Notes under the pieces: generated by a model
Seen by the model: the letters and a program-made list of their open reading frames with translations, nothing else
What the model was told of the DNA's origin: nothing
Database searches by the model: none
Position numbers and translations under genes: made by a program
Source of the DNA: Oscillospiraceae bacterium
Lineage (GTDB): Bacteria; Bacillota; Clostridia; Oscillospirales; Oscillospiraceae
Reading direction: 5' to 3'
NCBI GenBank assembly: GCA_017448455.1
Contig: JAFSLL010000167.1
Coordinates: 2,457 to 66,456, forward strand
Length of the DNA: 64,000 bases
Part shown: piece after piece, positions 1 through 64,000 of the stretch
Numbering within the stretch: the stretch's first letter is position 1
Layout: each line of letters opens with the position of its first letter

Positions 1-141
1 ATTTTTCTACCCGTCCGTGTCCACTTTTATGATAGCATCACATAGGCGCCGGACAAGAGCAGCGGCAAACGCAGGCAATCTATTCAGATCTGCTACGATC
101 TGGTAGGGTTTATCCCTTTGGATGAACTGATGAAACAGGAA

Positions 142-167
142 ACGGCATGACCCGAAAGTCATGCCGT
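142..167 (-). terminator. Candidate intrinsic terminator downstream of the solute-binding protein gene
   Basis: Perfect 10-bp stem ACGGCATGAC/GTCATGCCGT with a 6-nt loop. On the minus strand it is followed by a U-rich stretch (TTCCTGTTTC). A second hairpin CCCGCC/GGCGGG at 201-220 is followed by a T-run on the plus strand. Confidence 0.45.
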
Positions 168-244
168 CCCTGCAAAACAATATAAAACTGTCTTACGACC
201 CCCGCCCTCGAGCAGGCGGGTATTTGTTTTTATAGTTTCTGTTA

Positions 245-1636
245 TCAGTTTGCCAGGATGTCCGCGATCTCTGCCGCAGCGGCGTTCAGGGCATCCTCCA
301 CGGAGGACTGGCCGTAGTAGGCGCTCTGGACGGCCGTTGCCCACACATCCAGGGCGCGGGTGATCTCGGGATGCGCCGGGAGGGTCAGTTCCGCACAGTC
401 GCCCATGGTCTTGACGACCTCCAGATACTGGCCTTCATACTCGCCATAGCCGTTGATGAGAGCGATGACGCCTTCATCCTCCCAGGCGGACTGGCGCACG
501 GGTTCCATGCTGCCCAGCAGGTGCTGCTTGATCATGGTGTCCTTGGAGGTCAGGTACTTGAGGACTTGCCAGGCCTCGTCCTTGTGTCGGGAAGCGGAGT
601 TCATGCTCATGGACCAGACCCAGGTGGAGGCGGAGCGGGTACCGTCCGGGCCCAGCGGGGTGACGGCGTAGCCGACGTCGTCGCTGATCATGGACTGCTC
701 GGGATCCTCATAGACCGCGGTGAATCCGTCAGCCTCGTTGAAGCTGAACACATACTGGCCGGACGCGAAGCCCTGCTCGGCCTCGTAGAAGGTGAACTGG
801 CCGGCGCCGTCCGGGGAGCCCTCCTGGATCATCTTGACGAAGATCTCGGTGGCCTCGATGCTGGCCGGGCTGTTGACCGCCACATTGCCGTTTTCATCCA
901 CCATGGTCACGCCATAGGACTGAAGCATGGTGCCGAAGGTGAGGTAGGTCAGATCCCAGTACTTGTCGAAGCGGGTGACAACCGGGTACATGGGCATGCC
1001 GTTGTCGTCGGAGAGTCCGGGCTCGGCCGCGAGTCTGGAGACGCAGTCGGCAAGCTCCTCATAGGTGGTCGGGACGGCCATGTTGTACTTGGCGAGCACG
1101 CTGGGGCGATAGCCGAGCATATAGGTCTCGAACATCAGGGGCAGGCAGTAGAGATTGCCCTCGCCGACGCCGCCCAGCTTCTCGCCGGTCCAGCGGCCGG
1201 CGTTGAGGATGCCGGGGATGAAGTCATCCAGATCCCACTCCGCCTCGGTCTTCTCTGGGTCGGCGATGTAGGCATCCAGCGGCTCAACCCAGCCGCCGGC
1301 GATGTACTGCCAGTTATACACCGGGGATGTCATGAACAGGTCGTAGGTGCCGGAGCCGGAAGAGAGGTCGGTGAGGAGCTTCTCGAACGCGGAGCTCTCC
1401 TCCAGCACCTCACAGTTGACGTGAATGCCGGTTTCCGCCTCGAAGTCCTTGACCTGCTGCGCGATGATATCCGCGATTGCCGTGGAAACACAGAGAATGT
1501 TGACCGTGCCGGTTTCTTTCGCCTGTTCCGCCGGGGCGGAGGCGGCGTCGGACGCCGGCGCGGCTGTCTGCCCGCAGCCGGCCAGAACCGAGCCGCACAG
1601 GCAGAGGACCAGAACCATTGCCAGAACCTTTTTCAT
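245..1636 (-). CDS. ABC transporter extracellular solute-binding lipoprotein (family 1, sugar type)
   Basis: ORF 245..1693. The internal ATG at 1634-1636 is preceded by AGGAGG and gives MKKVLAMVLVLCLCGSVLAGCGQ (signal peptide plus lipobox). Size and composition are typical of CUT1 SBPs. It is the last gene of an operon with two permease genes. Confidence 0.85.
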   Translation of the reverse strand: MKKVLAMVLVLCLCGSVLAGCGQTAAPASDAASAPAEQAKETGTVNILCVSTAIADIIAQQVKDFEAETGIHVNCEVLEESSAFEKLLTDLSSGSGTYDLFMTSPVYNWQYIAGGWVEPLDAYIADPEKTEAEWDLDDFIPGILNAGRWTGEKLGGVGEGNLYCLPLMFETYMLGYRPSVLAKYNMAVPTTYEELADCVSRLAAEPGLSDDNGMPMYPVVTRFDKYWDLTYLTFGTMLQSYGVTMVDENGNVAVNSPASIEATEIFVKMIQEGSPDGAGQFTFYEAEQGFASGQYVFSFNEADGFTAVYEDPEQSMISDDVGYAVTPLGPDGTRSASTWVWSMSMNSASRHKDEAWQVLKYLTSKDTMIKQHLLGSMEPVRQSAWEDEGVIALINGYGEYEGQYLEVVKTMGDCAELTLPAHPEITRALDVWATAVQSAYYGQSSVEDALNAAAAEIADILAN

Positions 1637-1661
1637 TGTTTGCCTCCTGTCAGTTAAGATT

Positions 1662-2483
1662 TTATAGCATTGAGCGCAGCTCAAATACTTCATTCATAAA
1701 GGCGCGGAGCGCTGCGGGGTCGGTCGGGGCTGCCATGGAGTGCGGGTTCTTGACCGAGACGCCGAGGATGGCGCCGTCGGCCAGGCGCAGGAGCTCGCGG
1801 CAGTTTTGCGCATTGATGCCGCTGCCGATCAGGACCGGGAGCGAGGAGCCCTGACGGATCATCTCGATCTCCTCCGGCCGGGTGGGATCGCCCGTGCGGA
1901 AGCCGGTCGCGATCAGGGCGTCGGCATCGAAGAAGGCCACGTCGGTCGCCTGCTCCGGGATCGGGCGATCGGCCACGATGGCGTGGCTGCCGTGCTTGAC
2001 GTGGACATCCGCCAGAATCCGGATATCCTCCGCCTCGATCATCGCGCGGTAGCGCAGGGCGGTGCCGGAGGCGCCCTCCACGAAGCCCTCGTTGGCGATG
2101 TAGGCGTTGGCCCACTGGTTGACGCGGACAAAGTCGCCGCCGAAGGCCTTGGCCGCCGCGATGGAGTGCTTCGCGGCGTTGGCGACCACGTTCACGCCGA
2201 CCGGCATGGCGCCGACCTCGCGTTTGATCCGCTCGCCGATGACCGCGATGCAGGCGGCGGTCTCCGGGCCGAGGTATTCCGACTTCACAAAGGGGATGTC
2301 GCCGGCATTCTCGATCAGGAGCGCGTCCACGCCGCCCTCCTTCAGCTTCACCGCCTCGTTGACCGCGTAGTCATAGACATCCTCCAGGCGGTAGTGCCGG
2401 AACTTCGGGGATCCGGGCAGCGGCAGCGAATGGACCATGCCGATGATCGGCTTTTTTACGGAAAACAGTTCGTCAAGTATCAT
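1662..2483 (-). CDS. BtpA/SgcQ family TIM-barrel protein
   Basis: N-terminus ...LFSVKKPIIGMVHSLPLPGSPKF matches the conserved BtpA/SgcQ start. The ORF runs to 2510 (TTG). I prefer the ATG at 2481-2483 (GGGGGA upstream); the ATG at 2493-2495 is an alternative. Confidence 0.7.
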   Translation of the reverse strand: MILDELFSVKKPIIGMVHSLPLPGSPKFRHYRLEDVYDYAVNEAVKLKEGGVDALLIENAGDIPFVKSEYLGPETAACIAVIGERIKREVGAMPVGVNVVANAAKHSIAAAKAFGGDFVRVNQWANAYIANEGFVEGASGTALRYRAMIEAEDIRILADVHVKHGSHAIVADRPIPEQATDVAFFDADALIATGFRTGDPTRPEEIEMIRQGSSLPVLIGSGINAQNCRELLRLADGAILGVSVKNPHSMAAPTDPAALRAFMNEVFELRSML

Positions 2484-2499
2484 CTTTTCCCCCATTTCT

Positions 2500-3294
2500 T
2501 CACGCGTCAATGTGCCAGATCTTCATGGCGTTTTCCCGGAACACCTTTCTCAGCTGCTCCTCGTTCAGGCCGATGGAGCAGAGCTTCTGTTTCTCCACCG
2601 CGGTCGACTGATAGGGACCGTCAGAGCCGTAGGTGACCCGGTCCGCGGAAACCTCGTTGATGAAGATTTTGATATCGTACGGGAAGGCCTGCGCGATGTC
2701 CACATAGATGTTGTCGTTGCGCTGCGCGGCGAGGATCGCCTCCCAGAGGTAGAGGTGCATGCCGGTGTGGGCCAGCACGACATTGACTTTGGGGAAGTTC
2801 TCGGCGGCGACCGCCTGCAGGGAGGGGAGGTCGCGCGGGGCGTCGCCGGAGTGGAAGAGCACGGTCAGGTTGTACTCCTCCGCCTTCTCCATGAGATAGC
2901 CCATGACCTTCATGTCGTTCGGGCGGTAGAAGTCGTAGCCCGCCACGAGTTTCAGACCGCGGCAGTTCCAGTCCTTCACATACTTGTCGATGAGGGCGCA
3001 GGTGTGCTCCTTCCCGAAGGTGGGGTTGATGCGCGCCGCGCCGATGATGCGGTCGGGGTACTTCTTCACGGCCTCGCCGACCTGCATGTTCGCCTTGTCA
3101 TAGTCCGCGTCCCAGGGCGGGGACATCACCCGGTCGTGCGGGAAGAGCACGCCGTGTGAGGCGTTCTCCTCGTCCAGGTAGCGGATGACCGTGTCCGGCT
3201 CCCCAGTGATCATGTAGGGCGCGCAGGTGGCGCTGGCAACGTGGGGATCGGTGCCATAGTGGATGTGCGTGTCGATGATTTTCATATCAAGCAT
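2500..3294 (-). CDS. Amidohydrolase-2 family metal-dependent hydrolase (TIM barrel)
   Basis: MLDMKIIDTHIHYG... carries the D-x-H-x-H metal motif at the N-terminus. The start at 3292-3294 overlaps the upstream kinase stop by 8 nt. The longer track ORF (to 3372) has an Arg-rich non-homologous extension. Confidence 0.7.
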   Translation of the reverse strand: MLDMKIIDTHIHYGTDPHVASATCAPYMITGEPDTVIRYLDEENASHGVLFPHDRVMSPPWDADYDKANMQVGEAVKKYPDRIIGAARINPTFGKEHTCALIDKYVKDWNCRGLKLVAGYDFYRPNDMKVMGYLMEKAEEYNLTVLFHSGDAPRDLPSLQAVAAENFPKVNVVLAHTGMHLYLWEAILAAQRNDNIYVDIAQAFPYDIKIFINEVSADRVTYGSDGPYQSTAVEKQKLCSIGLNEEQLRKVFRENAMKIWHIDA

Positions 3295-4234
3295 AGAGCA
3301 AGTCTTCCTTTCCTGCCGATTTGATGCGTTCCAGTGCGCCTTCCCAGTCCGGCAGCCTGGTCTGGCATCCAAAGTCCTCGATCACAAAACTCGAGGCCGC
3401 CGCCCCGAGGAGGGCCGCCCGCGCCGGCGGGAAGCCGCGCAGCAGGGCGGAGACGGTGCCCGCGACGAAGGCGTCCCCCGCCCCCGTGGGGTCTGTCACC
3501 TGGGGCGCGGGCACGACGGGGACTGCGGCGGCGCCGTCCGGGGTGATGACCCAGGCGCCCTCCGCGCCGCAGGTGATAAACAGGGCCCTGAGGCCGAAGC
3601 GCGTAAACAGATCCGCCTCGGCGCCGGCCAGCTCGAGCAGGCGGCCGTACTCGCTGCGGTTCATGAACAGGAGATCCGCCAGGCGGAGGAAGTCTTCCCA
3701 GAGGGGGTTGCGGTCGCCCACCATGCCGCTCAGGACGACCGTGCCGCCGGCGTCCTTCGCGGCCTCCGCCGCCCGCAGCGTATACGGGGAGAAGGCCTCG
3801 CAGATTACGGTACAGGCGGCGTCGGCGAACCATTCCTCCCGGATCATCTCCGGGGACTGGCGGGCCGCGGCGCCCTGCTGGGTGATGCAGAAGCCGCCGC
3901 CGTCCGGGGAAAAGCAGTTGTAGTTGTGGCCGCTCAGCAGGTCCGGGAGGATCGTCACGCCGCGCAGGTCCACGCCCAGCTTCCGCAGGTGCGCCCCGTA
4001 GCCGGAGCTCTCAAAGTCGCGGCCGGCAACCGTGACGAAACGGACCCGGCTGCCCATCGCCGCCGCGACCGCCGCGATGTTGCCGCTGCAGTCGCCGAAG
4101 AAGACCTCTCCGGCGGGGACGCTCCCGGGCAGGGTGCGAACCGTCTCCCCATCCGCGGGGAGGCTTTCCATCGCGAGGAAGTGGTCCAGAAGGCCCCAGG
4201 CCCCCACGACCGTGAGAAGGCTGTTTCCGCTCAT
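3287..4234 (-). CDS. PfkB family carbohydrate kinase
   Basis: C-terminal DPTGAGDAF anion-hole/catalytic motif and the overall ribokinase-like pattern. The ATG at 4232-4234 overlaps the permease stop (ATGA coupling). Confidence 0.8.
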   Translation of the reverse strand: MSGNSLLTVVGAWGLLDHFLAMESLPADGETVRTLPGSVPAGEVFFGDCSGNIAAVAAAMGSRVRFVTVAGRDFESSGYGAHLRKLGVDLRGVTILPDLLSGHNYNCFSPDGGGFCITQQGAAARQSPEMIREEWFADAACTVICEAFSPYTLRAAEAAKDAGGTVVLSGMVGDRNPLWEDFLRLADLLFMNRSEYGRLLELAGAEADLFTRFGLRALFITCGAEGAWVITPDGAAAVPVVPAPQVTDPTGAGDAFVAGTVSALLRGFPPARAALLGAAASSFVIEDFGCQTRLPDWEGALERIKSAGKEDLLYA

Positions 4235-5091
4235 TTGACCGCCCCCATCGTGAGTCCCTTGACGAGGAACTTCTGGGCGAAGACCGCAATGCAGACGCCG
4301 GGCAGCGCGGAAATGACGGCGCAGGCGGCCATCTCGCCCCATTTGATCTGGTCAAAGGTCATGGTCTGGAGGATGCCCATGGTGACCGGCATGGTGGAGC
4401 CGCCGGACATGATGAGCCCGAAGAGGAGGTTGTTCCAGCTGTAGATGAAGGAAATGATCATGGCGCTGCCGATGCCCGGCTTCACCACGGGCAGCACGAT
4501 CCGGACGAAGATGGTCCAGACGTCGGCGCCGTCCAGCATGGCGGCTTCCTCCAGGGCCTTCGGCACATCCCGGAAGAAGCCCATGGAGATCCAGATCGTC
4601 AGGGGGAGCGTGATCAGCTGGTGGACGAGGATCATGCCGACGAAGGTATCGTAGAGGCCGAGCTTCTTATAAATGGAGTACAGGGACAGCAGCACGGCGA
4701 GTTCCGGCGCGAAGCGGTAGCTCATGAAGTTGGAGGCGATGCTGCGGTTGGCCTTCGTGTCGTTGCGCGCCAGCACGTAGGCGGCAGGCAGGCCGAGGAT
4801 CAGGGAGAGCAGGACCGCGCCGAAGGAGATGATGCAGGAGTTGAGCACATAGCGGATGAAGTCCGGCGTCGCGGTCAGCTCTTTCAGGCTCCTGCCGCCG
4901 AGGAGGACGTTCCGGTAGTTCTTCAGGGTCGGCGTGAACGTGAACTTGGGCGGGTAGGACACAATGTCCTTGAAGTCCTTCAGGGACATCATCAGGATCC
5001 AGTACAGGGGGAAGAGCACGATCACGAGCAGAAGCGCGTAGCACAGATAGCGCAGGATGGTCTGCGCTGGGTGTCTTTTCAGGCTTTTCAA
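4231..5091 (-). CDS. Carbohydrate ABC transporter permease (MalG-like)
   Basis: Six hydrophobic segments and the EAA loop LEEAAMLDGADVWTIFVRIVLP. TTG start with AGGAGG 6 nt upstream. Confidence 0.85.
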   Translation of the reverse strand: MKSLKRHPAQTILRYLCYALLLVIVLFPLYWILMMSLKDFKDIVSYPPKFTFTPTLKNYRNVLLGGRSLKELTATPDFIRYVLNSCIISFGAVLLSLILGLPAAYVLARNDTKANRSIASNFMSYRFAPELAVLLSLYSIYKKLGLYDTFVGMILVHQLITLPLTIWISMGFFRDVPKALEEAAMLDGADVWTIFVRIVLPVVKPGIGSAMIISFIYSWNNLLFGLIMSGGSTMPVTMGILQTMTFDQIKWGEMAACAVISALPGVCIAVFAQKFLVKGLTMGAVK

Positions 5092-5107
5092 GTTGCTCCT
5101 CCTTTCC

Positions 5108-6010
5108 TCACATGTCCGCGGCGCTCCGGTTCCAGGCCTTCAGCAGGAAGGAACTGACCAGAAAGGCGATGATCCAGAGCGTGAAGATGATGCTCTCCGC
5201 CGTGCCGATGTTCGACCAGCGGAAGGCCTCTTCGTAGGCCAGAATGTTCAGGGTTCGCGTGGCGTTCATCGGGCCGCCCTTCGTCGTGGAATAGATGAGC
5301 TCGAAGGCCTTCAGCGAGTCGCAGATGCGAAAGAGCATGGTCAGGATGAAATACTTCTTCATCCAGGGGATCTTGAGATAGAGGAACTGCTCCAGGCCGG
5401 AGGCACCGTCAATGCGGGCGGACTCGATGATGTCCTCCGGCAGGGACTGGACCCCGGCGAGCAGGATGATGGACGTGAAGGGCAGATAGACCCAGGTGTC
5501 CATCAGGATCAGCGTGAAGAGCGCCGTCTTCAGGCCGGTCAGCCAGGTTCCCGGCGCGACCCCGATAAGGGAGAGCAGGTAGTTCACCACGCCGGAGGAG
5601 GGCTGGAGCATGGTCTTCCACATCAGGCTGGAGACGATCGGGGGGATCAGCAGCGGGAAGATAACGACGGTGCGCATGAAGGTCTGCGCGCGTGACTTGA
5701 TGTCCAGCAGCGCCACCACCAGCATGCCCATGACCAGCTGCAGCGCCATCGCGCAGACCGTGTAGACGAGCGTGTTGCGCAGGCTGATCCGGAAGGTCTG
5801 GTTCCGGAAGTTGGCAATGTAGTTGCGGAGGAACACGAAGCGGTAGGTGGACTCGTACAGCTTGCTGTCCGTCATGGAAGTGAAGACGCCGATCAGGAAG
5901 GGAACCATGATCCCGATCAGGGCAATGACAGAGGGAAAAAGCATCAGCTTCAGAATCAGTTCGTTCTTTTGCTTTGTCCCGAGGGAGCGCGGCTTTCCGG
6001 ATGACGGCAA
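5108..6010 (-). CDS. Sugar ABC transporter permease (MalF-like)
   Basis: Polytopic membrane protein with EAA-type loop ESARIDGASGLEQFLYLKIP. TTG start with GGAGGGG 6 nt upstream. Confidence 0.85.
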   Translation of the reverse strand: MPSSGKPRSLGTKQKNELILKLMLFPSVIALIGIMVPFLIGVFTSMTDSKLYESTYRFVFLRNYIANFRNQTFRISLRNTLVYTVCAMALQLVMGMLVVALLDIKSRAQTFMRTVVIFPLLIPPIVSSLMWKTMLQPSSGVVNYLLSLIGVAPGTWLTGLKTALFTLILMDTWVYLPFTSIILLAGVQSLPEDIIESARIDGASGLEQFLYLKIPWMKKYFILTMLFRICDSLKAFELIYSTTKGGPMNATRTLNILAYEEAFRWSNIGTAESIIFTLWIIAFLVSSFLLKAWNRSAADM

Positions 6011-6072
6011 AGGCTTCCCCTCCTTTCTTATGGGTTCTTGTGAATTGTATGTTTATTTTTTCGATACAAAAC

Positions 6073-6096
6073 AGACAAAATCGAACATTTGTGTCT
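6073..6096. promoter_or_regulatory. Imperfect inverted repeat, candidate DeoR operator
   Basis: AGACAAAA-N7-TTTGTGTCT lies just downstream of the predicted -10 of the operon promoter, in an AT-rich intergenic region. Confidence 0.35.
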
Positions 6097-6109
6097 ATAA
6101 TTTGGTTAG

Positions 6110-6138
6110 AGTATACAATATGTCGGGTGGGCTGTCAA
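6110..6138 (-). promoter_or_regulatory. Sigma-70-type promoter of the sugar operon
   Basis: On the minus strand: TTGACA (6133-6138), a 17-nt spacer, TATACT (6110-6115). It sits about 100 nt upstream of the first permease gene. Confidence 0.55.
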
Positions 6139-6241
6139 GAAACTATTGAGCTATTTTTAACAAGTCGAGTTTTGAGCGCTGTGGCGGGGTGGCCCGGGGG
6201 CGTGCTCGCGGGGCGTCCCGGGGCGTGTGCGGGGCGGGACC

Positions 6242-7015
6242 TCAGGCGGTGGGGGCGATGATCAGGCGGTGGCCATGCTTTCGGCAGTTGCTGACAAACT
6301 CCGGGCTGACCCCGTCGTCGGTCACCATGGCATAGAGATCACGCAGGGAGGCGGTCTGCAGGAAGCCGCTGTCGCCGATCTTGCTGCTGTCCGCCAGGAG
6401 GATCGTCCGCTTGGAGCGGTGCATGATCTGGCGCTTGGATTTGTATTCGTCGACGCTCTTCGTCGTGATCTGGCCGTCGACCGTGATCTGGGAGACGCCG
6501 ATGAAGGCGGTGTCGAACACCATCCGCTCATACATGTCCTCCGCGAATACGCCGGTGCAGGCGCCCGTCGACTTGTTCAGCTCGCCGCCGATGCAGATCA
6601 CCTTAATGCCGGTGCGCGTCATCAGCTCCATCGCGGTGTAAATGGTGTCGGTGACCGCCACAAAGCTGTGCTCGTTGGTCAGCTTCCTGGCCAGGCAGTA
6701 GGCGCTGGTGCTGGAGTCGAAGAACACCTTCTCTCCGTTCTGGACAAACCGCAGCGCGGCACGCGCGATGGCCTCCTTCCGGTCGAGGTTGTCCATGATC
6801 CGCACCGCGTAGGGGTCTTCGCCCGTGGACGAGCCGGCCGGCAGAATGGCACCGCCGTGGGAGCGGATCACTCTCTTCTTCGCCGCCAGCTCGTTCAGAT
6901 CGCGGCGGATCGTCATCTCCGTCACGTCGAAGACGCGGCAGAGCTGAGAGACCTCCACAAAGCCGCTGCTGTTGAGGATATTGAGAATTGCCTGCTGGCG
7001 CTCTTCTTTCATCAT
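6242..7015 (-). CDS. DeoR family transcriptional regulator
   Basis: MMKEERQQAILNILNSSGFVEVSQLCRVFDVTEMTIRRDLNELA is a DeoR-type wHTH, followed by a sugar-phosphate-binding (DeoR C-terminal) domain. The longer track ORF (to 7297) adds a non-homologous extension. Confidence 0.85.
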   Translation of the reverse strand: MMKEERQQAILNILNSSGFVEVSQLCRVFDVTEMTIRRDLNELAAKKRVIRSHGGAILPAGSSTGEDPYAVRIMDNLDRKEAIARAALRFVQNGEKVFFDSSTSAYCLARKLTNEHSFVAVTDTIYTAMELMTRTGIKVICIGGELNKSTGACTGVFAEDMYERMVFDTAFIGVSQITVDGQITTKSVDEYKSKRQIMHRSKRTILLADSSKIGDSGFLQTASLRDLYAMVTDDGVSPEFVSNCRKHGHRLIIAPTA

Positions 7016-7118
7016 GGCTGCGATTCTCCTTTTCCGGGTTCCGGCGCGTTTCTTATCTGTCCTTTCAGTATACCATCTGGCAGGCGGTGAGTCAAAAGAA
7101 AAACTGTCCGAGGGAAAA

Positions 7119-7148
7119 TGTGTCAAGAGAACCGTCCCCTTGACACAC
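7119..7148. repeat. Palindromic 30-mer, copy A
   Basis: TGTGTCAAGAGAACCGTCCCCTTGACACA has 9-bp inverted arms TGTGTCAAG/CTTGACACA around an 11-nt loop. A near-identical copy lies at 11660-11689 and a degenerate copy at 9292-9313. Confidence 0.8.
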
Positions 7149-7182
7149 AGAAATGCATGTCCTTTTTTTGCATGAACCGTCC

Positions 7183-7348
7183 CGTGACTCTGACCGAGGG
7201 AAGATTTTTGGACAGGGTTTGGTGTATAATCGGAAGTGGAGTCACGTGGCTGAGTCACGTGGGGACAGGGCTTCAGACTCACCTGACGGCGAGTCAAGAT
7301 GACCCCTAAAGGACTAACGCACAGCGTGTCGCAGTCCCCAGTGACTCA
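7183..7348. promoter_or_regulatory. Array of TGAGTCACG operator-like motifs around a TATAAT box
   Basis: Strong copies at 7183-7191 (-), 7238-7246 (+), 7251-7259 (+) and 7340-7348 (-). Weaker GAGTC cores at 7088, 7274 and 7290. TATAAT at 7225-7230. The array sits immediately upstream of the RBS (AGGAGG) of the 7366 gene. Confidence 0.5.
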
Positions 7349-7365
7349 GGAAAGGAGGAGGATTG

Positions 7366-9261
7366 ATGGCAACGGTGATCCCGATGAGTTTTCCGGAGTA
7401 CCTGCGCAGGGTGCGCGGGGACCGCTTCCGGGAGCTGCTGGAAGCGCATGTGCGCAGTCACCCGTGGGACCTGCCGGCGGACTGCGCGCCGGAGGAGCGG
7501 CGTCCGGTCACGGCGAAGGTGGTGCGGACGGAGCTGGTGATCGATGAGGAGAAGGACCTGGTCCGGACGCGCAGGGGCCTGCCCTGCATGCTGGAGGCCG
7601 ACCTCGTCGTGCGCGGGGTCTGGCGGACGGAGGGCGGGTATAAGGAGGCGCTGTACTACTTCCGCTACTTCCTCGACGTGCGGTATACGGCGGAGTTTCT
7701 GCTGCGGGGCTGCGAGGGCCGGCCCGACCCGAGGCGCGCCTGCTACGGGCCGCTGATCATGCCGGAGGAGCGGATGGACGCGACGACGATGCCCACGGAC
7801 CCGCACCTCATCCCTTGCCTGAAGAAGGAGGATTACCCCGGGACGGCGAGGCGGGTGCTGGCGCGCTGGATCCCGGACGCCTTCCGGAACCGCCCCCTGA
7901 TCCCGATCTATCTGGCACAGCAGATGGGGCTGCGGGTGCGGGAGGTCCGCTTTGAGGCGGGCTCGAAGGCCGCAGGGAAGATCTTCTTCCGGCGGCAGCG
8001 GATCCTGCTGCGTGCGAGGGACGGCAGCGTGTACGAGGAGGAGGCAAGGCCCTTCACGGTCTACCTGAACCGGGACCTCTGCCGGAGCGACCGGGATCAG
8101 AGGCTGACGCTGCTGCACGAGTGCGCGCACCTGTACCTGGCGCTCCCATTCTTTATGCTGCAGGCCATGGCGGGCACGGAGGTTCCGGAGGCCTGCTGCC
8201 GCCGGACGGAGCTGCGGCAGCCCCTCGGGCCGGCGGACTGGATGGAGCTGCAGGCGCGCAAGCTCCCGGCCTACCTGCTGATGGAGGAGGAGCGGACGCG
8301 CAGGCGCTGCGAGGAGGATCTGCAGCGCCGCGGCGGGGTGCGCAGCCCGGAGAACATGCGAGAACTGACGGAGACGCTGATGAAGCGCTTTCTCGTGTCG
8401 CGGAGCATGGCGCGCCTGCGCCTGATCGAGCTGGGCTACCCCGAGGCGGAGGGCGTGTTCTGCTATGTGGACGGGCACGCGGTGCCGGACTACGGCTGCG
8501 CCGGAGCCTGGGAGCCGGGGCGCAGCTATGTGATCTCCTTCGGGGAGCTGAGCCGCCTGTACAGCGCAGACCCCGCCATTCGAGGGCTGCTGGACAGCGG
8601 GGCCTTTGTCTACGCGGAGGGGCACCTCTGCCGCAATGAGGCGGTCTATGTGCAGCTGCGGCCGGGGCGCTCCCCCGCCCTGACGCCGGCAGCGCGGGAG
8701 CGGGTGGACGAGTGCTGCGTGGCCTTCACGGCGGAGGGCGGGCGGCTGCCGGGCCTGCGCCTGGAGGGCGCGTGGGCCGCCCGGACGGAGGAGGACAGGC
8801 TGCACTACCGCCTGCCGAAGCCGGACCTCAGCCCCGGGACGGTGGCCTGGGACCGGGACAAGGCGCTCTTCCTCGAGAACGCCCGGCTCTGGGACGAGAT
8901 GCGCCGGGAGCTGGACAGCGCCCGCAGCCCGAAGGAGGCGGTCAACCTGCTGCGGAAGAGGAAGGGGCTGAGCTGGGAGAGCCTGGCGCTGGAGATCGGG
9001 GTATCGCGCCCGACGCTGGACGGCTGGCTGAAGGGAAACGAACTGTCCCTGCCGCATCTGGCGGCGATCTGCGTGGGGCTGCGCCTGCGCGGGGATGTGG
9101 GGCAGCGGCTGCTGGAGGTCTGCGAGTGCCGGACGCGGCGGAACCCGAACGCGGCCGTGTACCTGAGCATGATCCAGTTCGCGATGCTGATGTCGGTGGA
9201 ATACTGCAACGATGTGCTGGCGCAGGCGGGGCTGCCGCCGCTGCACCAGGGCGCGGCGTGA
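7366..9261 (+). CDS. ImmA/IrrE-type Zn-metallopeptidase fused to a C-terminal XRE-type HTH domain
   Basis: HEXXH motif LLHECAHLY (HECAH at 8116-8130) in an ImmA/IrrE-like context. C-terminal KGLSWESLALEIGVSRPTLDGWLKGNELSLPHLAAI (about 8938-9087) looks like an XRE HTH. ATG at 7366 with AGGAGG 8 nt upstream. Confidence 0.7.
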   Translation: MATVIPMSFPEYLRRVRGDRFRELLEAHVRSHPWDLPADCAPEERRPVTAKVVRTELVIDEEKDLVRTRRGLPCMLEADLVVRGVWRTEGGYKEALYYFRYFLDVRYTAEFLLRGCEGRPDPRRACYGPLIMPEERMDATTMPTDPHLIPCLKKEDYPGTARRVLARWIPDAFRNRPLIPIYLAQQMGLRVREVRFEAGSKAAGKIFFRRQRILLRARDGSVYEEEARPFTVYLNRDLCRSDRDQRLTLLHECAHLYLALPFFMLQAMAGTEVPEACCRRTELRQPLGPADWMELQARKLPAYLLMEEERTRRRCEEDLQRRGGVRSPENMRELTETLMKRFLVSRSMARLRLIELGYPEAEGVFCYVDGHAVPDYGCAGAWEPGRSYVISFGELSRLYSADPAIRGLLDSGAFVYAEGHLCRNEAVYVQLRPGRSPALTPAARERVDECCVAFTAEGGRLPGLRLEGAWAARTEEDRLHYRLPKPDLSPGTVAWDRDKALFLENARLWDEMRRELDSARSPKEAVNLLRKRKGLSWESLALEIGVSRPTLDGWLKGNELSLPHLAAICVGLRLRGDVGQRLLEVCECRTRRNPNAAVYLSMIQFAMLMSVEYCNDVLAQAGLPPLHQGAA

Positions 9262-9264
9262 GGA
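9140..9264 (+). repeat. 125-bp direct repeat, copy 1 (3' end of the ImmA/HTH gene)
   Basis: Matches 13601-13725 with 3 mismatches (hand-aligned), offset 4461 bp. Covers the last 40 codons plus the stop. Confidence 0.95.
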
Positions 9265-9385
9265 TGAGTCACGGGGACACTAACTATTAAAAGTCAAGCC
9301 CCCTGACACACACGTGGAAAACTGGGCAAGATATGACGTTTGTTTAACACCGGGGAGCGAGAGCTCTATTGCCGCCCGTGACTCA
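9265..9385. promoter_or_regulatory. Second pair of TGAGTCACG motifs at the cargo junction
   Basis: TGAGTCACG at 9265-9273 (+) starts at the first base after the direct repeat. Its inverted partner CGTGACTCA is at 9377-9385. A degenerate copy of the palindromic element (9292-9313) lies between them. Confidence 0.4.
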
Positions 9386-9501
9386 TCCGAGCGGAGCGTA
9401 CCGGCAGCAGCCCCACTGGGAGTTGTCCCTGGTGGGATTTCTGCGTCTTTTTCGTCTCTTCTCTTCAAAAATGTTCCGACTGAAGTTAACTCATAGTTAA
9501 G

Positions 9502-9530
9502 TTGCATTTAATTCTGCCGGATAGTATAAT
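9502..9530 (+). promoter_or_regulatory. Strong sigma-70-type promoter for the Big_2 lipoprotein gene
   Basis: TTGCAT (9502-9507), a 17-nt spacer, TATAAT (9525-9530). Preceded by the palindrome TTAACT-CAT-AGTTAA (9486-9500). Confidence 0.6.
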
Positions 9531-9576
9531 GAAATTAGTGAAAAATTCACAAAAACAGAAGGAAGGAAAAAGAAAA

Positions 9577-11553
9577 ATGAAAAGGATTCTGTCAGTTCTC
9601 CTGATCGCCGCAATGCTTCTGTCCCTGGCCGCCTGCGGCGGCGGTACTTCGGAGCAGGCGGCTTCTCCCGCGAAGGAAGAAACAGCTTCTGTTTCGCTCT
9701 CCCCCGCGGAAGGCATATTGCTGGAAGGAGAGACCCTTCAGCTATCGGCGGAAGGGAGCGGGTCCGGGTTTGTATGGACATCCTCTGACCCGGCTGTCGC
9801 GTCGGTCAGCGAGGGCGGCCTTGTCACGGCCGTGTCCGCCGGTGAGGCGACCATTACGGTATCTCTGTCAGGCAACGAAGCGGCAACGGCAAGCGCGGCA
9901 ATTCAGGTCGGACGTCATGTCAGCGCGCTGGAAGCCGGGCAGAAGGAAGTCACCCTGCTTCTGGGAACCGATCAGGCAGAGCTTGCGGCGGATGTTACTG
10001 TCGTACCGGATGACGCCGCGTATCGGGAAGTGGCGTGGGAAAGCTCCGATCCGTCGGTTGTCACCGTTGACGCAGCCGGCAGGCTGCACGCGGTCGCGGC
10101 CGGCAGCGCGGTCGTAACCGCGCGGACAACGGAACCGGGCGCGGACATCAGCACGGACATCAGCGTAACGGTGCTGCAGGGGGTAACCTCGATCAGCCTG
10201 AGCGAGACGGAACTCATGCTTCCCGCAAAGGCCACACAGGCGCTTGCGCTCAGCGTGCTCCCGGAGGACGCGGAGGACCGTACGGTTACCTGGAGTTCTT
10301 CTGACGAAAATGTCGCGACGGTGGACAGCGCCGGAAAGGTGACGGCGGTCGGCGGCGGTACCGCGTCGATCACCGCCACGGCCAATGACGGAGGCGGGGC
10401 CTCTGCCTCGTGTGCGGTGACGGTCGTCGTCAGCATCAAAAGCATGAAAATGACCGAGGCAAAGGGCGCGGTTCTGCAGGGCGGACCGGAAGAACTGACC
10501 CATCTGCAGCTGGAGTATGCGGTCACGCCGGAAGACGCGACGTATAGAGGCGCGGTCTGGAGCAGCTCCAACGAGGCGGTCGCGACCGTGGACGAAAACG
10601 GTGTCGTAACCGCGGTCGCACCCGGTACCGCGGTGATCACGGCGGTCTCGGATGACCCGACGGCAAACGGAAAAGTGAAGACGACCTGCACCATCACGGT
10701 CGGTGCAGCAATCCAGGATCTCGCGCTGGCGGATACCCCCGCCCGCCTGGAAAAGGGAAAATCCGTCCGGATCGGCGTGACCCTGACGCCCGCGAAGGTG
10801 TACAACTCCAAGCTTTCCTGGGTCAGCAGCAATGAGAACGTCGTGACGGTGGACGCGAACGGAACTGTACGCGGGACCGGTGTCGGCGAGGCAACTGTCA
10901 CCTGCGCGACTACAGACGGCACCAACCTCTCCGCCACGAAGAGCTTTACCGTCTATCAGCCGGTCACCTCGCTGAAGGCGAGCGATTCAAAAGTGCTGCT
11001 CTTCGCAGGCCAGACCAAGACGGTGTCTGCCGCCGCGATGCCCGAAGACGCGACGGACAAGAGCGTAACCTGGTCCAGCAGCAAGGACTCTGTCGCGACG
11101 GTCTCTGAGGACGGAACGATCCGCGCGGTCGGACAGGGCACCGCTGTGATCACGGCGACAGCCAAGGACGGCAGCAACAGAACCTGCAAGATCGCCGTAA
11201 CCGTTGAGCCGGCTCTCCCCATTACCGTGACCAGTCTCGGCTTTGGCATCTATAACGGGAACCTGCTTGGCATTACGGTTCAGAACTACTGCAAGACGCT
11301 TGCCATCCGGAACTTTGATTTTGACATTGTGCTGTACGACTATCTGAACCAGCGCCTGAACACCTCCGGCAGCTACAGTCTCGGCAGCGACGAGACGATT
11401 CCCGCGGGTGGAAGCAAGACGATCAAGAGAACCATGTCGGGTGTGTCACAGAGCTCGAAAGTCGTGATTACCATCACGGGTGTCGTGTTCTATGACGGTA
11501 CCTATTACACGATCCCTGCGTCCCAGCGGGAGACCTGGACCTTCTCGCGCTGA
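9577..11553 (+). CDS. Surface lipoprotein with multiple bacterial Ig-like (Big_2) domains
   Basis: MKRILSVLLIAAMLLSLAACGGG (lipobox). Roughly seven repeats of the Big_2 pattern (...W.SSD..VATVD..G.VTAV..G.A.ITA...) and a distinct C-terminal domain of about 110 aa. Confidence 0.8.
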   Translation: MKRILSVLLIAAMLLSLAACGGGTSEQAASPAKEETASVSLSPAEGILLEGETLQLSAEGSGSGFVWTSSDPAVASVSEGGLVTAVSAGEATITVSLSGNEAATASAAIQVGRHVSALEAGQKEVTLLLGTDQAELAADVTVVPDDAAYREVAWESSDPSVVTVDAAGRLHAVAAGSAVVTARTTEPGADISTDISVTVLQGVTSISLSETELMLPAKATQALALSVLPEDAEDRTVTWSSSDENVATVDSAGKVTAVGGGTASITATANDGGGASASCAVTVVVSIKSMKMTEAKGAVLQGGPEELTHLQLEYAVTPEDATYRGAVWSSSNEAVATVDENGVVTAVAPGTAVITAVSDDPTANGKVKTTCTITVGAAIQDLALADTPARLEKGKSVRIGVTLTPAKVYNSKLSWVSSNENVVTVDANGTVRGTGVGEATVTCATTDGTNLSATKSFTVYQPVTSLKASDSKVLLFAGQTKTVSAAAMPEDATDKSVTWSSSKDSVATVSEDGTIRAVGQGTAVITATAKDGSNRTCKIAVTVEPALPITVTSLGFGIYNGNLLGITVQNYCKTLAIRNFDFDIVLYDYLNQRLNTSGSYSLGSDETIPAGGSKTIKRTMSGVSQSSKVVITITGVVFYDGTYYTIPASQRETWTFSR

Positions 11554-11590
11554 GGGTGAAGGATGAAATAAGCGAACTGCATCATCGCGC

Positions 11591-11626
11591 AAGGGGCGCT
11601 GTCTCGTTTGAGACAGCGCCCCTTTT
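11591..11626 (+). terminator. Intrinsic terminator of the Big_2 gene
   Basis: Perfect 15-bp stem AAGGGGCGCTGTCTC/GAGACAGCGCCCCTT, loop GTTT, followed by a T-run. Confidence 0.85.
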
Positions 11627-11659
11627 GCGTCATGGCGGCGTGAGGCGCGGGGAGCAGGG

Positions 11660-11689
11660 TGTGTCAAGAGAACCGTCCCCCTGACACAG
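11660..11689. repeat. Palindromic 30-mer, copy B
   Basis: TGTGTCAAGAGAACCGTCCCCCTGACACA, one mismatch to copy A. It directly abuts the terL remnant. Confidence 0.8.
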
Positions 11690-11694
11690 ACACA

Positions 11695-11751
11695 GACGCG
11701 GTGCGGTACGCGCTCGAGCGGGTGATGAACAGGTATCGGAGTAACGCGTAA
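11695..11751 (+). pseudogene. 3'-terminal remnant of a diverged terminase large subunit gene
   Basis: Translates to DAVRYALERVMNRYRSNA*. The intact TerL in this window ends DATRYALERVFAKYRSRA*: 13 of 18 residues identical, with co-terminal stop codons. No upstream coding continuation. Confidence 0.6.
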
Positions 11752-11778
11752 AAAATCCCGTGGCTGCTGCCACGGGAT
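11750..11778 (-). terminator. Intrinsic terminator of the Asn-rich repeat protein gene
   Basis: 10-bp stem ATCCCGTGGC/GCCACGGGAT, loop TGCT, followed on the minus strand by T6. Confidence 0.75.
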
Positions 11779-11803
11779 TTGATGCTTTATGAAGTTGTCC
11801 GGC

Positions 11804-13477
11804 TCAGCCGAAGAGCTCGGCGAGGCGGGAGAACTGCACCGAGGCGCCGATGCTGTCCAGCAGATCCGTGCCGGCCGGGACCGTGATCTCGCCCTGATTC
11901 CAGCTCACCGTCAGCGTCACGTCCTGGCGCTCCGCCAGGGCTTCGAACACCATGCGCGCGAAGCTCAGCCAGCCGCCGGCGTCCACCGTGACCGTGCCGT
12001 TTGCCGGGGCAGCGTTGATCTGATCCACGACCTTGCGGTTGAAGCGCAGCCACGCGTCGTCAACTTCGCCATCGCCTGCGGGGGCAGGGGCCGGGGGATC
12101 AATGGGTTCCGGTTCGGGCTGCGGTTCCGGCTCGGGTTCGGGTTCCGGCTCGGGCTTCGGTTCGGGTTCCTCCTCAGCCTTCTTGCCGGTGAGAAGGAGC
12201 TTCACGTTCTTCAGCAGGTTGGAGAAGGTCAGGGTCCAGCCGCCGGTCTCGTCCCCTTCCGCCGTCATATCGCCGCTGTCCGCGTCCAGCGTGGGCTTGT
12301 CCAGCGTATAGCCCTCAGACGGGGTGACCTTGACGCTGCCGGAAGCGCCTTCCTTCAGATAGTCTTTCTCCTCATACTCCGTGAAGCCGGTCTTGTCCGA
12401 TACCGCTGCGTTTTCCGTCTCGATTTCTACGCCGTAGTACTGATTCTCGACCTTGCCATTACCCGTGTTTGTCACTTCGCCGCCGTAGTTGTTCGTGACG
12501 GTGCCGTAGTTTTTTTCAACTGTGCCGCTGTTGTTTGTAATCGTTGTATCGCTGTTGTTTAGATTGACAGTGCCGCTGTTGTTCTCTATACTGCCGTTCC
12601 AGTTAGTATCAACCGTGCCGGTGTTGTTCTTTATATTCTTTCGATTAAATTCTACCTTTCCCGCATTGTCCGTGATCTCGCCTCTATTATTACTTATCCA
12701 TCCGCTCGCAGTATTCTCTTTTACGGTGCCTTCATTGCCGGCATAAAAACTATTATCTGCCTCGCCGCCGATCTTGCCTTCGTTTTTCTCCACCACGCCG
12801 CTGGCCGAGTTAAAGATGATCTTGCCGTCTTTCCCGTTGGTCCCGACCGTGCCAGTGTTGCTCGGTCCGTAACCAATACCGCCGTATTCATCGACGTAGG
12901 TCGTGCCGATCGTGCCGTTGTTGGTGTCGACCCTGCCGTTGTTTTCCATGATATCGCCGGTGTTGGTCGTGACCTTGCCGGCGGCTTTGTCGCCTGATGC
13001 GGCCTCGTTGGTGACGATCAGGCCTTCGTTTTTCGTCACCACGCCGCCGGCATGGTTGGTCGTGACCTCTCCGGCAGGAAATAAGGCATTACCGGACTGA
13101 TTGAAGCCCACCGTGCCGTAGTTGTCCGTTATCTTTCCGCCGAGACAGTTATCCTCGATAATATTGTTGTTGGTAGCGATCTCGCCATTGTTTAGCATGA
13201 TATCACCGTTGTTTGTCGTGACCTCGTTCCAGTTGTTTTCAATAATATTGTTGTTGGTCGTGACCGTGCTGTCGTTATCTATAATTGTACCCTGGTTGTC
13301 ATTAATCGGAGCATGATTGTTCTCGATCTTGGCATAGTTGACGTCTATGATATCAAAATTTTCTTCTTTATTCTCGTGATTGTCCTCCGCAAGGGCGGTG
13401 GCCGGGAGCAGCGAGGTGAGCAGGATGACCGTGAGCAGAAGCGCCGTCAGCACGCGCGCCGTTTTCCTGTATTTCAT
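11804..13477 (-). CDS. Secreted Asn/Gly/Thr-rich short-repeat (beta-solenoid-like) protein with a Pro-Glu linker and a C-terminal globular domain
   Basis: MKYRKTARVLTALLLTVILLTSLLPATALA signal peptide. Dozens of 9-10-residue repeats of the type G-x-[IV]-x-x-N-N, then a (PE)n linker and a C-terminal domain of about 100 aa. Visibly more AT-rich than its neighbours. ATG at 13475-13477. Confidence 0.75.
   Translation of the reverse strand: MKYRKTARVLTALLLTVILLTSLLPATALAEDNHENKEENFDIIDVNYAKIENNHAPINDNQGTIIDNDSTVTTNNNIIENNWNEVTTNNGDIMLNNGEIATNNNIIEDNCLGGKITDNYGTVGFNQSGNALFPAGEVTTNHAGGVVTKNEGLIVTNEAASGDKAAGKVTTNTGDIMENNGRVDTNNGTIGTTYVDEYGGIGYGPSNTGTVGTNGKDGKIIFNSASGVVEKNEGKIGGEADNSFYAGNEGTVKENTASGWISNNRGEITDNAGKVEFNRKNIKNNTGTVDTNWNGSIENNSGTVNLNNSDTTITNNSGTVEKNYGTVTNNYGGEVTNTGNGKVENQYYGVEIETENAAVSDKTGFTEYEEKDYLKEGASGSVKVTPSEGYTLDKPTLDADSGDMTAEGDETGGWTLTFSNLLKNVKLLLTGKKAEEEPEPKPEPEPEPEPEPQPEPEPIDPPAPAPAGDGEVDDAWLRFNRKVVDQINAAPANGTVTVDAGGWLSFARMVFEALAERQDVTLTVSWNQGEITVPAGTDLLDSIGASVQFSRLAELFG
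12105..12170. repeat. Hexanucleotide-type tandem repeat encoding the (Pro-Glu)n linker
   Basis: GGTTCCGGTTCGGGCTGCGGTTCCGGCTCGGGTTCGGGTTCCGGCTCGGGCTTCGGTTCGGGTTCC on the plus strand encodes EPEPKPEPEPEPEPEPQPEPEP on the minus strand. Confidence 0.8.
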
Positions 13478-13596
13478 GTGATCCGTTCCTTTCTGTATGA
13501 ATTCCCGTTTCTGAATTAAACATATCATGATTTTTATCAAAACGCAAGCGCCATTTGGACACTTTATGCGTTTTTGTATGGCGTGCGGACCCGGGC

Positions 13597-13722
13597 CGGA
13601 GGAATCCGAACGCGGCCGTGTACCTGAGCATGATCCAGTTCGCGATGCTGATGTCGGTGGAATACTGCAACGACGTGCTGGCGCAGGCGGGGCTGCCGCC
13701 GCTGCACCATGGCGCGGCGTGA
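13597..13722 (+). pseudogene. Orphan 3' fragment of the ImmA/HTH gene
   Basis: In-frame translation RRNPNAAVYLSMIQFAMLMSVEYCNDVLAQAGLPPLHHGAA* matches the C-terminus of the 7366-9261 product except for one residue. There is no start and no upstream homology beyond about 13580. Confidence 0.85.
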
Positions 13723-13725
13723 GGA
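13601..13725 (+). repeat. 125-bp direct repeat, copy 2
   Basis: See copy 1 (9140-9264). Mismatches are at the positions matching 9144, 9213 and 9250. Confidence 0.95.
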
Positions 13726-13844
13726 ATTTTTCCCCTAGTCCTGCGGGAAGGGGAAGATTTGGCGGAGAAATAAAAGAGAAACGTGCGGGAAAAAGAGAAT
13801 ATCCGGGGAAATGGGGAGGTTTTTCCCGTTTTCCGTTCTTTATT

Positions 13845-13874
13845 TCAGCAGGACTTGGGTCCTGCTGATTTTTT
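13845..13874 (+). terminator. Intrinsic terminator-like hairpin in the leader upstream of terL
   Basis: 10-bp stem TCAGCAGGAC/GTCCTGCTGA, loop TTGG, followed by T6. It lies 52 nt upstream of the terL ATG. Confidence 0.7.
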
Positions 13875-13925
13875 CTGCCCTTCTGCTATGATACGGCACG
13901 AAGAGAGACGGAGGGAGGCGGTTTC

Positions 13926-15365
13926 ATGGCGGAGGAAGGCCGGCGGCCGCCCCTGGCGACCGAGGAGGAGGCGGCGCTGTTTCTGACGGCGGTCATGCGC
14001 GGCACGCTCGCCGGCGGGCGGGAAGCGACGGTCGGGGATCGGCTGAAGGCCTGCACCACCCTGCTGCGGCTCTACGAGGAGCGCGGGCCGGGCAGTACGG
14101 CCGGCGAGCGCGAGCAGGCGCTGGCCGCGGCGGCGGAGCGCATCGGCGCGAGCATCGCCCCCGCCTTCGCCCCGGTGCTGGGCGACGTGCTGGCCCACGG
14201 CCACACGCACTACGACATCGCCGGCGGGCGCGGGAGCATGAAGAGCAGCTTTGTGTCGCTGGCGGTGGTGTACCTGCTGCTGCTCCACCCCGAGGCGCAC
14301 GCGCTGGTGCTGCGCAAGGTGGCAAACACGATGCGCGACAGCGTCTACGCGCAGTACCTGTGGGCGCTGGAGCAGCTGGGGGTGGCGGGCTTCTTCGACT
14401 GCCGGGTGAGCCCGATGGAGCTGGTCTTCCGCCCGACCGGGCAGAAGATCCTCTTCCGCGGTGCCGACGACCCGATGAAGATCAAGTCGGTCAAGGCGCC
14501 CTTCGGCAGCATCGCGGTGACGCACTTCGAGGAGAAGGACCAGTTCGCCGGAAGGGCGGAGATCCGGACCATCCTGCAGAGCACGATGCGCGGCGGGGAC
14601 CGGTTCTGGAACTTTGAGAGCTACAACCCGCCGCTCTCCCGGGACAACTGGGCGAATCAGGACTCGGCGCAGGAGCTGCCGGACCGGATGTGCCACCGCA
14701 GCACCTATCTGGACGCGCCCCGCGACTGGCTGGGCGAGCAGTTCTTCCTGGAGGCGGAACGGCTGAAGGAGACGGACGAGCGCGCCTGGCAGCACGAGTA
14801 CATGGGGCTCGCGGTCGGGACCGGCGGCAACGTCTTCGAGCACCTGGAGCTGCGGGAGATCCCAGATGAGGAAGTGCGGCGCTTCGACCGGATCTACATG
14901 GGCGTGGACTGGGGCTTTGCGATGGATCCCTTCGCGTTTATCCGGCTGCACTACGACGCGGCGCGGGAGACGATCTACCTGCTGGACGAGATCTGCGCAG
15001 TGCGCCTGTCCAACGCCGCCGCGGCCGAGCAGATCGCGGCGCGGGGCTACGGGGCCGGCGTCATCACCTGCGACAGCGCCGAGCCGAAGAGCGTGGCGGA
15101 CTTCCGCAGCTTCGGGCTGAACGCCCGGGAGGCGGTGAAGGGGCCGGGGTCGGTGGAGTACGGGATGAAGTGGCTGCAGAGCCGGACCTTTGTGATCGAC
15201 CGGCGGCGCACGCCGCAGGCGGCAAAGGAGTTCGGGAGCTATGAGTTCGAGCGCGACCGGGAGGGGAACTTCATCTCCGCCTACCCGGACCGGAACAACC
15301 ACCTGATCGACGCCACGCGCTACGCGCTCGAGCGTGTCTTCGCAAAATACCGGTCAAGAGCGTAA
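13926..15365 (+). CDS. terL: Phage terminase large subunit (PBSX-like family) with an N-terminal extension of about 90 aa
   Basis: Walker A YDIAGGRGSMKSSF at residues 96-109, then LVLRKVANTMRDSVY...ILFRGADDPMKIKS, typical of PBSX-type TerL. C-terminal nuclease region with NNHLIDATRYALE. GGAGGGAGG RBS. Confidence 0.9.
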   Translation: MAEEGRRPPLATEEEAALFLTAVMRGTLAGGREATVGDRLKACTTLLRLYEERGPGSTAGEREQALAAAAERIGASIAPAFAPVLGDVLAHGHTHYDIAGGRGSMKSSFVSLAVVYLLLLHPEAHALVLRKVANTMRDSVYAQYLWALEQLGVAGFFDCRVSPMELVFRPTGQKILFRGADDPMKIKSVKAPFGSIAVTHFEEKDQFAGRAEIRTILQSTMRGGDRFWNFESYNPPLSRDNWANQDSAQELPDRMCHRSTYLDAPRDWLGEQFFLEAERLKETDERAWQHEYMGLAVGTGGNVFEHLELREIPDEEVRRFDRIYMGVDWGFAMDPFAFIRLHYDAARETIYLLDEICAVRLSNAAAAEQIAARGYGAGVITCDSAEPKSVADFRSFGLNAREAVKGPGSVEYGMKWLQSRTFVIDRRRTPQAAKEFGSYEFERDREGNFISAYPDRNNHLIDATRYALERVFAKYRSRA

Positions 15366-15382
15366 AGGAGGGATGCGAAAGG

Positions 15383-16723
15383 ATGAATCGGAGCGATGTA
15401 TATCTCGCCCTGGCGGCCGAGGGCCTCGCAGGCGGGGAACTGCGCGAGCGCGCCGCGCGGGAGGAGGAGCGGCTGCGGCTGTGGCGCAGCTGGTACGAGG
15501 GGGATGTCCCCCGCTTCCACAGCTACCGCGTATACAACGGGCAGAAGCGCGTGCTCTGCCGCAGGGCGGGACTGGGCATGGCGAAGACCGTGTGCGAGGA
15601 CTGGGCAAACCTCCTCCTGAACGAGCGCGTGCGCATCCGCGCCGACGGGAAGCGGGAACAGCGCTTTCTGGACCGGGTGCTGGAGGACAACGGCTTCTTC
15701 CCGGCGGCCAACCGCCTGCAGGAGCGCAAGGCAGCCCTCGGCACCGCCGCCTATGTGCCGCGGGTGACCGCGGGGAAGCTGCGCATCGACTGCCTCGACG
15801 CGGAGGGGATCTTCCCGCTGAGCTGGGAGAACGAGCAGATCACGGACTGCGCCTTCGCCGCCGGCACCCGCGCGGGCGGGCGGAACCTGCTGTATGTGCA
15901 GGCGCACCGCCGGGTCGGGGGGCTGTACGAGATTGAGAACCTGCTCTTTGCCGTCACGGACACCGGGCTGGAGCGCCTGCCCCTCACGGCGGAAGCGGAC
16001 TTCGCTGCGGTGCCGGACCGGGTGCGCACGGGCAGCGCGGAGCGGAGCTTCGTCATCGACCGGCTGAACATCGTCAACAACCTCGATCCCGGCTCGCCGC
16101 TGGGGCTCTCGGTCTTCGCAAACGCGCTGGATCAGCTGCGGGGTGTGGACGTGGCCTACGACAGCTACGTCAACGAGTTCATCCTGGGCAAGAAGCGCAT
16201 CATGGTCAAGCCCGAGGCGACGAAGGACTTCGACGGGGCGCCGCTCTTCGACGCCGACGAGCTCGCCTTCTACATCCTGCCGGAGGACTCGGGCAACACG
16301 TCCATCATCCGGGAGATCGACATGACACTGCGGACCGAGGAGCACCACGCGGGCATCGAGGACATGCTGAACCTGCTGAGTATGAAGTGCGGGCTCGGCG
16401 AGCGGCGCTACCGCTTCGAGCGCGAGGGCGTGAAGACCGCGACCGAGGTGATCAGCGAACAGAGCAGCCTCTACCGCAGCGTGCACCGGCACGAGCTGCT
16501 GCTGGAGAGCGCGCTGAAGGAGCTGGGGCGGATCCTGCTGCGGATGGGCACCGCCTTCTGCGGCGAGACGCTGGATGAGAAGACCGGGATCACGGTCGAC
16601 TTTGACGACAGCATCTTCGAGGACAGCGGGAGGGACTTCGAGCGCGCCTGCAGGATGCTGGAGCTGGGGGTGCTTACGAAGGAGGAGTTCCGCCAGCGGT
16701 GGCTGGGCACGGTCGGCCGCTGA
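15383..16723 (+). CDS. Phage portal protein (SPP1 Gp6-like)
   Basis: 446 aa, immediately after terL. Pattern ...WRSWYEGDVPRFHSYRVYNG...GMAKTVCEDWANLLLNE is typical of this portal family. Confidence 0.85.
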   Translation: MNRSDVYLALAAEGLAGGELRERAAREEERLRLWRSWYEGDVPRFHSYRVYNGQKRVLCRRAGLGMAKTVCEDWANLLLNERVRIRADGKREQRFLDRVLEDNGFFPAANRLQERKAALGTAAYVPRVTAGKLRIDCLDAEGIFPLSWENEQITDCAFAAGTRAGGRNLLYVQAHRRVGGLYEIENLLFAVTDTGLERLPLTAEADFAAVPDRVRTGSAERSFVIDRLNIVNNLDPGSPLGLSVFANALDQLRGVDVAYDSYVNEFILGKKRIMVKPEATKDFDGAPLFDADELAFYILPEDSGNTSIIREIDMTLRTEEHHAGIEDMLNLLSMKCGLGERRYRFEREGVKTATEVISEQSSLYRSVHRHELLLESALKELGRILLRMGTAFCGETLDEKTGITVDFDDSIFEDSGRDFERACRMLELGVLTKEEFRQRWLGTVGR

Positions 16724-16761
16724 ACGGGAAGAGAACAGAAAAAAGAAAGGAGTACGACCGA

Positions 16762-17193
16762 ATGCAGGAAGAGAGAAGCGTCAGTCTGGCGGCGCTGGAA
16801 GAGGAGATCGCCGCCATGGAGCAGACGGTGGGGGCGCCGGCGGAGAGTCCCGCAGCGGAGAGCGCCGCGGCCCCGACGTCGGAGACCGGACCCGGGGAGG
16901 GCGAAGCCCTGCGCCGGGCGTTGGAGGAGGCCCGGGAGCGCGTCACCCGGCTGGAGCAGGAGCGCATGCTGCTCGGGCGCGGGGTGCCGGAGGAGGACCT
17001 GGACTACTATGTGTTCAAGATCGGGCAGCTGACCGGGCCGGAGAAGGACTTTGCCGCGGCGGCGAAGGAGTTTCTGCGCAGCCACGCGCCCCGCTCCGCC
17101 GCGGTCTTCAGCACCGGGGCCAGCCTCGCGGGAAGGGCCGAGCGGCCGCGGAGCGCGAGTGATGTTATGAACCGACTCATTCGAGGAATTTAA
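16762..17193 (+). CDS. Phage scaffolding protein
   Basis: Lies between the portal and capsid genes. Acidic/Ala-rich, predicted coiled coil. ATG at 16762 with AAAGGAG upstream. The track ORF begins earlier at 16699 and overlaps the portal gene. Confidence 0.65.
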   Translation: MQEERSVSLAALEEEIAAMEQTVGAPAESPAAESAAAPTSETGPGEGEALRRALEEARERVTRLEQERMLLGRGVPEEDLDYYVFKIGQLTGPEKDFAAAAKEFLRSHAPRSAAVFSTGASLAGRAERPRSASDVMNRLIRGI

Positions 17194-17214
17194 TTAACAG
17201 GAGGTATGTGAACA

Positions 17215-18159
17215 ATGGCAACCATGATTACACGACAGAATCTGGCAGGACTGATCCCCGACCCGGTGAGCCGGGAGATCTTCCAGGGCGTGGTGGAGCA
17301 GAGTGCGGTCCTGAAGGCCGGCCGGAAGCTGCCCAACATGACGGCAAAGACCCAGACCATCAACGTGCTGGACATGCTGCCGCTGGCCTACTGGGTGGAC
17401 GGGGACAACGGCTTCAAGCAGACCAGCGCCCAGGCCTGGGACAAGAAGAAGCTCTACGCCGAGGAGCTCGCCGTCATCATCCCGATCCCCGAGGCGATCC
17501 TGGATGACACCAACTACGACATCTGGGGCGAGGTCCGCCCCCGCATTGTGGAGGCGATGGGCCGCAAGATCGACCAGGCCATCCTCTTCGGTACCGGCAA
17601 GCCCTCGACCTGGCGCGACAGCATCGTGGAGACCGCCGTCCATGCCGGGGCGGTGGTAACGGAATCCAGCGATCTCTTCTCGGACATCATGGGCGTGGAC
17701 GGCGTCATCGCCAAGGCGGAGGAATCTGGCTATATGCCCACCGGCATCATGAGCGCGGTCTCCATGCGCGCCAAGCTCCGCGGCCTGACGGACCAGAACG
17801 GGCACCCGATCTTCCTCGCCAATCTCCAGGGCCACGCGAGCTACATGCTCGACGGGCTGGACATGAGCTTCCCGATGAACGGGGCCTGGGACCCGGATGA
17901 GGCCCTGATGATCGTGGGCGACTTCCACCAGTTGGTCTACTCCATCCGGCAGGACATCACCTACAAGATCCTGACCGAGGCGACCATCGTGGATCCGTCC
18001 ACCCGCGCGGTGGTCTACTCGCTGGCGCAGCAGGACATGGTGGCGCTGCGTGCGGTGATGCGCCTGGGCTGGGAGATCCCGAACCCGGTGAGCGCCTACC
18101 GCAGCAACCTGGAGGAGTACAGCCCCTTCGCCGTTTTCAAGGGCGCGCAGACCCCGTGA
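17215..18159 (+). CDS. Phage major capsid protein (HK97-family-like)
   Basis: 314 aa following the scaffold gene. C-terminal pattern ...LMIVGDFHQLVYSIRQDITYKILTEATI...MVALRAVMRLGW is typical of Phage_capsid family proteins. AGGAGG RBS. Confidence 0.85.
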   Translation: MATMITRQNLAGLIPDPVSREIFQGVVEQSAVLKAGRKLPNMTAKTQTINVLDMLPLAYWVDGDNGFKQTSAQAWDKKKLYAEELAVIIPIPEAILDDTNYDIWGEVRPRIVEAMGRKIDQAILFGTGKPSTWRDSIVETAVHAGAVVTESSDLFSDIMGVDGVIAKAEESGYMPTGIMSAVSMRAKLRGLTDQNGHPIFLANLQGHASYMLDGLDMSFPMNGAWDPDEALMIVGDFHQLVYSIRQDITYKILTEATIVDPSTRAVVYSLAQQDMVALRAVMRLGWEIPNPVSAYRSNLEEYSPFAVFKGAQTP

Positions 18160-18171
18160 TCGGCTGAGAAG

Positions 18172-18558
18172 ATGTCGTACGCAAAATTTGAAGACTATAC
18201 CGGCCGCTTCGGCGGCCGGGCGATCCGGACGGAAGAGGACTTTGACCGGCTGGCGCTGCGGGCGGGCCTTGTGCTCGACCGTCTGACCGCCGGGAAAGCG
18301 GCGCGCTACCGCGACACGGAGGGGAAGCTGGCCCTCGCCTGCTGCGCCTTGGCGGAGAAACTGGCCGCGCTGGAGGAGCAGGCGGCGGTGGCCGGCAGCG
18401 GGGCGCTGAAGGCGGAGGCCGTCGGGGACTGGCGGGCGGAATACCGCCGGGTGAGCCTGCGGGAGAGCGGCGCGGAGCTGGCCGCGCTGGCGGAGATGTA
18501 CCTCTTCGGCACGGGCCTGCTGTATCGGGGTGTAATGTGTACTGTCCACATGTGGTGA
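18172..18558 (+). CDS. Phage head-tail connector protein (gp6-like, tentative)
   Basis: 128-aa ORF directly after the capsid gene. Assigned by position and size; weak family recognition. Confidence 0.5.
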   Translation: MSYAKFEDYTGRFGGRAIRTEEDFDRLALRAGLVLDRLTAGKAARYRDTEGKLALACCALAEKLAALEEQAAVAGSGALKAEAVGDWRAEYRRVSLRESGAELAALAEMYLFGTGLLYRGVMCTVHMW

Positions 18559-18989
18559 GCCTGGTCACTGAGCGGGAGGGGGTGCCGTACCTCACGGTCC
18601 TCAGCGGCGTGATGCTGCAGGGCCGGGACGGGCGCGCCTCGCTCAGCCGCGGCGATGAGGAGGAAGCCCGCCTCACGCTGTACATCCCCTTCACGGTGGA
18701 CGCGCGGACGCCGGCGGGGGGAGCCTCGCTCTACCTCCCGCCGCGGGAATGGCTGGGGGCGGAGGACCGCGCGGACTACTGGACCCTGATCCCGGAGGGC
18801 GAGGGCGGCGGGCGCTGCAGCTTCTTCGCGGAGGGGCTGCTCCCGGCGCCCTGCACGCTGGCGGAGGCGCGGCGGAACCGGGAGAATGTCTGGACGGTGG
18901 CCGCGGTCTCGCGCAAGGACTACGGCAGCCCCGCCCTGCGCCACTGGGAGGTCACCACCCGCGTGGCCCACTACTGGAAGAACGGATAG
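18537..18989 (+). CDS. Phage head-tail joining protein (hypothetical)
   Basis: Co-directional ORF with a GTG start. An alternative GTG at 18555 overlaps the upstream stop as GTGA. No family recognised. Confidence 0.45.
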   Translation: MYCPHVVSLVTEREGVPYLTVLSGVMLQGRDGRASLSRGDEEEARLTLYIPFTVDARTPAGGASLYLPPREWLGAEDRADYWTLIPEGEGGGRCSFFAEGLLPAPCTLAEARRNRENVWTVAAVSRKDYGSPALRHWEVTTRVAHYWKNG

Positions 18990-18998
18990 GAGGCGCGC

Positions 18999-19358
18999 AT
19001 GACCCAGCGTGAGATTCTGGACTGGCTGAACCGCTCGCCGGTACTGGGCGGGAGCGGCGTTCACGCGGACTTCCTGCCGAGCTATGAGGGCTGGTCGTTT
19101 ACGGCGGCGGGGCGGAGCACGAGGGACATCCTCGGCAAAGTCCGGACGGAGACCGAGCTGCGCCTTTACCGCCGCGGCACGGCCGTGACGGATGAGGACC
19201 GGCTCCGGCTGCTCGAGGAGCTCGCGGCGCTGGCGGACTGGGCGGTAGCCAACCCGCCGGCGGGAGCGCGGGTGCGCCTGAGCGCCCTGCCGAAGTTCAG
19301 CGGACGCAGCCCCAGCGGCGTGGAGGACATGCACGCGGTGCTGCGGATTATGGAATAG
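18999..19358 (+). CDS. Phage head-tail or tail-completion protein (hypothetical)
   Basis: 119-aa ORF with GGAGG upstream. Positioned between the connector genes and the tail tube gene. Confidence 0.45.
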   Translation: MTQREILDWLNRSPVLGGSGVHADFLPSYEGWSFTAAGRSTRDILGKVRTETELRLYRRGTAVTDEDRLRLLEELAALADWAVANPPAGARVRLSALPKFSGRSPSGVEDMHAVLRIME

Positions 19359-19390
19359 AAATATAAGAATATGGAGGTTGTGAGGACATT

Positions 19391-19915
19391 ATGCCAGATA
19401 TTACATTCAACACGGCGGCGGGGCGGACCATCGCCCGCGAGCTGCTCATCGCCTATCTGAACACCGGGACGGCCGCCGCCCCGGTCTGGAGCCCCATCGG
19501 CCGCCGGGTCGAGGAGAGCTCCACCGAACTGGACTGGGAGTCCGAAACCCTGCGCGACATCCTGGGCGCCACCTACGGCACGCTGAAGAAGCCGAAGATC
19601 ACCCAGACCTTTGAGCCCTGCGACCTCGACGGCGGGGACGCGGGCCTGCTGAAGCTCTGGAACCTGGCGGTGAAGGAGCAGGACGCACAGGCGCTGGCGG
19701 CGCAGGACATGCTGATCGTGCACTTCTACGCCGGGGAGAGCGCCTCGCCCTTCGCCGAGCGCTACGCTTCCTGCATGGTTGAGGTCACGGGCCTCGGCGG
19801 TGAGGGCGGCGGCAACATCGGCATGCCCCTGACCATCACCTACGGCGGCACCCGGACCACGGGCACCGCGACGAAGGACGCGGGAGGCGTGATCAGCTTC
19901 ACGGCAGACACATGA
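19391..19915 (+). CDS. Phage major tail (tube) protein
   Basis: 174 aa, positioned before the chaperone pair and tape measure gene. N-terminal ...ELLIAYLNTGTAAAPVWSPIG resembles siphophage tube proteins. Confidence 0.6.
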   Translation: MPDITFNTAAGRTIARELLIAYLNTGTAAAPVWSPIGRRVEESSTELDWESETLRDILGATYGTLKKPKITQTFEPCDLDGGDAGLLKLWNLAVKEQDAQALAAQDMLIVHFYAGESASPFAERYASCMVEVTGLGGEGGGNIGMPLTITYGGTRTTGTATKDAGGVISFTADT

Positions 19916-20331
19916 GGGAGCTGAAGCTGGACCTGGGCGTGGAGGAGTATGCGCTCTGCGGCCGGGTGACGGTGGCCTTCAACCCGACGGACCTCGGCTT
20001 CCTCGAGAAGCTGACGGAGGTCTACGGGCGGATGGACGCCCTGCAGGAGCGCGTGAACAAAGCGCGGGAGGAGCTGACGGAGGAGAAGGACATTTTCCCC
20101 TTCGCAAGGGACATTGACCGCGAGATGCGCGAGGCGCTGGACGGCCTCTTCGGGAAGGCGGTCTGCGAGCCCCTCTTCGGGAGCATGAACCTCTATGCCT
20201 CCGCCGGGGGCTTCCCGGTCTGGGCAAACCTGCTGCTGGCGGTGACGGAGGAATGCGAGAGCGCGATGAAGGGCGAGCTCAAAAAGCGCGACGAGCGCAT
20301 CGCGAAGTACACGAAAAAGTATTCCGGATGA
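19912..20331 (+). CDS. Phage tail assembly chaperone (gpG-like, tentative)
   Basis: 139-aa acidic protein between the tube and tape measure genes. The -1 frame is open across its last 79 nt into the next ORF. Confidence 0.5.
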   Translation: MRELKLDLGVEEYALCGRVTVAFNPTDLGFLEKLTEVYGRMDALQERVNKAREELTEEKDIFPFARDIDREMREALDGLFGKAVCEPLFGSMNLYASAGGFPVWANLLLAVTEECESAMKGELKKRDERIAKYTKKYSG

Positions 20332-20873
20332 ACACTTTTACCCTCCCCTATTCTGTGAACATAGATGGGCAGGAATACGCGGTGCGGACGGACTACCGCG
20401 TGATCCTGGAGATCCTGATCATGCTGCGGGACCCGGACCTGACGGACGGGGACAAAGAAGAGGCGCTGCTGCGCATGTTCTACCGCGACCGGCCGCCGGA
20501 CCGGAAGAAGGCGGTGAAGGCCTGTCTGGACTTCATCGACCCGAAGCCCGCATCGCGTCCCGGGCCGGAACTGGTAGACTGGGAGTACGACTTCGACCTG
20601 CTGGCGGGACCGGTGAACCGGAATCTGGGCTTTGAGTGCCGGGAGGCGAAGGAGCTGCACTGGCGCACCTTCGTGGGGGCCTTTCTGGAGATCGGGCCGG
20701 AGAGCCTCTTCTCCCGGGTCCTGCGCGTGCGGCACAAGCTGAAAACCGGCAGGAAGCTGGAAAAGCATGAGCGCCAGCTGCTGAACCACAGCCGCGAGCT
20801 CGTCGTGGTCCCCAGCCGCTACAGTGAAGAGGAACAGGAGATTTTAAACGCATGGCAATCACCAAGAATCTGA
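20328..20873 (+). CDS. Bacteriophage Gp15-family protein (tail assembly, gpT-like position)
   Basis: MNTFTLPYSVNIDGQEYAVRTDYRVILEILIMLRDPDL matches the Gp15 family N-terminal pattern. ATGA overlap with the upstream stop. Confidence 0.55.
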   Translation: MNTFTLPYSVNIDGQEYAVRTDYRVILEILIMLRDPDLTDGDKEEALLRMFYRDRPPDRKKAVKACLDFIDPKPASRPGPELVDWEYDFDLLAGPVNRNLGFECREAKELHWRTFVGAFLEIGPESLFSRVLRVRHKLKTGRKLEKHERQLLNHSRELVVVPSRYSEEEQEILNAWQSPRI

Positions 20874-22189
20874 GTTTCATGATCGACCCGGATGCGGAGG
20901 AGGAATACTGGGAGACCGCGGAGGCGCTGAAGGAGCTGGCGAAGCGGTACCGGGAGACGGCGGCCGCCGTGAAGAACGCGACCAAGCAGCTGCTGAAATT
21001 CGATGAGATCAACCGGCTGACCGCCCCGGCGGAAGAAAAAACCTCCTCCGGCAGGTCGAGCTCCGGCAGCAGCTCTTCGAAGAAGAGCAGTACGGCGGGA
21101 ACCACTGCGAAAACAGCGGACGAACAGCCGCAGACCGTGCGGCAGAAGGACACAGGCGGGGCAAAGGAATGGAACCTGCCGCTGCAGCTGGCCTTCAACG
21201 ATGTGCTCTTCAACTGGAAGGACCTCAACTGGGAGAGCATCATGATGAAGCTGGTGGCGGGCCTCGGGATGCTCGCCGGCGGCATGGTGGGTTTCATCCT
21301 CGGCGGACCCACCGGCATGGTGATCGGCATGACGCTGGGGCTGAGCTTCGGCCTGGTGGCAGACTCCATGATCTTCAACTTTGACGGGGAGCTGAGCAAA
21401 GAGGAACTGCTCAAGTCCATCCTGGCCGTGATCCCCGCCTTCGCCGGGGCGGCGATCGGGCTCTTTTTCGGCGGGCCGATCGGGGCCGCCATCGGCCTCA
21501 CGCTCGGCATGATCCTGAGCTTTACGCTGCTGGGCCTCAACTGGGACGAGATTAAGACCGGGCTTAAGCTCTTCGGCCAGGACCTGATCACCAACTTCGA
21601 CCTGCACTGGGGCAACCTCGTCCGCTTCGCCGCGGACAGCTGGAACCGGCTGAAGCAGTGGTGGGGCGGTCTGAAGCTCGGCCTCTTCGACATCAGGCTC
21701 CCGCACCTGCAGGTGCAGTGGGAGGAGCTGGCGGCCAACTCCATCATCACCCGCGTCTTCGGCATCTCGGCCATTCCGCACCTGAGTGTCAGCTGGTACG
21801 CGCGGGGCGGCGTGGTGGACGGCGCCACCATCATCGGGGTCGGGGAACAGGGCGCGGAGGCCATCGTGCCGCTGGAGCGCAACACCGAGTGGATCCGTCG
21901 CGTGGCGCTGGAGCTGAAAGCGCAGCTGGAGGCCCTGGCGCCGGAGAGCGCGCTGCGGCTCTATCCCCTGCCGGCCGCGGCGACCGGCGCGCTGATCCCG
22001 CCCGCGGCGCTGCAGCCGAACCCGGCGGCGGATCTGGAGAGCATGGCCCGCACGATCGCCGAGGCCATCGCCGGGATCGCTCCCCAGCAGCGCGAGGACC
22101 CGGAAATCCGCCTCTACCTCGACGGAAAGCAGATCAGCGATGTCGTCACGCGGTACCAGAGGCGGGGCAACCGTGCGTTAGGAGGCTGA
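20852..22189 (+). CDS. Phage tail tape measure protein (short, 445 aa)
   Basis: Position, an N-terminal coiled coil, central Gly-rich hydrophobic segments (GGMVGFILGGPTGMVIGMTLGL...), and a C-terminal region. Confidence 0.75.
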   Translation: MAITKNLSFMIDPDAEEEYWETAEALKELAKRYRETAAAVKNATKQLLKFDEINRLTAPAEEKTSSGRSSSGSSSSKKSSTAGTTAKTADEQPQTVRQKDTGGAKEWNLPLQLAFNDVLFNWKDLNWESIMMKLVAGLGMLAGGMVGFILGGPTGMVIGMTLGLSFGLVADSMIFNFDGELSKEELLKSILAVIPAFAGAAIGLFFGGPIGAAIGLTLGMILSFTLLGLNWDEIKTGLKLFGQDLITNFDLHWGNLVRFAADSWNRLKQWWGGLKLGLFDIRLPHLQVQWEELAANSIITRVFGISAIPHLSVSWYARGGVVDGATIIGVGEQGAEAIVPLERNTEWIRRVALELKAQLEALAPESALRLYPLPAAATGALIPPAALQPNPAADLESMARTIAEAIAGIAPQQREDPEIRLYLDGKQISDVVTRYQRRGNRALGG

Positions 22190-22193
22190 GGAG

Positions 22194-22565
22194 TTGGCAA
22201 CATTTCGTTTTACCGTCAATAATATTGACCTGCTGCCGTATATCGCCGAGGACGGGATCCGCTGGACCCGCTTCGATGTGGAGGCGCCGGACACCGGCCG
22301 CACGCTGGACGGCAAAATGCATCGCGGCCGGGTCGCCATCAAGACACGGCTGGACATCAGCTGCCGGCCGCTGACGACCGGCGAGGCCATGACCGTCCTG
22401 CGGGCGATTGAACCGGAGTTCGTCACCGTGCGCTACTCCGACCCGGTGGACGGCACCGCCACCAAGACAATGTACTCCAATAACATCCCGGTCACCTGCT
22501 CGGCTGTCTTTGAAAACGGTCAAGCCCTGTGGACAGGGCTGACATTTCCACTCATCGAGCGGTGA
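22194..22565 (+). CDS. Phage distal tail component (hypothetical, small)
   Basis: 123-aa ORF immediately after the tape measure gene. TTG start with GGAGG/GAGGAG upstream. Confidence 0.45.
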   Translation: MATFRFTVNNIDLLPYIAEDGIRWTRFDVEAPDTGRTLDGKMHRGRVAIKTRLDISCRPLTTGEAMTVLRAIEPEFVTVRYSDPVDGTATKTMYSNNIPVTCSAVFENGQALWTGLTFPLIER

Positions 22566-22577
22566 GGAGAATAACTC

Positions 22578-24224
22578 ATGCAGAATACATCAACATTATA
22601 TCAGTCCATCTTCGCTTCCAACTACTGGTGCGAGGTGAAGGTGGACATCGCCGGGACGGAGTACGGCATGGACACCCTGACGAAGCTCCGCACGGCACGG
22701 GCCCCCTTCGGCACCGGGACCCCGGCCCTGGGTAAGGCTGTGGCCGGCGAGCTGGAGCTCTCGGTCTACGCGAGCTCCGCCGCCATCCCCCGCATGGCCG
22801 TCATCCGCCCGTATATCCGCATCCGGGACCTGAGCCGGGTCAGCGAGTGGCTGCCCAAGGGAGTCTACTACATCGACACCCGCGAGACCGACGACAACGG
22901 CCTGCTTACCATCCGGGCCTATGACGCGATGCTCAAGGCCGAGCGCAGCCAGCCCTGGTCCGAGCTGAGCTGGCCGGCGACGGACATCGACGCGGTGAGC
23001 GAGATCGCCACCATCCTGGGCGTGGCGCTGGACAGCCGCACCGCGGCTCTGATGACCGCCGGCTTCCAGATCCCCATGCCGGCGCAGTACACCATGCGGG
23101 AGACGCTGGCGCAGATCGCGGCGCTCTACGGCGGGAGCTTCGTCATGACGGACGAGGGGAAGCTCCGCCTCGTCTGCCTCTGGGACACGCACGGCACCGC
23201 GGATTCCACCGTGGGCGGCGGGATGTGGAAGCTATCCCTCGCCCCCGCCTTCCCCGCCGTGACAGGAATCACCTTCTTGACGGACAGCGAGACAGAAGTG
23301 AGTGCCGGGACAGGCAGCGGCTACGTCTTCGAGATCCCCTGCCCCTGGGCGACGCAGGCCGCGGCGGACTGGCTGCTGCAGCAGATGCAGGGCTTTTGCT
23401 ACCTCCCCTTCACGGCGCAGGGCGCGGTGCTGGACCCGGCCGTGGAGCCCGGCGACACGCTGAGCCTGCGGGAGAGCCTGCGCACGACCTGGTCGGAGGA
23501 GCTGGACTTCGGCGCGCTCTACACGGCGGACATCGAGGCCCCGGCGGATGAGGAGCTGGACCACGAGTACCCCTATGAGAGCACACAGGAGCGCAACTAT
23601 GTGCGCCGGATGAAGAACATGGAGAGCCAGCTCACCCTGCAGGCACAGGCGATCTCCGCCAAGGTGAGCCGCGTGGGCGGCAGCGCGAGCAGCTTCGGCT
23701 GGTACCTGGACGCGGACCGCTTCAGCCTGATGAGCAACAACCTGGAAGTGATGCGCGTGGACAGTGCGGGCCTCACGGTGCAGGGCACGGTGAACGCGAC
23801 CGCCGGCGAGATCGGCGGCTGCCAGATCGTGAACGGGGTGCTGACCGTCTCCAATGCGAACATCGACAACATCAACGCGAGCAAGATCACGGCCGGCACG
23901 CTGAATGTGGGGCGCATCGCCTCCAAAAGCCTGACGGGGGCGAAGATCGCGGACGAGACCCTCGCGAGCGGCAAACTCGCGGACGGGGCAGCGGTGAACC
24001 GGGTGATCAGCAACAGCGCGGTGAGCTATGCCAAGACCAGCTTCCAGGGGACGCTGGACCAGGTTGGGACGAACAAGGCCAACATCGACACGATCTTCGG
24101 CTACTTCACGGGGAGTGCGAACTTCAGCTCGCTGAGCGCGGCGAACTTCTGGCTCAACGGCTACCGCCTCAACGCGGGAACCAGCACCCCGTATGGAAAT
24201 CTTGTGACATGGAGCAACAGCTAA
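22578..24224 (+). CDS. Phage tail tip / host-recognition protein
   Basis: 548 aa. C-terminal ...AGEIGGCQIVNGVLTVSNANIDNINASKITAGTLNVGRI is typical of siphophage tail fibre or minor structural proteins. GAGGAG RBS. Confidence 0.65.
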   Translation: MQNTSTLYQSIFASNYWCEVKVDIAGTEYGMDTLTKLRTARAPFGTGTPALGKAVAGELELSVYASSAAIPRMAVIRPYIRIRDLSRVSEWLPKGVYYIDTRETDDNGLLTIRAYDAMLKAERSQPWSELSWPATDIDAVSEIATILGVALDSRTAALMTAGFQIPMPAQYTMRETLAQIAALYGGSFVMTDEGKLRLVCLWDTHGTADSTVGGGMWKLSLAPAFPAVTGITFLTDSETEVSAGTGSGYVFEIPCPWATQAAADWLLQQMQGFCYLPFTAQGAVLDPAVEPGDTLSLRESLRTTWSEELDFGALYTADIEAPADEELDHEYPYESTQERNYVRRMKNMESQLTLQAQAISAKVSRVGGSASSFGWYLDADRFSLMSNNLEVMRVDSAGLTVQGTVNATAGEIGGCQIVNGVLTVSNANIDNINASKITAGTLNVGRIASKSLTGAKIADETLASGKLADGAAVNRVISNSAVSYAKTSFQGTLDQVGTNKANIDTIFGYFTGSANFSSLSAANFWLNGYRLNAGTSTPYGNLVTWSNS

Positions 24225-24241
24225 CAGAAAGGGAATTTACA

Positions 24242-24502
24242 ATGATTAGACTATTGACGAATGCGGGAGAGAGTTTCCCGCTGGAATGGATCGGGATCAG
24301 CGACTTTGACGGCAGCCTGCGCTTTGAGGTAACAGGCGGCGAGGTGGCAAAGCTGTTCCAGGTCTTCACCGATCCGAAGCACACGCAGGTGCTGACGAGG
24401 ATCTTCGACGAGACCGAGAAGACCTACGAAGGCTATACCTTCTTCAAGGGCATGGACTGGCTGCCATCAGGAAACGTAGTAGTCCGACTGTTAAAGGGGT
24501 GA
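24242..24502 (+). CDS. Hypothetical phage protein
   Basis: ORF 24209..24502. I prefer the ATG at 24242 (GAAAGGGA 8 nt upstream). No family recognised. Confidence 0.4.
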   Translation: MIRLLTNAGESFPLEWIGISDFDGSLRFEVTGGEVAKLFQVFTDPKHTQVLTRIFDETEKTYEGYTFFKGMDWLPSGNVVVRLLKG

Positions 24503-24633
24503 TGAGTTTGGATGTGTCAAAGTGCTATTACGCGCTGAAGTCGGGCGGACTTACCGAAGAAGCTGTTGCGACGGCGCAATACTGCGAAGCAGATACAAAT
24601 AACTTGCGCCTAGTCCACGAAGTGGAGGCGTGA
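24502..24633 (+). pseudogene. 43-codon ORF duplicating the 5' end of the lysin gene
   Basis: MSLDVSKCYYALKSGGLTEEAV... Positions 24508-24567 align with 24634-24693 (50 of 60 nt, including a 32-nt identical core). The stop at 24631-24633 is immediately followed, in frame, by the lysin ATG. Confidence 0.45.
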
Positions 24634-25473
24634 ATGGACGTTAATAAATGCTACTACGCACTGAAGTCGGGCGGACTTACCGAAGAAGCTGTATGGTCTA
24701 TCCTCGGGAACCTGAACTGCGAAAGCAATCTGGAGCCCTGCCGGCTGCAGGGCGACTTCCAGAACGGCTACCCGGCCAGCCACACCTACGCAGAGATGGT
24801 GGACAGCGGCATCAGGTCGAAGGAGAGCTTCGCCACCGATGCCAAAGGCTGGGGCCTGGCCCAGTGGACCTACCCGAGCCGGAAGCGGGCGCTCTGGGAC
24901 TACGCGAAGGCGAAGAACCGCTCGATCGCGGATCTGGAGCTGCAGCTGGCCTTCCTGCTGAAGGAACTGAAGGAGGATTTTTCTTCTCTGTACCGGTTCC
25001 TGCAGACAACGAACAACATGTATGAGGCGACGGACCGCTTCTGCCGGGAGTTTGAGAATCCGGCGGTGAAGAACGTGAGCGCACGGTACAGCTCCGCCAA
25101 GTGGCTGCGGGCCAATGTGGATGTTTCAAATCCGTTCCTCGATCAAGAGCCCAGCGCAGCGGGTCTTGATCGAAAAAGGACGAGCAGTGAAGTGAGCGAG
25201 CTTTCCTGTGAAACAGGGAAGCGAGACGATACGGAACTTGCTCGGACGCAGTGGCCGCCGCGCATGATCTGCGTCGGGATGAAGGGGCTGGATGTGACGC
25301 TGCTGCAGGTGCTGCTGACCCTGCGCGGCTACAGCTGCGCGGTTACGGGAGAGTTCACCAAGGAGACGGACAAGAAGCTCCGACAGTTTCAGGCAGATTC
25401 TGACGACCTGATGATCGACGGAGTATGTGGGCCGCTGAGCTGGGGTGAATTGCTGAAATACCAGGAGGGATAA
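24634..25473 (+). CDS. Phage endolysin: phage-tail-lysozyme-like domain plus C-terminal peptidoglycan-binding domain
   Basis: N-terminal ...ILGNLNCESNLEPCRLQGDF...GWGLAQWTYPSRKRALWDYAK. C-terminal PG_binding_1-like GLDVTLLQVLLTLRGYSCAVTGEFTKETDKKLRQFQ...DGVCGPLSW. Confidence 0.8.
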   Translation: MDVNKCYYALKSGGLTEEAVWSILGNLNCESNLEPCRLQGDFQNGYPASHTYAEMVDSGIRSKESFATDAKGWGLAQWTYPSRKRALWDYAKAKNRSIADLELQLAFLLKELKEDFSSLYRFLQTTNNMYEATDRFCREFENPAVKNVSARYSSAKWLRANVDVSNPFLDQEPSAAGLDRKRTSSEVSELSCETGKRDDTELARTQWPPRMICVGMKGLDVTLLQVLLTLRGYSCAVTGEFTKETDKKLRQFQADSDDLMIDGVCGPLSWGELLKYQEG

Positions 25474-25475
25474 AA

Positions 25476-25718
25476 ATGAGAGATTGGATGATTCGGAGTT
25501 TGAAGACCTTTGTGCAGGCGTTTTTCGGGGTGCTGATCCCGGAGCTGGGTGTGATCCTGAATCAGGGATTCCCGGAGTCGTGGAGCGTGCTGTGGGCGCT
25601 GCTGGCTCCGGTGATCGCGGCGGCACTGAGCGCGGCCATCTGCGCGGCGTGGAACATTATCCTGGAGCAGCTGCAGGAGGAGGCTCCTTACGCGGGGAGG
25701 CATGTGAAGAATGAGTGA
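25476..25718 (+). CDS. Holin-like small membrane protein
   Basis: 80 aa with two hydrophobic segments and a charged C-terminus, directly after the lysin gene. Confidence 0.55.
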   Translation: MRDWMIRSLKTFVQAFFGVLIPELGVILNQGFPESWSVLWALLAPVIAAALSAAICAAWNIILEQLQEEAPYAGRHVKNE

Positions 25719-25971
25719 TGTGGTACAGGCCGCGCTCATCGGCGCGGCGGCGAGCATCATCGTGAATCTGATCGCCGCCGTCGGGAAGAGCAAAAAGCGC
25801 GCCGTGGACGACGCGGTGAAGGAGGAGCGGCTGGAAAACCGGCTCTGCGGCATCGAGCGGAAGCTGGACCTCCACAACGCCTACGCGGAGAAGTTCGCCT
25901 GCATCACGATCGACATCGCGGTCATCAAGAACGCCCTGCAGAACCTGAAGGAGAAGCAGGGCGGCGCTTAG
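25711..25971 (+). CDS. Small membrane-anchored coiled-coil protein (lysis accessory, hypothetical)
   Basis: 86 aa with one N-terminal TM segment (AALIGAAASIIVNLIAAV) and a charged helical tail. Overlaps the upstream gene by 8 nt. Confidence 0.45.
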   Translation: MSDVVQAALIGAAASIIVNLIAAVGKSKKRAVDDAVKEERLENRLCGIERKLDLHNAYAEKFACITIDIAVIKNALQNLKEKQGGA

Positions 25972-26070
25972 CGCCGGATATGGATTTTCCTCTTCAGACG
26001 TGGTATAGTAGGGAACGATGAAAAAATGTCCCGGCGCGTCCGTCAGACGCGGGGGACCAGGGAGGAAAGC

Positions 26071-27270
26071 ATGAAACTACCGGAACAGCTGTCCCCGGCG
26101 GGGGATCTGGACCGCGTGCGGACGGCACTGCTCTACGGGGCGGACGCGGTCTATTTCGCCGGCAGGATCTTCGGCATGCGCGCGAAATCGGTCAGTTTTT
26201 CGGATGAGGACCTGGCGGAGGCTGTCCGCCTGATTCACAGCCGGGGGAAAAAGGCCTACATCACCTGCAATGTTCTCCCCCGCGAGCAGGAGCTGGCGAG
26301 CGTGCCGGATTACTTTGCCTTCCTGCAGGAGGTCGGCGCGGACGCGCTGATCCTGGCGGACCTCGGCCTGCTGCGGCTGGCGGAGCGCTATGCGCCGAAG
26401 TGCGCGCGGCATGTCAGCACGCAGCTGGGCGTTGTGAACAGCGAGACCGCCTCCTTCCTCCACGACCTCGGCGCGGACACCGTCGTTCTGGCCAGGGAGT
26501 GCAGTCTGGAAGAGATCCGGCGCATCCGCGAAAACTGCCCGGCGGATCTGCGGCTGGAGGCCTTTGTGCACGGCGCGATGTGCGTCTCCTTCTCCGGGCG
26601 CTGCCTCCTGTCCAACTACCTGACTGGGCGCGACGCCAACCACGGGGAATGCGCGCAGCCCTGCCGCTGGAAGTACCACCTGGTGGAGGAGACCCGCCCG
26701 GGCCGGTATCTGGAGATCTCCGAGAGTGACGGAACCTATCTCCTCAATTCCGAGGATCTGTGCATGATCGAGCATCTGGCGGCGCTGCGGGACGCCGGCA
26801 TCGACAGCTTCAAGATCGAGGGCCGGATGAAGTCGGCCTACTACACGGGCGCGATCACCAACGCATACCGCATGGCGCTGGACGCGCTCGGACGCGGGGA
26901 GGCGACCCCGCCGGGCGCGGTCCGGGAGTGCGAGGCCGTGAGCCACCGGCCCTACTGCACCGGCTTTTACTTCGGGCCGCCGAAGCAGTACTACCCGGAC
27001 TCCCTGTACCGCTCGACCGCGGAGATCATGGCGGTGGTGCTCGCCTGCGACGGGGACGGAAACGCGCTCCTGCGGCAGCGCAACAAGATCCTGGCGGGCG
27101 ACCGGCTGGAGCTCCTGCTGCCGGGCACGGAAGGCATCCCCTTTACCGCGGAGGCGCTCCGGGACGAAAAGGGCGAGGCCATCCCGGACACCCGGCACGC
27201 GGACATGCTCTTCCGGACTACGCTGCCCGCCTGCGCGCCGCCCCATACCATCGTCCGCAGACCGCTCTGA
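26071..27270 (+). CDS. Peptidase U32 family protein
   Basis: EAFVHGAMCVSFSGRCLLSNYLTGRDANHGECAQPCRW is the U32 signature region. ATG at 26071 with GGGAGGAAAG upstream. Confidence 0.85.
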   Translation: MKLPEQLSPAGDLDRVRTALLYGADAVYFAGRIFGMRAKSVSFSDEDLAEAVRLIHSRGKKAYITCNVLPREQELASVPDYFAFLQEVGADALILADLGLLRLAERYAPKCARHVSTQLGVVNSETASFLHDLGADTVVLARECSLEEIRRIRENCPADLRLEAFVHGAMCVSFSGRCLLSNYLTGRDANHGECAQPCRWKYHLVEETRPGRYLEISESDGTYLLNSEDLCMIEHLAALRDAGIDSFKIEGRMKSAYYTGAITNAYRMALDALGRGEATPPGAVRECEAVSHRPYCTGFYFGPPKQYYPDSLYRSTAEIMAVVLACDGDGNALLRQRNKILAGDRLELLLPGTEGIPFTAEALRDEKGEAIPDTRHADMLFRTTLPACAPPHTIVRRPL

Positions 27271-27292
27271 GCGGCGGTGTCGCGGCGGACAG

Positions 27293-27348
27293 AAAAAGAC
27301 CGTGAAGACGGAGAACTCTTTACTTCTCCCGTTCTTCACGGCCTTTTT
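27293..27348. terminator. Bidirectional terminator between convergent genes
   Basis: Stem GACCGTGAAGACGG / CCGTTCTTCACGGCC (one mismatch, one bulge), flanked by A5 upstream and T5 downstream. Confidence 0.7.
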
Positions 27349-27375
27349 ATTCTCTTTTCCGGAGCTGCAGCGCTT

Positions 27376-28809
27376 TTACAGCTTCCTGAGATACTCCTTC
27401 CAGATCTCGATATAGCGCTCAGCCTGCTCCCTGGTCGGCGCCTCCGCAAACACGCGCAGCAGCGGCTCGGTACCGGAGGGCCGGCAGATTACGAAAGAAT
27501 CGTCCTCAAAGTACAGTTTGCAGCCGTCGATGAAGTTCGTCCTGCAGTATGCGGGAGAAAAGACCGGCAGCTCGTCCGGGCTCAGCTCCCCTGCCTTTCC
27601 GCGTGCGAAGAGTTCCGCGAGCTTCTCCTTCTGATCTGCCTCCAGCGGCACATTATACTCCACCAGCTCGCTCGGGCCGAAGCGCTCTTTCAGCCGGGCA
27701 ATCATAGCACTGGGTGTCTCACCTGTCACGCTGATCATCTCCACAAACAGCGCCGAGGCATAGATGGAGTCCTTGCCGTGGATGTGGCCGCGCACGGTCA
27801 GGCCGCCCGAAGACTCACCGCCGAGGACGGCATTCACCTCGTCCATCTTGGAGGAGATGTGCTTAAAGCCGACCGGCACCTCATAGCACTGCTCGCCGAA
27901 GGAGGCCGCCACCCGGTCCAGCAGGTGCGTCGTCGCGAGGTTGCGCACAACGGGGCCTTTCCAGCCCTTGTACTCATGCAGGTAATAGTAGAGCAGCACC
28001 AGAATGTCGTTGGCGGAAATGTACTTTCCGTTCGAGTCAATCACACCGAGACGATCGCCGTCGCCATCGATGCCAAGGCCGAGGTCATAGCCGCCCAGAA
28101 GCACCTGGTCCGCCAGCGTCTTCAGCGTGAACTCGGTCGGCGCAGGCATCATCCCGCCAAAGAACGCATCCTTGTTGGCATTAATCTGGTCGATGGTGCA
28201 GCGCGTGGTGTAGAACACCGTATTCAGCGGGTAGCTGGATGAGCCGTGCATGGAGTCAAACAGCAGGCGCGGCCCGCGGTTCCGGATGGCATCGACATCC
28301 AGAATGGAAAGGATGTCATCCAGAAAGTCATTGAAGGGATTTTTGACATATTTGATAATTCCGCAGGCGACCGCGTTGTCGAAGTCAATCGTGTGGATCC
28401 GGCCTGCCTCGCAGCAGCGCCGCTCCAGATTCTCCGTCACGCTGACCGGTGCGTCGCGCCCCTCTTCGACAATGACCTTGATGCCGTTGTAGTTGGAGGG
28501 GTTATGGGAAGCCGTGACCTCCAACCCGTAGTGCAGCCCCTGCTTCATCACCGTGTGCATAATCAGCGGCGTCGGCGCGCTGCGGGGCAGCAGGTGCACC
28601 CGGATGCCGTTTGCCGCCAGGACAACTGCCAGCCAGCGCGAAGCGGTCTCAGACAGGAAACGCCTGTCATAGCCGATCACAACCGGCTTGTCGCTCTCTC
28701 TGAGATCATTGATCCGGTCGGACAGGGCCTGTCCGATCAGCTGAATATTGGCCATCTGGAAATCTTTCCCGATTTCCGCACGCCACCCACCGGTTCCAAA
28801 TTGAATCAT
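27376..28809 (-). CDS. Phosphohexomutase (phosphoglucomutase/phosphomannomutase family)
   Basis: Active-site Ser loop EVTASHNPSNYNGIK and Mg loop GIDGDGDRLGV. AAGGAG RBS. Confidence 0.85.
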   Translation of the reverse strand: MIQFGTGGWRAEIGKDFQMANIQLIGQALSDRINDLRESDKPVVIGYDRRFLSETASRWLAVVLAANGIRVHLLPRSAPTPLIMHTVMKQGLHYGLEVTASHNPSNYNGIKVIVEEGRDAPVSVTENLERRCCEAGRIHTIDFDNAVACGIIKYVKNPFNDFLDDILSILDVDAIRNRGPRLLFDSMHGSSSYPLNTVFYTTRCTIDQINANKDAFFGGMMPAPTEFTLKTLADQVLLGGYDLGLGIDGDGDRLGVIDSNGKYISANDILVLLYYYLHEYKGWKGPVVRNLATTHLLDRVAASFGEQCYEVPVGFKHISSKMDEVNAVLGGESSGGLTVRGHIHGKDSIYASALFVEMISVTGETPSAMIARLKERFGPSELVEYNVPLEADQKEKLAELFARGKAGELSPDELPVFSPAYCRTNFIDGCKLYFEDDSFVICRPSGTEPLLRVFAEAPTREQAERYIEIWKEYLRKL

Positions 28810-28819
28810 CTTCCGCTCC

Positions 28820-29929
28820 TTATGCGTATCTGCGGATCATCGCGCAGATCTCGTCCCACTTCTCCTCCATCTCCTGCACCATTTTGATCTGTGTGCGGGT
28901 ACGGACCAGATTGTGCAGGTCATAGGCGGTCTTGTAATACACATCCCCTTCCAGATAATCCGTCAGGAAGCGGATCGCCTGCTCATAGGTGATGCCGAGC
29001 GCACCCATCGGCAGCGTCTCAATCTCGTGCGGCGTCAGTCTGCCTGCGCATCCCTCGATAAAGCCCCGGGTAAAGGCCTCATAGAAGGCAAGGTCGCAGT
29101 GCACCAGGCTCAGATCCGGTTCGTCCTCCGCAGCCGTACAGGCGCCGCTGCGGATGGCGTCGCCGAAGTCGTTCATCGAGAAGCCCGGCATGACGGTATC
29201 GAGGTCAATGACGCAGAGCGCCTTCCCGCTGGCTTCATCGATCAGGAGATTATTCAGCTTGGTATCGTTGTGCGTAACGCGCAGCGGAATCTCGCCCCGG
29301 TCATAGCTGTCCATCGAGTAGCGGGCAAGCGTCTCGCGCTCGAGAATAAAGGCGATTTCATCCCGGCAGGATGCCGCCCTCCCGGCGACATCATCCGCGA
29401 CAACCTTCTGAAAGCGCGCAAAACGGCTGCGCGTATCATGGAAACCGGGGATGGTGTCATACAGGGTCTTCGCGGGGTAGTCGAAAAGCTGACTCTGGAA
29501 GTGTCCGAAGGCCAGGCCGGTAGTATACATGTCTTCCGGGGACGCGGCGACGTCATGGCTGACGGTGTGGTCGATATACGCGGAGATTCTCCAGTATTCT
29601 TCCTCGTCATCCAGGTAGTAATACATACCGTTTTTTGCCTGGATAAAGCGAAGCACCTCGCGCTCCGGGTCGCCGCCCGCCTCCGCGACCTTCTTCCGCA
29701 GATGCGCGGTCACAGCCACGCCATTTTCCATCAGTTCATCCGGATGATGGAAAACGTATTTGTTGATCTTCTGCAGAACGACCCTGTTCTCCTTCTCCCC
29801 CTGTCTGTATACCAGAAGGAAGGTGTCGTTGATATGGCCGTTGCCGAAGGGGAAGAAAGACTTTAGTTCCCCTTCAAAGCCGTAATAATCCGTAATCCGG
29901 GATACAATCGTCTCAATGGGAATACTCAT
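28820..29929 (-). CDS. N-acetylhexosamine 1-kinase-like anomeric sugar kinase (NahK/LnpB family, APH fold)
   Basis: FPFGNGHINDTF, IPLRVTHNDTKLNNLL, IDLDTVMPG and HNLVRTRTQIKMVQEME match my recollection of Bifidobacterium NahK closely. ATG at 29927-29929 with AGGAG upstream. Confidence 0.75.
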   Translation of the reverse strand: MSIPIETIVSRITDYYGFEGELKSFFPFGNGHINDTFLLVYRQGEKENRVVLQKINKYVFHHPDELMENGVAVTAHLRKKVAEAGGDPEREVLRFIQAKNGMYYYLDDEEEYWRISAYIDHTVSHDVAASPEDMYTTGLAFGHFQSQLFDYPAKTLYDTIPGFHDTRSRFARFQKVVADDVAGRAASCRDEIAFILERETLARYSMDSYDRGEIPLRVTHNDTKLNNLLIDEASGKALCVIDLDTVMPGFSMNDFGDAIRSGACTAAEDEPDLSLVHCDLAFYEAFTRGFIEGCAGRLTPHEIETLPMGALGITYEQAIRFLTDYLEGDVYYKTAYDLHNLVRTRTQIKMVQEMEEKWDEICAMIRRYA

Positions 29930-29991
29930 TTCTGCTTCTCCTGTACCACGGGGCGCGGCCTGTCCGTCAGGCGCGCCCCGGTTCTGTTCTG

Positions 29992-30606
29992 TTATTCTGT
30001 GATGATCAGGTCTCCGAAAAAAGCGGGCTGATGAAAGTTCAGTTCTCCCTGTACCGGGTTCCACATGCCAAAGTGCGGAAACGCCGTCTCATCGCCGCAT
30101 TTGTAGAAATTCCCGCGAAGGCGGTCACCCGGCGCGAAGCTGCTTTTGTGGAAGAGCGCCTCGACCAGCGCGACGGAAACGAAATAATCCATTTCCCAGC
30201 AGTCCGGGAGCACCCTGCTCACGGCGACGGGGCGGGGTCCGACGCCGAGCTCCGCGAGAGAGCGGCGGACATAACGGTCCCTGCCAAACCTGCAGTGCAG
30301 TGTTCCACGGGCGTTTGCCTCGAGGTTGAGGTATTCCTCTCCCTGTTCCGGGTTGAAGTTGAGAAAGCACTCCAGACAGCTGTCCTTATATACATCGCCA
30401 TCCTCGCGCGTCTCCTCCGCCTTCGGCGCTGTCTCATAACAGCGCATACGCGCGTAGAAGCCCTCCCCCGGAACATAGACCAGCGCAGCCGTGGTCCGCG
30501 GCTCGTATCCGTTGCCGACAGGATAGAAGCTGCTCAGCTCCGCCAGCGGGGCATCGGACAGCTCTGCCGCGGAGGACACGGTCCGGACCTCATACGTCGC
30601 CGGCAT
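29992..30606 (-). CDS. Carbohydrate-binding family 9-like protein (tentative)
   Basis: 204 aa, no signal peptide. Pattern ...CLECFLNFNP...YLNLEANARG...NFYKCGDETAFPHFGMWNP resembles CBM9-like/DOMON-like proteins. Confidence 0.45.
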   Translation of the reverse strand: MPATYEVRTVSSAAELSDAPLAELSSFYPVGNGYEPRTTAALVYVPGEGFYARMRCYETAPKAEETREDGDVYKDSCLECFLNFNPEQGEEYLNLEANARGTLHCRFGRDRYVRRSLAELGVGPRPVAVSRVLPDCWEMDYFVSVALVEALFHKSSFAPGDRLRGNFYKCGDETAFPHFGMWNPVQGELNFHQPAFFGDLIITE

Positions 30607-31480
30607 AATCCGCCACCATAGGGATCTTCTGCTGGGGGTTCTCGTCGCTCTTGCCGAGGAAGCGCAGCAGATTCAGCCGGTATACATGATCTTTGAAGTC
30701 TTCCACGTCCTCACGGACATATTTGTCATAGAGCGCGTCGTCACGCTCCTGCCACTCCTTCGCCCAGGAAACATTGTACGCGGTGGTCAGAGAGTCGGTG
30801 CCGAAGATCAGGTTGTAGCGGTACTCATACTCGCTCGCGACCATGTGGCGGAAGACTTCCTCGCGATAGCCGCGCGGCGTGCCCGGCGTCAGGTCGATGA
30901 ACATCTCGCAGCTGATATCCGGCCGCGCGTAATGTGCGTTGAGAAACTTGCCGTAAACGGCGATGCACTCGTCATACCACGGCCAGGAGACATGGGCCAG
31001 CGTAAAGCGCAGATTTGGAATGTCGATCAGGGCCTCAAAGTTCCCCGGTCGGTTGTTGTTGGCAGAGTTGAATCCATCCCAGCAGATCCCGCTGTGGAAA
31101 AGCACGGGTTTGCCGAGCGAAGCAATCTTCGCCAGCACGTCAAGGCATTCCGGGCAGCCGGGGTTATACTGACTGCAGATCATCTTGAAGCCGTCAAAGC
31201 CGAGCTCCACCGCGCGCTCCACCTGGGAGAGAGCATCACTCTCGAGGGGGTTGATCCAGTACAGCGGGAAGAGATTCTCCTCGCCCCGGCAGACGGAAAG
31301 CGCGTCCTCCATGCGGCCCTCCGCTCCCATCGCCGCGCATTTGATCGGGTCGGCGGAGAGGATCACGCCGCCGTCAAAGCCCGCTGCACGCAGGTTTTTC
31401 ATCAGCTTCTGTCTGGTGTTTTCATCCGTTCCGCAGTAATCGCCGCGGAGCCCCGTATGGATATGTCCGTCCAGTCTCAT
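30590..31480 (-). CDS. Amidohydrolase-2 family metal-dependent hydrolase
   Basis: MRLDGHIHTGL... N-terminal H-x-H motif and a TIM-barrel-like pattern. ATG at 31478-31480. Confidence 0.65.
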   Translation of the reverse strand: MRLDGHIHTGLRGDYCGTDENTRQKLMKNLRAAGFDGGVILSADPIKCAAMGAEGRMEDALSVCRGEENLFPLYWINPLESDALSQVERAVELGFDGFKMICSQYNPGCPECLDVLAKIASLGKPVLFHSGICWDGFNSANNNRPGNFEALIDIPNLRFTLAHVSWPWYDECIAVYGKFLNAHYARPDISCEMFIDLTPGTPRGYREEVFRHMVASEYEYRYNLIFGTDSLTTAYNVSWAKEWQERDDALYDKYVREDVEDFKDHVYRLNLLRFLGKSDENPQQKIPMVADYAGDV

Positions 31481-31518
31481 GGGATCACCTTTCCTTTCTG
31501 AACCGGTTCCGGTCTCGT

Positions 31519-33498
31519 TCACTGAAACATCCGGAAATCAAGTTTTTTGGGAACCGAAACCTCACAGTCCTTCAGTTCCCTGCCTTCGCGTCTGGCAAGT
31601 TCTTTCACGATATAGAGGTATGTGCCGGTAATCGAATCGTCGCCTTCGCGCAGGTCATCGGCCTGCAGGCCGCCGTCCTGCTCCAGGATCGCCTTCGCCT
31701 TCTCCAGCTCACCCGTATAGGCAAGAGCCATCGCATAGAAGCCCTGGATCAGCGGGTCGGCTCTGTGCGCCTCGGAGAGCAGATCCATCATCCGCAGCAC
31801 AACGCGGTATTCCCCGAACAGGCAGGACAGGCGCATCGCTTCCTTGGCCAGCTGCAGGTTGCCGCTGTTCATCTCCAGCGCCCTGAACATCATCTGCGCA
31901 CCGACTTCCGCCTCGCCGAGGGAGAAGTACGCGCAGCCCAGCCCGTGATACGCCCAGGTGCTGCCGCGCAGTGCCAGGGACTTCTCAAACATCTCGATCG
32001 CGCGCTCATAGTCCTCGCGCGCGTACCAGCACACGCCGAGGTGGTACCACGCGTTCCAGTTGAAGCGGTCGGGGCCTTTGACGCTCTTCTTCAGCAGGGA
32101 GAACCACTCATCCTGCACCATGAAGGAGGCAGGCGGATCCGCCGGGTCGGGCTCGTCCAGATGCCCGTTGCGGAGCAGGCGCTCCCACAGACGCTGCTCG
32201 CTCTCCAGCTCGCCGAAATCGAGGTTCGGGGAGATCGGCTTCTCTCCCAGGCTCTCCTGGATCTCGTTATCCAGCGCACCCCAGGGGTGACCCTTGAAGG
32301 TGAAGGGAACCTTTTTGAGCGCGCAGGCTTTGGTTTCCGCGAGCATCGTGTCGAGCTTCTCCTCGCTGAGCGTCCGGTCCAGCCAGGCCTCTACGTTCGC
32401 GCGCGCCGTCTCATAGTCGCCGTGGACATCCTCCGGCGCCATCGTGATCGGGCAGTATGCCTCCAGCCACTCAATGCAGGAATGCGGCGGGAACGGAAAA
32501 CTCTCGTTCTGCGTATAGCAGATGCCTGCCTGGATCTCCAGATAGGGCTGTTTCTCCCCTTCCCGGTTCGTCAGGGCTTTCTGCCAGTTTGAGCCACCCT
32601 GGGAAGTGCCCCAGACGAACATCTTGCGACCCTTGAGGCGGGCTGTGGAGGCATGCACAATGCCGACGCCGTCTTTGTCGAGATAGGCCTCGAATTTCCT
32701 CGCCTCCGCGGGGATCTTGAAGAAGTGGTCGGTCGCCTCCGTATGGTTGGTGGGATAGGAGGTATCCACGCCGTTGACCATCGGGATGGCCGTCTTGTAA
32801 ACCGGATCCGCGCCGTGGTTGACATAGGTCTCGCTCGCGGGAACAATGACACGCGCGCCTTCTTTCTGCTCCACGGCGATGGTGCTCCACCAGTAGATGG
32901 GCTTTACCTGATCCGAGCCGTTGACCAGGCGCATACGGGCGTAGAGAAAGCGGCTGTCATCCGGCAGGAAGAAGTCGATCTGGAATGTGACCGCACGCAT
33001 GCGCTCAAAGGCGTAGAGGCGCAGGAAGGGCGTTCCGTCCTCCGCTTCGTACATGGCTCCGTAGACCTTGTCACAGGTCAGCGGGCTGTGGCCGCGGACA
33101 CCGCAGTTCCACTCCACACCGCCGGAGAACCAGGCGTTGCGCAGCGCCAGGTTGCAGGGACGGAAGACCGGGTTGTTGATCACCAGATCGCGGTTTTCGT
33201 CTTTGTCGAAGAGAGACCAGAGTCTGCCGCCCAGAGACGGGATGAAAACGGCCTTCAGATGGTCGTTCTCGAGGATGAAAGCATCAAACTCCCGCAGTTC
33301 CTCACTGTGATCGTAATCGTCCAGAGAAGCGTAGGGCAGTGTGTGCATCACCTTGCCGTAGTTCAGGTACAGACCTTCCGTCTCGTCCAGTTTGCCGCCC
33401 TTCTCAAAAGCGCCCGGCTTGAACAGGAGCGGATAGTCGGTCGGCTTGCCGAGTCTGCCGGCTTTCATCAGAATCTTCTCAAACTTCAGCGTGCTCAT
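31519..33498 (-). CDS. DUF5107-like domain protein with C-terminal TPR repeats
   Basis: 659 aa. The N-terminal two-thirds resembles DUF5107 proteins found in sugar loci. The C-terminal third has TPR-like repeats (WYHLGVCWYAREDYERAIEMFEKSLAL...). Confidence 0.6.
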   Translation of the reverse strand: MSTLKFEKILMKAGRLGKPTDYPLLFKPGAFEKGGKLDETEGLYLNYGKVMHTLPYASLDDYDHSEELREFDAFILENDHLKAVFIPSLGGRLWSLFDKDENRDLVINNPVFRPCNLALRNAWFSGGVEWNCGVRGHSPLTCDKVYGAMYEAEDGTPFLRLYAFERMRAVTFQIDFFLPDDSRFLYARMRLVNGSDQVKPIYWWSTIAVEQKEGARVIVPASETYVNHGADPVYKTAIPMVNGVDTSYPTNHTEATDHFFKIPAEARKFEAYLDKDGVGIVHASTARLKGRKMFVWGTSQGGSNWQKALTNREGEKQPYLEIQAGICYTQNESFPFPPHSCIEWLEAYCPITMAPEDVHGDYETARANVEAWLDRTLSEEKLDTMLAETKACALKKVPFTFKGHPWGALDNEIQESLGEKPISPNLDFGELESEQRLWERLLRNGHLDEPDPADPPASFMVQDEWFSLLKKSVKGPDRFNWNAWYHLGVCWYAREDYERAIEMFEKSLALRGSTWAYHGLGCAYFSLGEAEVGAQMMFRALEMNSGNLQLAKEAMRLSCLFGEYRVVLRMMDLLSEAHRADPLIQGFYAMALAYTGELEKAKAILEQDGGLQADDLREGDDSITGTYLYIVKELARREGRELKDCEVSVPKKLDFRMFQ

Positions 33499-33529
33499 CT
33501 TTCATATATCCTCCTGATTATTGTTTGAA

Positions 33530-34393
33530 TCAGCCCTTGACACCGCCCTGCGTAATACCGGAAATGATGCGGTTCGAGAGCAGCACGTACAGAATAAAGG
33601 TTGGCAGGAACACCATGACGACCGAGGCGAACAGGCCCGACCAGTCGCCGGTGTAGCGCATGGAGTTGATCATGGAATACAGTCCAACCGCCACGGGACG
33701 CACTTCCTGCCCGCTCGCAAAGATGAGGGACATGAAGTACTCGTTCCAGACGGTAATGAAGTTGAACACGGAAACCGTGATGATGCCGGACTGCGCCAGC
33801 GGGATCATGATTTTCCAGAAAGCCTTTTCCCGCGTGCAGCCGTCAATGATGGCCGCTTCCTCATAGGAGGAGGAAATCGTGGAGAAAAACGACAGCAGGA
33901 AAATCACGGTATAAGGAATGTTGATGCCGGTATTCAGGAAAATCAGCAGCAGACGCGTCGAAATATTCGTGTTGAGCAGGCCAAGTCGGGATACAATCCC
34001 GAACAGGGGCAGGATGATCATGACCAGCGGAACACCCATCGCCGTCGCCATGCTCGTCTGAATCAGTTTGTTGCCGCGGAAGCGCATGCGGGAGAGCACA
34101 TAGGCAGCCGGCATGGAGATCACGAGGATCAGGAAGGTGGAAACGCTGGCATAGAGAAGGGAGTTTGCAAAGAAAACGGAAACATTCTGTGTCTTCCAGG
34201 CACGGACGTAGTTTTCAAAGTGCAGGCCGCTCAGGAATTTTGTGGCGTTGCCCTTGAAGATCTCGGCCGTCGTCACGAGGCTGGCGCAGAAGATCCAGCC
34301 GACGAGCACGACGGTAAACAGTACCCAGAGAGAAAGGATCAGATATCCGGGCAGCAGTCGTACCTGGCGAATGCGGGCAGATCGTTTGTTCAT
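33530..34393 (-). CDS. Carbohydrate ABC transporter permease
   Basis: Polytopic, with EAA loop YEEAAIIDGCTREKAFWKIMIP. Confidence 0.85.
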   Translation of the reverse strand: MNKRSARIRQVRLLPGYLILSLWVLFTVVLVGWIFCASLVTTAEIFKGNATKFLSGLHFENYVRAWKTQNVSVFFANSLLYASVSTFLILVISMPAAYVLSRMRFRGNKLIQTSMATAMGVPLVMIILPLFGIVSRLGLLNTNISTRLLLIFLNTGINIPYTVIFLLSFFSTISSSYEEAAIIDGCTREKAFWKIMIPLAQSGIITVSVFNFITVWNEYFMSLIFASGQEVRPVAVGLYSMINSMRYTGDWSGLFASVVMVFLPTFILYVLLSNRIISGITQGGVKG

Positions 34394-34407
34394 CTCTTTC
34401 TCCCTCC

Positions 34408-35313
34408 TTACAGTTCAAAGTCGTCATCCTTGACGACCGCGTTGATCAGCAGAAACGCCAGAATGACCAGCACGCCCGTAACCACGCCGATCGCGGCGCC
34501 GAGGCCGGCGTTGCGTTCCGTCACGGCGTTCGCCGCGCCAAAGATCTGAATATACAGATACACAACCGGGGTAATCGTCGAAGTCTCCGCCAGCTCGGAG
34601 GTGAACATCTGCGCCCAGACGAAGAAGCCGACGGAGGTGATGGACCACATCGTCAGGTTCGTCTTCAGCACACCGCGCAGCAGAGGCCATGTCATATATC
34701 TGAACTGCTTGACCGCTCCACAGCCGTCAATCCGGCAGGCGTCGTAGTACTCCGTTGGGATCTTCTCGATCCCGCTGGAAAAGATGACCATATGGTAGCC
34801 CACCATTCCGAAGCAGTAGGCGATAAACATCGCCCAGAACTTGTGCGTCGGGTCGGTCCACGCGATCGAAGCAAGTTTTTCCCATCCTAATTTTGTAAAC
34901 AGCGTAGTCAGCAGGCCATACTTCGTGTTGTAAACATACTGCAGCCACATACTCGCCATTGCAACGGCGGAGATGGTGAACGGCATATAAATGACGTTGC
35001 GGTAGAACTTCTTCCCCTTGATGCCGCTGTTCAGGATCACCGCAAAGAGGAGCGCGAGCGTCATCACCACGATCCCGCCGAACATCCAGATCTTAAACAG
35101 GTTAATCAGGGCAGTGTGGAACAGCTTGGTGGAAAGCAGGCGGCTGTAGTTTTCCAGTCCGGAGAACTGCCATGTGCTCACAGCGCCGGTGATATTGCTC
35201 ACCTTGAAGAAGCTCATCAATAACGTGCGCAGCAGAGGGTACACGAAAATCAGCACAAACATAATCAGTGCCGGAGCCAGAAATTTGATAATCAGTTGTT
35301 TGTCTCTGCGCAT
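34408..35313 (-). CDS. Sugar ABC transporter permease
   Basis: Polytopic, with EAA-type loop YDACRIDGCGAVKQFRYMTWP. Confidence 0.85.
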   Translation of the reverse strand: MRRDKQLIIKFLAPALIMFVLIFVYPLLRTLLMSFFKVSNITGAVSTWQFSGLENYSRLLSTKLFHTALINLFKIWMFGGIVVMTLALLFAVILNSGIKGKKFYRNVIYMPFTISAVAMASMWLQYVYNTKYGLLTTLFTKLGWEKLASIAWTDPTHKFWAMFIAYCFGMVGYHMVIFSSGIEKIPTEYYDACRIDGCGAVKQFRYMTWPLLRGVLKTNLTMWSITSVGFFVWAQMFTSELAETSTITPVVYLYIQIFGAANAVTERNAGLGAAIGVVTGVLVILAFLLINAVVKDDDFEL

Positions 35314-35418
35314 AGTCTTGTTCCTTTCGTTGTTGAACCATGGGAAATTCCGATAGCGCTGCGGCAGAAACTCTGCCGCAGCGCCGCATTTGAAGAGATA
35401 TGTGCCGTGAATCCGCCT

Positions 35419-36744
35419 TTACTTGGAGGCGGCAAGCATGTTGTTGATAAAGTCGTCCGGCGTGATCTTGTTCGTGCAGAGATTCAACAGATTCTCCAGC
35501 AGAACAGGGGTGATGTCGGCATTGTTCTCAGCACCGGCAGCCCAGATGTAGCGGTTGGCAGTTCCTTCGAGAACCGGCTTGACATTGACCATCTGTGCGG
35601 GCCATTCCGTATTGGTCGTGTCGGCAGGAACACCCAGAGAGCCCTGGGAAAGCTTAAGGTCCCATTCGCCCTTGGTCAGCCACTCGATCAGCTGGAAGGC
35701 CTCGTCCGGATACTGGGTCTTGTTGTTGATAGCGAAGACCTGGAAGGAGGTGTTGGCATAGCTGGTGTCATCAACGCCGCCTTCCACGCTCGGATAGGAG
35801 AAGCAGCCCCAGACATAGTCGTCACCGGCCAGACCGCGGATTTCATTGGGCAGCCAGGAACCGTTGAGGTACATGCCGACATCACCGAGCGCGAACTCGA
35901 CGTTCTGTCCGTTCGGCCAGACGTTGGAAGCCAGGTTCGGGGAGAAGTAGCCCTGCTCGCCGAGATAATAGAAGTCTTCAGCTGTCTTGCGGATTGCGTC
36001 GGTGTCCCAGTTGCCGTTGGTGACCGCGTCAATAACAGCATCCTGTCCGCCGTAGCGGGCTACATGATAGCCAAAGTTGGAGAGGAAGTAGGCATCGTCG
36101 GAGGTGATGGGAATATAGCCGGCTGCTTTGATCTTGGCGCAGCAGTCCAGGAACTCGTCCCAGGTGGTGGGAACGGCCTCAATGCCAGCCTCAGCGAAAA
36201 TGTCGGGATTGTAGAACCAGGCAAAGATAGAGCCCTGATAGGGAATGCTCTTGAGCGTTCCGCCTCCGGCCTCGCGGCAGGCAGCCATAAAGGGAGCGAT
36301 CGCGGTGTCCTCATAGCCGTTGGCCATATAAGGCTCCAGATCCAGCAGATAGCTGCCCCAGTTCTGGTTGACACGGTCGACGCCTTCGTCGAAGATGTCG
36401 ATCACGGTGCCGGCATCCAGTGCGGCCTGGAGACCCTGACGAATGCCCTGACGGCCCTTAAACTGGACGTCTACAGCGATTCCCGTCTCCGCCGTAAAGG
36501 CATTAATGGCGTCCTGCAGGACCACACCCTGCGGTTCTGTGGCTTCCCACATGGACCAGTAGACCAGGGTTGCGCCGGTTGCTGCGGCAGGCTCGGCAGC
36601 TGGCTCAGCAGCTGGCTCGGCAGCGGGCTCGGCAGCCGGTGCCGCCTGCTCGGCAGCGGGAGCGGATGAGCCGCCGCAGCCTGTCAGGCTGAGGGAAAAG
36701 AGCAGTGCGATTGCAAGCAGCAGTGCGAGATTGCGCGTTTTCAT
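35419..36744 (-). CDS. ABC transporter solute-binding lipoprotein (sugar type)
   Basis: MKTRNLALLLAIALLFSLSLTGCGG lipobox, followed by a low-complexity AAEPAAEP linker and an SBP-family body. Confidence 0.85.
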   Translation of the reverse strand: MKTRNLALLLAIALLFSLSLTGCGGSSAPAAEQAAPAAEPAAEPAAEPAAEPAAATGATLVYWSMWEATEPQGVVLQDAINAFTAETGIAVDVQFKGRQGIRQGLQAALDAGTVIDIFDEGVDRVNQNWGSYLLDLEPYMANGYEDTAIAPFMAACREAGGGTLKSIPYQGSIFAWFYNPDIFAEAGIEAVPTTWDEFLDCCAKIKAAGYIPITSDDAYFLSNFGYHVARYGGQDAVIDAVTNGNWDTDAIRKTAEDFYYLGEQGYFSPNLASNVWPNGQNVEFALGDVGMYLNGSWLPNEIRGLAGDDYVWGCFSYPSVEGGVDDTSYANTSFQVFAINNKTQYPDEAFQLIEWLTKGEWDLKLSQGSLGVPADTTNTEWPAQMVNVKPVLEGTANRYIWAAGAENNADITPVLLENLLNLCTNKITPDDFINNMLAASK

Positions 36745-37013
36745 TTGGTTTCCTCCTGTTTTTTTATTTTTCAGTCCGAAGACTGTAAACGACATTCCCG
36801 AGCTTAACTCTTTTTCAGAGAAGCAGAAACATATAAGGAAAATACATGAGGATTCGTCACAATAGACAAAAGCAAGTTTTCAACACTGTTAAAATTTTAA
36901 TACTATTGCATGCATCTGTCAACTTAATTTTCCATCCATCTGTTATCTCTGTCATACGGGCTAACCCCGCCATGCAGGCAACGTCAGTGCCGCAGAAGTT
37001 TTCATTCTTTTTG

Positions 37014-37043
37014 TTGTCAAGCGCGCCCCATGTGTGATATGAT
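37014..37043 (+). promoter_or_regulatory. Candidate promoter of the Pta/Ptb gene
   Basis: TTGTCA (37014-37019), an 18-nt spacer, TATGAT (37038-37043), within an AT-rich 290-nt intergenic region. Confidence 0.35.
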
Positions 37044-37091
37044 ATTCGGTAAGCGAAAACACCAAATCTTTCAATCCGGAGGTTGATACTT

Positions 37092-38036
37092 ATGGCTGTT
37101 GCGTTTGCCAAGGAATTTGAAACCATCGTAAACAAGGCCCGGGCGGAGGGCAAGCGGATGCGCGTTGCCGTCGCCGGCGCGGATTCTGAGAATATTCTGA
37201 GCGGTGTCTTTGAGGCGGAAGCGGACGGGTTTGTGGAACCGATCCTGATCGGGAACTTCAAGAAGATCCAGAAGCTGACCGAGAAGCTCGGCGTGTCCAA
37301 CCGCAATTATGACATTCAGCCGCTCGATGACAGCACCAACGTCGTGCAGTACGCGATCGAGATGATCAAGGCCGGCAAGGCCGACGCCCTGATGCGCGGC
37401 AACACCTCCACCCGCGACTTCCTGATGCCGGTGCTGAACAAGGCCAACCACCTCATCAAGGACAACCGGCTGGTCACCCACGTTGTCTTCCTGAAGATCC
37501 CGGATTATGAGAAGCTGCTGGCGGTCTCCGATGTCACCCTGCTCATCAACCCCTCCGCCGACGGCAGAAAAGAAGTCGTCAAGAACATGGTCCGGGCCCT
37601 GCGCGTCTTCGACATCGAGCACCCGAACATCGCCCTGCTCGCGCTGGTCGAGAAGCCGAGCTTCCACATGCGCGACACCGTGGAAGACCAGACCATGGTC
37701 CGGGAAAACAACGCCCGCCCCTTTGCCGACTGCAACCTGGTCGGGCCGATCGCCTATGACCTGATTATGAGCAAGGAGGCCGCGCGCCTGAAGGAATACG
37801 ACTGCCCCTACTGCGGGGAGTTTGACGGCATCGTGGTGCCGAACCTGATGAGCGGCAACCTGATGATCAAGGTGCTGCAGCGCAACGCCGGCGCCGCCGG
37901 CTGCGGCATCCTGGTCGGCGCGAGAGTGCCCATCGCGATCACCTCCCGCAGCGACAGTCCGGATCAGGCCTATCTCTCTCTGGCCGCCTCCGCCGCCATG
38001 TGGAAGGACACCGAACACAAATACTTCCAGGATTAA
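37092..38036 (+). CDS. Phosphate acyltransferase of the Pta/Ptb family (phosphate butyryltransferase-like)
   Basis: ADALMRGNTSTRDF and VPIAITSRSDS match Ptb motifs (B. subtilis Ptb: VLMKGN..., APIALTSRADS). ATG at 37092 with GGAGG 10 nt upstream. Confidence 0.8.
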   Translation: MAVAFAKEFETIVNKARAEGKRMRVAVAGADSENILSGVFEAEADGFVEPILIGNFKKIQKLTEKLGVSNRNYDIQPLDDSTNVVQYAIEMIKAGKADALMRGNTSTRDFLMPVLNKANHLIKDNRLVTHVVFLKIPDYEKLLAVSDVTLLINPSADGRKEVVKNMVRALRVFDIEHPNIALLALVEKPSFHMRDTVEDQTMVRENNARPFADCNLVGPIAYDLIMSKEAARLKEYDCPYCGEFDGIVVPNLMSGNLMIKVLQRNAGAAGCGILVGARVPIAITSRSDSPDQAYLSLAASAAMWKDTEHKYFQD

Positions 38037-38054
38037 TCTCCCGTGAAATGACAG

Positions 38055-38087
38055 ACCCTCCGGCCAGGCCGGAGGGTTTCTCTTTTT
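38055..38087. terminator. Bidirectional intrinsic terminator
   Basis: Stem ACCCTCCGGCC/GGCCGGAGGGT with a 1-nt loop, followed by TTCTCTTTTT. Confidence 0.7.
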
Positions 38088-38089
38088 CT

Positions 38090-38578
38090 TCAGGGGAGGC
38101 GGACGCGCCGGACCAGAATGCCGGCCAGCAGGCCGATCACCACGCCGGCGAGGATGCCGCTTACCAGCAGGAAGGGCAGATAGTACCGCAGCACATCCGT
38201 CTGCAGCAGCAGGCAGGCCATGCCGATCTGCCCGACGTTGTGCAGGACGCCGCCCGTCACGCTGACGAGGATCTCGGTAAACTTCCCCGTCCGCTTCAGA
38301 AGCTCCATCCCGGCGAGGCTCAGCACCGCCCCAGCGAGACTGTAGAAGAAGCTCGCCGCGCTGCCGAAGAGCATGGCGACCAGCACGACCCGGACGAGGG
38401 ATACGAGCGCCGCCTCCTTCCAGCCGAGCCGGTAGAGCGCGAAGACGACCGCGATGTTGGCCAGGCCCATCTTGACGCCGGGGACAGCCACGAAGGCGGG
38501 GATCTGGCTCTCGATGAAGGAGAGCACCATGGCGACCGCCGTGGTCAGCGCCAGCACTGTCAGCTTCTTTGTCTTCAT
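38090..38578 (-). CDS. Gx transporter family membrane protein
   Basis: 162 aa, 4-5 TM segments. MKTKKLTVLALTTAVAMVLSFIESQIP... is typical of this family. Paired with a NusG-II protein, as is usual. Confidence 0.6.
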   Translation of the reverse strand: MKTKKLTVLALTTAVAMVLSFIESQIPAFVAVPGVKMGLANIAVVFALYRLGWKEAALVSLVRVVLVAMLFGSAASFFYSLAGAVLSLAGMELLKRTGKFTEILVSVTGGVLHNVGQIGMACLLLQTDVLRYYLPFLLVSGILAGVVIGLLAGILVRRVRLP

Positions 38579-38946
38579 GTCCGGCCGTCCACCCCGGTCT
38601 CTTCCCCGCCCTCGATGACGATCAGCACCCGGTTGGGCAGGCAGGCGATGAACTCCCCGTTCCGGCTGATCTTCCCCATACCCATGCAGATCTTATCCGG
38701 GCAGTCTGCCTCGCTGACCCAGGCCTCCCCGTCAGCGATCACGAGGATGTTGGTCCCGCCGTTGAGCGGGAAGACGCCGTCCTTCTTCAGGGGGTAGCGG
38801 CCGGTCTCCACACCGTTGACGGTCACCACCGCCTCCGCGCCGGGATCCCGCAGGCCCCGGAAAAGGAAGAGGGCCAGCAGCGCCAGCAGCAGCAGAACGC
38901 CGGCGATCACGAGGTCGCGTATGTACTTTTTCCTGTTCTCGCGCAT
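38575..38946 (-). CDS. NusG domain II-containing membrane-anchored protein
   Basis: N-terminal TM anchor then ...VVTVNGVETGRYPLKKDGVF...GGTNILVIADGEAWVSEADCPDKIC. ATG at 38944-38946. Confidence 0.6.
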   Translation of the reverse strand: MRENRKKYIRDLVIAGVLLLLALLALFLFRGLRDPGAEAVVTVNGVETGRYPLKKDGVFPLNGGTNILVIADGEAWVSEADCPDKICMGMGKISRNGEFIACLPNRVLIVIEGGEETGVDGRT

Positions 38947-38992
38947 GCGCTCATCCTCTGTAAGAAATGCCGCCGGAGGGCGGCATTTTCGC

Positions 38993-39805
38993 TTATGTGA
39001 TCCCCGGAACGTAGACGTCGTTCCCTTCATAGAGGAGCAGGAACTCCTCCAGGCAGAGACTGTTCTCCATGATGTAGGCCGCGGCCTCCTTCCCGACATA
39101 GCGGAAGTGCGCCGCGTGGCGGCAGGGCGTGCCGTAGAAGGCCTCCTTCCCCTCCGGATAGCGCAGGATGAAGCCGTATTCGGCGCAGTGCTCCACCAGC
39201 CAGGCGTAGAGCTCGGTATCCTTCATGTAGGGATCGTCGAACTCGCCGAAGTAGGAGGCATACTGCGGGTCATCCGTGAAGTCCACGCAGAGGCCGGTCT
39301 GATGTTCGTTGACGCCGGGGGCCAGCATGTGTTTGGCCGTCTCAACCGGGTCGTTGTCGTAGTAGTTGTTCAGGGCGCTGCGGTAGCGGTTGAGCAGGTA
39401 GTCACTGCTGCGGTAGATGGCATGGTAGTACACGGTGAAGCCCGCGTCCCGCACCGCCTGCATAAAGGCCATCATCGGCTCGATGATGCGCGAGTCGATG
39501 CCCTGCCCTTCCACGCCGCCGTAGGGCGGCATGTAGTCCGTGCCGATGGAGTTATAGGAGTTGGCCAGCATAAACCGGAAGTCGGTGATGTCCACATCCG
39601 GCGGCTCCGGCAGCGGTTCCGGGGTGGGCTCCGGCGTCGGGGTCGGTTCGGGCGCTGGGGTCTCGACCACGGCTTCCTGCTGCGGCGCCGCTTCCGCCGC
39701 GGCGGTCGGCTCCGGCGTGCTCAGGTCGTTGGTCCGGCTGAAGCCGCAGGCCGTCGCGCTCACCAGCAGCGCGGCCAGAATGACAAGGCTCAGTAATCTC
39801 TTCAT
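38993..39805 (-). CDS. D-alanyl-D-alanine carboxypeptidase (VanY/M15B) lipoprotein
   Basis: MKRLLSLVILAALLVSATACG lipobox, a Pro/Thr/Glu linker, then NEHQTGLCVDF and HAAHFRYVG zinc-ligand motifs. Confidence 0.75.
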   Translation of the reverse strand: MKRLLSLVILAALLVSATACGFSRTNDLSTPEPTAAAEAAPQQEAVVETPAPEPTPTPEPTPEPLPEPPDVDITDFRFMLANSYNSIGTDYMPPYGGVEGQGIDSRIIEPMMAFMQAVRDAGFTVYYHAIYRSSDYLLNRYRSALNNYYDNDPVETAKHMLAPGVNEHQTGLCVDFTDDPQYASYFGEFDDPYMKDTELYAWLVEHCAEYGFILRYPEGKEAFYGTPCRHAAHFRYVGKEAAAYIMENSLCLEEFLLLYEGNDVYVPGIT

Positions 39806-39814
39806 GCTCTCCTC

Positions 39815-40747
39815 TTATTCCACGCCGTACAGCGCCACAAACTCCTCCAGGCAGAGGTCGTTTTCCTTCATGTACTTCGCCGCTTCCACGCCGACATAGC
39901 GGAAATGCCAGGACTCGCCCATCACGTGGGTGATGTCGCGCTTTTCCTGCGGGAAGCGGAGGACGAAGCCGTACTCGTCGCAGTGCTCCGCAAGCCACTG
40001 GACCGTCGCGATCTGGGCGATGGCGTCGTTCTTGATCTCATGGTAATAGTCCGTGATATCGCAGCAGAGGGCAGTCTGGTGCTCGCTGTGGCCGGCGGGC
40101 ATGGTGATGTAGTTGCCCTCGGCGTTCTTGCCGTCGGTGATGCCGTTGTTGGCGCAGACGCGGTCAAAGTTCGCCTGCTGCGTGGCATAGCTGCGGTAGC
40201 CCGAAGACAGGTAGACCGGGAGGCCTTCCGCCTTGCAGGCCTGGATCATATCGATCAGCGGCTGGGCAATCAGGGCGTCCACCACCTGACGGTTGCCGTC
40301 ATAGTCGGTGCGGATGTCCGTATCGTCGCCGGTCATGTTCAGGTAAACGAGATTCTCCGGCTCATAGGTCAGCGGGTCGAGCGGGTGATCGCCGTTGACG
40401 AGGACATACTGCCACTCCGAAATGTCGATGTCCGGCGGCGCGGGCAGGCCCTTCGCGGCGGCGTTGTCCGTCGCGAGCTGCATCAGGGGGCTCAGGGTCG
40501 GTTCCGGCTCCGGCGTCTCTTCCGCCGCGGCGGGCAGGGCCTCGGTCTGCTCCGGAACGGGCGTGCTCTCCGGCTGCGCGGCAGGCTCCGCGACGGGCGC
40601 CTGCGCCGGCACCTCGGCCTGCTTCTGAATGACCTGGCCGTCGGCGGTGACGTATACGCCGGTCTGCAGGCGGAAATGCCAGTACCCCGCCAATGCCGCA
40701 AGGGCAAGAATGCAGCAGATGACTCTTCCTACGCGCCTCGTTCTCAT
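39815..40747 (-). CDS. D-alanyl-D-alanine carboxypeptidase (VanY/M15B), membrane-anchored paralogue
   Basis: TM anchor VICCILALAALAGYW, a Pro-rich linker, then SGYRSY, SEHQTALCCDI and ESWHFRYVG. ATG at 40745-40747 with AGGAGAGAG upstream. Confidence 0.75.
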   Translation of the reverse strand: MRTRRVGRVICCILALAALAGYWHFRLQTGVYVTADGQVIQKQAEVPAQAPVAEPAAQPESTPVPEQTEALPAAAEETPEPEPTLSPLMQLATDNAAAKGLPAPPDIDISEWQYVLVNGDHPLDPLTYEPENLVYLNMTGDDTDIRTDYDGNRQVVDALIAQPLIDMIQACKAEGLPVYLSSGYRSYATQQANFDRVCANNGITDGKNAEGNYITMPAGHSEHQTALCCDITDYYHEIKNDAIAQIATVQWLAEHCDEYGFVLRFPQEKRDITHVMGESWHFRYVGVEAAKYMKENDLCLEEFVALYGVE

Positions 40748-40819
40748 GATTCTCTCTCCTTCTGCCTGTGCTCTGACTGCCGTCATTTTAGCATCTTCCC
40801 CAGTTGCGGTCAATGCTTC

Positions 40820-42538
40820 TCAGAGATTTTTAATCTGATTCTGAATCAGCAGGCCGACGGTATCCGCCAGCTGATCCACCGACTGGATCCGCGCGAAATC
40901 CCTGCCGTAAACCGTCTTCGCCGCGGGCAGGTCCTCATCCTCGCCGGTGAAGACGCAGATCACCGCGATGCCGTCCGCCCGCGCGCGGCGGACCTCATAG
41001 GCCGTGTCCCGGACGCCGTTTTCCTTCTCATAGGGGATGAAGCTGTCGTCGTCCCGGAGATAGATGCGCACCACGTCCTGGGGCTTGACATCGGAGAGGA
41101 TGATCAGCAGGCGGTGCTCGCAGGGGGAGGCGTTCATCAGCTCATGCACCGCCCGGACCGCCAGCCCGTCCCGGTTGCAGCCGTTGGAGACGTAGTCGAA
41201 GATCCGCTCGTTGCGGTTTACCTCATTGTAGTCCCGGTAGATCCGCAGGATCGTGTAGCCGGTCATGGAGCAGAAGGACATCAGCCGGCAGGGAATGCCG
41301 CAGCGGGTCAGCGCCTCGGCGATGCAGCAGGCCTGGCCGGAGATGCTCTCCAGCCGCCCCTGCTGGGAGGTGGAGGCGTCAAGCAGGATATCCACGCTGA
41401 CATCGCCGGCATTGGCGTTCTCGTGCCGGAGAAACACGTCCGGATCGTCCAGCTTCAGCATGCGCCAGACGCGGCCGCCCTCGAGCTCGCCGGCGTTGGC
41501 GCGGACGGTGTACGGCTGCAGATACAGCAGGACGGAGTTCTGGATCTTCTCCGCGAGGCGGGCGATGGCGACGCGGTTGCGCGCCTCGTTCTGATAGAAC
41601 ACGGCCCGGTTGCGGGCGATCTGCGCGGCCTCGCGCTGCTTCTGCAGGGCCTCGAAGGCATTCTGGATGACCGCGGGCTCCGGGTCGCCCCGGGTGATGT
41701 GCAGGTGGCAGTTCAGGTGGTTTCCCGTGCAGAGCCGGCGCTCGAGCGCGGCGGTCTGCTCGGGGTTCAGGACGGACCTGCCGTACTTGCCGGCGATGAA
41801 GGCGCGCAGCTCCTCCGCCGTCAGCGAGGAGGGCCGCGCCATGGGGTCCTCGGGCATCTCGCTGCCGCCGTCAGATGCGTGGGGATGCTCCGCCAGCCCG
41901 ATGCCGAAGGGCCGGAGCTTCGCCTTCCCCCGCCTGCGCTCCTCGCGCCGGTGCAGAAAGGGCAGGCTGAGCGGGTGGTGTTCCCGCGCCTTCTCTTCGG
42001 CGCGGATGTGAAACCACTTCTGCAGCAGGCGCTTCGCCTCTTCCACCAGCGCATCGGTGTCCAGGTCCGGGGAGAACTCCAGCTCGTCCAGAAGTGCAGT
42101 GTCATAGCGCGTCAGCTGCACCGGCAGGCCCAGCACCCGGCGGTAGTGCGCCTTTGCCAGGAAGTCATAGAAGCGGTCGTCCTCGGTGTAGTCCGCGCCG
42201 AAGCGCTCGAGATACTGCCGGGCGTAGTCCCGCCGCAGCGAGAGCAGCACGGGCCGCGCTTCCTGTTCGCGCGCAACCAGCGCGTTTTCCAGCCCCAGCC
42301 AGAGCAGGGCCTCGTAGATGCCCGCGTCCTCTTCCGCCTCCAGCCCCTGAAACAGCTTTTTCAGTTTTCCGTATTCGTAATGCTTATGCGCCAGTCCGAT
42401 GACGGTGTTCCAGTAGAGATCGGCGACACCGTCGAGGGTATAGAACTTAAAATCCGGCGTGAAACCGTAGTCCGCCGCGGCGTTCCAGATGATGTTGTAC
42501 GCGCGCTTTTTCTGCAGCTCCGGGATTTCCGCAATCAT
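40820..42538 (-). CDS. NorD/CobT-like protein with C-terminal von Willebrand factor A domain
   Basis: 572 aa. C-terminal VWA with MIDAS motif VDILLDASTSQQ. The N-terminal region resembles NorD-type activation proteins. Confidence 0.6.
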   Translation of the reverse strand: MIAEIPELQKKRAYNIIWNAAADYGFTPDFKFYTLDGVADLYWNTVIGLAHKHYEYGKLKKLFQGLEAEEDAGIYEALLWLGLENALVAREQEARPVLLSLRRDYARQYLERFGADYTEDDRFYDFLAKAHYRRVLGLPVQLTRYDTALLDELEFSPDLDTDALVEEAKRLLQKWFHIRAEEKAREHHPLSLPFLHRREERRRGKAKLRPFGIGLAEHPHASDGGSEMPEDPMARPSSLTAEELRAFIAGKYGRSVLNPEQTAALERRLCTGNHLNCHLHITRGDPEPAVIQNAFEALQKQREAAQIARNRAVFYQNEARNRVAIARLAEKIQNSVLLYLQPYTVRANAGELEGGRVWRMLKLDDPDVFLRHENANAGDVSVDILLDASTSQQGRLESISGQACCIAEALTRCGIPCRLMSFCSMTGYTILRIYRDYNEVNRNERIFDYVSNGCNRDGLAVRAVHELMNASPCEHRLLIILSDVKPQDVVRIYLRDDDSFIPYEKENGVRDTAYEVRRARADGIAVICVFTGEDEDLPAAKTVYGRDFARIQSVDQLADTVGLLIQNQIKNL

Positions 42539-42656
42539 AGCCAGCCTCCGACAGTCGATGCCTGCATTCTACCACAGACAGGGCCAAAATAAAAGGCCCC
42601 CGCAGCAGGAAGGACCTGCGGGAGCCGAAGGAAAAAATGAAAAGATTCCGGAAAGA

Positions 42657-43490
42657 TCAGCCTTTGACCGCGCCGGCGATGAAGCTCTCCTGAATGCGCT
42701 TGCTCAGGAAGACGTATACCAGCAGGGTCGGGAAGGTGGCCAGCACCAGCGCCGCGCCGATGGGGCCCCAGTTGGTGGTGTACTGGCCGGAGAGGGCCTG
42801 CACGCCGACGGGGAGGGTCTTCAGCGCCGTCTTGCTGATGAAGATGTTGGCAAACATCAGCTCGTTCCAGCACTGCAGGAAGGTGTAGATGCCGACCGTG
42901 GCCACCGCGGGTTTCATGAGCGGAACGATCACGCGGAAGAAGATCCCCCAGACGTTGCAGCCGTCGATGCAGGCGGACTCATCCAGCTCGCGCGGGATTT
43001 CATTCATGAAGCCCGTGCAGACCAGAATCGCCATCGCCAGCGAGAAGGCGGAATACGGGATGATCAGCGCCCAGTAGGTATTGAGCATGTGCAGACGGGA
43101 GAGTGTCACATACACCGGGACGATCGAGGCATGGATCGGAATCGTGAGACCGAGCATGAAGAACTTGTTGAGGTTCTTCCGCTGCTTCCAGATCAGGCGC
43201 GTCAGGGCGAAGGTCGCCATCAGCGCCACGGCCAGGGTGATCAGGATGGTGGCCACCGCCACGATGGTGCTGTTGAGGAAGTACTTGGCCATGTTGCCGG
43301 TGCTCAGGGCACTGGTGTAGTTGGACCAGAGCCAGTTCTTCGGGAGGCCGATGACGTTGCTGCCGAAGATTTCCTCGTTGTTCTTCAGCGAGAAGGTGAA
43401 CATCCAGTAGACCGGGAAGAGGTTGATGATCATCCAGAGGATCAGGCCGGCATAGATGGCGATTCGCGCGCCTCTGCTGTTGTTTTTCAT
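42657..43490 (-). CDS. Carbohydrate ABC transporter permease
   Basis: Polytopic, with EAA loop LDESACIDGCNVWGIFFRVIVP. Confidence 0.85.
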   Translation of the reverse strand: MKNNSRGARIAIYAGLILWMIINLFPVYWMFTFSLKNNEEIFGSNVIGLPKNWLWSNYTSALSTGNMAKYFLNSTIVAVATILITLAVALMATFALTRLIWKQRKNLNKFFMLGLTIPIHASIVPVYVTLSRLHMLNTYWALIIPYSAFSLAMAILVCTGFMNEIPRELDESACIDGCNVWGIFFRVIVPLMKPAVATVGIYTFLQCWNELMFANIFISKTALKTLPVGVQALSGQYTTNWGPIGAALVLATFPTLLVYVFLSKRIQESFIAGAVKG

Positions 43491-43494
43491 GCCG

Positions 43495-44373
43495 TCAGTC
43501 CTCCTCTCTGAAGATCGCGCTGATCAGCAGGGCAAAGCCGAAGCAGAGGATGATCAGCATGACCGCGATGGTGCTTCCCATGCCGTAGCGGTTGCGCTGG
43601 AAGAGCATGTTTATCATCAGGGTGCTCGGCACTTCCGTCGCGTGCAGAGGACCGCCGTTAGTCAGAACATAGATCAGGTCGAAGGACTTCAGAGAGCCCG
43701 TGACCGCGAAGATGACGCTGATGCGGAGAATGGGTTTGATGTAGGGCAGGACAATGTAGCGGTTGACCTGTCCGTCCGAGGCACCGTCGAGCATGGCGGC
43801 TTCCCGGAGCTCTGTCGGGACGCTCTTGACCCCGGCGTAGAGCAGCAGCATGTGGTAGCCGACGTACTGCCAGAGTGTCGGCACAAAGACCGCGCCGAGG
43901 GCCGTCTGCTTGGAGCCGAGCCAGATCCGGGTCCAGCTCTCCAGACCGACCGCGCGCAGGAAGACATTCAGAATGCCGTAATCGGGATTGTAGATCTTCA
44001 GCCAGAGCTGACCGATGACCACGGTGGAGATCAGAACAGGCATGAAGTAGACGGAGAGGAAGAGCCTCTCGCCTTTGATTTTCTTCCCCAGCGTCAGCGC
44101 CAGGCCGAGCGCCAGCGGAAGCTGCAGAAACACCGAGAGGGCGGCGAGCAGCAGTGAGTTGCCCAGCGCCTTCATAAAGCCGATGGAGTTGCTGGTAAAC
44201 AGTTCCTTGTAGTTGGAGAGCCCGATGAAGGTCTGTTTGCCGATCCCGTTCCAGTCGAAGAAGCTGAACCAGGCAGAGGCGCCGATCGGCGCGATCAGCA
44301 CGCCGCAGAAGAGGATCAGCGCCGGCAGCAGAAAGATCAGGATATGCCATTTGTTGCTGTATAGCTTTTTCAT
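43495..44373 (-). CDS. Sugar ABC transporter permease
   Basis: Polytopic, with EAA loop LREAAMLDGASDGQVNRYIVLP. Confidence 0.85.
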   Translation of the reverse strand: MKKLYSNKWHILIFLLPALILFCGVLIAPIGASAWFSFFDWNGIGKQTFIGLSNYKELFTSNSIGFMKALGNSLLLAALSVFLQLPLALGLALTLGKKIKGERLFLSVYFMPVLISTVVIGQLWLKIYNPDYGILNVFLRAVGLESWTRIWLGSKQTALGAVFVPTLWQYVGYHMLLLYAGVKSVPTELREAAMLDGASDGQVNRYIVLPYIKPILRISVIFAVTGSLKSFDLIYVLTNGGPLHATEVPSTLMINMLFQRNRYGMGSTIAVMLIILCFGFALLISAIFREED

Positions 44374-44474
44374 AATCTGCGTATCTCCCTCACTTCAGGG
44401 AGGCGGCGCTCCCCGGGCATGGCCGGGAAGTGCCGCCTTTGTTATTGCGTATCTGCGGGGACGGTGACGGGGAA

Positions 44475-45800
44475 TCAGCCGAGGTCAGCCGTCAGGCCGG
44501 AGACGAAGGCATCGCCGTCAATCTCGCAGCCGTAGACCTGCGCAACATACTCCAGATAAGTGTAGGCCGGGTCAGCGCTCATGGCGGTGTCGCCGAAGAG
44601 CACCATGCCGTCGGAGTTGGCGACGATGTCGGCAACCGCGGCAACCAGAGGCTTCACTGCGCTGGTGTCATAGTCGGGCGTCCAGGCGGGCAGACCGGAG
44701 CCGGCCAGATAGCCGTAGTGGCAGATCGCCTTGCCGAGCTCGAAAGCGGCGGAGGCGGCCAGTTCCGCGTTCTTGGAGGAAGCGGCAACGGCGAGGGAGT
44801 CGGACGGGCCGCCGATGACCTGGCCGTAGGTGGCGCGGTCAGCATTCATGACGGGGAAGAGCGCAGCCTGCGGGGTGAAGAGATCCTGGTCGTTGATCTC
44901 ACCGCAGTTCCAGGAGCCGTTCTGATAGAAGGCATACTGGCCGGCGATGAAGTTGGCCTTGACCTGGTCATTGCCGATGGCCATGCCGTTGGGATCGAAG
45001 TAGTTCTTCTTGACCATATCCTGGAAGTTGTTGACGGCAGTTGCGATGTCCGGATCGTTCCAGGTGGCGCGGCCGGCGAAGATCTCGTTCATGTCTTCAA
45101 AACCGATGGTCTTCTCGATGATGGGCTCGAGGTACTCGGTGACGCACCAGGTGTCGGCGCTGCCGGCGGCGCAGCCGAAGGGGATCTTGCCGGCGGCCAC
45201 GAGCGCGTCGCAGCAGGCGGTCAGATCTTCATAGGTCTGGGGAACATGGTCCCAGCCGACCTCGGCCAGCATGTCCATATTGGCGAAGAGGGTGACGATG
45301 TTGTAGGTCAGCGGAACCGCATAGTGGCTGCCGCCGTAGGAGGCGTTCTGGAGCATCACTTCGGGCAGGTCGCCGGCGAAGGGCTTGTAGGCCTCATCCA
45401 GGCAGTAGACGTTGCCGGCATCGACAAAGTCGCCCAGGAAGGCGCCGGACCAGGTGAAGAAGATGTCGGGCAGGGTCTCGGGGTCGCTCATGGCAGCCTT
45501 GATCTTGGTCTTGTAGGAGTTGTTCTCAAAAGCTTCCCACTCGATCTTGATGTCGGGGTGATTGGCCTCGAACTCGGCAATGGCGGCCTCGTAGGCGGGG
45601 CGGTTGGCGTCGGACTCGGTGGCGATGCACCAGAGCGTCAGGACCGTCTGGTCGGCAGAAGCCTCGGCGGCGGGAGCGGCCTCAGCGGCAGGGGCCTCGG
45701 CAGGGGCTGCCTCGGTGGCAGCGGGCGCTGCGGACTGGCCGCAGGCGGCAAGGGCAAAGATCATGCAAAGAGCCAGGGCAAGCGCAAAAATCTTTTTCAT
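44475..45800 (-). CDS. ABC transporter solute-binding lipoprotein (sugar type)
   Basis: MKKIFALALALCMIFALAACGQ lipobox and an Ala/Glu/Pro linker. ATG at 45798-45800 with GGAGGA upstream. Confidence 0.85.
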   Translation of the reverse strand: MKKIFALALALCMIFALAACGQSAAPAATEAAPAEAPAAEAAPAAEASADQTVLTLWCIATESDANRPAYEAAIAEFEANHPDIKIEWEAFENNSYKTKIKAAMSDPETLPDIFFTWSGAFLGDFVDAGNVYCLDEAYKPFAGDLPEVMLQNASYGGSHYAVPLTYNIVTLFANMDMLAEVGWDHVPQTYEDLTACCDALVAAGKIPFGCAAGSADTWCVTEYLEPIIEKTIGFEDMNEIFAGRATWNDPDIATAVNNFQDMVKKNYFDPNGMAIGNDQVKANFIAGQYAFYQNGSWNCGEINDQDLFTPQAALFPVMNADRATYGQVIGGPSDSLAVAASSKNAELAASAAFELGKAICHYGYLAGSGLPAWTPDYDTSAVKPLVAAVADIVANSDGMVLFGDTAMSADPAYTYLEYVAQVYGCEIDGDAFVSGLTADLG

Positions 45801-45954
45801 GGGTATCCTCCTTCTTTTTTGTTCCTTTTTTGATTTCTTTATCAAGACCCGGCAGCGGTGTCGGCGGCCTTCGCCCAATCCGGCGGCCGACGGTTCCCCT
45901 CCGAGATCTCTACAGTTTTCCGCGCGGCGGATGCCACGCGCGCGGTTCTGCGGC

Positions 45955-48048
45955 TTACCCGACGATTCGGGTTTCGGCCGCCTTTCGGCCGGTCAGCGCC
46001 TCGGTGCGTCTGTCCGGCGCGCCGAAGCCGGCGTACAGCGTCCAGCTGCCGCTGCCGGGGATGCGGTTTCCGGCCTCATCCACCACGGTCAGCGCGAGGG
46101 GGCTGATCCCGACGGTAAACTCCGCTTCCTCCCCCGCCCGCAGGTGCACCCTGCGGAAGCCGCAGAGGACCGGGTTCGGCGGGGCCAGAGGGGATTCCGT
46201 GTCGCGCAGGTAGAGCTCGATCACCTCGTCGGTGTCGGCGCTGCCTTCGTTCTTCACCCGGACCGCGGCGCTCTCCCGGGTCGCTTCCAGCCCGGTAACG
46301 GTGCAGCGGCTGTAGCTCAGGCCGTAGCCGAAGGGATAGAGCGCTTCGCCCTGATAGTAGCGGTAGGTGCGGTTTCGCATGGAGTAGTCCGTGAAGGCGG
46401 GCAGCTCCGCAAGGGCGCTGTCGCGGTAGAAGGTGACCGGGAGCTTCCCCGAGGGGGAGACCTCACCGAAGAGGATCTTCGCGACTTCCGCGCCGCCTTC
46501 CGCGCCCGGATACCAGGACAGGAGCACCGCGCCGGCGGACTCCTCGGCGGGAGAGAGGTCAATCGCGCTGCCGGCCATCAGGATCACGGCGGTCGGCTTT
46601 CCGACGGCGAGGACGCGCTCAAGCAGCAGCCGCTGCGGGGCCGGGAGGAGCAGGTCGGGCTTGTCGCCGGAGTAATAGCTGTTGCCGGTGTCCCCCTCTT
46701 CCCCTTCCAGGGTCTCGTCCAGGCCGAGGACGAGGATCACGGTGTCACTCGCCTTCGCGACCGCGACGGCTTCGGCCAGCCGGTCGTTGGGGAGCGCGAG
46801 CGGTTCCACGCGGTCGCCGCTCAGGCCGCAGCCTTCGGAATACAGCACCCGGCACTTCCCCGCCGTCCGGTCCTGGATCCCCTCCAGCACCGTGGTGTAG
46901 CGGGAGGCGGTACCGTGGTAGTTGCCGATCAGCGCCGCGCGGCTGTTCGCGTTCGGCCCGATGACGCCCAACGTGCCGCAGCGCGCCGGATCCAGCGGGA
47001 GCAGGCCGTCGTTCTTCAGCAGGACGCAGGCCTCGCGCGCCGCCTTCCGGGCGAGGGCGAGGTGCTCCTCACACCCGATCACCGAGTAGGGAATGCTGTC
47101 GTATTCGCTGCCTTCCTCCCCGAGGGTCCCGAGCAGGAAGCGCGTGGTAAAGAGGCGCACGGCCGAGCGGGTGATGTCCTCTTCGCTGATCATCCCGAGC
47201 TCAAAGGCGTGCATGATATGCTGGTAGGTGCAGCCGCAGTTGAGGTCGCAGCCGGCCTTCAGCGCCATGGTCACCGACTCCACGGGAGCCGAGGTGACCT
47301 TATGATTCTCATGGAAGTCGCGGATGGCCCAGCAGTCGGAGACGAAGTGGCCTTCAAAGCCCCATTCGCCGCGCAGCTTTTCCATCAGCATTCCGCTGGC
47401 GCAGCAGGGTTCGCCGTTTGTGCGGTTATAGGCGCCCATGACCGCCTCGACCTTCGCGTCCCGGACCAGCGCCCGGAAGGCGGGGAGGTAGGTCTCCTCC
47501 AGGTCCTTCGGGGAGGCGAGGGCGTTAAAGCGGTGGCGCAGCTCCTCCGGGCCGCTGTGGACCGCGAAGTGCTTGGCGCAGGCGGTGGTCTTCAGGGTCT
47601 CCCCCTTCCCCTGCAGGCCCTTCACAAAGGCCGTGCCGAGGCGGGAGGTGAGATACGGATCCTCGCCGTAGGTCTCGTGGCCGCGTCCCCAGCGGGGATC
47701 GCGGAAAATATTGATGTTGGGCGACCACATGGTCAGCCCGTGGTAGATATCCCGGTCGCCTTCGGCGGAGAGGGCGTTGTACTTCGCCCGGGCCTCATCG
47801 CCGATCGCGGAGGCGATCTCCTCCAGCAGCGCGTCGTCAAACATGGCCGCGAGGCCGATCGCCTGCGGGAAGACCGTCGCCGAGCCGCCGCGGGCGAGGC
47901 CGTGCAGCGCCTCGTTCCACCAGTTATAGGCGGGAACGCCGAGCCGCTCCACCGCCGGAGAATCAAAGCGAAGCTGCGAGGCCCGCTCTTCCACCGTCAT
48001 GCGGCTGACCAGTTCTTCCGCCAGCGCCCTGGCCTGCTCACGCGTCAT
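45955..48048 (-). CDS. Glycoside hydrolase family 3 (beta-glucosidase/beta-xylosidase-like)
   Basis: N-terminal ...MTVEERASQL...GVPAYNWWNEALHG, KHFAVHSGPE, and GFEGHFVSDCWAI (nucleophile Asp region). Size about 700 aa. Confidence 0.85.
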   Translation of the reverse strand: MTREQARALAEELVSRMTVEERASQLRFDSPAVERLGVPAYNWWNEALHGLARGGSATVFPQAIGLAAMFDDALLEEIASAIGDEARAKYNALSAEGDRDIYHGLTMWSPNINIFRDPRWGRGHETYGEDPYLTSRLGTAFVKGLQGKGETLKTTACAKHFAVHSGPEELRHRFNALASPKDLEETYLPAFRALVRDAKVEAVMGAYNRTNGEPCCASGMLMEKLRGEWGFEGHFVSDCWAIRDFHENHKVTSAPVESVTMALKAGCDLNCGCTYQHIMHAFELGMISEEDITRSAVRLFTTRFLLGTLGEEGSEYDSIPYSVIGCEEHLALARKAAREACVLLKNDGLLPLDPARCGTLGVIGPNANSRAALIGNYHGTASRYTTVLEGIQDRTAGKCRVLYSEGCGLSGDRVEPLALPNDRLAEAVAVAKASDTVILVLGLDETLEGEEGDTGNSYYSGDKPDLLLPAPQRLLLERVLAVGKPTAVILMAGSAIDLSPAEESAGAVLLSWYPGAEGGAEVAKILFGEVSPSGKLPVTFYRDSALAELPAFTDYSMRNRTYRYYQGEALYPFGYGLSYSRCTVTGLEATRESAAVRVKNEGSADTDEVIELYLRDTESPLAPPNPVLCGFRRVHLRAGEEAEFTVGISPLALTVVDEAGNRIPGSGSWTLYAGFGAPDRRTEALTGRKAAETRIVG

Positions 48049-48084
48049 CTGCTCCCGTTCCTTTCCGCGGAGGCTTCTCCGCTG

Positions 48085-49092
48085 TCACTGTCCATCGATC
48101 TGTCTGACCGTACCGCCCTCCAGCAGCTGTCCCTTTACCACGATGTATTCCGCCGGGGTCGTCCGGGGGTTCTCGATCCGGAGAACCAGCTTCTCCGCTG
48201 CGATCTTCCCCAGGTCATCCGCGTTCTGGCGCCAGGTGGTCAGCCGGGGGCTCAGCATACCGGCGAGATGGATGCCGTCGTAGCCCATGATGGAGATATC
48301 CTCGGGGATGTGCAGGCCCGCCTCCAGAATGGCGTTGATGCCGCCGATGCCGGAATAATCGTCCGAAAACAGGATGCAGGTCGGCCGGTCCCGCAGGGCA
48401 AGCAGTTTCTTCGTGGCCTCGCTGCAGCCTCTGGGCTCGTGATACTCACATTCCATCATATATTCATCCGGGATATTCAGCCCCAGTTCCTCACAGGTGC
48501 GGTAGAAGCCGGTCAGGCGGTTCTCGGTCACAGCGGTCGGATTGCCGCGGATGTAGGCGATCTTCCGGTGTCCTTTCTCATAAGCGTAGCGGACCAGCGT
48601 TTCCATGCCGATTATGTTGTCGGACAGCACCGCCGTGCGGTTGTTGAAGGCGTGGTCCAGCGTGACCACCGGGATGTCGGAGCTGACCAGCTCCTGCACC
48701 TGGGGCGAGAAGAAGTCCGCGCAGATCAGCGCGACGCCGTCAACCGCGCGGTAGAGCGCGTGCTGCAGGTAGCTGGTGCCCTCCCCGCCGACGCCGCGGT
48801 TCAGGAAGGTGATGTCATAGCCGAAGCGTTCCGCCTCGAAACGGAAGCTGTTCAGGATCGCCGCGAAGTACTCATGCATGAAACCGCTGTTCTGCAGATC
48901 CTCAAACACGATGCCCAGGTTATAGGTGCGGTTGGTCTTCAGCGCCCGGGCGACATAATTGCCGGTGTAGCCCAGCTCCTTCGCCGCGGCGATGATCTTC
49001 TCCCGGGTCGCCTGCCCGATATCCGTCTGGCCGCTGAGGGCCTTGCTGACGGTTGCCACGGAGACGCCGCAATGATTCGCGATGTCCTTCAT
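48085..49092 (-). CDS. LacI family transcriptional regulator
   Basis: MKDIANHCGVSVATVSKALSG HTH plus a periplasmic-binding-protein-like sugar-binding core. The track ORF extends to a GTG at 49110, so the exact start is uncertain. Confidence 0.85.
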   Translation of the reverse strand: MKDIANHCGVSVATVSKALSGQTDIGQATREKIIAAAKELGYTGNYVARALKTNRTYNLGIVFEDLQNSGFMHEYFAAILNSFRFEAERFGYDITFLNRGVGGEGTSYLQHALYRAVDGVALICADFFSPQVQELVSSDIPVVTLDHAFNNRTAVLSDNIIGMETLVRYAYEKGHRKIAYIRGNPTAVTENRLTGFYRTCEELGLNIPDEYMMECEYHEPRGCSEATKKLLALRDRPTCILFSDDYSGIGGINAILEAGLHIPEDISIMGYDGIHLAGMLSPRLTTWRQNADDLGKIAAEKLVLRIENPRTTPAEYIVVKGQLLEGGTVRQIDGQ

Positions 49093-49126
49093 GGAAACCA
49101 CAGCCGGCACCCCCTAAAAACTTTAC

Positions 49127-49138
49127 TTAATCGATTTC
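49127..49138. promoter_or_regulatory. Candidate LacI-type operator 1
   Basis: TTAATCGATTTC (10 of 12 to the palindrome GAAATCGATTTC), in the 5' region of the LacI gene. Confidence 0.35.
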
Positions 49139-49377
49139 GCACCTAAATCATAGCGCGAAATTCCCCTGTTTGCAAGAGCAAATTGGCGGATCTTCCATTT
49201 TTGGCGCATTTAGACAAACTTGGTTGTCGATTTTTGTGCATTTTGTATAGGAGCTTGTTCGGGGCCTGTATCGGCGGTGTCTGTTTTCGAAACTCCCGCG
49301 AAAAATTATGCCCGTTTTTTTGAAAAAAATATTGCTTTTCGGAAAAGATTGCGCTATCCTAAACAGGAAACAGGCCC

Positions 49378-49389
49378 TTAAACGATTTC
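49378..49389. promoter_or_regulatory. Candidate LacI-type operator 2
   Basis: TTAAACGATTTC shares A(A/T)CGATTTCG with site 1. It lies 8 nt upstream of the GH94 RBS (AAGGAG). Confidence 0.35.
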
Positions 49390-49408
49390 GGTAAGGAGCA
49401 AGACAATC

Positions 49409-51844
49409 ATGAAATACGGGTACTTTCAGGACTCCGACCGGGAGTATGTGATCACCACACCGGATACGCCGCTGCCCTGGATCAACTATCTGGGCAGTGA
49501 GGATTTCTTCGCGCTCCTCAGCAACACCGCAGGCGGCTACTGCTTCTACCGCGACGCGCGGCTGCGGCGTCTGACCCGCTACCGCTACAACGGCTGCCCG
49601 CTGGATTCCGAGGGCTTCCGGATCTATATCCGGGACGGCGGGACGGTCTGGAACCCCGGCTGGCAGCCGGTTCAGACGCCCCTCGACGAGTACCGCTGCC
49701 GGCACGGCCTCGGCTACTCCGTCATCGAGGGCACGAAGAACGGCCTGCTCGCAAGGCAGGAGCTGTTCGTGCCCAAAGGGGACAGCTGCCTGCTGACGCG
49801 TGTCACGCTTCTTAACTGCAGTGGGGCGGAGAAACAGGTTTCGCTGTTCCCCTATCTGGAGTTCTGCCTCTGGGACGCCATGGACGACAGCTCCAACTTC
49901 CAGCGCAACTATTCCATCGGCGAAGTCGAGGTGGAACCCGCGGCCATCTACCATAAGACGGAGTACCGCGAGCGGCGCGACCATTACGCCGTTTTCTGGT
50001 CCAGCGCGGCGCCGGACGGCTTCGACACCCAGCGGGAGGCCTTCCTCGGGCGCTACGGCAGCGCCGCCCGGCCCGAGGCCGTGTTCGGCGCCGGCTGCAC
50101 GGGCAGCATCGCGCACGGCTGGCAGCCGATCGCGGCCATGGAGTTTGCCGTCACGCTGGCGCCGGGAGAGAGCCGGAGCCTGATCCTCGGCCTCGGCTAT
50201 ATCGAGAACCCGCGCGAAGAGAAGTGGGAGGCCCCGGGCGTCATCAACAAAACGCGCGCGCACGCCATGATCGCGCGCTACGCGGACGATGCGGCCTTCG
50301 ACGCGGCGCTCGCGGCGCTGCGGGACTACTGGGCGGAGCTCCTGGGGAAGGTCCGCGTGGACAGCGGCAATGAGAAGCTGGACCGCATGGTCAACATCTG
50401 GAACCAGTACCAGTGCATGGTGACCTTTAATATGAGCCGCTCCGCCAGCTATTTTGAGAGCGGCATGGGACGGGGCATGGGCTTCCGGGATTCCTGCCAG
50501 GATCTGCTCGGCTTCGTGCATATGATCCCGGAGCGGGCGCGGGAGCGCATTCTGGACATCGCCGCGACGCAGTTTCCCGACGGGAGCGCCTACCACCAGT
50601 ACCAGCCGCTGACCAAAAAGGGGAATCTGGCCGTCGGCAGCGGCTTCAATGACGACCCGCTCTGGCTGATCGCCGGCACGGACGCCTATCTGCGCGAGAC
50701 CGGCGACTGGTCCATCCTGGAGGAGCCCTGCGCCTTTGACAGCGACCTCTCCCTGGCCGAGCCGCTGCTGGAGCACCTCCGGCGCAGCTTCCGCTATACC
50801 CTGACCCACCTGGGGCCGCACGGCCTGCCCCTGATCGGGCGCGCGGACTGGAACGACTGTCTGAACCTGAACTGCTTTTCCGAGCATCCGGGCGAGAGCT
50901 TCCAGATCACCGGACCCAGTTCGGGTCCCGTGGCGGAGAGCGTCTTCATCGCAGGCATGTTTGTCAAATACGGCCGCGCCTGGGCGGAGATCTGCCGGCA
51001 CCTCGGCCTGGACGAGGAGGCCGACGAAGCCGAGGCGGCGACAGCCGCCATGGAGGCGAAGGTTCTGGATGCCGGCTGGGACGGCGCCTGGTTCCGCCGG
51101 GCCTATGACGCCTTCGGCCGGGTGGTCGGCGGGAAGGAATGCGAAGAGGGGCAGATCTTCCTTGAGCCGCAGGGCATGTGCGTGATGGCCGGCATCGGGA
51201 AGGAGACCGGCGAAGCCGCGCAGGCGCTCCGGAGCGTGGAGGAGCGGCTGGATACCAGGTACGGCATCGTTCTGCTGCAGCCGGCCTATACCCGCTACCG
51301 TCCGGAGCTCGGGGAGATCAGCAGCTACCCGCCCGGCTACAAGGAGAACGCCGGCATCTTCTGCCACATCAACCCCTGGATCGTCTGCGCCGAGGCGGAG
51401 CTCGGCCACGGCGACCGGGCCTTTGAGGTCTACTGCCGGACGGCCCCCGCCTGGCTGGAGGAGATCAGCGAAATCCACCGGACCGAGCCCTATGTCTACA
51501 GCCAGATGATCGCCGGCATCGACGCCCCCAGCTTCGGCGAGGGGAAGAACAGCTGGCTGACCGGCACCGCGGCGTGGAGCTTTGTCGGCGTCTCGCAGGC
51601 GATTCTGGGTATCCAGCCCACCCTGGACGGGCTGCGGATCGATCCCTGCATCCCCGCCCGCTGCAGGGGCTTTACCGCGGTCCGGCAGTACCGCGGGGCG
51701 GAATACCGGATTACGGTGGAAAACCCGGACGGCGTTCAGCGCGGCGTGCGCGAGGTGAGCGTCGACGGGGTCCTGCAGGCGGGCAATGTGCTGCCGCCCG
51801 CCCCGGCCGGGAGCACGGTGGCGGTTCGGGTCCGCCTGGGCTGA
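49409..51844 (+). CDS. Glycoside hydrolase family 94 phosphorylase (cellobiose/cellodextrin/chitobiose phosphorylase family)
   Basis: 811 aa. [29 protein letters not shown]...[20 protein letters not shown] is the conserved GH94 N-terminus. Length matches the family. Confidence 0.85.
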
Positions 51845-51854
51845 AGCGAATAAA

Positions 51855-51908
51855 AAACAAAACGGATGGAGAAGAGGCTTTCCTGCCTGTTCTCCATCCG
51901 TTTTGTTT
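51855..51908. terminator. Bidirectional terminator between GH94 and atpC
   Basis: 19-bp stem AAACAAAACGGATGGAGAA / TTCTCCATCCGTTTTGTTT, with A/T runs on both sides. Confidence 0.85.
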
Positions 51909-51921
51909 ATCTTTTTCTGTT

Positions 51922-52194
51922 TTATTCCGTCTCCGCCAGCCGGGCGTGTCCGGCCAGAACGGTCACGGTGTTGTCGCGCACATCCGCGATGCCGCCGCTG
52001 AGCTGCAGGCGTTTTTCCGTGCCGTCTTCCATCCGGAAGCGGGCCTCGCCCTCCCGCAGCGCGCAGAGCATCGGGGCGTGATGCGCCAGAACGCCGACGG
52101 AGCCGCCCTCCACCGGGAGTCTGCAGGCCGAAGCGCTGCCCTGCAGCAGGGGGCCGTCGGCCGTGATGACCGACAGCTGAAAGCAGTTTGCCAT
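51922..52194 (-). CDS. atpC: F-type ATP synthase epsilon subunit, short form (beta-sandwich domain only)
   Basis: MANCFQLSVITADGPLLQG...LPVEGGSVGVLAHHAPML matches the epsilon N-terminal domain. The ORF stops after 90 aa and is followed by the terminator. Confidence 0.8.
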   Translation of the reverse strand: MANCFQLSVITADGPLLQGSASACRLPVEGGSVGVLAHHAPMLCALREGEARFRMEDGTEKRLQLSGGIADVRDNTVTVLAGHARLAETE

Positions 52195-52206
52195 GGCGCC
52201 CCTCCG

Positions 52207-54473
<2,267 letters not shown>

Positions 54474-54503
54474 GCGGACCACCTCCCTTCTTCACCCCGG
54501 CGC

Positions 54504-56777
54504 TCAGGCCGCGGTAAAACTCTCCGTATAGGTCCGGATCTCTTCCTTCAGACGGTCGCTCTCCTCTTTGCTGAGCTTGCGGCCGCTGTTGATGATGCCG
54601 GTCAGCTCCGGCCAGTGTGATTTGACATAGGGGATCAGGCCCTTTTCAAAGGCCGCGACGTCCCCGAGCTCAATGCCGTCGGCAAAGCCCTCGTTCACGG
54701 CGAAGATCGAGATCACCTGATCCGCGGCTTCCATCGGGGAGTAGTTGCGCTGCTTCAGGACCTCCGTCATCCGGTCGCTGCGGTGCAGCGTCGCCCGCGT
54801 CGCCTTGTCCAGATCCGACCCGAACTGGGAGAAGGCCTGGAGCTCGCGGTACTGGGCGAGGTCCATGCGGAGCCTGCCCGCGACCTGCTTCATGGCGCCC
54901 AGCTGCGCCGAACCGCCGACACGGGACACCGAGAGCCCGACGTTGACCGCCGGACGGATGCCGGCGTTGAAGAGGTCGGTCTCCAGGAAGATCTGGCCGT
55001 CGGTGATGGAGATGACGTTGGTGGGGATATACGAGGAGATGTCGCCCGCCTGGGTCTCGATGACGGGAAGGGCGGTCATGCTGCCGCCGCCTTCCTCATC
55101 GCTGAGGCGCGCCGCGCGCTCCAGGAGACGGGAATGCAGGTAAAAGACATCGCCGGGGTAGGCCTCGCGTCCGGGCGGACGGTGCAGCAGGAGGGAAATC
55201 TCACGGTAGGCCACCGCCTGCTTGGAGAGGTCGTCGTAGATGATCAGGACGTCCCTGCCCTTATGCATGAAATACTCGCCCATCGCGCAGCCGGCGTAGG
55301 GCGCGACATACAGCATGGGTGCGGACTCCGAGGCGCTCGCGCTGACGACGATGGTGTAGTCCATCGCGCCGCGCTCCCGCAGCTTCTGTACAAAGCCCGC
55401 GACCGTCGACTCCTTCTGGCCGATGGCCACGTAGACGCAGATCATGTCCTTGCCCTTCTGGTTCAGGATGGTGTCCAGAAGGATCGCCGATTTGCCGGTC
55501 TGGCGGTCGCCGATGATGAGCTCGCGCTGGCCGCGGCCGATCGGGACCAGGGCGTCGATGGCCTTGATGCCGGTCTGCATCGGGACGGAAACCGGCTGGC
55601 GCATGATGACGCCGGGCGCCTGCCCTTCGATGGGCAGGGTGTGGGTGGTGTGGATCTCGCCCGCGCCGTCGATGGGCCTGCCGAGGGCGTCCACCACGCG
55701 GCCGATCAGCTCCTCACCGACCGGGACCTCGATAATCCGCCCGCTGCGGCGAACCCGGTCGCCCTCCTGCAGGCCGGAATAGTTCCCGAGCAGAACCACG
55801 CCGATGTTGTCCTTCTCCAGGTCCATCACCATGCCCTGCAGGTCATTGCCGAATTCGATCAGCTCGCCGGCCATGGCGTCGGAAACGCCGGAGACCCGGC
55901 AGATGCCGTCGGACACGCTGACGACGGTTCCGGTCTGGTAGACATCCGGCTCCGGCCGAACCTGCCGCAGCTGGGCGCGCAGCAGCTCCACGAGGTCCTC
56001 CCCGTCGTGGCCGAGCACGGTGACGCCGTCCTTCGCGCGCTCGAGCATGCTGTCGAGCGTGTAATCATAGACCGTGTCGCCGATCTGCAGATAAATGCCG
56101 CCGGCGAGGCTCGCATCCTCCTCCACGGAGAAGCAGACCTCGTCCTCGGTCGCTGACTCCCCGCACTCGCGCAGGGCAGAGAGCACGGCGTTCAGCACGC
56201 AGCCGCGCTGTTCGGCGGACAGCGCCTGCGCGCTGCGCACCTGAACGGACAGCTGTCCGTTTTCCTGAAAGCCGAGCTCGTCGCCGAGGGTCAGATGCAG
56301 ATTCTCTGTGGCGCGGCGCACCATCCTGTCCGTCAGGGCGGCGCAGGCCTGCGCATAGCCGCCGGTCTTCACCAGCTGCCGCACTTCCCCGATGACCTCC
56401 TCCATGGCCTCCCGCGTCAGATCCTGCCGCGCGCTCCTGCTGCGCTGGAGAATGCTCCGCTCCGTGTCGGCCGCGCGCTCCCGCGCCTGCTGAAGGTCTT
56501 CGTTCTGCGCGGCGGTCTTCCGCGCCTCCGCATCGTCCCCGGCAGTACGGAGAATCTCCGCGCGCTCTTTTTCGGCGGCGGCGTTTGTCTGCGGAATGCC
56601 GGCCAGAGCCGCGTCGGCGTTTTCCGCCGCGGCGGAAGCGGCTTTCAGGTCTTCCTCTATTTTGGTACGGCGTCCGCCAAACATCTTCGGAACGATCTTC
56701 TTCCCGATGATGAAGAGCGCCGCCGCAAGGATCGCAAAGTTAATCAGCCCGTAAACCAGGGTATAGCCTGTAGTCAT
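54504..56777 (-). CDS. atpA: Single ORF fusing a b-like stator segment, a delta (OSCP) C-terminal domain, and the complete F-type ATP synthase alpha subunit
   Basis: Residues 1 to about 130: TM helix plus coiled coil, as in subunit b. About 175-250: [15 protein letters not shown]...[30 protein letters not shown] aligns with the E. coli delta C-terminus. From about 263: [10 protein letters not shown]...[16 protein letters not shown] and Walker [11 protein letters not shown] equal alpha. No stop codon between the parts. Confidence 0.85.
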
Positions 56778-56818
56778 GTCCGGTCATCCCTCCTCTCTGC
56801 ATATTGTTTCACGTTCTG

Positions 56819-57241
56819 TTACTGTTCCAGCAGCTTCCCTGCGAGGAGCTCCGCGAGCTCCGGCGAGGCAGCCTTCAGCTGAGCGGCGGAAGAGGCCTTC
56901 CGGTCCTCCAGCGCGGCCTCGGCGTCGACGAGATCCTGCTTCGCCTTTGCCTTGTCCTCAGCCGCGCTCTCCGCTCGCAGGCGCCGGGCTTCGGCATCCG
57001 CGTCAGCCAGAATCCGCTTTGCCTCTTCCCGGGTCTCCGCCTTCGCTTCGGCAAGCCGGGCGTCATTCTCCCTGACCCGGTCCAGCGCGGCCTGCTCGGC
57101 AGCATGCTTTTCGTCCATGGCGGCCTGACGCTCGTCCATGACGCGCAGAATCGGAGTAAAGAGAAAGCGTTTTAACAGAAAATAGAGCAGAAAGAAGTTG
57201 ATGACCGTCCAGATAAGCTCCGATGGATTGATACTGAGCAT
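56819..57241 (-). CDS. atpF: F-type ATP synthase subunit b
   Basis: 140 aa. N-terminal TM (LIWTVINFFLLYFLLKRFLFTPI) followed by a long charged helix. Confidence 0.85.
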   Translation of the reverse strand: MLSINPSELIWTVINFFLLYFLLKRFLFTPILRVMDERQAAMDEKHAAEQAALDRVRENDARLAEAKAETREEAKRILADADAEARRLRAESAAEDKAKAKQDLVDAEAALEDRKASSAAQLKAASPELAELLAGKLLEQ

Positions 57242-57286
57242 GGACTGTCTCCTCCCTCTTGAATCGGATGTCCGAGTCTGAAAAAC

Positions 57287-57517
57287 TCAGACCTTGGAGA
57301 TCAGCATAAAGGCGATCAGCAGGCCGTAGATGGTCAGGGCCTCCATCAGGCCCAGAGAGATGACCAGCGTAGAGCGGATCTCACCGGCGGCTTCCGGCTG
57401 ACGGGCGATGGCGTCCATGGCGCTGCTGGCGGTTTTGCCCTGCGCGAGAGCGGGGCAGATCGTGCTGAGAGCAATCGCAAACGCGGCGGCGAGGGCGATA
57501 ACGGCGGATGTTTCCAT
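57287..57517 (-). CDS. atpE: F-type ATP synthase subunit c
   Basis: 76-aa hairpin with the ARQPEA loop. Ion-binding helix [12 protein letters not shown] resembles the H+-type cyanobacterial/chloroplast c subunit ([10 protein letters not shown]). Confidence 0.9.
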
Positions 57518-57584
57518 AGGTATGTTCCTCCTGAAAATAAAATGAAATAATGGGGTAAATCAGAATGTTCCTGTTTCGCAGGGC

Positions 57585-58256
57585 TTATTCGGCTGCTTCG
57601 GCGACGTAGATCGAAAGCAGCATGGTGAAGACCATGGCCTGAATCAGGCAGAAGAGCATGCTCAGCACCTGCATGACCAGGGGCACCAGAATCGGGAAAA
57701 TGCTGTAAAGATTCTCCGTCACGGTCTCCTCCCCGTACAGGTTGCCGTATAGACGCAGCGCCAGCGAGAACGGGCGCACGACCTGCTCAATCAGGGAGAG
57801 GAAAAACAGCGGGATCGTCATGGCGGTCAGCACGCTCAGGATATACTTCCCGAAGCCCTTTTCCTTCACGCCGATCACATGGATCGTAAAGAAGGCAATG
57901 ATGCCGAGTCCGGCCGTGACAGAAAAGCTGGCCGTGGGGACGTGGAAGGCCTTCAGATGTCCCGCGCCCGGCAGCAGGCCGGAATAGTTGCTGACAATAA
58001 TGAAGATAAAGAAGGTTGCGAACAGCGGAAAATACTTCTTCGTCAGATGCTTCCCCAGCGTGCCTTCAAAATAGTCCCGCAGCTTCGCGACGGCCATCTC
58101 CGCGACGTTCTGCAGCTTTCCCGGAACCGTCTTCAGGTTCCGCGTGGCGAGCCAGCTGAACAGCGTCAGGGCCAGAATGATGGCCCACATGGTTGTCACC
58201 GTTCCCGTTACCTGCAGGGGGCCGATCGAAAACAGGACGTTACTCGCCTCTTCCAA
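57585..58256 (-). CDS. atpB: F-type ATP synthase subunit a
   Basis: 223 aa, polytopic. The conserved Arg is in FSLALRLYGNLYGEE. Confidence 0.9.
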   Translation of the reverse strand: MEEASNVLFSIGPLQVTGTVTTMWAIILALTLFSWLATRNLKTVPGKLQNVAEMAVAKLRDYFEGTLGKHLTKKYFPLFATFFIFIIVSNYSGLLPGAGHLKAFHVPTASFSVTAGLGIIAFFTIHVIGVKEKGFGKYILSVLTAMTIPLFFLSLIEQVVRPFSLALRLYGNLYGEETVTENLYSIFPILVPLVMQVLSMLFCLIQAMVFTMLLSIYVAEAAE

Positions 58257-58460
58257 TAAAGATCACCTCCATCCGTTCAGCCTGTCGGATCCCGTCGTCC
58301 CGGACGGGTCCGATGCTGCAGAGAAAATCTCTGTTCTTGTTATCATACACTATTTTCGGGTTTTTGAAAAGGCTTCCCGCCGCCATTTTTCGGAAAATGC
58401 CCAATTCTTTTTCTTCTCGGAGTCGGCGTCTCCGCCTTTCGGAGCGCCTCCGTCGGAAGC

Positions 58461-58505
58461 AAAAAGGAGCTGCCCCGCCGGACCGGATCGCCGGCTGAGG
58501 CAGCT
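58461..58505 (-). terminator. Intrinsic terminator downstream of glnN
   Basis: Outer stem AGCTGCC/GGCAGCT enclosing a GC-rich inner hairpin. On the minus strand it is followed by CCTTTTTG. Confidence 0.55.
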
Positions 58506-58525
58506 TATGCCTGATTCTGTTATGC

Positions 58526-60616
58526 TTACACGCCGAACAGCAGCTCGCCATAGGTCGGGAAGGGCCAGCAGTCCGCGGCAGTCACCGTCTCCGCCTCGTC
58601 GCAGAGCGCGCGCAGCTCCGCCATCCGCTGCAGGACCTCGTCCCGGATGTGGAAGGCCTGGACCGTGTTGTCCTCGCCCTCATGCGCGGCGACGCAGGCT
58701 TCGAGCGTGTCGGCAGCGGCGTCGATGCCGTCGACCAGGAGGGAGAGCTTCCGGATGAGCCGGGTCTCATAGCTGCAGGCCAGACCCGGGTCGGCAGCCG
58801 TCTTCGCGAGTTTGCCCGCGGAGAGGTCCGCGCAGTACTTCGAAACCGCCGGGAGAATCTGCCGCCTGGCCATGTCAACCATGGTCAGAGCCTCAATGCG
58901 GACCGTGCGGACGTAGTTCTCCATCTTGGTCTCATAGCGGGAGCGGATCTCCACTTCGGAAAAGACCTTATGCCGGACGAGCATCTCGATGTTGGCGGGA
59001 TCCAATACCCTGACCAGGGCATCCGGCGTGGTGGGCAGGTTGGACAGGCCGCGGACTTCGGTCGCCTCCTTCGTCCAGCTGTCGTCGTAGCCGTTGCCGT
59101 TGAAGATAATCCGCCTGTGGGCGGTGATGTTCTCCTTGATCAGGTCGTGCAGGCGGGCGTCAAAGTCCTCCGCCGCCTCCAGGTCGTCGGCGAATACCCG
59201 CAGGGCCTCCGCGACGGCGCTGTTGATCATGATGTTCGCGCAGGAGATGGAGTCGCTGGAGCCGACCATGCGGAACTCGAACTTGTTGCCGGTGAAGGCA
59301 AAGGGCGAGGTGCGGTTGCGGTCCGTCGTATCCCGGTTGAAGCGCGGAAGCACGTCGGCGCCGAGGCGGATGCGCTTCTTCTCCGTGCCGGCGTAGGGGG
59401 TGTCGCTCTCGATCGCGTCGAGGATGGCGGTCAGCTCATCGCCGAGGAACATGGAGACAATGGCCGGGGGCGCCTCGGAGGCGCCAAGGCGGTGGTCGTT
59501 GCCCGCGGTCGCCACGCTCAGGCGCAGCAGATCCTGATACTCATCCACGGCCTTGACCACCGCAACCAGGAAGAGCAGGAACTGCGCGTTCTCGTGCGGC
59601 GTCTCGCCGGGGCTGAGCAGGTTCACGCCGGTGTTGGTGGCGATGGACCAGTTGTTGTGCTTGCCGCTGCCATTGACACCGGCAAAGGGCTTCTCATGCA
59701 GGAGGCACATCAGGTTGTGCCGGCGGGCCACCTTCTTCATGATCTCCATGGTCAGCTGGTTGTGGTCGGAAGCGATGTTGCTAGTGGTAAAGATCGGGGC
59801 GAGCTCATGCTGGGCGGGCGCGACCTCGTTATGCTGGGTCTTGGCATAGATGCCGAGCTTCCAGAGCTCCTCGTTCAGCTCTTCCATAAAGGCCATCACG
59901 CGCGGCTTGATCGCGCCGAAGTAATGGTCGTCCAGCTCCTGGCCCTTCGGCGGGCGGGCGCCGAACAGGGTGCGGCCGGTATAGATCAGGTCCTTGCGTT
60001 TGAGGTACATGTCCCGGTCGATCAGGAAGTATTCCTGCTCCGGGCCGACATTGGTCACGACGCGCTTGACCTCGGTATTGCCGAAGAGCCGCAGGATCCG
60101 CATTGCCTGCCGGCTCAGGGCCTCCATGCTGCGCAGGAGCGGGGTCTTCTTATCCAGCGCCTCGCCGCCGTAGGAGCAGAAGGCGGTCGGGATGCAGAGG
60201 ACCTTCTCCTTGATGAAGGCATAGGAGGTGGGGTCCCAGGCCGTATAGCCGCGCGCCTCAAAGGTGGAGCGCAGGCCGCCGGAGGGGAAGCTGGAGGCGT
60301 CCGGTTCCCCGGTGATGAGGTTCTTGCCGGAAAACTCCATAATGACATGGCTGTCCGGGGCCGGCGTGATGAAGCTGTCGTGCTTCTCGGCCGTGATGCC
60401 GGTCAGCGGCTGGAACCAGTGCGTAAAATGCGTCGCGCCGTTTTCCACGGCCCACTCGCACATGGCGTCGGCGACCGCGTTGGCCACGGAGAGCTCCAGC
60501 TTCTTCCCGTTGTTGATGGTCTGCCGCAGGGAGCGGTAGACGTCCGCGGAGAGTCTGGCCCGCATGACCTTGTCATCAAAAACTTTGCATCCGAACATTT
60601 CCGGTACGGTACTCAT
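58526..60616 (-). CDS. glnN: Glutamine synthetase type III
   Basis: About 696 aa. [22 protein letters not shown]...[13 protein letters not shown] is the GSIII N-terminus. I prefer the ATG at 60614-60616 (GAGGGA 8 nt upstream) over the one at 60620-60622. Confidence 0.9.
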
Positions 60617-60676
60617 GTCCATTCCCTCTTTCGTTTTTCAGATTGGCTGATGAACGGTTGAATGCAGCTTATTCAA

Positions 60677-60729
60677 AACGAGAGACCGAGGCGTGCAGAT
60701 GCCCTTCTGGGACGCCCTTGTCTCTCGTT
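60677..60729 (-). promoter_or_regulatory. Promoter-proximal leader hairpin upstream of glnN
   Basis: 10-bp outer stem AACGAGAGAC/GTCTCTCGTT enclosing a second GC-rich stem. On the minus strand it is followed by TTTTG. It begins a few nt after the predicted transcription start. Confidence 0.5.
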
Positions 60730-60735
60730 GCGCGT

Positions 60736-60764
60736 ATCTTACCCGAGTTTCCGGGAAATGTCAA
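60736..60764 (-). promoter_or_regulatory. Sigma-70-type promoter of glnN
   Basis: Minus strand: TTGACA (60759-60764), a 17-nt spacer, TAAGAT (60736-60741). Confidence 0.6.
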
Positions 60765-60887
60765 GGAAGCTACGATACATTTTCCGTATGTTTATAATTC
60801 CCTGTGTTTATTTGCTCTCTTCCTCGTCCTTCTCCCTGGACAGCATGACGTTGGCCAGAACGGAAAAGTTAATGCGGTTGATCCAGA

Positions 60888-62297
60888 TCAGAACTTGCCA
60901 AGCGAGCCGGAGTTTTCCTGGTTTGGCATGTACTCTTCGCGCTTGCCGGGGAGGATGGCGTTGAGAATGATGCCGACGATCGAGGCAACCGCGAGGCCGG
61001 AGAGAGCGATCTTCATATCGCCGATCATGAAGGAGATAGCACCAGTTGCGTTGTTGCCGCCAAGCGTGATATCTGCGCCGAGGAGACCGGAGAAGTTGAT
61101 GCCGAGTGCGAGACCGAGGATGACAGCCGCAACGATGATGTTCCTGGACTTCTGGAAGTCAGTGTGGTTCTCGACCATGTTGCGTATGCCGACAGCGGAG
61201 ATCATACCATAGAGGATGATCGACACTCCACCGACCGTGGCGGCGGGCATGGCGGAGATCAGGGCTGCAAATTTCGGACAGAAAGAGAGGACGATTGCAA
61301 AGATCGCCGCAAGGCGGACGACCAGTGGATCGTAAACCTTCGTCAATACGAGGACACCGGTATTCTCGCCATAGGTCGTGTTGGCCGGGGCACCAAAGAG
61401 CGCAGCGATCGTGGTGCCGATACCATCGCCGATCAGGGTGCGGTGCAGGCCCGGATCCTCGATCAGGTTCCGCTCGATCGTGCCACCGATGGCGGAAATA
61501 TCGCCGACGTGCTCCATCATGGTCGCAAAGGAGATCGGGACGATCATGATGATCGAGGAGATCAGCAAACCGGAGTTAACCTTGCCGGAGCCGAAGAGAC
61601 CGAAAACCGTATTCTGCATCTGGACGGGAAGCCCGATCCAGGCGGCTTCTTTAACGCCACTGAAATCGACAGTGCCGGTCACGGCCGCAAGCAGGTAGGA
61701 GACCAGGACGCCCATCAGGATCGGAACGATCTTCAGCATGCCATTGCCCCAGATGTTGCAGACGATAACAACGACAATTGCAGTAAGGGCGATGAGCCAG
61801 TTAGAAGAGCAATTGTTGATGGCAGACGGTGCGAGGATCAGGCCGATCGCGATAATGATCGGGCCGGTAACAACGGGCGGGAAGAAGCGCATGACGTTCT
61901 TCGAGCCGAAGGCCCTGCAGATCGCCGCAAGGATGAGGTAGAGCAGACCGGCGCAGGCAACGCCAACGCAGGCGTAGGGCAGAGCCTCAGCCTGTGACAG
62001 GCCTATTTCTGCGCCGGAGGCGACAACGGAGAAATAGCCGCCAAGAAAGGCGAAGGAGGAGCCGAGGAAGACGGGGACTTTCTTACCTGTGACAAAGTGC
62101 ATGAACAGCGTGGCGAGGCCGGCGAAGAGCAGTGTCGCGGACACGCTCAACCCGGTCAAGATCGGAACGAGCACGGTGGCGCCGAACATGGCGAAGAGGT
62201 GCTGTACACCAAGAATCAGCATTTTCGGTGTGCCGAGGGTACGCGCATCATAGATCGGGCCGTCGACGGCCGCTTTCTTTTCGTTATCCATTTTCAT
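60888..62297 (-). CDS. pyrP: Uracil/xanthine permease (NCS2 family), probable uracil permease
   Basis: 469 aa. ...LILGVQHLFAMFGATVLVPILTG is the NCS2 signature region. Located directly downstream of pyrR, as in Bacillus. Confidence 0.85.
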   Translation of the reverse strand: MKMDNEKKAAVDGPIYDARTLGTPKMLILGVQHLFAMFGATVLVPILTGLSVSATLLFAGLATLFMHFVTGKKVPVFLGSSFAFLGGYFSVVASGAEIGLSQAEALPYACVGVACAGLLYLILAAICRAFGSKNVMRFFPPVVTGPIIIAIGLILAPSAINNCSSNWLIALTAIVVVIVCNIWGNGMLKIVPILMGVLVSYLLAAVTGTVDFSGVKEAAWIGLPVQMQNTVFGLFGSGKVNSGLLISSIIMIVPISFATMMEHVGDISAIGGTIERNLIEDPGLHRTLIGDGIGTTIAALFGAPANTTYGENTGVLVLTKVYDPLVVRLAAIFAIVLSFCPKFAALISAMPAATVGGVSIILYGMISAVGIRNMVENHTDFQKSRNIIVAAVILGLALGINFSGLLGADITLGGNNATGAISFMIGDMKIALSGLAVASIVGIILNAILPGKREEYMPNQENSGSLGKF

Positions 62298-62346
62298 CTT
62301 TACCTTTCCAAATAAAATTAATGAAAATCTATATGGAAGGGAGAGC

Positions 62347-62889
62347 TTAATCTCCCATATCCATCAGAAAAACGCCGGTCTCGCCGTCATAGGACGGAAC
62401 GCGGACCTCCACCAGTTCGGAGCGGGAGGTGGGGAGATTCTTCCCGACATAGTCCGCGTGGATGGGCAGCTCCCGATGGCCGCGGTTTATCAGGATGGCG
62501 AGCTGGATGGTCTTCGGTCGGCCGCAGCGGAAAATCGCCTCAATCGCTGCGCGCGCGGTCCTGCCCGTGTACATCACATCGTCAAATAAAACAACATCCC
62601 TGCCGTTTACATCAAACGGAAGGGAGGCCCTCATGACCTCGGGATGATCCGAAACCTGGCTCAGGTCGTCCCGATAAAAGCGAATATCAATGCTGCCGCA
62701 GGGGACTTCGATCCCCTCAAAGGCGGCGATGTTGTCGCGGACGCGCTCGGCAATGGGCTCACCGCGGCGGAGAATCCCGACAAAAACAAGGTTATCCGCG
62801 CCCCTGTTCTTCTCGATGATCTCGTGGGAGATACGCATCAGCGCGCGCTTCATCGCGCTCTCGTCCATAATCTGCGCTTTCTGACGCAT
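62347..62889 (-). CDS. pyrR: Bifunctional pyrimidine operon attenuation protein / uracil phosphoribosyltransferase PyrR
   Basis: MRQKAQIMDESAMKRALMRISHEIIEKN and PRPP motif VVLFDDVMYTGRTARAA. ATG at 62887-62889 with GAAGGGAGG upstream. Confidence 0.9.
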   Translation of the reverse strand: MRQKAQIMDESAMKRALMRISHEIIEKNRGADNLVFVGILRRGEPIAERVRDNIAAFEGIEVPCGSIDIRFYRDDLSQVSDHPEVMRASLPFDVNGRDVVLFDDVMYTGRTARAAIEAIFRCGRPKTIQLAILINRGHRELPIHADYVGKNLPTSRSELVEVRVPSYDGETGVFLMDMGD

Positions 62890-62907
62890 GCTGCCGCCTC
62901 CCTTCAT

Positions 62908-62931
62908 AAAAAAAGCCTGCCTTCCGGCAGG
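62908..62931 (-). terminator. Attenuator terminator in the pyrR leader
   Basis: Stem CCTGCC/GGCAGG, loop of 4 nt. On the minus strand it is followed by T7, immediately before the pyrR RBS. Confidence 0.65.
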
Positions 62932-63027
62932 ATCGCAGCTTGGCGCGGACGCAGACTGCGCCCACTACACCCTATCGACGATTTTGCCGGTATCACGGTA
63001 CCGCTTAAAAATCTCTTTTCTGGCCGG

Positions 63028-63056
63028 ATTATACAACCGGGAGAAGCAAAATGCAA
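63028..63056 (-). promoter_or_regulatory. Sigma-70-type promoter of pyrR-pyrP
   Basis: Minus strand: TTGCAT (63051-63056), a 17-nt spacer, TATAAT (63028-63033). Confidence 0.55.
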
Positions 63057-63161
63057 GCGGTTTTTTCCGGCGGGGGCACAGTTTGTGGCTTTGGATAAAG
63101 TCCAAAACACGATATCTTGTATTTTGGTAGAATCTGCCGAAGCGCTCTCTGCTGATCGACA

Positions 63162-63190
63162 GAAAAACCCTCCGGATTGCCGGAGGGTTT
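63162..63190 (-). terminator. Intrinsic terminator of the DAACS transporter gene
   Basis: 11-bp stem AAACCCTCCGG/CCGGAGGGTTT, loop ATTG. On the minus strand it is followed by TTTTTCT. Confidence 0.8.
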
Positions 63191-63228
63191 GACTGGCGGT
63201 CCGTTCGGGAACCGATTCAAATATTCGC

Positions 63229-64000
63229 TCAGGCTTTGGCCTTCGCGTCCATCTCCTTCTCCCACTCGTTGACGCAGACGGCGCAGGAAGCGTCGCCGAC
63301 GACGTTCAGAGCGGTACGGCCCATGTCGAACAGACGGTCGATGCCGTAGATGATGCCGATGTAGGTGGGCGGGATGCCGACCGCGTCGAGCACCATGGCC
63401 AGCATGATCATGCCGGCGCCGGACGTACCGGCCGTGCCGATGGAGGCCAGCGTCGCGGTGACCACGATGGTGATCATCTGGACCAGCGTCAGGTCAATGC
63501 CGATGCACTTGGCCAGGAAGATGGCGGCGACGCACTGATAGATGGCGGTGCCGTCCATGTTGATCGTCGCGCCGAGCGGCAGGACGAAGGACGAAATCTC
63601 ACCGTGGACATCCATATCGTCGCAGCACTCCTTGGTAACCGGCAGAGACGCGACAGAGGAGGTGGAGGTGAAGGCAAAGGCAGCGGCCGGGAAAACCTTC
63701 TTAAAGAAGGTGCCCGGGGACATCTTCGCAAAGATCTTGACGCTCATGCTGTAGACCAGCACGACATGGATCGCGTAGCCGATGTAGGCGGCCAGCAGAA
63801 CCAGACCGAGAGAACCGAGGATTTTCGGACCCTGGGCGGCGACGACCCAGACCATCAGCGCAAATACGCCGTAGGGGGCAACGGACAGGATGAAGCCCAT
63901 GACCTTCTGCGTTACTTCATTAAAGGAGCTGACCAGCTCACCCAGCGCCTTGCCCTTCTCGCCGGCAACCAGAATGCCGCAGCCGAAGAACAGCGAGATG
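63229..64000 (-). CDS. Dicarboxylate/amino acid:cation symporter (DAACS family), C-terminal part; gene continues beyond the window
   Basis: PLGATINMDGTAIYQ and ...DRLFDMGRTALNVVGD motifs of the sodium:dicarboxylate symporter family. The reading frame stays open to the window edge. Confidence 0.8.
   Translation of the reverse strand, partial: ISLFFGCGILVAGEKGKALGELVSSFNEVTQKVMGFILSVAPYGVFALMVWVVAAQGPKILGSLGLVLLAAYIGYAIHVVLVYSMSVKIFAKMSPGTFFKKVFPAAAFAFTSTSSVASLPVTKECCDDMDVHGEISSFVLPLGATINMDGTAIYQCVAAIFLAKCIGIDLTLVQMITIVVTATLASIGTAGTSGAGMIMLAMVLDAVGIPPTYIGIIYGIDRLFDMGRTALNVVGDASCAVCVNEWEKEMDAKAKA

Follow-up and report, generated by a model that had tools for sequence, protein, structure and literature searches.

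Intact phage genes for head, tail and lysis form a 12-kb block at positions 13926-25971 of the window (the whole 64,000-nt stretch that was analysed), on the chromosome of a ruminant-gut Oscillospiraceae bacterium. The block consists of 17 intact co-directional ORFs and one 43-aa fragment, is 99% coding and has intergenic gaps of -22 to +38 nt. The island is flanked upstream by an operon of sugar ABC transporter, kinase and DeoR genes and downstream by U32 peptidase, phosphoglucomutase, APH, CBM9 and amidohydrolase genes. Features of the block and its upstream region were as follows.

7366-9261, +, candidate phage-family regulator, 631 aa (phrog_4031, 5.8e-55; HTH_3, 1e-6, at residues 530-573)
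9136-9264, +, left copy of a 129-nt direct repeat, at the regulator 3' end (family D2; 97% identity to right copy)
9502-11553, +, inserted gene, Big_2-repeat lipoprotein-like surface protein (Big_2, 1.5e-78)
11804-13540, -, inserted gene, repeat-rich secreted/surface protein (21/24-nt periodic repeats; lower-GC region)
13597-13725, +, right copy of the 129-nt repeat, marking the original regulator/TerL junction
13845-13875, +, terminator-like hairpin and T-run, 57 nt before the TerL start
13926-15365, +, TerL, large terminase (Terminase_3, 1e-36, and Terminase_3C; 'PBSX' family)
15383-16723, +, portal, SPP1 gp6-like (SPP1_portal; phrog_533, 9e-98)
16762-17193, +, scaffolding protein, 143 aa (by position; 48-66% identity to the ORF between portal and capsid in relatives)
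17215-18159, +, HK97-fold major capsid protein (Phage_capsid, 2e-33; solved capsid 8eci, 5.7e-73)
18172-18558, +, head-tail adaptor (phrog_541, 1.9e-20)
18555-18989, +, connector-size protein (phrog_3366, 2e-11)
18999-19358, +, candidate connector or tail-completion protein (phrog_3266, weak, 0.0076; conserved in relatives)
19391-19915, +, tail tube protein, by position (phrog_3099, 3e-26; ~80% identity; dN/dS 0.03-0.3)
19912-20331, +, protein in tail assembly chaperone position (phrog_11299)
20328-20873, +, Gp15-family protein in second chaperone position (Phage_Gp15, 2.7e-17)
20852-22189, +, short tape measure, 445 aa (C-terminus matches tape measure phrogs; phrog_1535, 4.5e-16)
22194-22565, +, protein in distal-tail (Dit) position (DUF6711)
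22578-24224, +, tail-tip protein in Tal position (phrog_6616, 4.5e-27)
24242-24502, +, 86-aa protein, invariably after the tail-tip gene
24502-24633, +, 43-aa ORF, partial duplicate of the lysin 5' end (73-nt repeat D8)
24634-25473, +, endolysin (Phage_lysozyme2, 2e-26, and PG_binding_1)
25476-25718, +, holin-like membrane protein (phrog_443, weak; hydrophobic segments; 92% identity to the L151 protein)
25711-25971, +, small protein with N-terminal membrane anchor, candidate lysis accessory (strongly hydrophobic segment)

The 17 co-directional intact packaging, head, tail and lysis ORFs listed in an earlier note on this DNA were confirmed in position, and profile searches gave the expected family matches. 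Window ORFs with a homologue in relatives were aligned nearly end to end, so none is visibly broken. Two gene calls were corrected: the scaffold gene is 16762-17193, the overlapping frame 16575-17162 being rejected, and for the Gp15-like gene a frameshift-type overlap is unneeded with a start at 20328 and an ATGA overlap. In relatives, inserted genes part the Gp15-family gene from the preceding one. The window scaffold belongs to the same blast family as the scaffold-position ORFs of loci L025 and L034-L036; it matches only 28 residues of the Phage_scaffold ORF of L024, which is a separate family. The 43-aa ORF is additional to the earlier list and is a recombination scar; such scars are present at two window junctions. 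The tail-tip protein has a fibre-like C-terminal part, with tail-fibre phrogs matching residues 395-508.

Family profile searches of all ORFs of at least 60 aa between 7.0 and 26 kb gave no match to integrase, recombinase or replication families, as the note had claimed for the island, nor were any found in its ten nearest flanking genes. No contractile sheath or baseplate family was matched among the island ORFs, and the tail genes are of siphovirus type, not PBSX type; the label 'PBSX-like' thus holds for the terminase family and fails for the tail. TerL has a conserved N-terminal extension of ~65 aa with no detectable TerS likeness, and no recognisable sequence-specific small subunit accompanies it.

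The statement that the island has no cI/Cro-type switch was contradicted by the phrog_4031 protein at 7366-9261, which carries a C-terminal Cro/C1-type HTH, an HExxH metallopeptidase motif (H252-E-C-x-H256, invariant across 29 homologues) and a weak SprT-like match. Its homologues in relatives adjoin TerL or are parted from it only by inserted genes: directly 5' of TerL in L020, and 5' with two or three genes between in L146 and L042. In one genome the distance is 23 kb, and in L147 the homologue opens the early region of a prophage. In the window the two genes are parted by a 4.46-kb insertion bordered by the 129-nt repeats; GC3 of its Big_2 gene is 0.73, against 0.89-0.94 in core genes. Hairpins analogous to that at 13845-13875 were found 5' of TerL in L015, L125, L016 and L020, and the operon promoter presumably lies 3' of this element.

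At least ten related 'mini-clusters' were found in contigs of ruminant Oscillospiraceae, with host genes on their flanks or a short regulator/toxin-antitoxin block adjoining the cluster. Host metabolic or surface genes adjoin the cluster or this block in L001, L015, L016, L020, L021, L022, L024, L146 and L153, and in part only in L115. The mini-cluster contexts examined showed neither an integrase nor attachment-type repeats at the flanks, and no recombinase family was found among scanned ORFs at three downstream ends (window, L115 and L153); the L134 contig ends 223 nt after the last lysis-position ORF, its downstream flank lying beyond the contig. L002, which has no TerL in the 9.4 kb of contig 5' of its capsid gene, is the sole mini-cluster in which a replication helper may be present, by a weak match to DnaC/IstB-like ATPases. 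The finding that the note named as refuting, the same genes within a full prophage in related strains, was not made: the 10-11 contigs with an identical capsid or U32 protein all have the window's arrangement, although at 99.97-100% identity they constitute weak population evidence. More distant mini-clusters are likewise integrase-free.

In many mini-clusters intact structural genes are interrupted by unrelated ones, nearly all of which run on the opposite strand and which mostly vary from locus to locus (DUF218, PNP_UDP_1, GNAT, His_Phos_1, PrsW, VanZ, TAT-signal flavoprotein, BaxI_1, HicAB, PIN, MNT-type nucleotidyltransferase and bacteriocin-like peptides). In L153 the tail gene order is permuted with every gene intact. 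The interleaved genes, this permutation and a core-gene GC3 of 0.89-0.94, set against 0.84-0.92 in host flanks, look like signs of long residence. Most loci have different chromosomal surroundings, so that one ancestral site of insertion cannot be claimed, and the conserved position to be looked for according to the earlier note was found in one sub-lineage only (L015, L021, L022, L125/L127 and L134), where signal-peptidase-like and sortase-like genes are conserved upstream. The sortase-like neighbour has dS of 0.09-0.9, similar to cluster genes (0.14-0.64), and the signal-peptidase-like neighbour is more diverged (0.81-1.54). L133 looks degraded, with only tube, one chaperone and Gp15. In the MAG RGIG3788 a pair of clusters, L001 and L005, differ in TerL/portal type; their joint presence could be a binning artefact.

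Selection was analysed by the Nei-Gojobori method for TerL, portal, capsid, tube, chaperone, Gp15, tape measure and Dit genes. Across these eight genes dN/dS was mostly 0.03-0.3 at dS of 0.25-0.8, and ~0.4-0.67 in the most diverged pairs only, where dS nears saturation. Low values also held between loci with different inserts (L022, L134 and L128: tape measure 0.10, tube 0.04-0.09). The mini-cluster structural genes are under purifying selection, a point that the earlier note had proposed to check across related genomes. The tape measure has 433-464 aa in all seven clusters measured (window, L002, L022, L115, L128, L134 and L153), against 732-1108 aa in phage-like relatives, and these clusters have no gp7-like minor head gene; the halved tape measure and the missing gene are derived features common to mini-clusters.

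In the capsid tree, mini-clusters are interleaved with loci of phage-like type (L033; L002 falls together with L034 and L035). Identities are mosaic between modules (capsid ~80%, portal 42-74%), and the tail-tip/lysis module of the window shows 69-92% identity to its counterpart in another element, whose capsid is of lambda-gpE type, so exchange with phages is ongoing. The genomes of isolated phages whose capsid protein is related measure 34-39 kb, and the 12-kb cluster is about one third of such a headful. The best-matching solved capsid entries contain seven chains of capsid sequence each, and with a capsid that has stayed T=7 the particles would far exceed classical small-headed gene transfer agents (GTAs) in size.

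The closest isolated phage is Acutalibacter phage Fontainebleau (ON453893), with a 55% identical capsid protein and the same packaging, head, tail and lysis gene order. Unlike the window cluster, it is a complete 39.2-kb temperate phage with an integrase-like region, DNA polymerase, helicases, a separate small terminase, a gp7-like minor head protein and an 890-aa tape measure, and its structural module is without opposite-strand genes.

RcGTA-type GTAs of Alphaproteobacteria are compact co-directional packaging, head and tail clusters of ~12-15 kb without integrase or replication genes and under purifying selection. The window cluster shares these features and the HK97-fold capsid, but is of independent origin. 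Its capsid profile matched the RcGTA capsid at only 5e-4, against 5.7e-73 for actinophage capsids; it also has lysis genes in the cluster and a scaffold gene, and no prohead protease was found. VSH-1 of Brachyspira hyodysenteriae, from a different phylum, is a chromosomal head, tail and lysis cluster that has host-gene flanks and neither replication nor integration genes; the likeness is one of gene layout. PBSX of Bacillus subtilis has a tail of contractile type and a small terminase of its own, and its locus is about twice the size of the window cluster. It shares with the window cluster a Gram-positive host, a Terminase_3-family large terminase and a nearby Xre-type HTH regulator, and differs in its sheath/baseplate families, which have no match in the island. 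The host DNA pieces that PBSX packages are shorter than its own gene set; they are 13.4-kb fragments (PMC12946183).

FpGTA of Faecalibacterium prausnitzii comprises packaging, head and lysis genes on the chromosome of a host from the same bacterial order and kind of habitat, and it resembles the window cluster in gene content and habitat. Host DNA is packaged in its particles in lengths of about 8.5-9 kb (Borodovich et al. 2026, PMC12946183), the small subunit of its terminase is unusual or without a DNA-binding domain, and it is near-ubiquitous in the host genus (PMC12946183). It is podovirus-like and encoded by two operons of 10.5 and 5.5 kb, ~125 kb apart (PMC12946183), whereas the window cluster is a single operon of siphovirus type, including tube, tape measure, Dit and Tal. 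In Ruminococcaceae, Oscillospiraceae and Christensenellaceae, host fragments of 4.6-8.9 kb are reported to be packaged in GTA fashion, the responsible gene cluster being pinned down in Faecalibacterium only (PMC12946183; bioRxiv 10.64898/2026.07.08.737213).

Since the relatives show that selection keeps the cluster, the block is probably a bacterial particle-making device of GTA-like kind rather than a virus or a dead remnant. We consider it somewhat likely that a phage-derived cluster has here turned into a lasting chromosomal trait of one ruminant-gut Oscillospiraceae lineage, kept by selection and GTA-like in function. The observations behind this are gene content, intactness, the lack of an integrase or replication module, purifying selection, derived features and tolerated foreign genes and rearrangements, from which we infer expression, particle formation, packaged content and DNA delivery to recipients. 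The domesticated, non-replicating particle locus of the earlier note is upheld in so far as more distant mini-clusters are integrase-free, lie among host genes and are under purifying selection, and is abandoned as to a switch-free locus and as to PBSX likeness beyond the terminase family. A signal would act via host factors or via the HTH/HExxH regulator that lies upstream, and the 17-gene operon would be transcribed from a promoter just 3' of the hairpin at 13845. Proheads would be built from portal, scaffold and capsid protein and filled by the Terminase_3-type TerL by headful with any DNA at hand; as the element cannot replicate, this would be overwhelmingly host chromosome. From gene content, connectors, tube, chaperones, short tape measure and Dit/Tal would add a short non-contractile tail, and holin-like proteins and lysin would release the particles. 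Active-phage genes would also display purifying selection, and the flank differences, the two clusters in RGIG3788, the degraded look of L133 and L002, the capsid-tree interleaving, the mosaic modules with continuing phage exchange and the T=7 size likewise count against a GTA-like function.

Several of these points would suit a defective or satellite-like element that is still selfish. Such a stripped phage would move via related complete phages or by recombination with them, and its genes would serve its spread, not the host. Flanks vary between most loci, one MAG has two clusters, modules are mosaic with phage-like L025, L033-L036, L041 and L151, the regulator family also occurs at a prophage early-region start, and cluster contig fragments are listed in a viral contig collection. 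We nevertheless regard this as unlikely: mini-cluster contexts show neither integrase nor attachment-type flanking repeats and a possible replication helper in L002 only, opposite-strand host-type genes and the 23-kb regulator/TerL spacing fit a packaged unit poorly, one sub-lineage has conserved neighbours with divergence comparable to cluster genes, and tail genes are present, in contrast to capsid-forming satellites.

A killer particle, PBSX-like in function, whose tail adsorption kills competing strains and whose packaged DNA is an undelivered by-product, is a question that the FpGTA authors pose for their own particle (PMC12946183). The PBSX-family (Terminase_3) terminase, the exchange of the tail-tip/lysis module between same-habitat elements, as expected of specificity determinants, and the bacteriocin-like peptide genes inside the cluster of one relative agree with it. 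It is rather improbable here, since the siphovirus-type tail is without contractile sheath or baseplate, and selection on terminase, portal, scaffold and capsid is as strong as on tail genes, which is unexpected if the tail alone mattered. In the non-contractile tailocins known so far, the head genes have been lost.

Partial clusters (L133, perhaps L002) and the scars at two window junctions would fit an inert prophage remnant with its early region deleted and the cluster not decayed yet, but this is very improbable given 17 of 17 ORFs intact at 99% coding density, dN/dS mostly of 0.03-0.3 with dS up to 0.8 over many loci, structural genes intact despite turnover of different foreign genes around them, and a capsid protein with thousands of close relatives in metagenomes.

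The cluster at 13926-25971 consists of 17 co-directional ORFs and one 43-aa fragment, with intergenic gaps of -22 to +38 nt and a coding density of 99%, in a window of about 62% G+C. Its genes, most of them identified by Pfam and PHROG searches, are as follows.

Genes of the window cluster, in map order
13926-15365, large terminase (TerL), Terminase_3 family (PF04466, 1e-36; PF17288, 3e-15)
portal, SPP1-type
16762-17193, scaffold
17215-18159, capsid protein, HK97-type
head-tail adaptor and two more connector-size proteins
19391-19915, tube-position protein, very conserved
chaperone-position protein, then Gp15-family protein
tape measure, 445 aa
Dit-position protein, DUF6711
tail-tip protein, 548 aa, C-terminal part fibre-like
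lysin, Phage_lysozyme2 and PG_binding_1
two small proteins with strongly hydrophobic segments

GC3 in the core genes is 0.89-0.94, resembling the host flanks, and the ten closest flanking genes are of ordinary host types. From the DeoR gene to the U32 peptidase gene, no ORF matched an integrase, recombinase or replication family, and neither tRNA genes nor Rfam matches were found anywhere in the 64-kb window, so that it holds no tRNA-type attachment site. The particle-gene cluster described in the earlier note was thus borne out in its ORF positions, in its Pfam and PHROG matches and in its freedom from integration and replication families.

Relatives of the capsid protein number in the thousands in metagenomes, and the top 120 clusters are 76-85% identical. 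About 150 related loci (designated by L and a number) were recovered, through look-ups of exact proteins and from collections of genomes, viruses and metagenomes. Nearly all close relatives came from ruminant gut samples, and those in named genomes were labelled Oscillospiraceae or Ruminococcaceae. One set of loci is phage-like (L025, L033-L036, L041, L137, L139 and the 39.2-kb Acutalibacter phage Fontainebleau, ON453893). These have nearly all genes on one strand, a separate or fused protein resembling the small terminase (TerS), a gp7-like minor head protein and a tape measure of 732-1108 aa; Fontainebleau also carries an integrase-like region, a DNA polymerase and helicases. The other set comprises mini-clusters (the window, L001, L015, L016, L020, L021, L022, L024, L115, L125/L127, L128, L134, L146 and L153), in which the gp7-like gene is absent, the tape measure spans 433-464 aa in each of the seven loci that show one (L002 among them), and the flanks are host genes or an adjoining short block of regulator or toxin-antitoxin genes. 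About ten related mini-cluster loci showed no integrase in their surroundings, and the sole possible replication helper among related loci was a weak DnaC/IstB-like match in L002. Locus L133 is a fragment, and L002 lacks TerL in the sequence recovered.

Flanking genes of three mini-clusters
L001, upstream of TerL: sugar kinase, aldolase, alcohol dehydrogenase and PLP enzyme, then an ImmA-like peptidase and HTH pair and a 109-aa HTH protein
L022, upstream of TerL: NAD synthase, GH3 glycosidase and dCMP deaminase, then two small genes
L153: AAA-type ATPase gene upstream; Mrr nuclease, Ser/Thr kinase and DegV genes downstream

Pairwise Nei-Gojobori estimates gave dN/dS mostly of 0.03-0.3 at dS 0.25-0.8 for every structural gene family, rising to about 0.4-0.67 solely among the most divergent pairs, whose dS is near saturation. 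Window ORFs with homologues in relatives aligned over nearly their full length. The structural genes are thus intact and under purifying selection, as is required of GTA genes. In many relatives, unrelated genes lie between intact structural genes, 19 on the opposite strand versus about 1-3 on the same strand by database gene calls. A simple GC3-based gene caller sometimes picked antisense ORFs in high-GC loci (e.g. L134), and the counts of inserted genes therefore rest on database gene calls and Pfam-supported ORFs.

Genes inserted between structural genes of related loci
L020, last connector/tube junction: DUF218, purine nucleoside phosphorylase, acetyltransferase
L021, last connector/tube junction: histidine phosphatase
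L022, four junctions: PrsW, VanZ, TAT-signal flavoprotein, small ORFs
L002: toxin-antitoxin genes of three kinds (HicAB, a PIN/DUF2281 pair, an MNT-type nucleotidyltransferase), several double-glycine-leader peptides
other loci: BaxI_1, SHOCT and DUF3592 proteins

Most inserted genes are unique to their locus. Three mini-clusters (L022, L134 and L128) carry different inserts at the same junctions; dS between them is 0.3-0.5 in the tape measure and tube genes, and dN/dS is 0.10 for the tape measure and 0.04-0.09 for the tube, so that the inserts have been replaced over time under continued selection on the particle genes. The tail genes of L153 (9468-14817) are permuted relative to all other loci and all intact, in the order Gp15, tail tip, small protein, 433-aa tape measure, Dit, holin and CHAP lysin. 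Such inserts and such an order would not easily be tolerated by a phage that needs a head-sized, timed genome, and would be by a chromosomal cluster. We know of no GTA description in which opposite-strand foreign genes lie at almost every junction with the particle genes intact.

Among the L002 inserts, at least four small ORFs lie within the cluster on the minus strand.

Small ORFs within the L002 cluster
10465-10656 (-)
12837-13064 (-)
13145-13390 (-), with a more divergent leader (...LTDDELDQVSGG) and no cysteine
13457-13675 (-)

The remaining three of these combine MxNKxxKxxLNDELLDKVSGG double-glycine leaders with Cys-containing cores and are bacteriocin/RiPP precursor-like.

The earlier note had found no cI/Cro-type switch in the island, having missed a protein upstream of TerL with a Cro/C1-type HTH. 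This regulator (7366-9261, 631 aa) has the HTH close to its C-terminus, an HExxH motif that is invariant among 29 homologues, and a match to phrog_4031, a phage protein family of unknown function (6e-55). Its AlphaFold model is decent (pLDDT 79.7); whole-chain Foldseek against the PDB gave nothing below E=0.9, and a PDB sequence search gave no match. With these searches empty, assignment as a putative peptidase draws on the invariant HExxH, a weak SprT-like match and, in one homologue, a faint Peptidase_M78 record. A homologue in L147 stands at the start or edge of a prophage early region beside a LexA-like HTH/S24 repressor, which places the regulator in a phage switch region; the same homologue also adjoins a CBASS-like pair (CD-NTase and Cap15) and an ISL3 transposase, the whole group lying at 6015-9692.

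The 3' end of the regulator gene is part of a 129-nt direct duplication enclosing a 4.46-kb block of lower G+C, which encodes a Big_2 surface lipoprotein and an opposite-strand, repeat-rich surface protein.

Features between the regulator and TerL genes
9136-9264, first copy of the 129-nt duplication, at the regulator 3' end
11804-13540 (-), 578-aa secreted protein with 21/24-nt periodic Asn/Gly/Thr-rich repeats followed by a Pro-Glu repeat linker
13597-13725, second copy, about 200 nt before TerL

The secreted protein has a weak PARP-repeat match as its sole family assignment, and similar surface-protein genes occupy the same junction in L144. Because the repeat flanks the inserted block, the ancestral order was regulator, terminator hairpin, TerL, an arrangement that is present in L020. 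Elsewhere this junction holds three small ORFs on the same strand, ending with a candidate activator that resembles sigma-70 region 4 (L042), or two unrelated opposite-strand genes (L146), or is stretched to 23 kb by giant surface-protein genes (the L144/L153 genome). In L020 a direct duplication of about 240 nt of the tube gene 5' end (14389-14625 and 15939-16176) surrounds a 1.55-kb block. Long direct duplications around inserted blocks in the window and L020 suggest insertion by single-crossover or unequal homologous recombination and not by a transposase.

Chromosomal position was compared in 10-11 contigs with an identical capsid or U32 protein. The arrangement was the same throughout; these contigs are 99.97-100% identical, with too little variation for a population-level selection test, and their shared arrangement therefore says little about the population. 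An exact look-up of the U32 protein returned cluster-carrying contigs only and no empty site. The flanks differ in the window, L001, L020, L024, L115, L146 and L153. A sub-lineage (L015, L021, L022, L125/L127 and L134) has genes for a membrane signal-peptidase-like protein (S26/S24, 207 aa) and a sortase-like protein (275-306 aa) upstream of the cluster, of which L127 and L125 show the sortase-like gene only; no homologue of either was found in the window.

Upstream signal-peptidase-like and sortase-like genes
L015, 2895-6168
L021, 1708-3215
L022, 5277-6491
L134, 2748-4220
L127, 3166-4071 (sortase-like gene only)

The sortase-like gene has dS of 0.09-0.9, similar to the cluster genes (0.14-0.64), and the signal-peptidase-like gene is more diverged (0.81-1.54). 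These values fit co-inheritance of the sub-lineage's upstream neighbours with the cluster; the two genes may be host neighbours or part of the element.

Modules have been exchanged. Capsid and tube are about 80% identical throughout, and the portal occurs in two types (42-49% and 68-74%); one metagenome-assembled genome holds two clusters with different TerL and portal types. In a neighbour-joining tree of capsids some phage-like loci are interleaved with mini-clusters; since the tree lacks support values and recombination is evident, it was not taken to prove that they arose once. In the window, the tail-tip and lysis module shares 69-92% identity with its counterpart in L151, an element whose capsid is of the lambda-gpE type. 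The lysin 5' end is duplicated over 73 nt (24494-24566 and 24620-24692); the duplicate marks the junction of this module and creates the 43-aa ORF at 24502-24633; the lysis cassette after this ORF is 76-92% identical to that of L151, whose sample also yielded the window's species (L150). These similarities point to a recent swap of the lysis module in the window. From the mosaic modules, the interleaved capsid tree and the L151-like module it follows that exchange with co-resident phages continues, and a single ancient domestication of the mini-clusters is plausible but not proven. In L002, capsid (9389-10327) and tube (13763-14521) have GC3 of 0.87 and 0.74 versus 0.4-0.7 in their neighbours, which could reflect recent replacement of these genes or a metagenome assembly that joined different sources at conserved sequence into a chimera. 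In many of the family's contigs, too, the sequence breaks off within the capsid or tube gene.

TerL is preceded, 57 nt away, by a terminator-like hairpin with similar counterparts in relatives, so that the operon should have its own promoter downstream of the hairpin. Control by the SOS response was rejected, as a search for Firmicutes-type LexA boxes gave matches at chance level and none near promoters. No recognisable TerS was found in the window, and no ORF lies between the end of the repeat copy at 13725 and the start of TerL at 13926 that could serve as a separate one. TerL itself has a conserved N-terminal extension of 65 aa with an invariant GDRLKAC. In phage-like relatives its position is taken by a genuine TerS (L041) or by a phrog_2412 protein, separate in L036 and fused in L025 and L115. 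As a truncated TerS the extension was rejected: it had no family match even at E<=1 and no PDB match, and hhalign probabilities were 1.3% with the TerS-like extension that the other TerL type carries and 0.3% with the TerS of Fontainebleau. MAFFT placed it against the C-terminal half of the former. A TerS role for the extension is therefore not supported. Isolated related phages have genomes of 34-39 kb, versus 12 kb for the cluster, and with a head of unchanged size one headful would be roughly three cluster lengths; the solved capsid entries that match best contain 7 chains of the matching sequence. Since the cluster cannot amplify itself, the DNA packaged would be mainly that of the host.

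In function, the nearest analogues of the cluster are GTAs and PBSX. As in GTAs, chromosomal particle genes occur without replication, excision or integration functions of their own. GTA particles package host DNA that is essentially random, in pieces shorter than the gene set, and pass it to recipient cells; for the window cluster, the lack of a recognisable TerS and its 12 kb beside related phage genomes of 34-39 kb would favour host DNA as the cargo. The earlier note had proposed a GTA-like or PBSX-like domesticated locus, a reading that is supported in part. Domestication of the mini-clusters and their maintenance by selection are well supported by the comparative evidence, and a GTA-like function of the window cluster is a reasoned inference and probable. 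Likeness to PBSX held for the large terminase, which is of the PBSX family (Terminase_3), and failed elsewhere: PBSX has a contractile tail, whereas no sheath or baseplate family was matched in the window, whose tube, Gp15, tape measure, DUF6711 and tail-tip genes form a siphovirus-type layout, and PBSX-like prophages have a TerS gene next to TerL, which the cluster lacks. A siphovirus of the Fontainebleau/L025 type would have contiguous integrase, replication, TerS and gp7-like genes and a long tape measure on one strand, unlike the window cluster. The Faecalibacterium GTA (FpGTA) is set apart by its description as podovirus-like and encoded in two operons, the window having a single operon with tube and tape measure. 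Capsid chains of RcGTA (6tb9, 6tba) matched the window capsid profile at 5e-4 only, compared with 5.7e-73 for actinophage capsids, and the cluster would accordingly seem, on the capsid, to be no close RcGTA homologue. Satellites of the cf-PICI type have an integrase and a replication module and no tail genes, the reverse of the window cluster.

GTA-like packaging of host DNA was recently reported to be prominent in gut Ruminococcaceae and Oscillospiraceae; only in Faecalibacterium is the gene cluster behind it known, and that one is podovirus-like, while clusters in Oscillospiraceae were sought and not found (PMC12946183; bioRxiv 10.64898/2026.07.08.737213). The mini-cluster family is a concrete candidate for GTA-type packaging in Oscillospiraceae, and its members can be recognised by capsid and tube proteins conserved at about 80% across thousands of metagenome variants, by the 433-464-aa tape measure and by the lack of a gp7-like gene. 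A far-reaching joint reading, which we regard as improbable, would make the mini-clusters an independently domesticated siphovirus-type GTA family, widespread in ruminant-gut Oscillospiraceae and the missing genetic basis of the family's GTA-type packaging. Accessory genes (toxin-antitoxins, surface proteins, bacteriocin-like peptides and membrane proteins) would be exchanged at the junctions between mini-cluster genes, and, with the conserved capsid and tube genes as homology arms, the agent would shuffle its own embedded accessory genes between species. If particles are made and carry host DNA, they would provide a major route for gene flow in the rumen and a clear natural example of a temperate phage reduced to a host-owned device.

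Two kinds of short repeat were observed in non-coding DNA of the window.

Short repeats in non-coding DNA
7119-7147 and 11660-11688, 29-nt palindrome TGTGTCAAGAGAACCGTCCCCTTGACACA in intergenic DNA, one copy with one mismatch
7239-7262, tandem GAGTCACGTGG repeats, just 3' of the TGTATAAT box that precedes the regulator gene
9266-9276, GAGTCACGTGG copy with one mismatch, directly after the regulator stop codon

The GAGTCACGTGG repeats are operator-like in appearance, the three matches being not clearly above chance (reached in 14 of 100 shuffles). The palindrome may be a REP-like repeat or a terminator.
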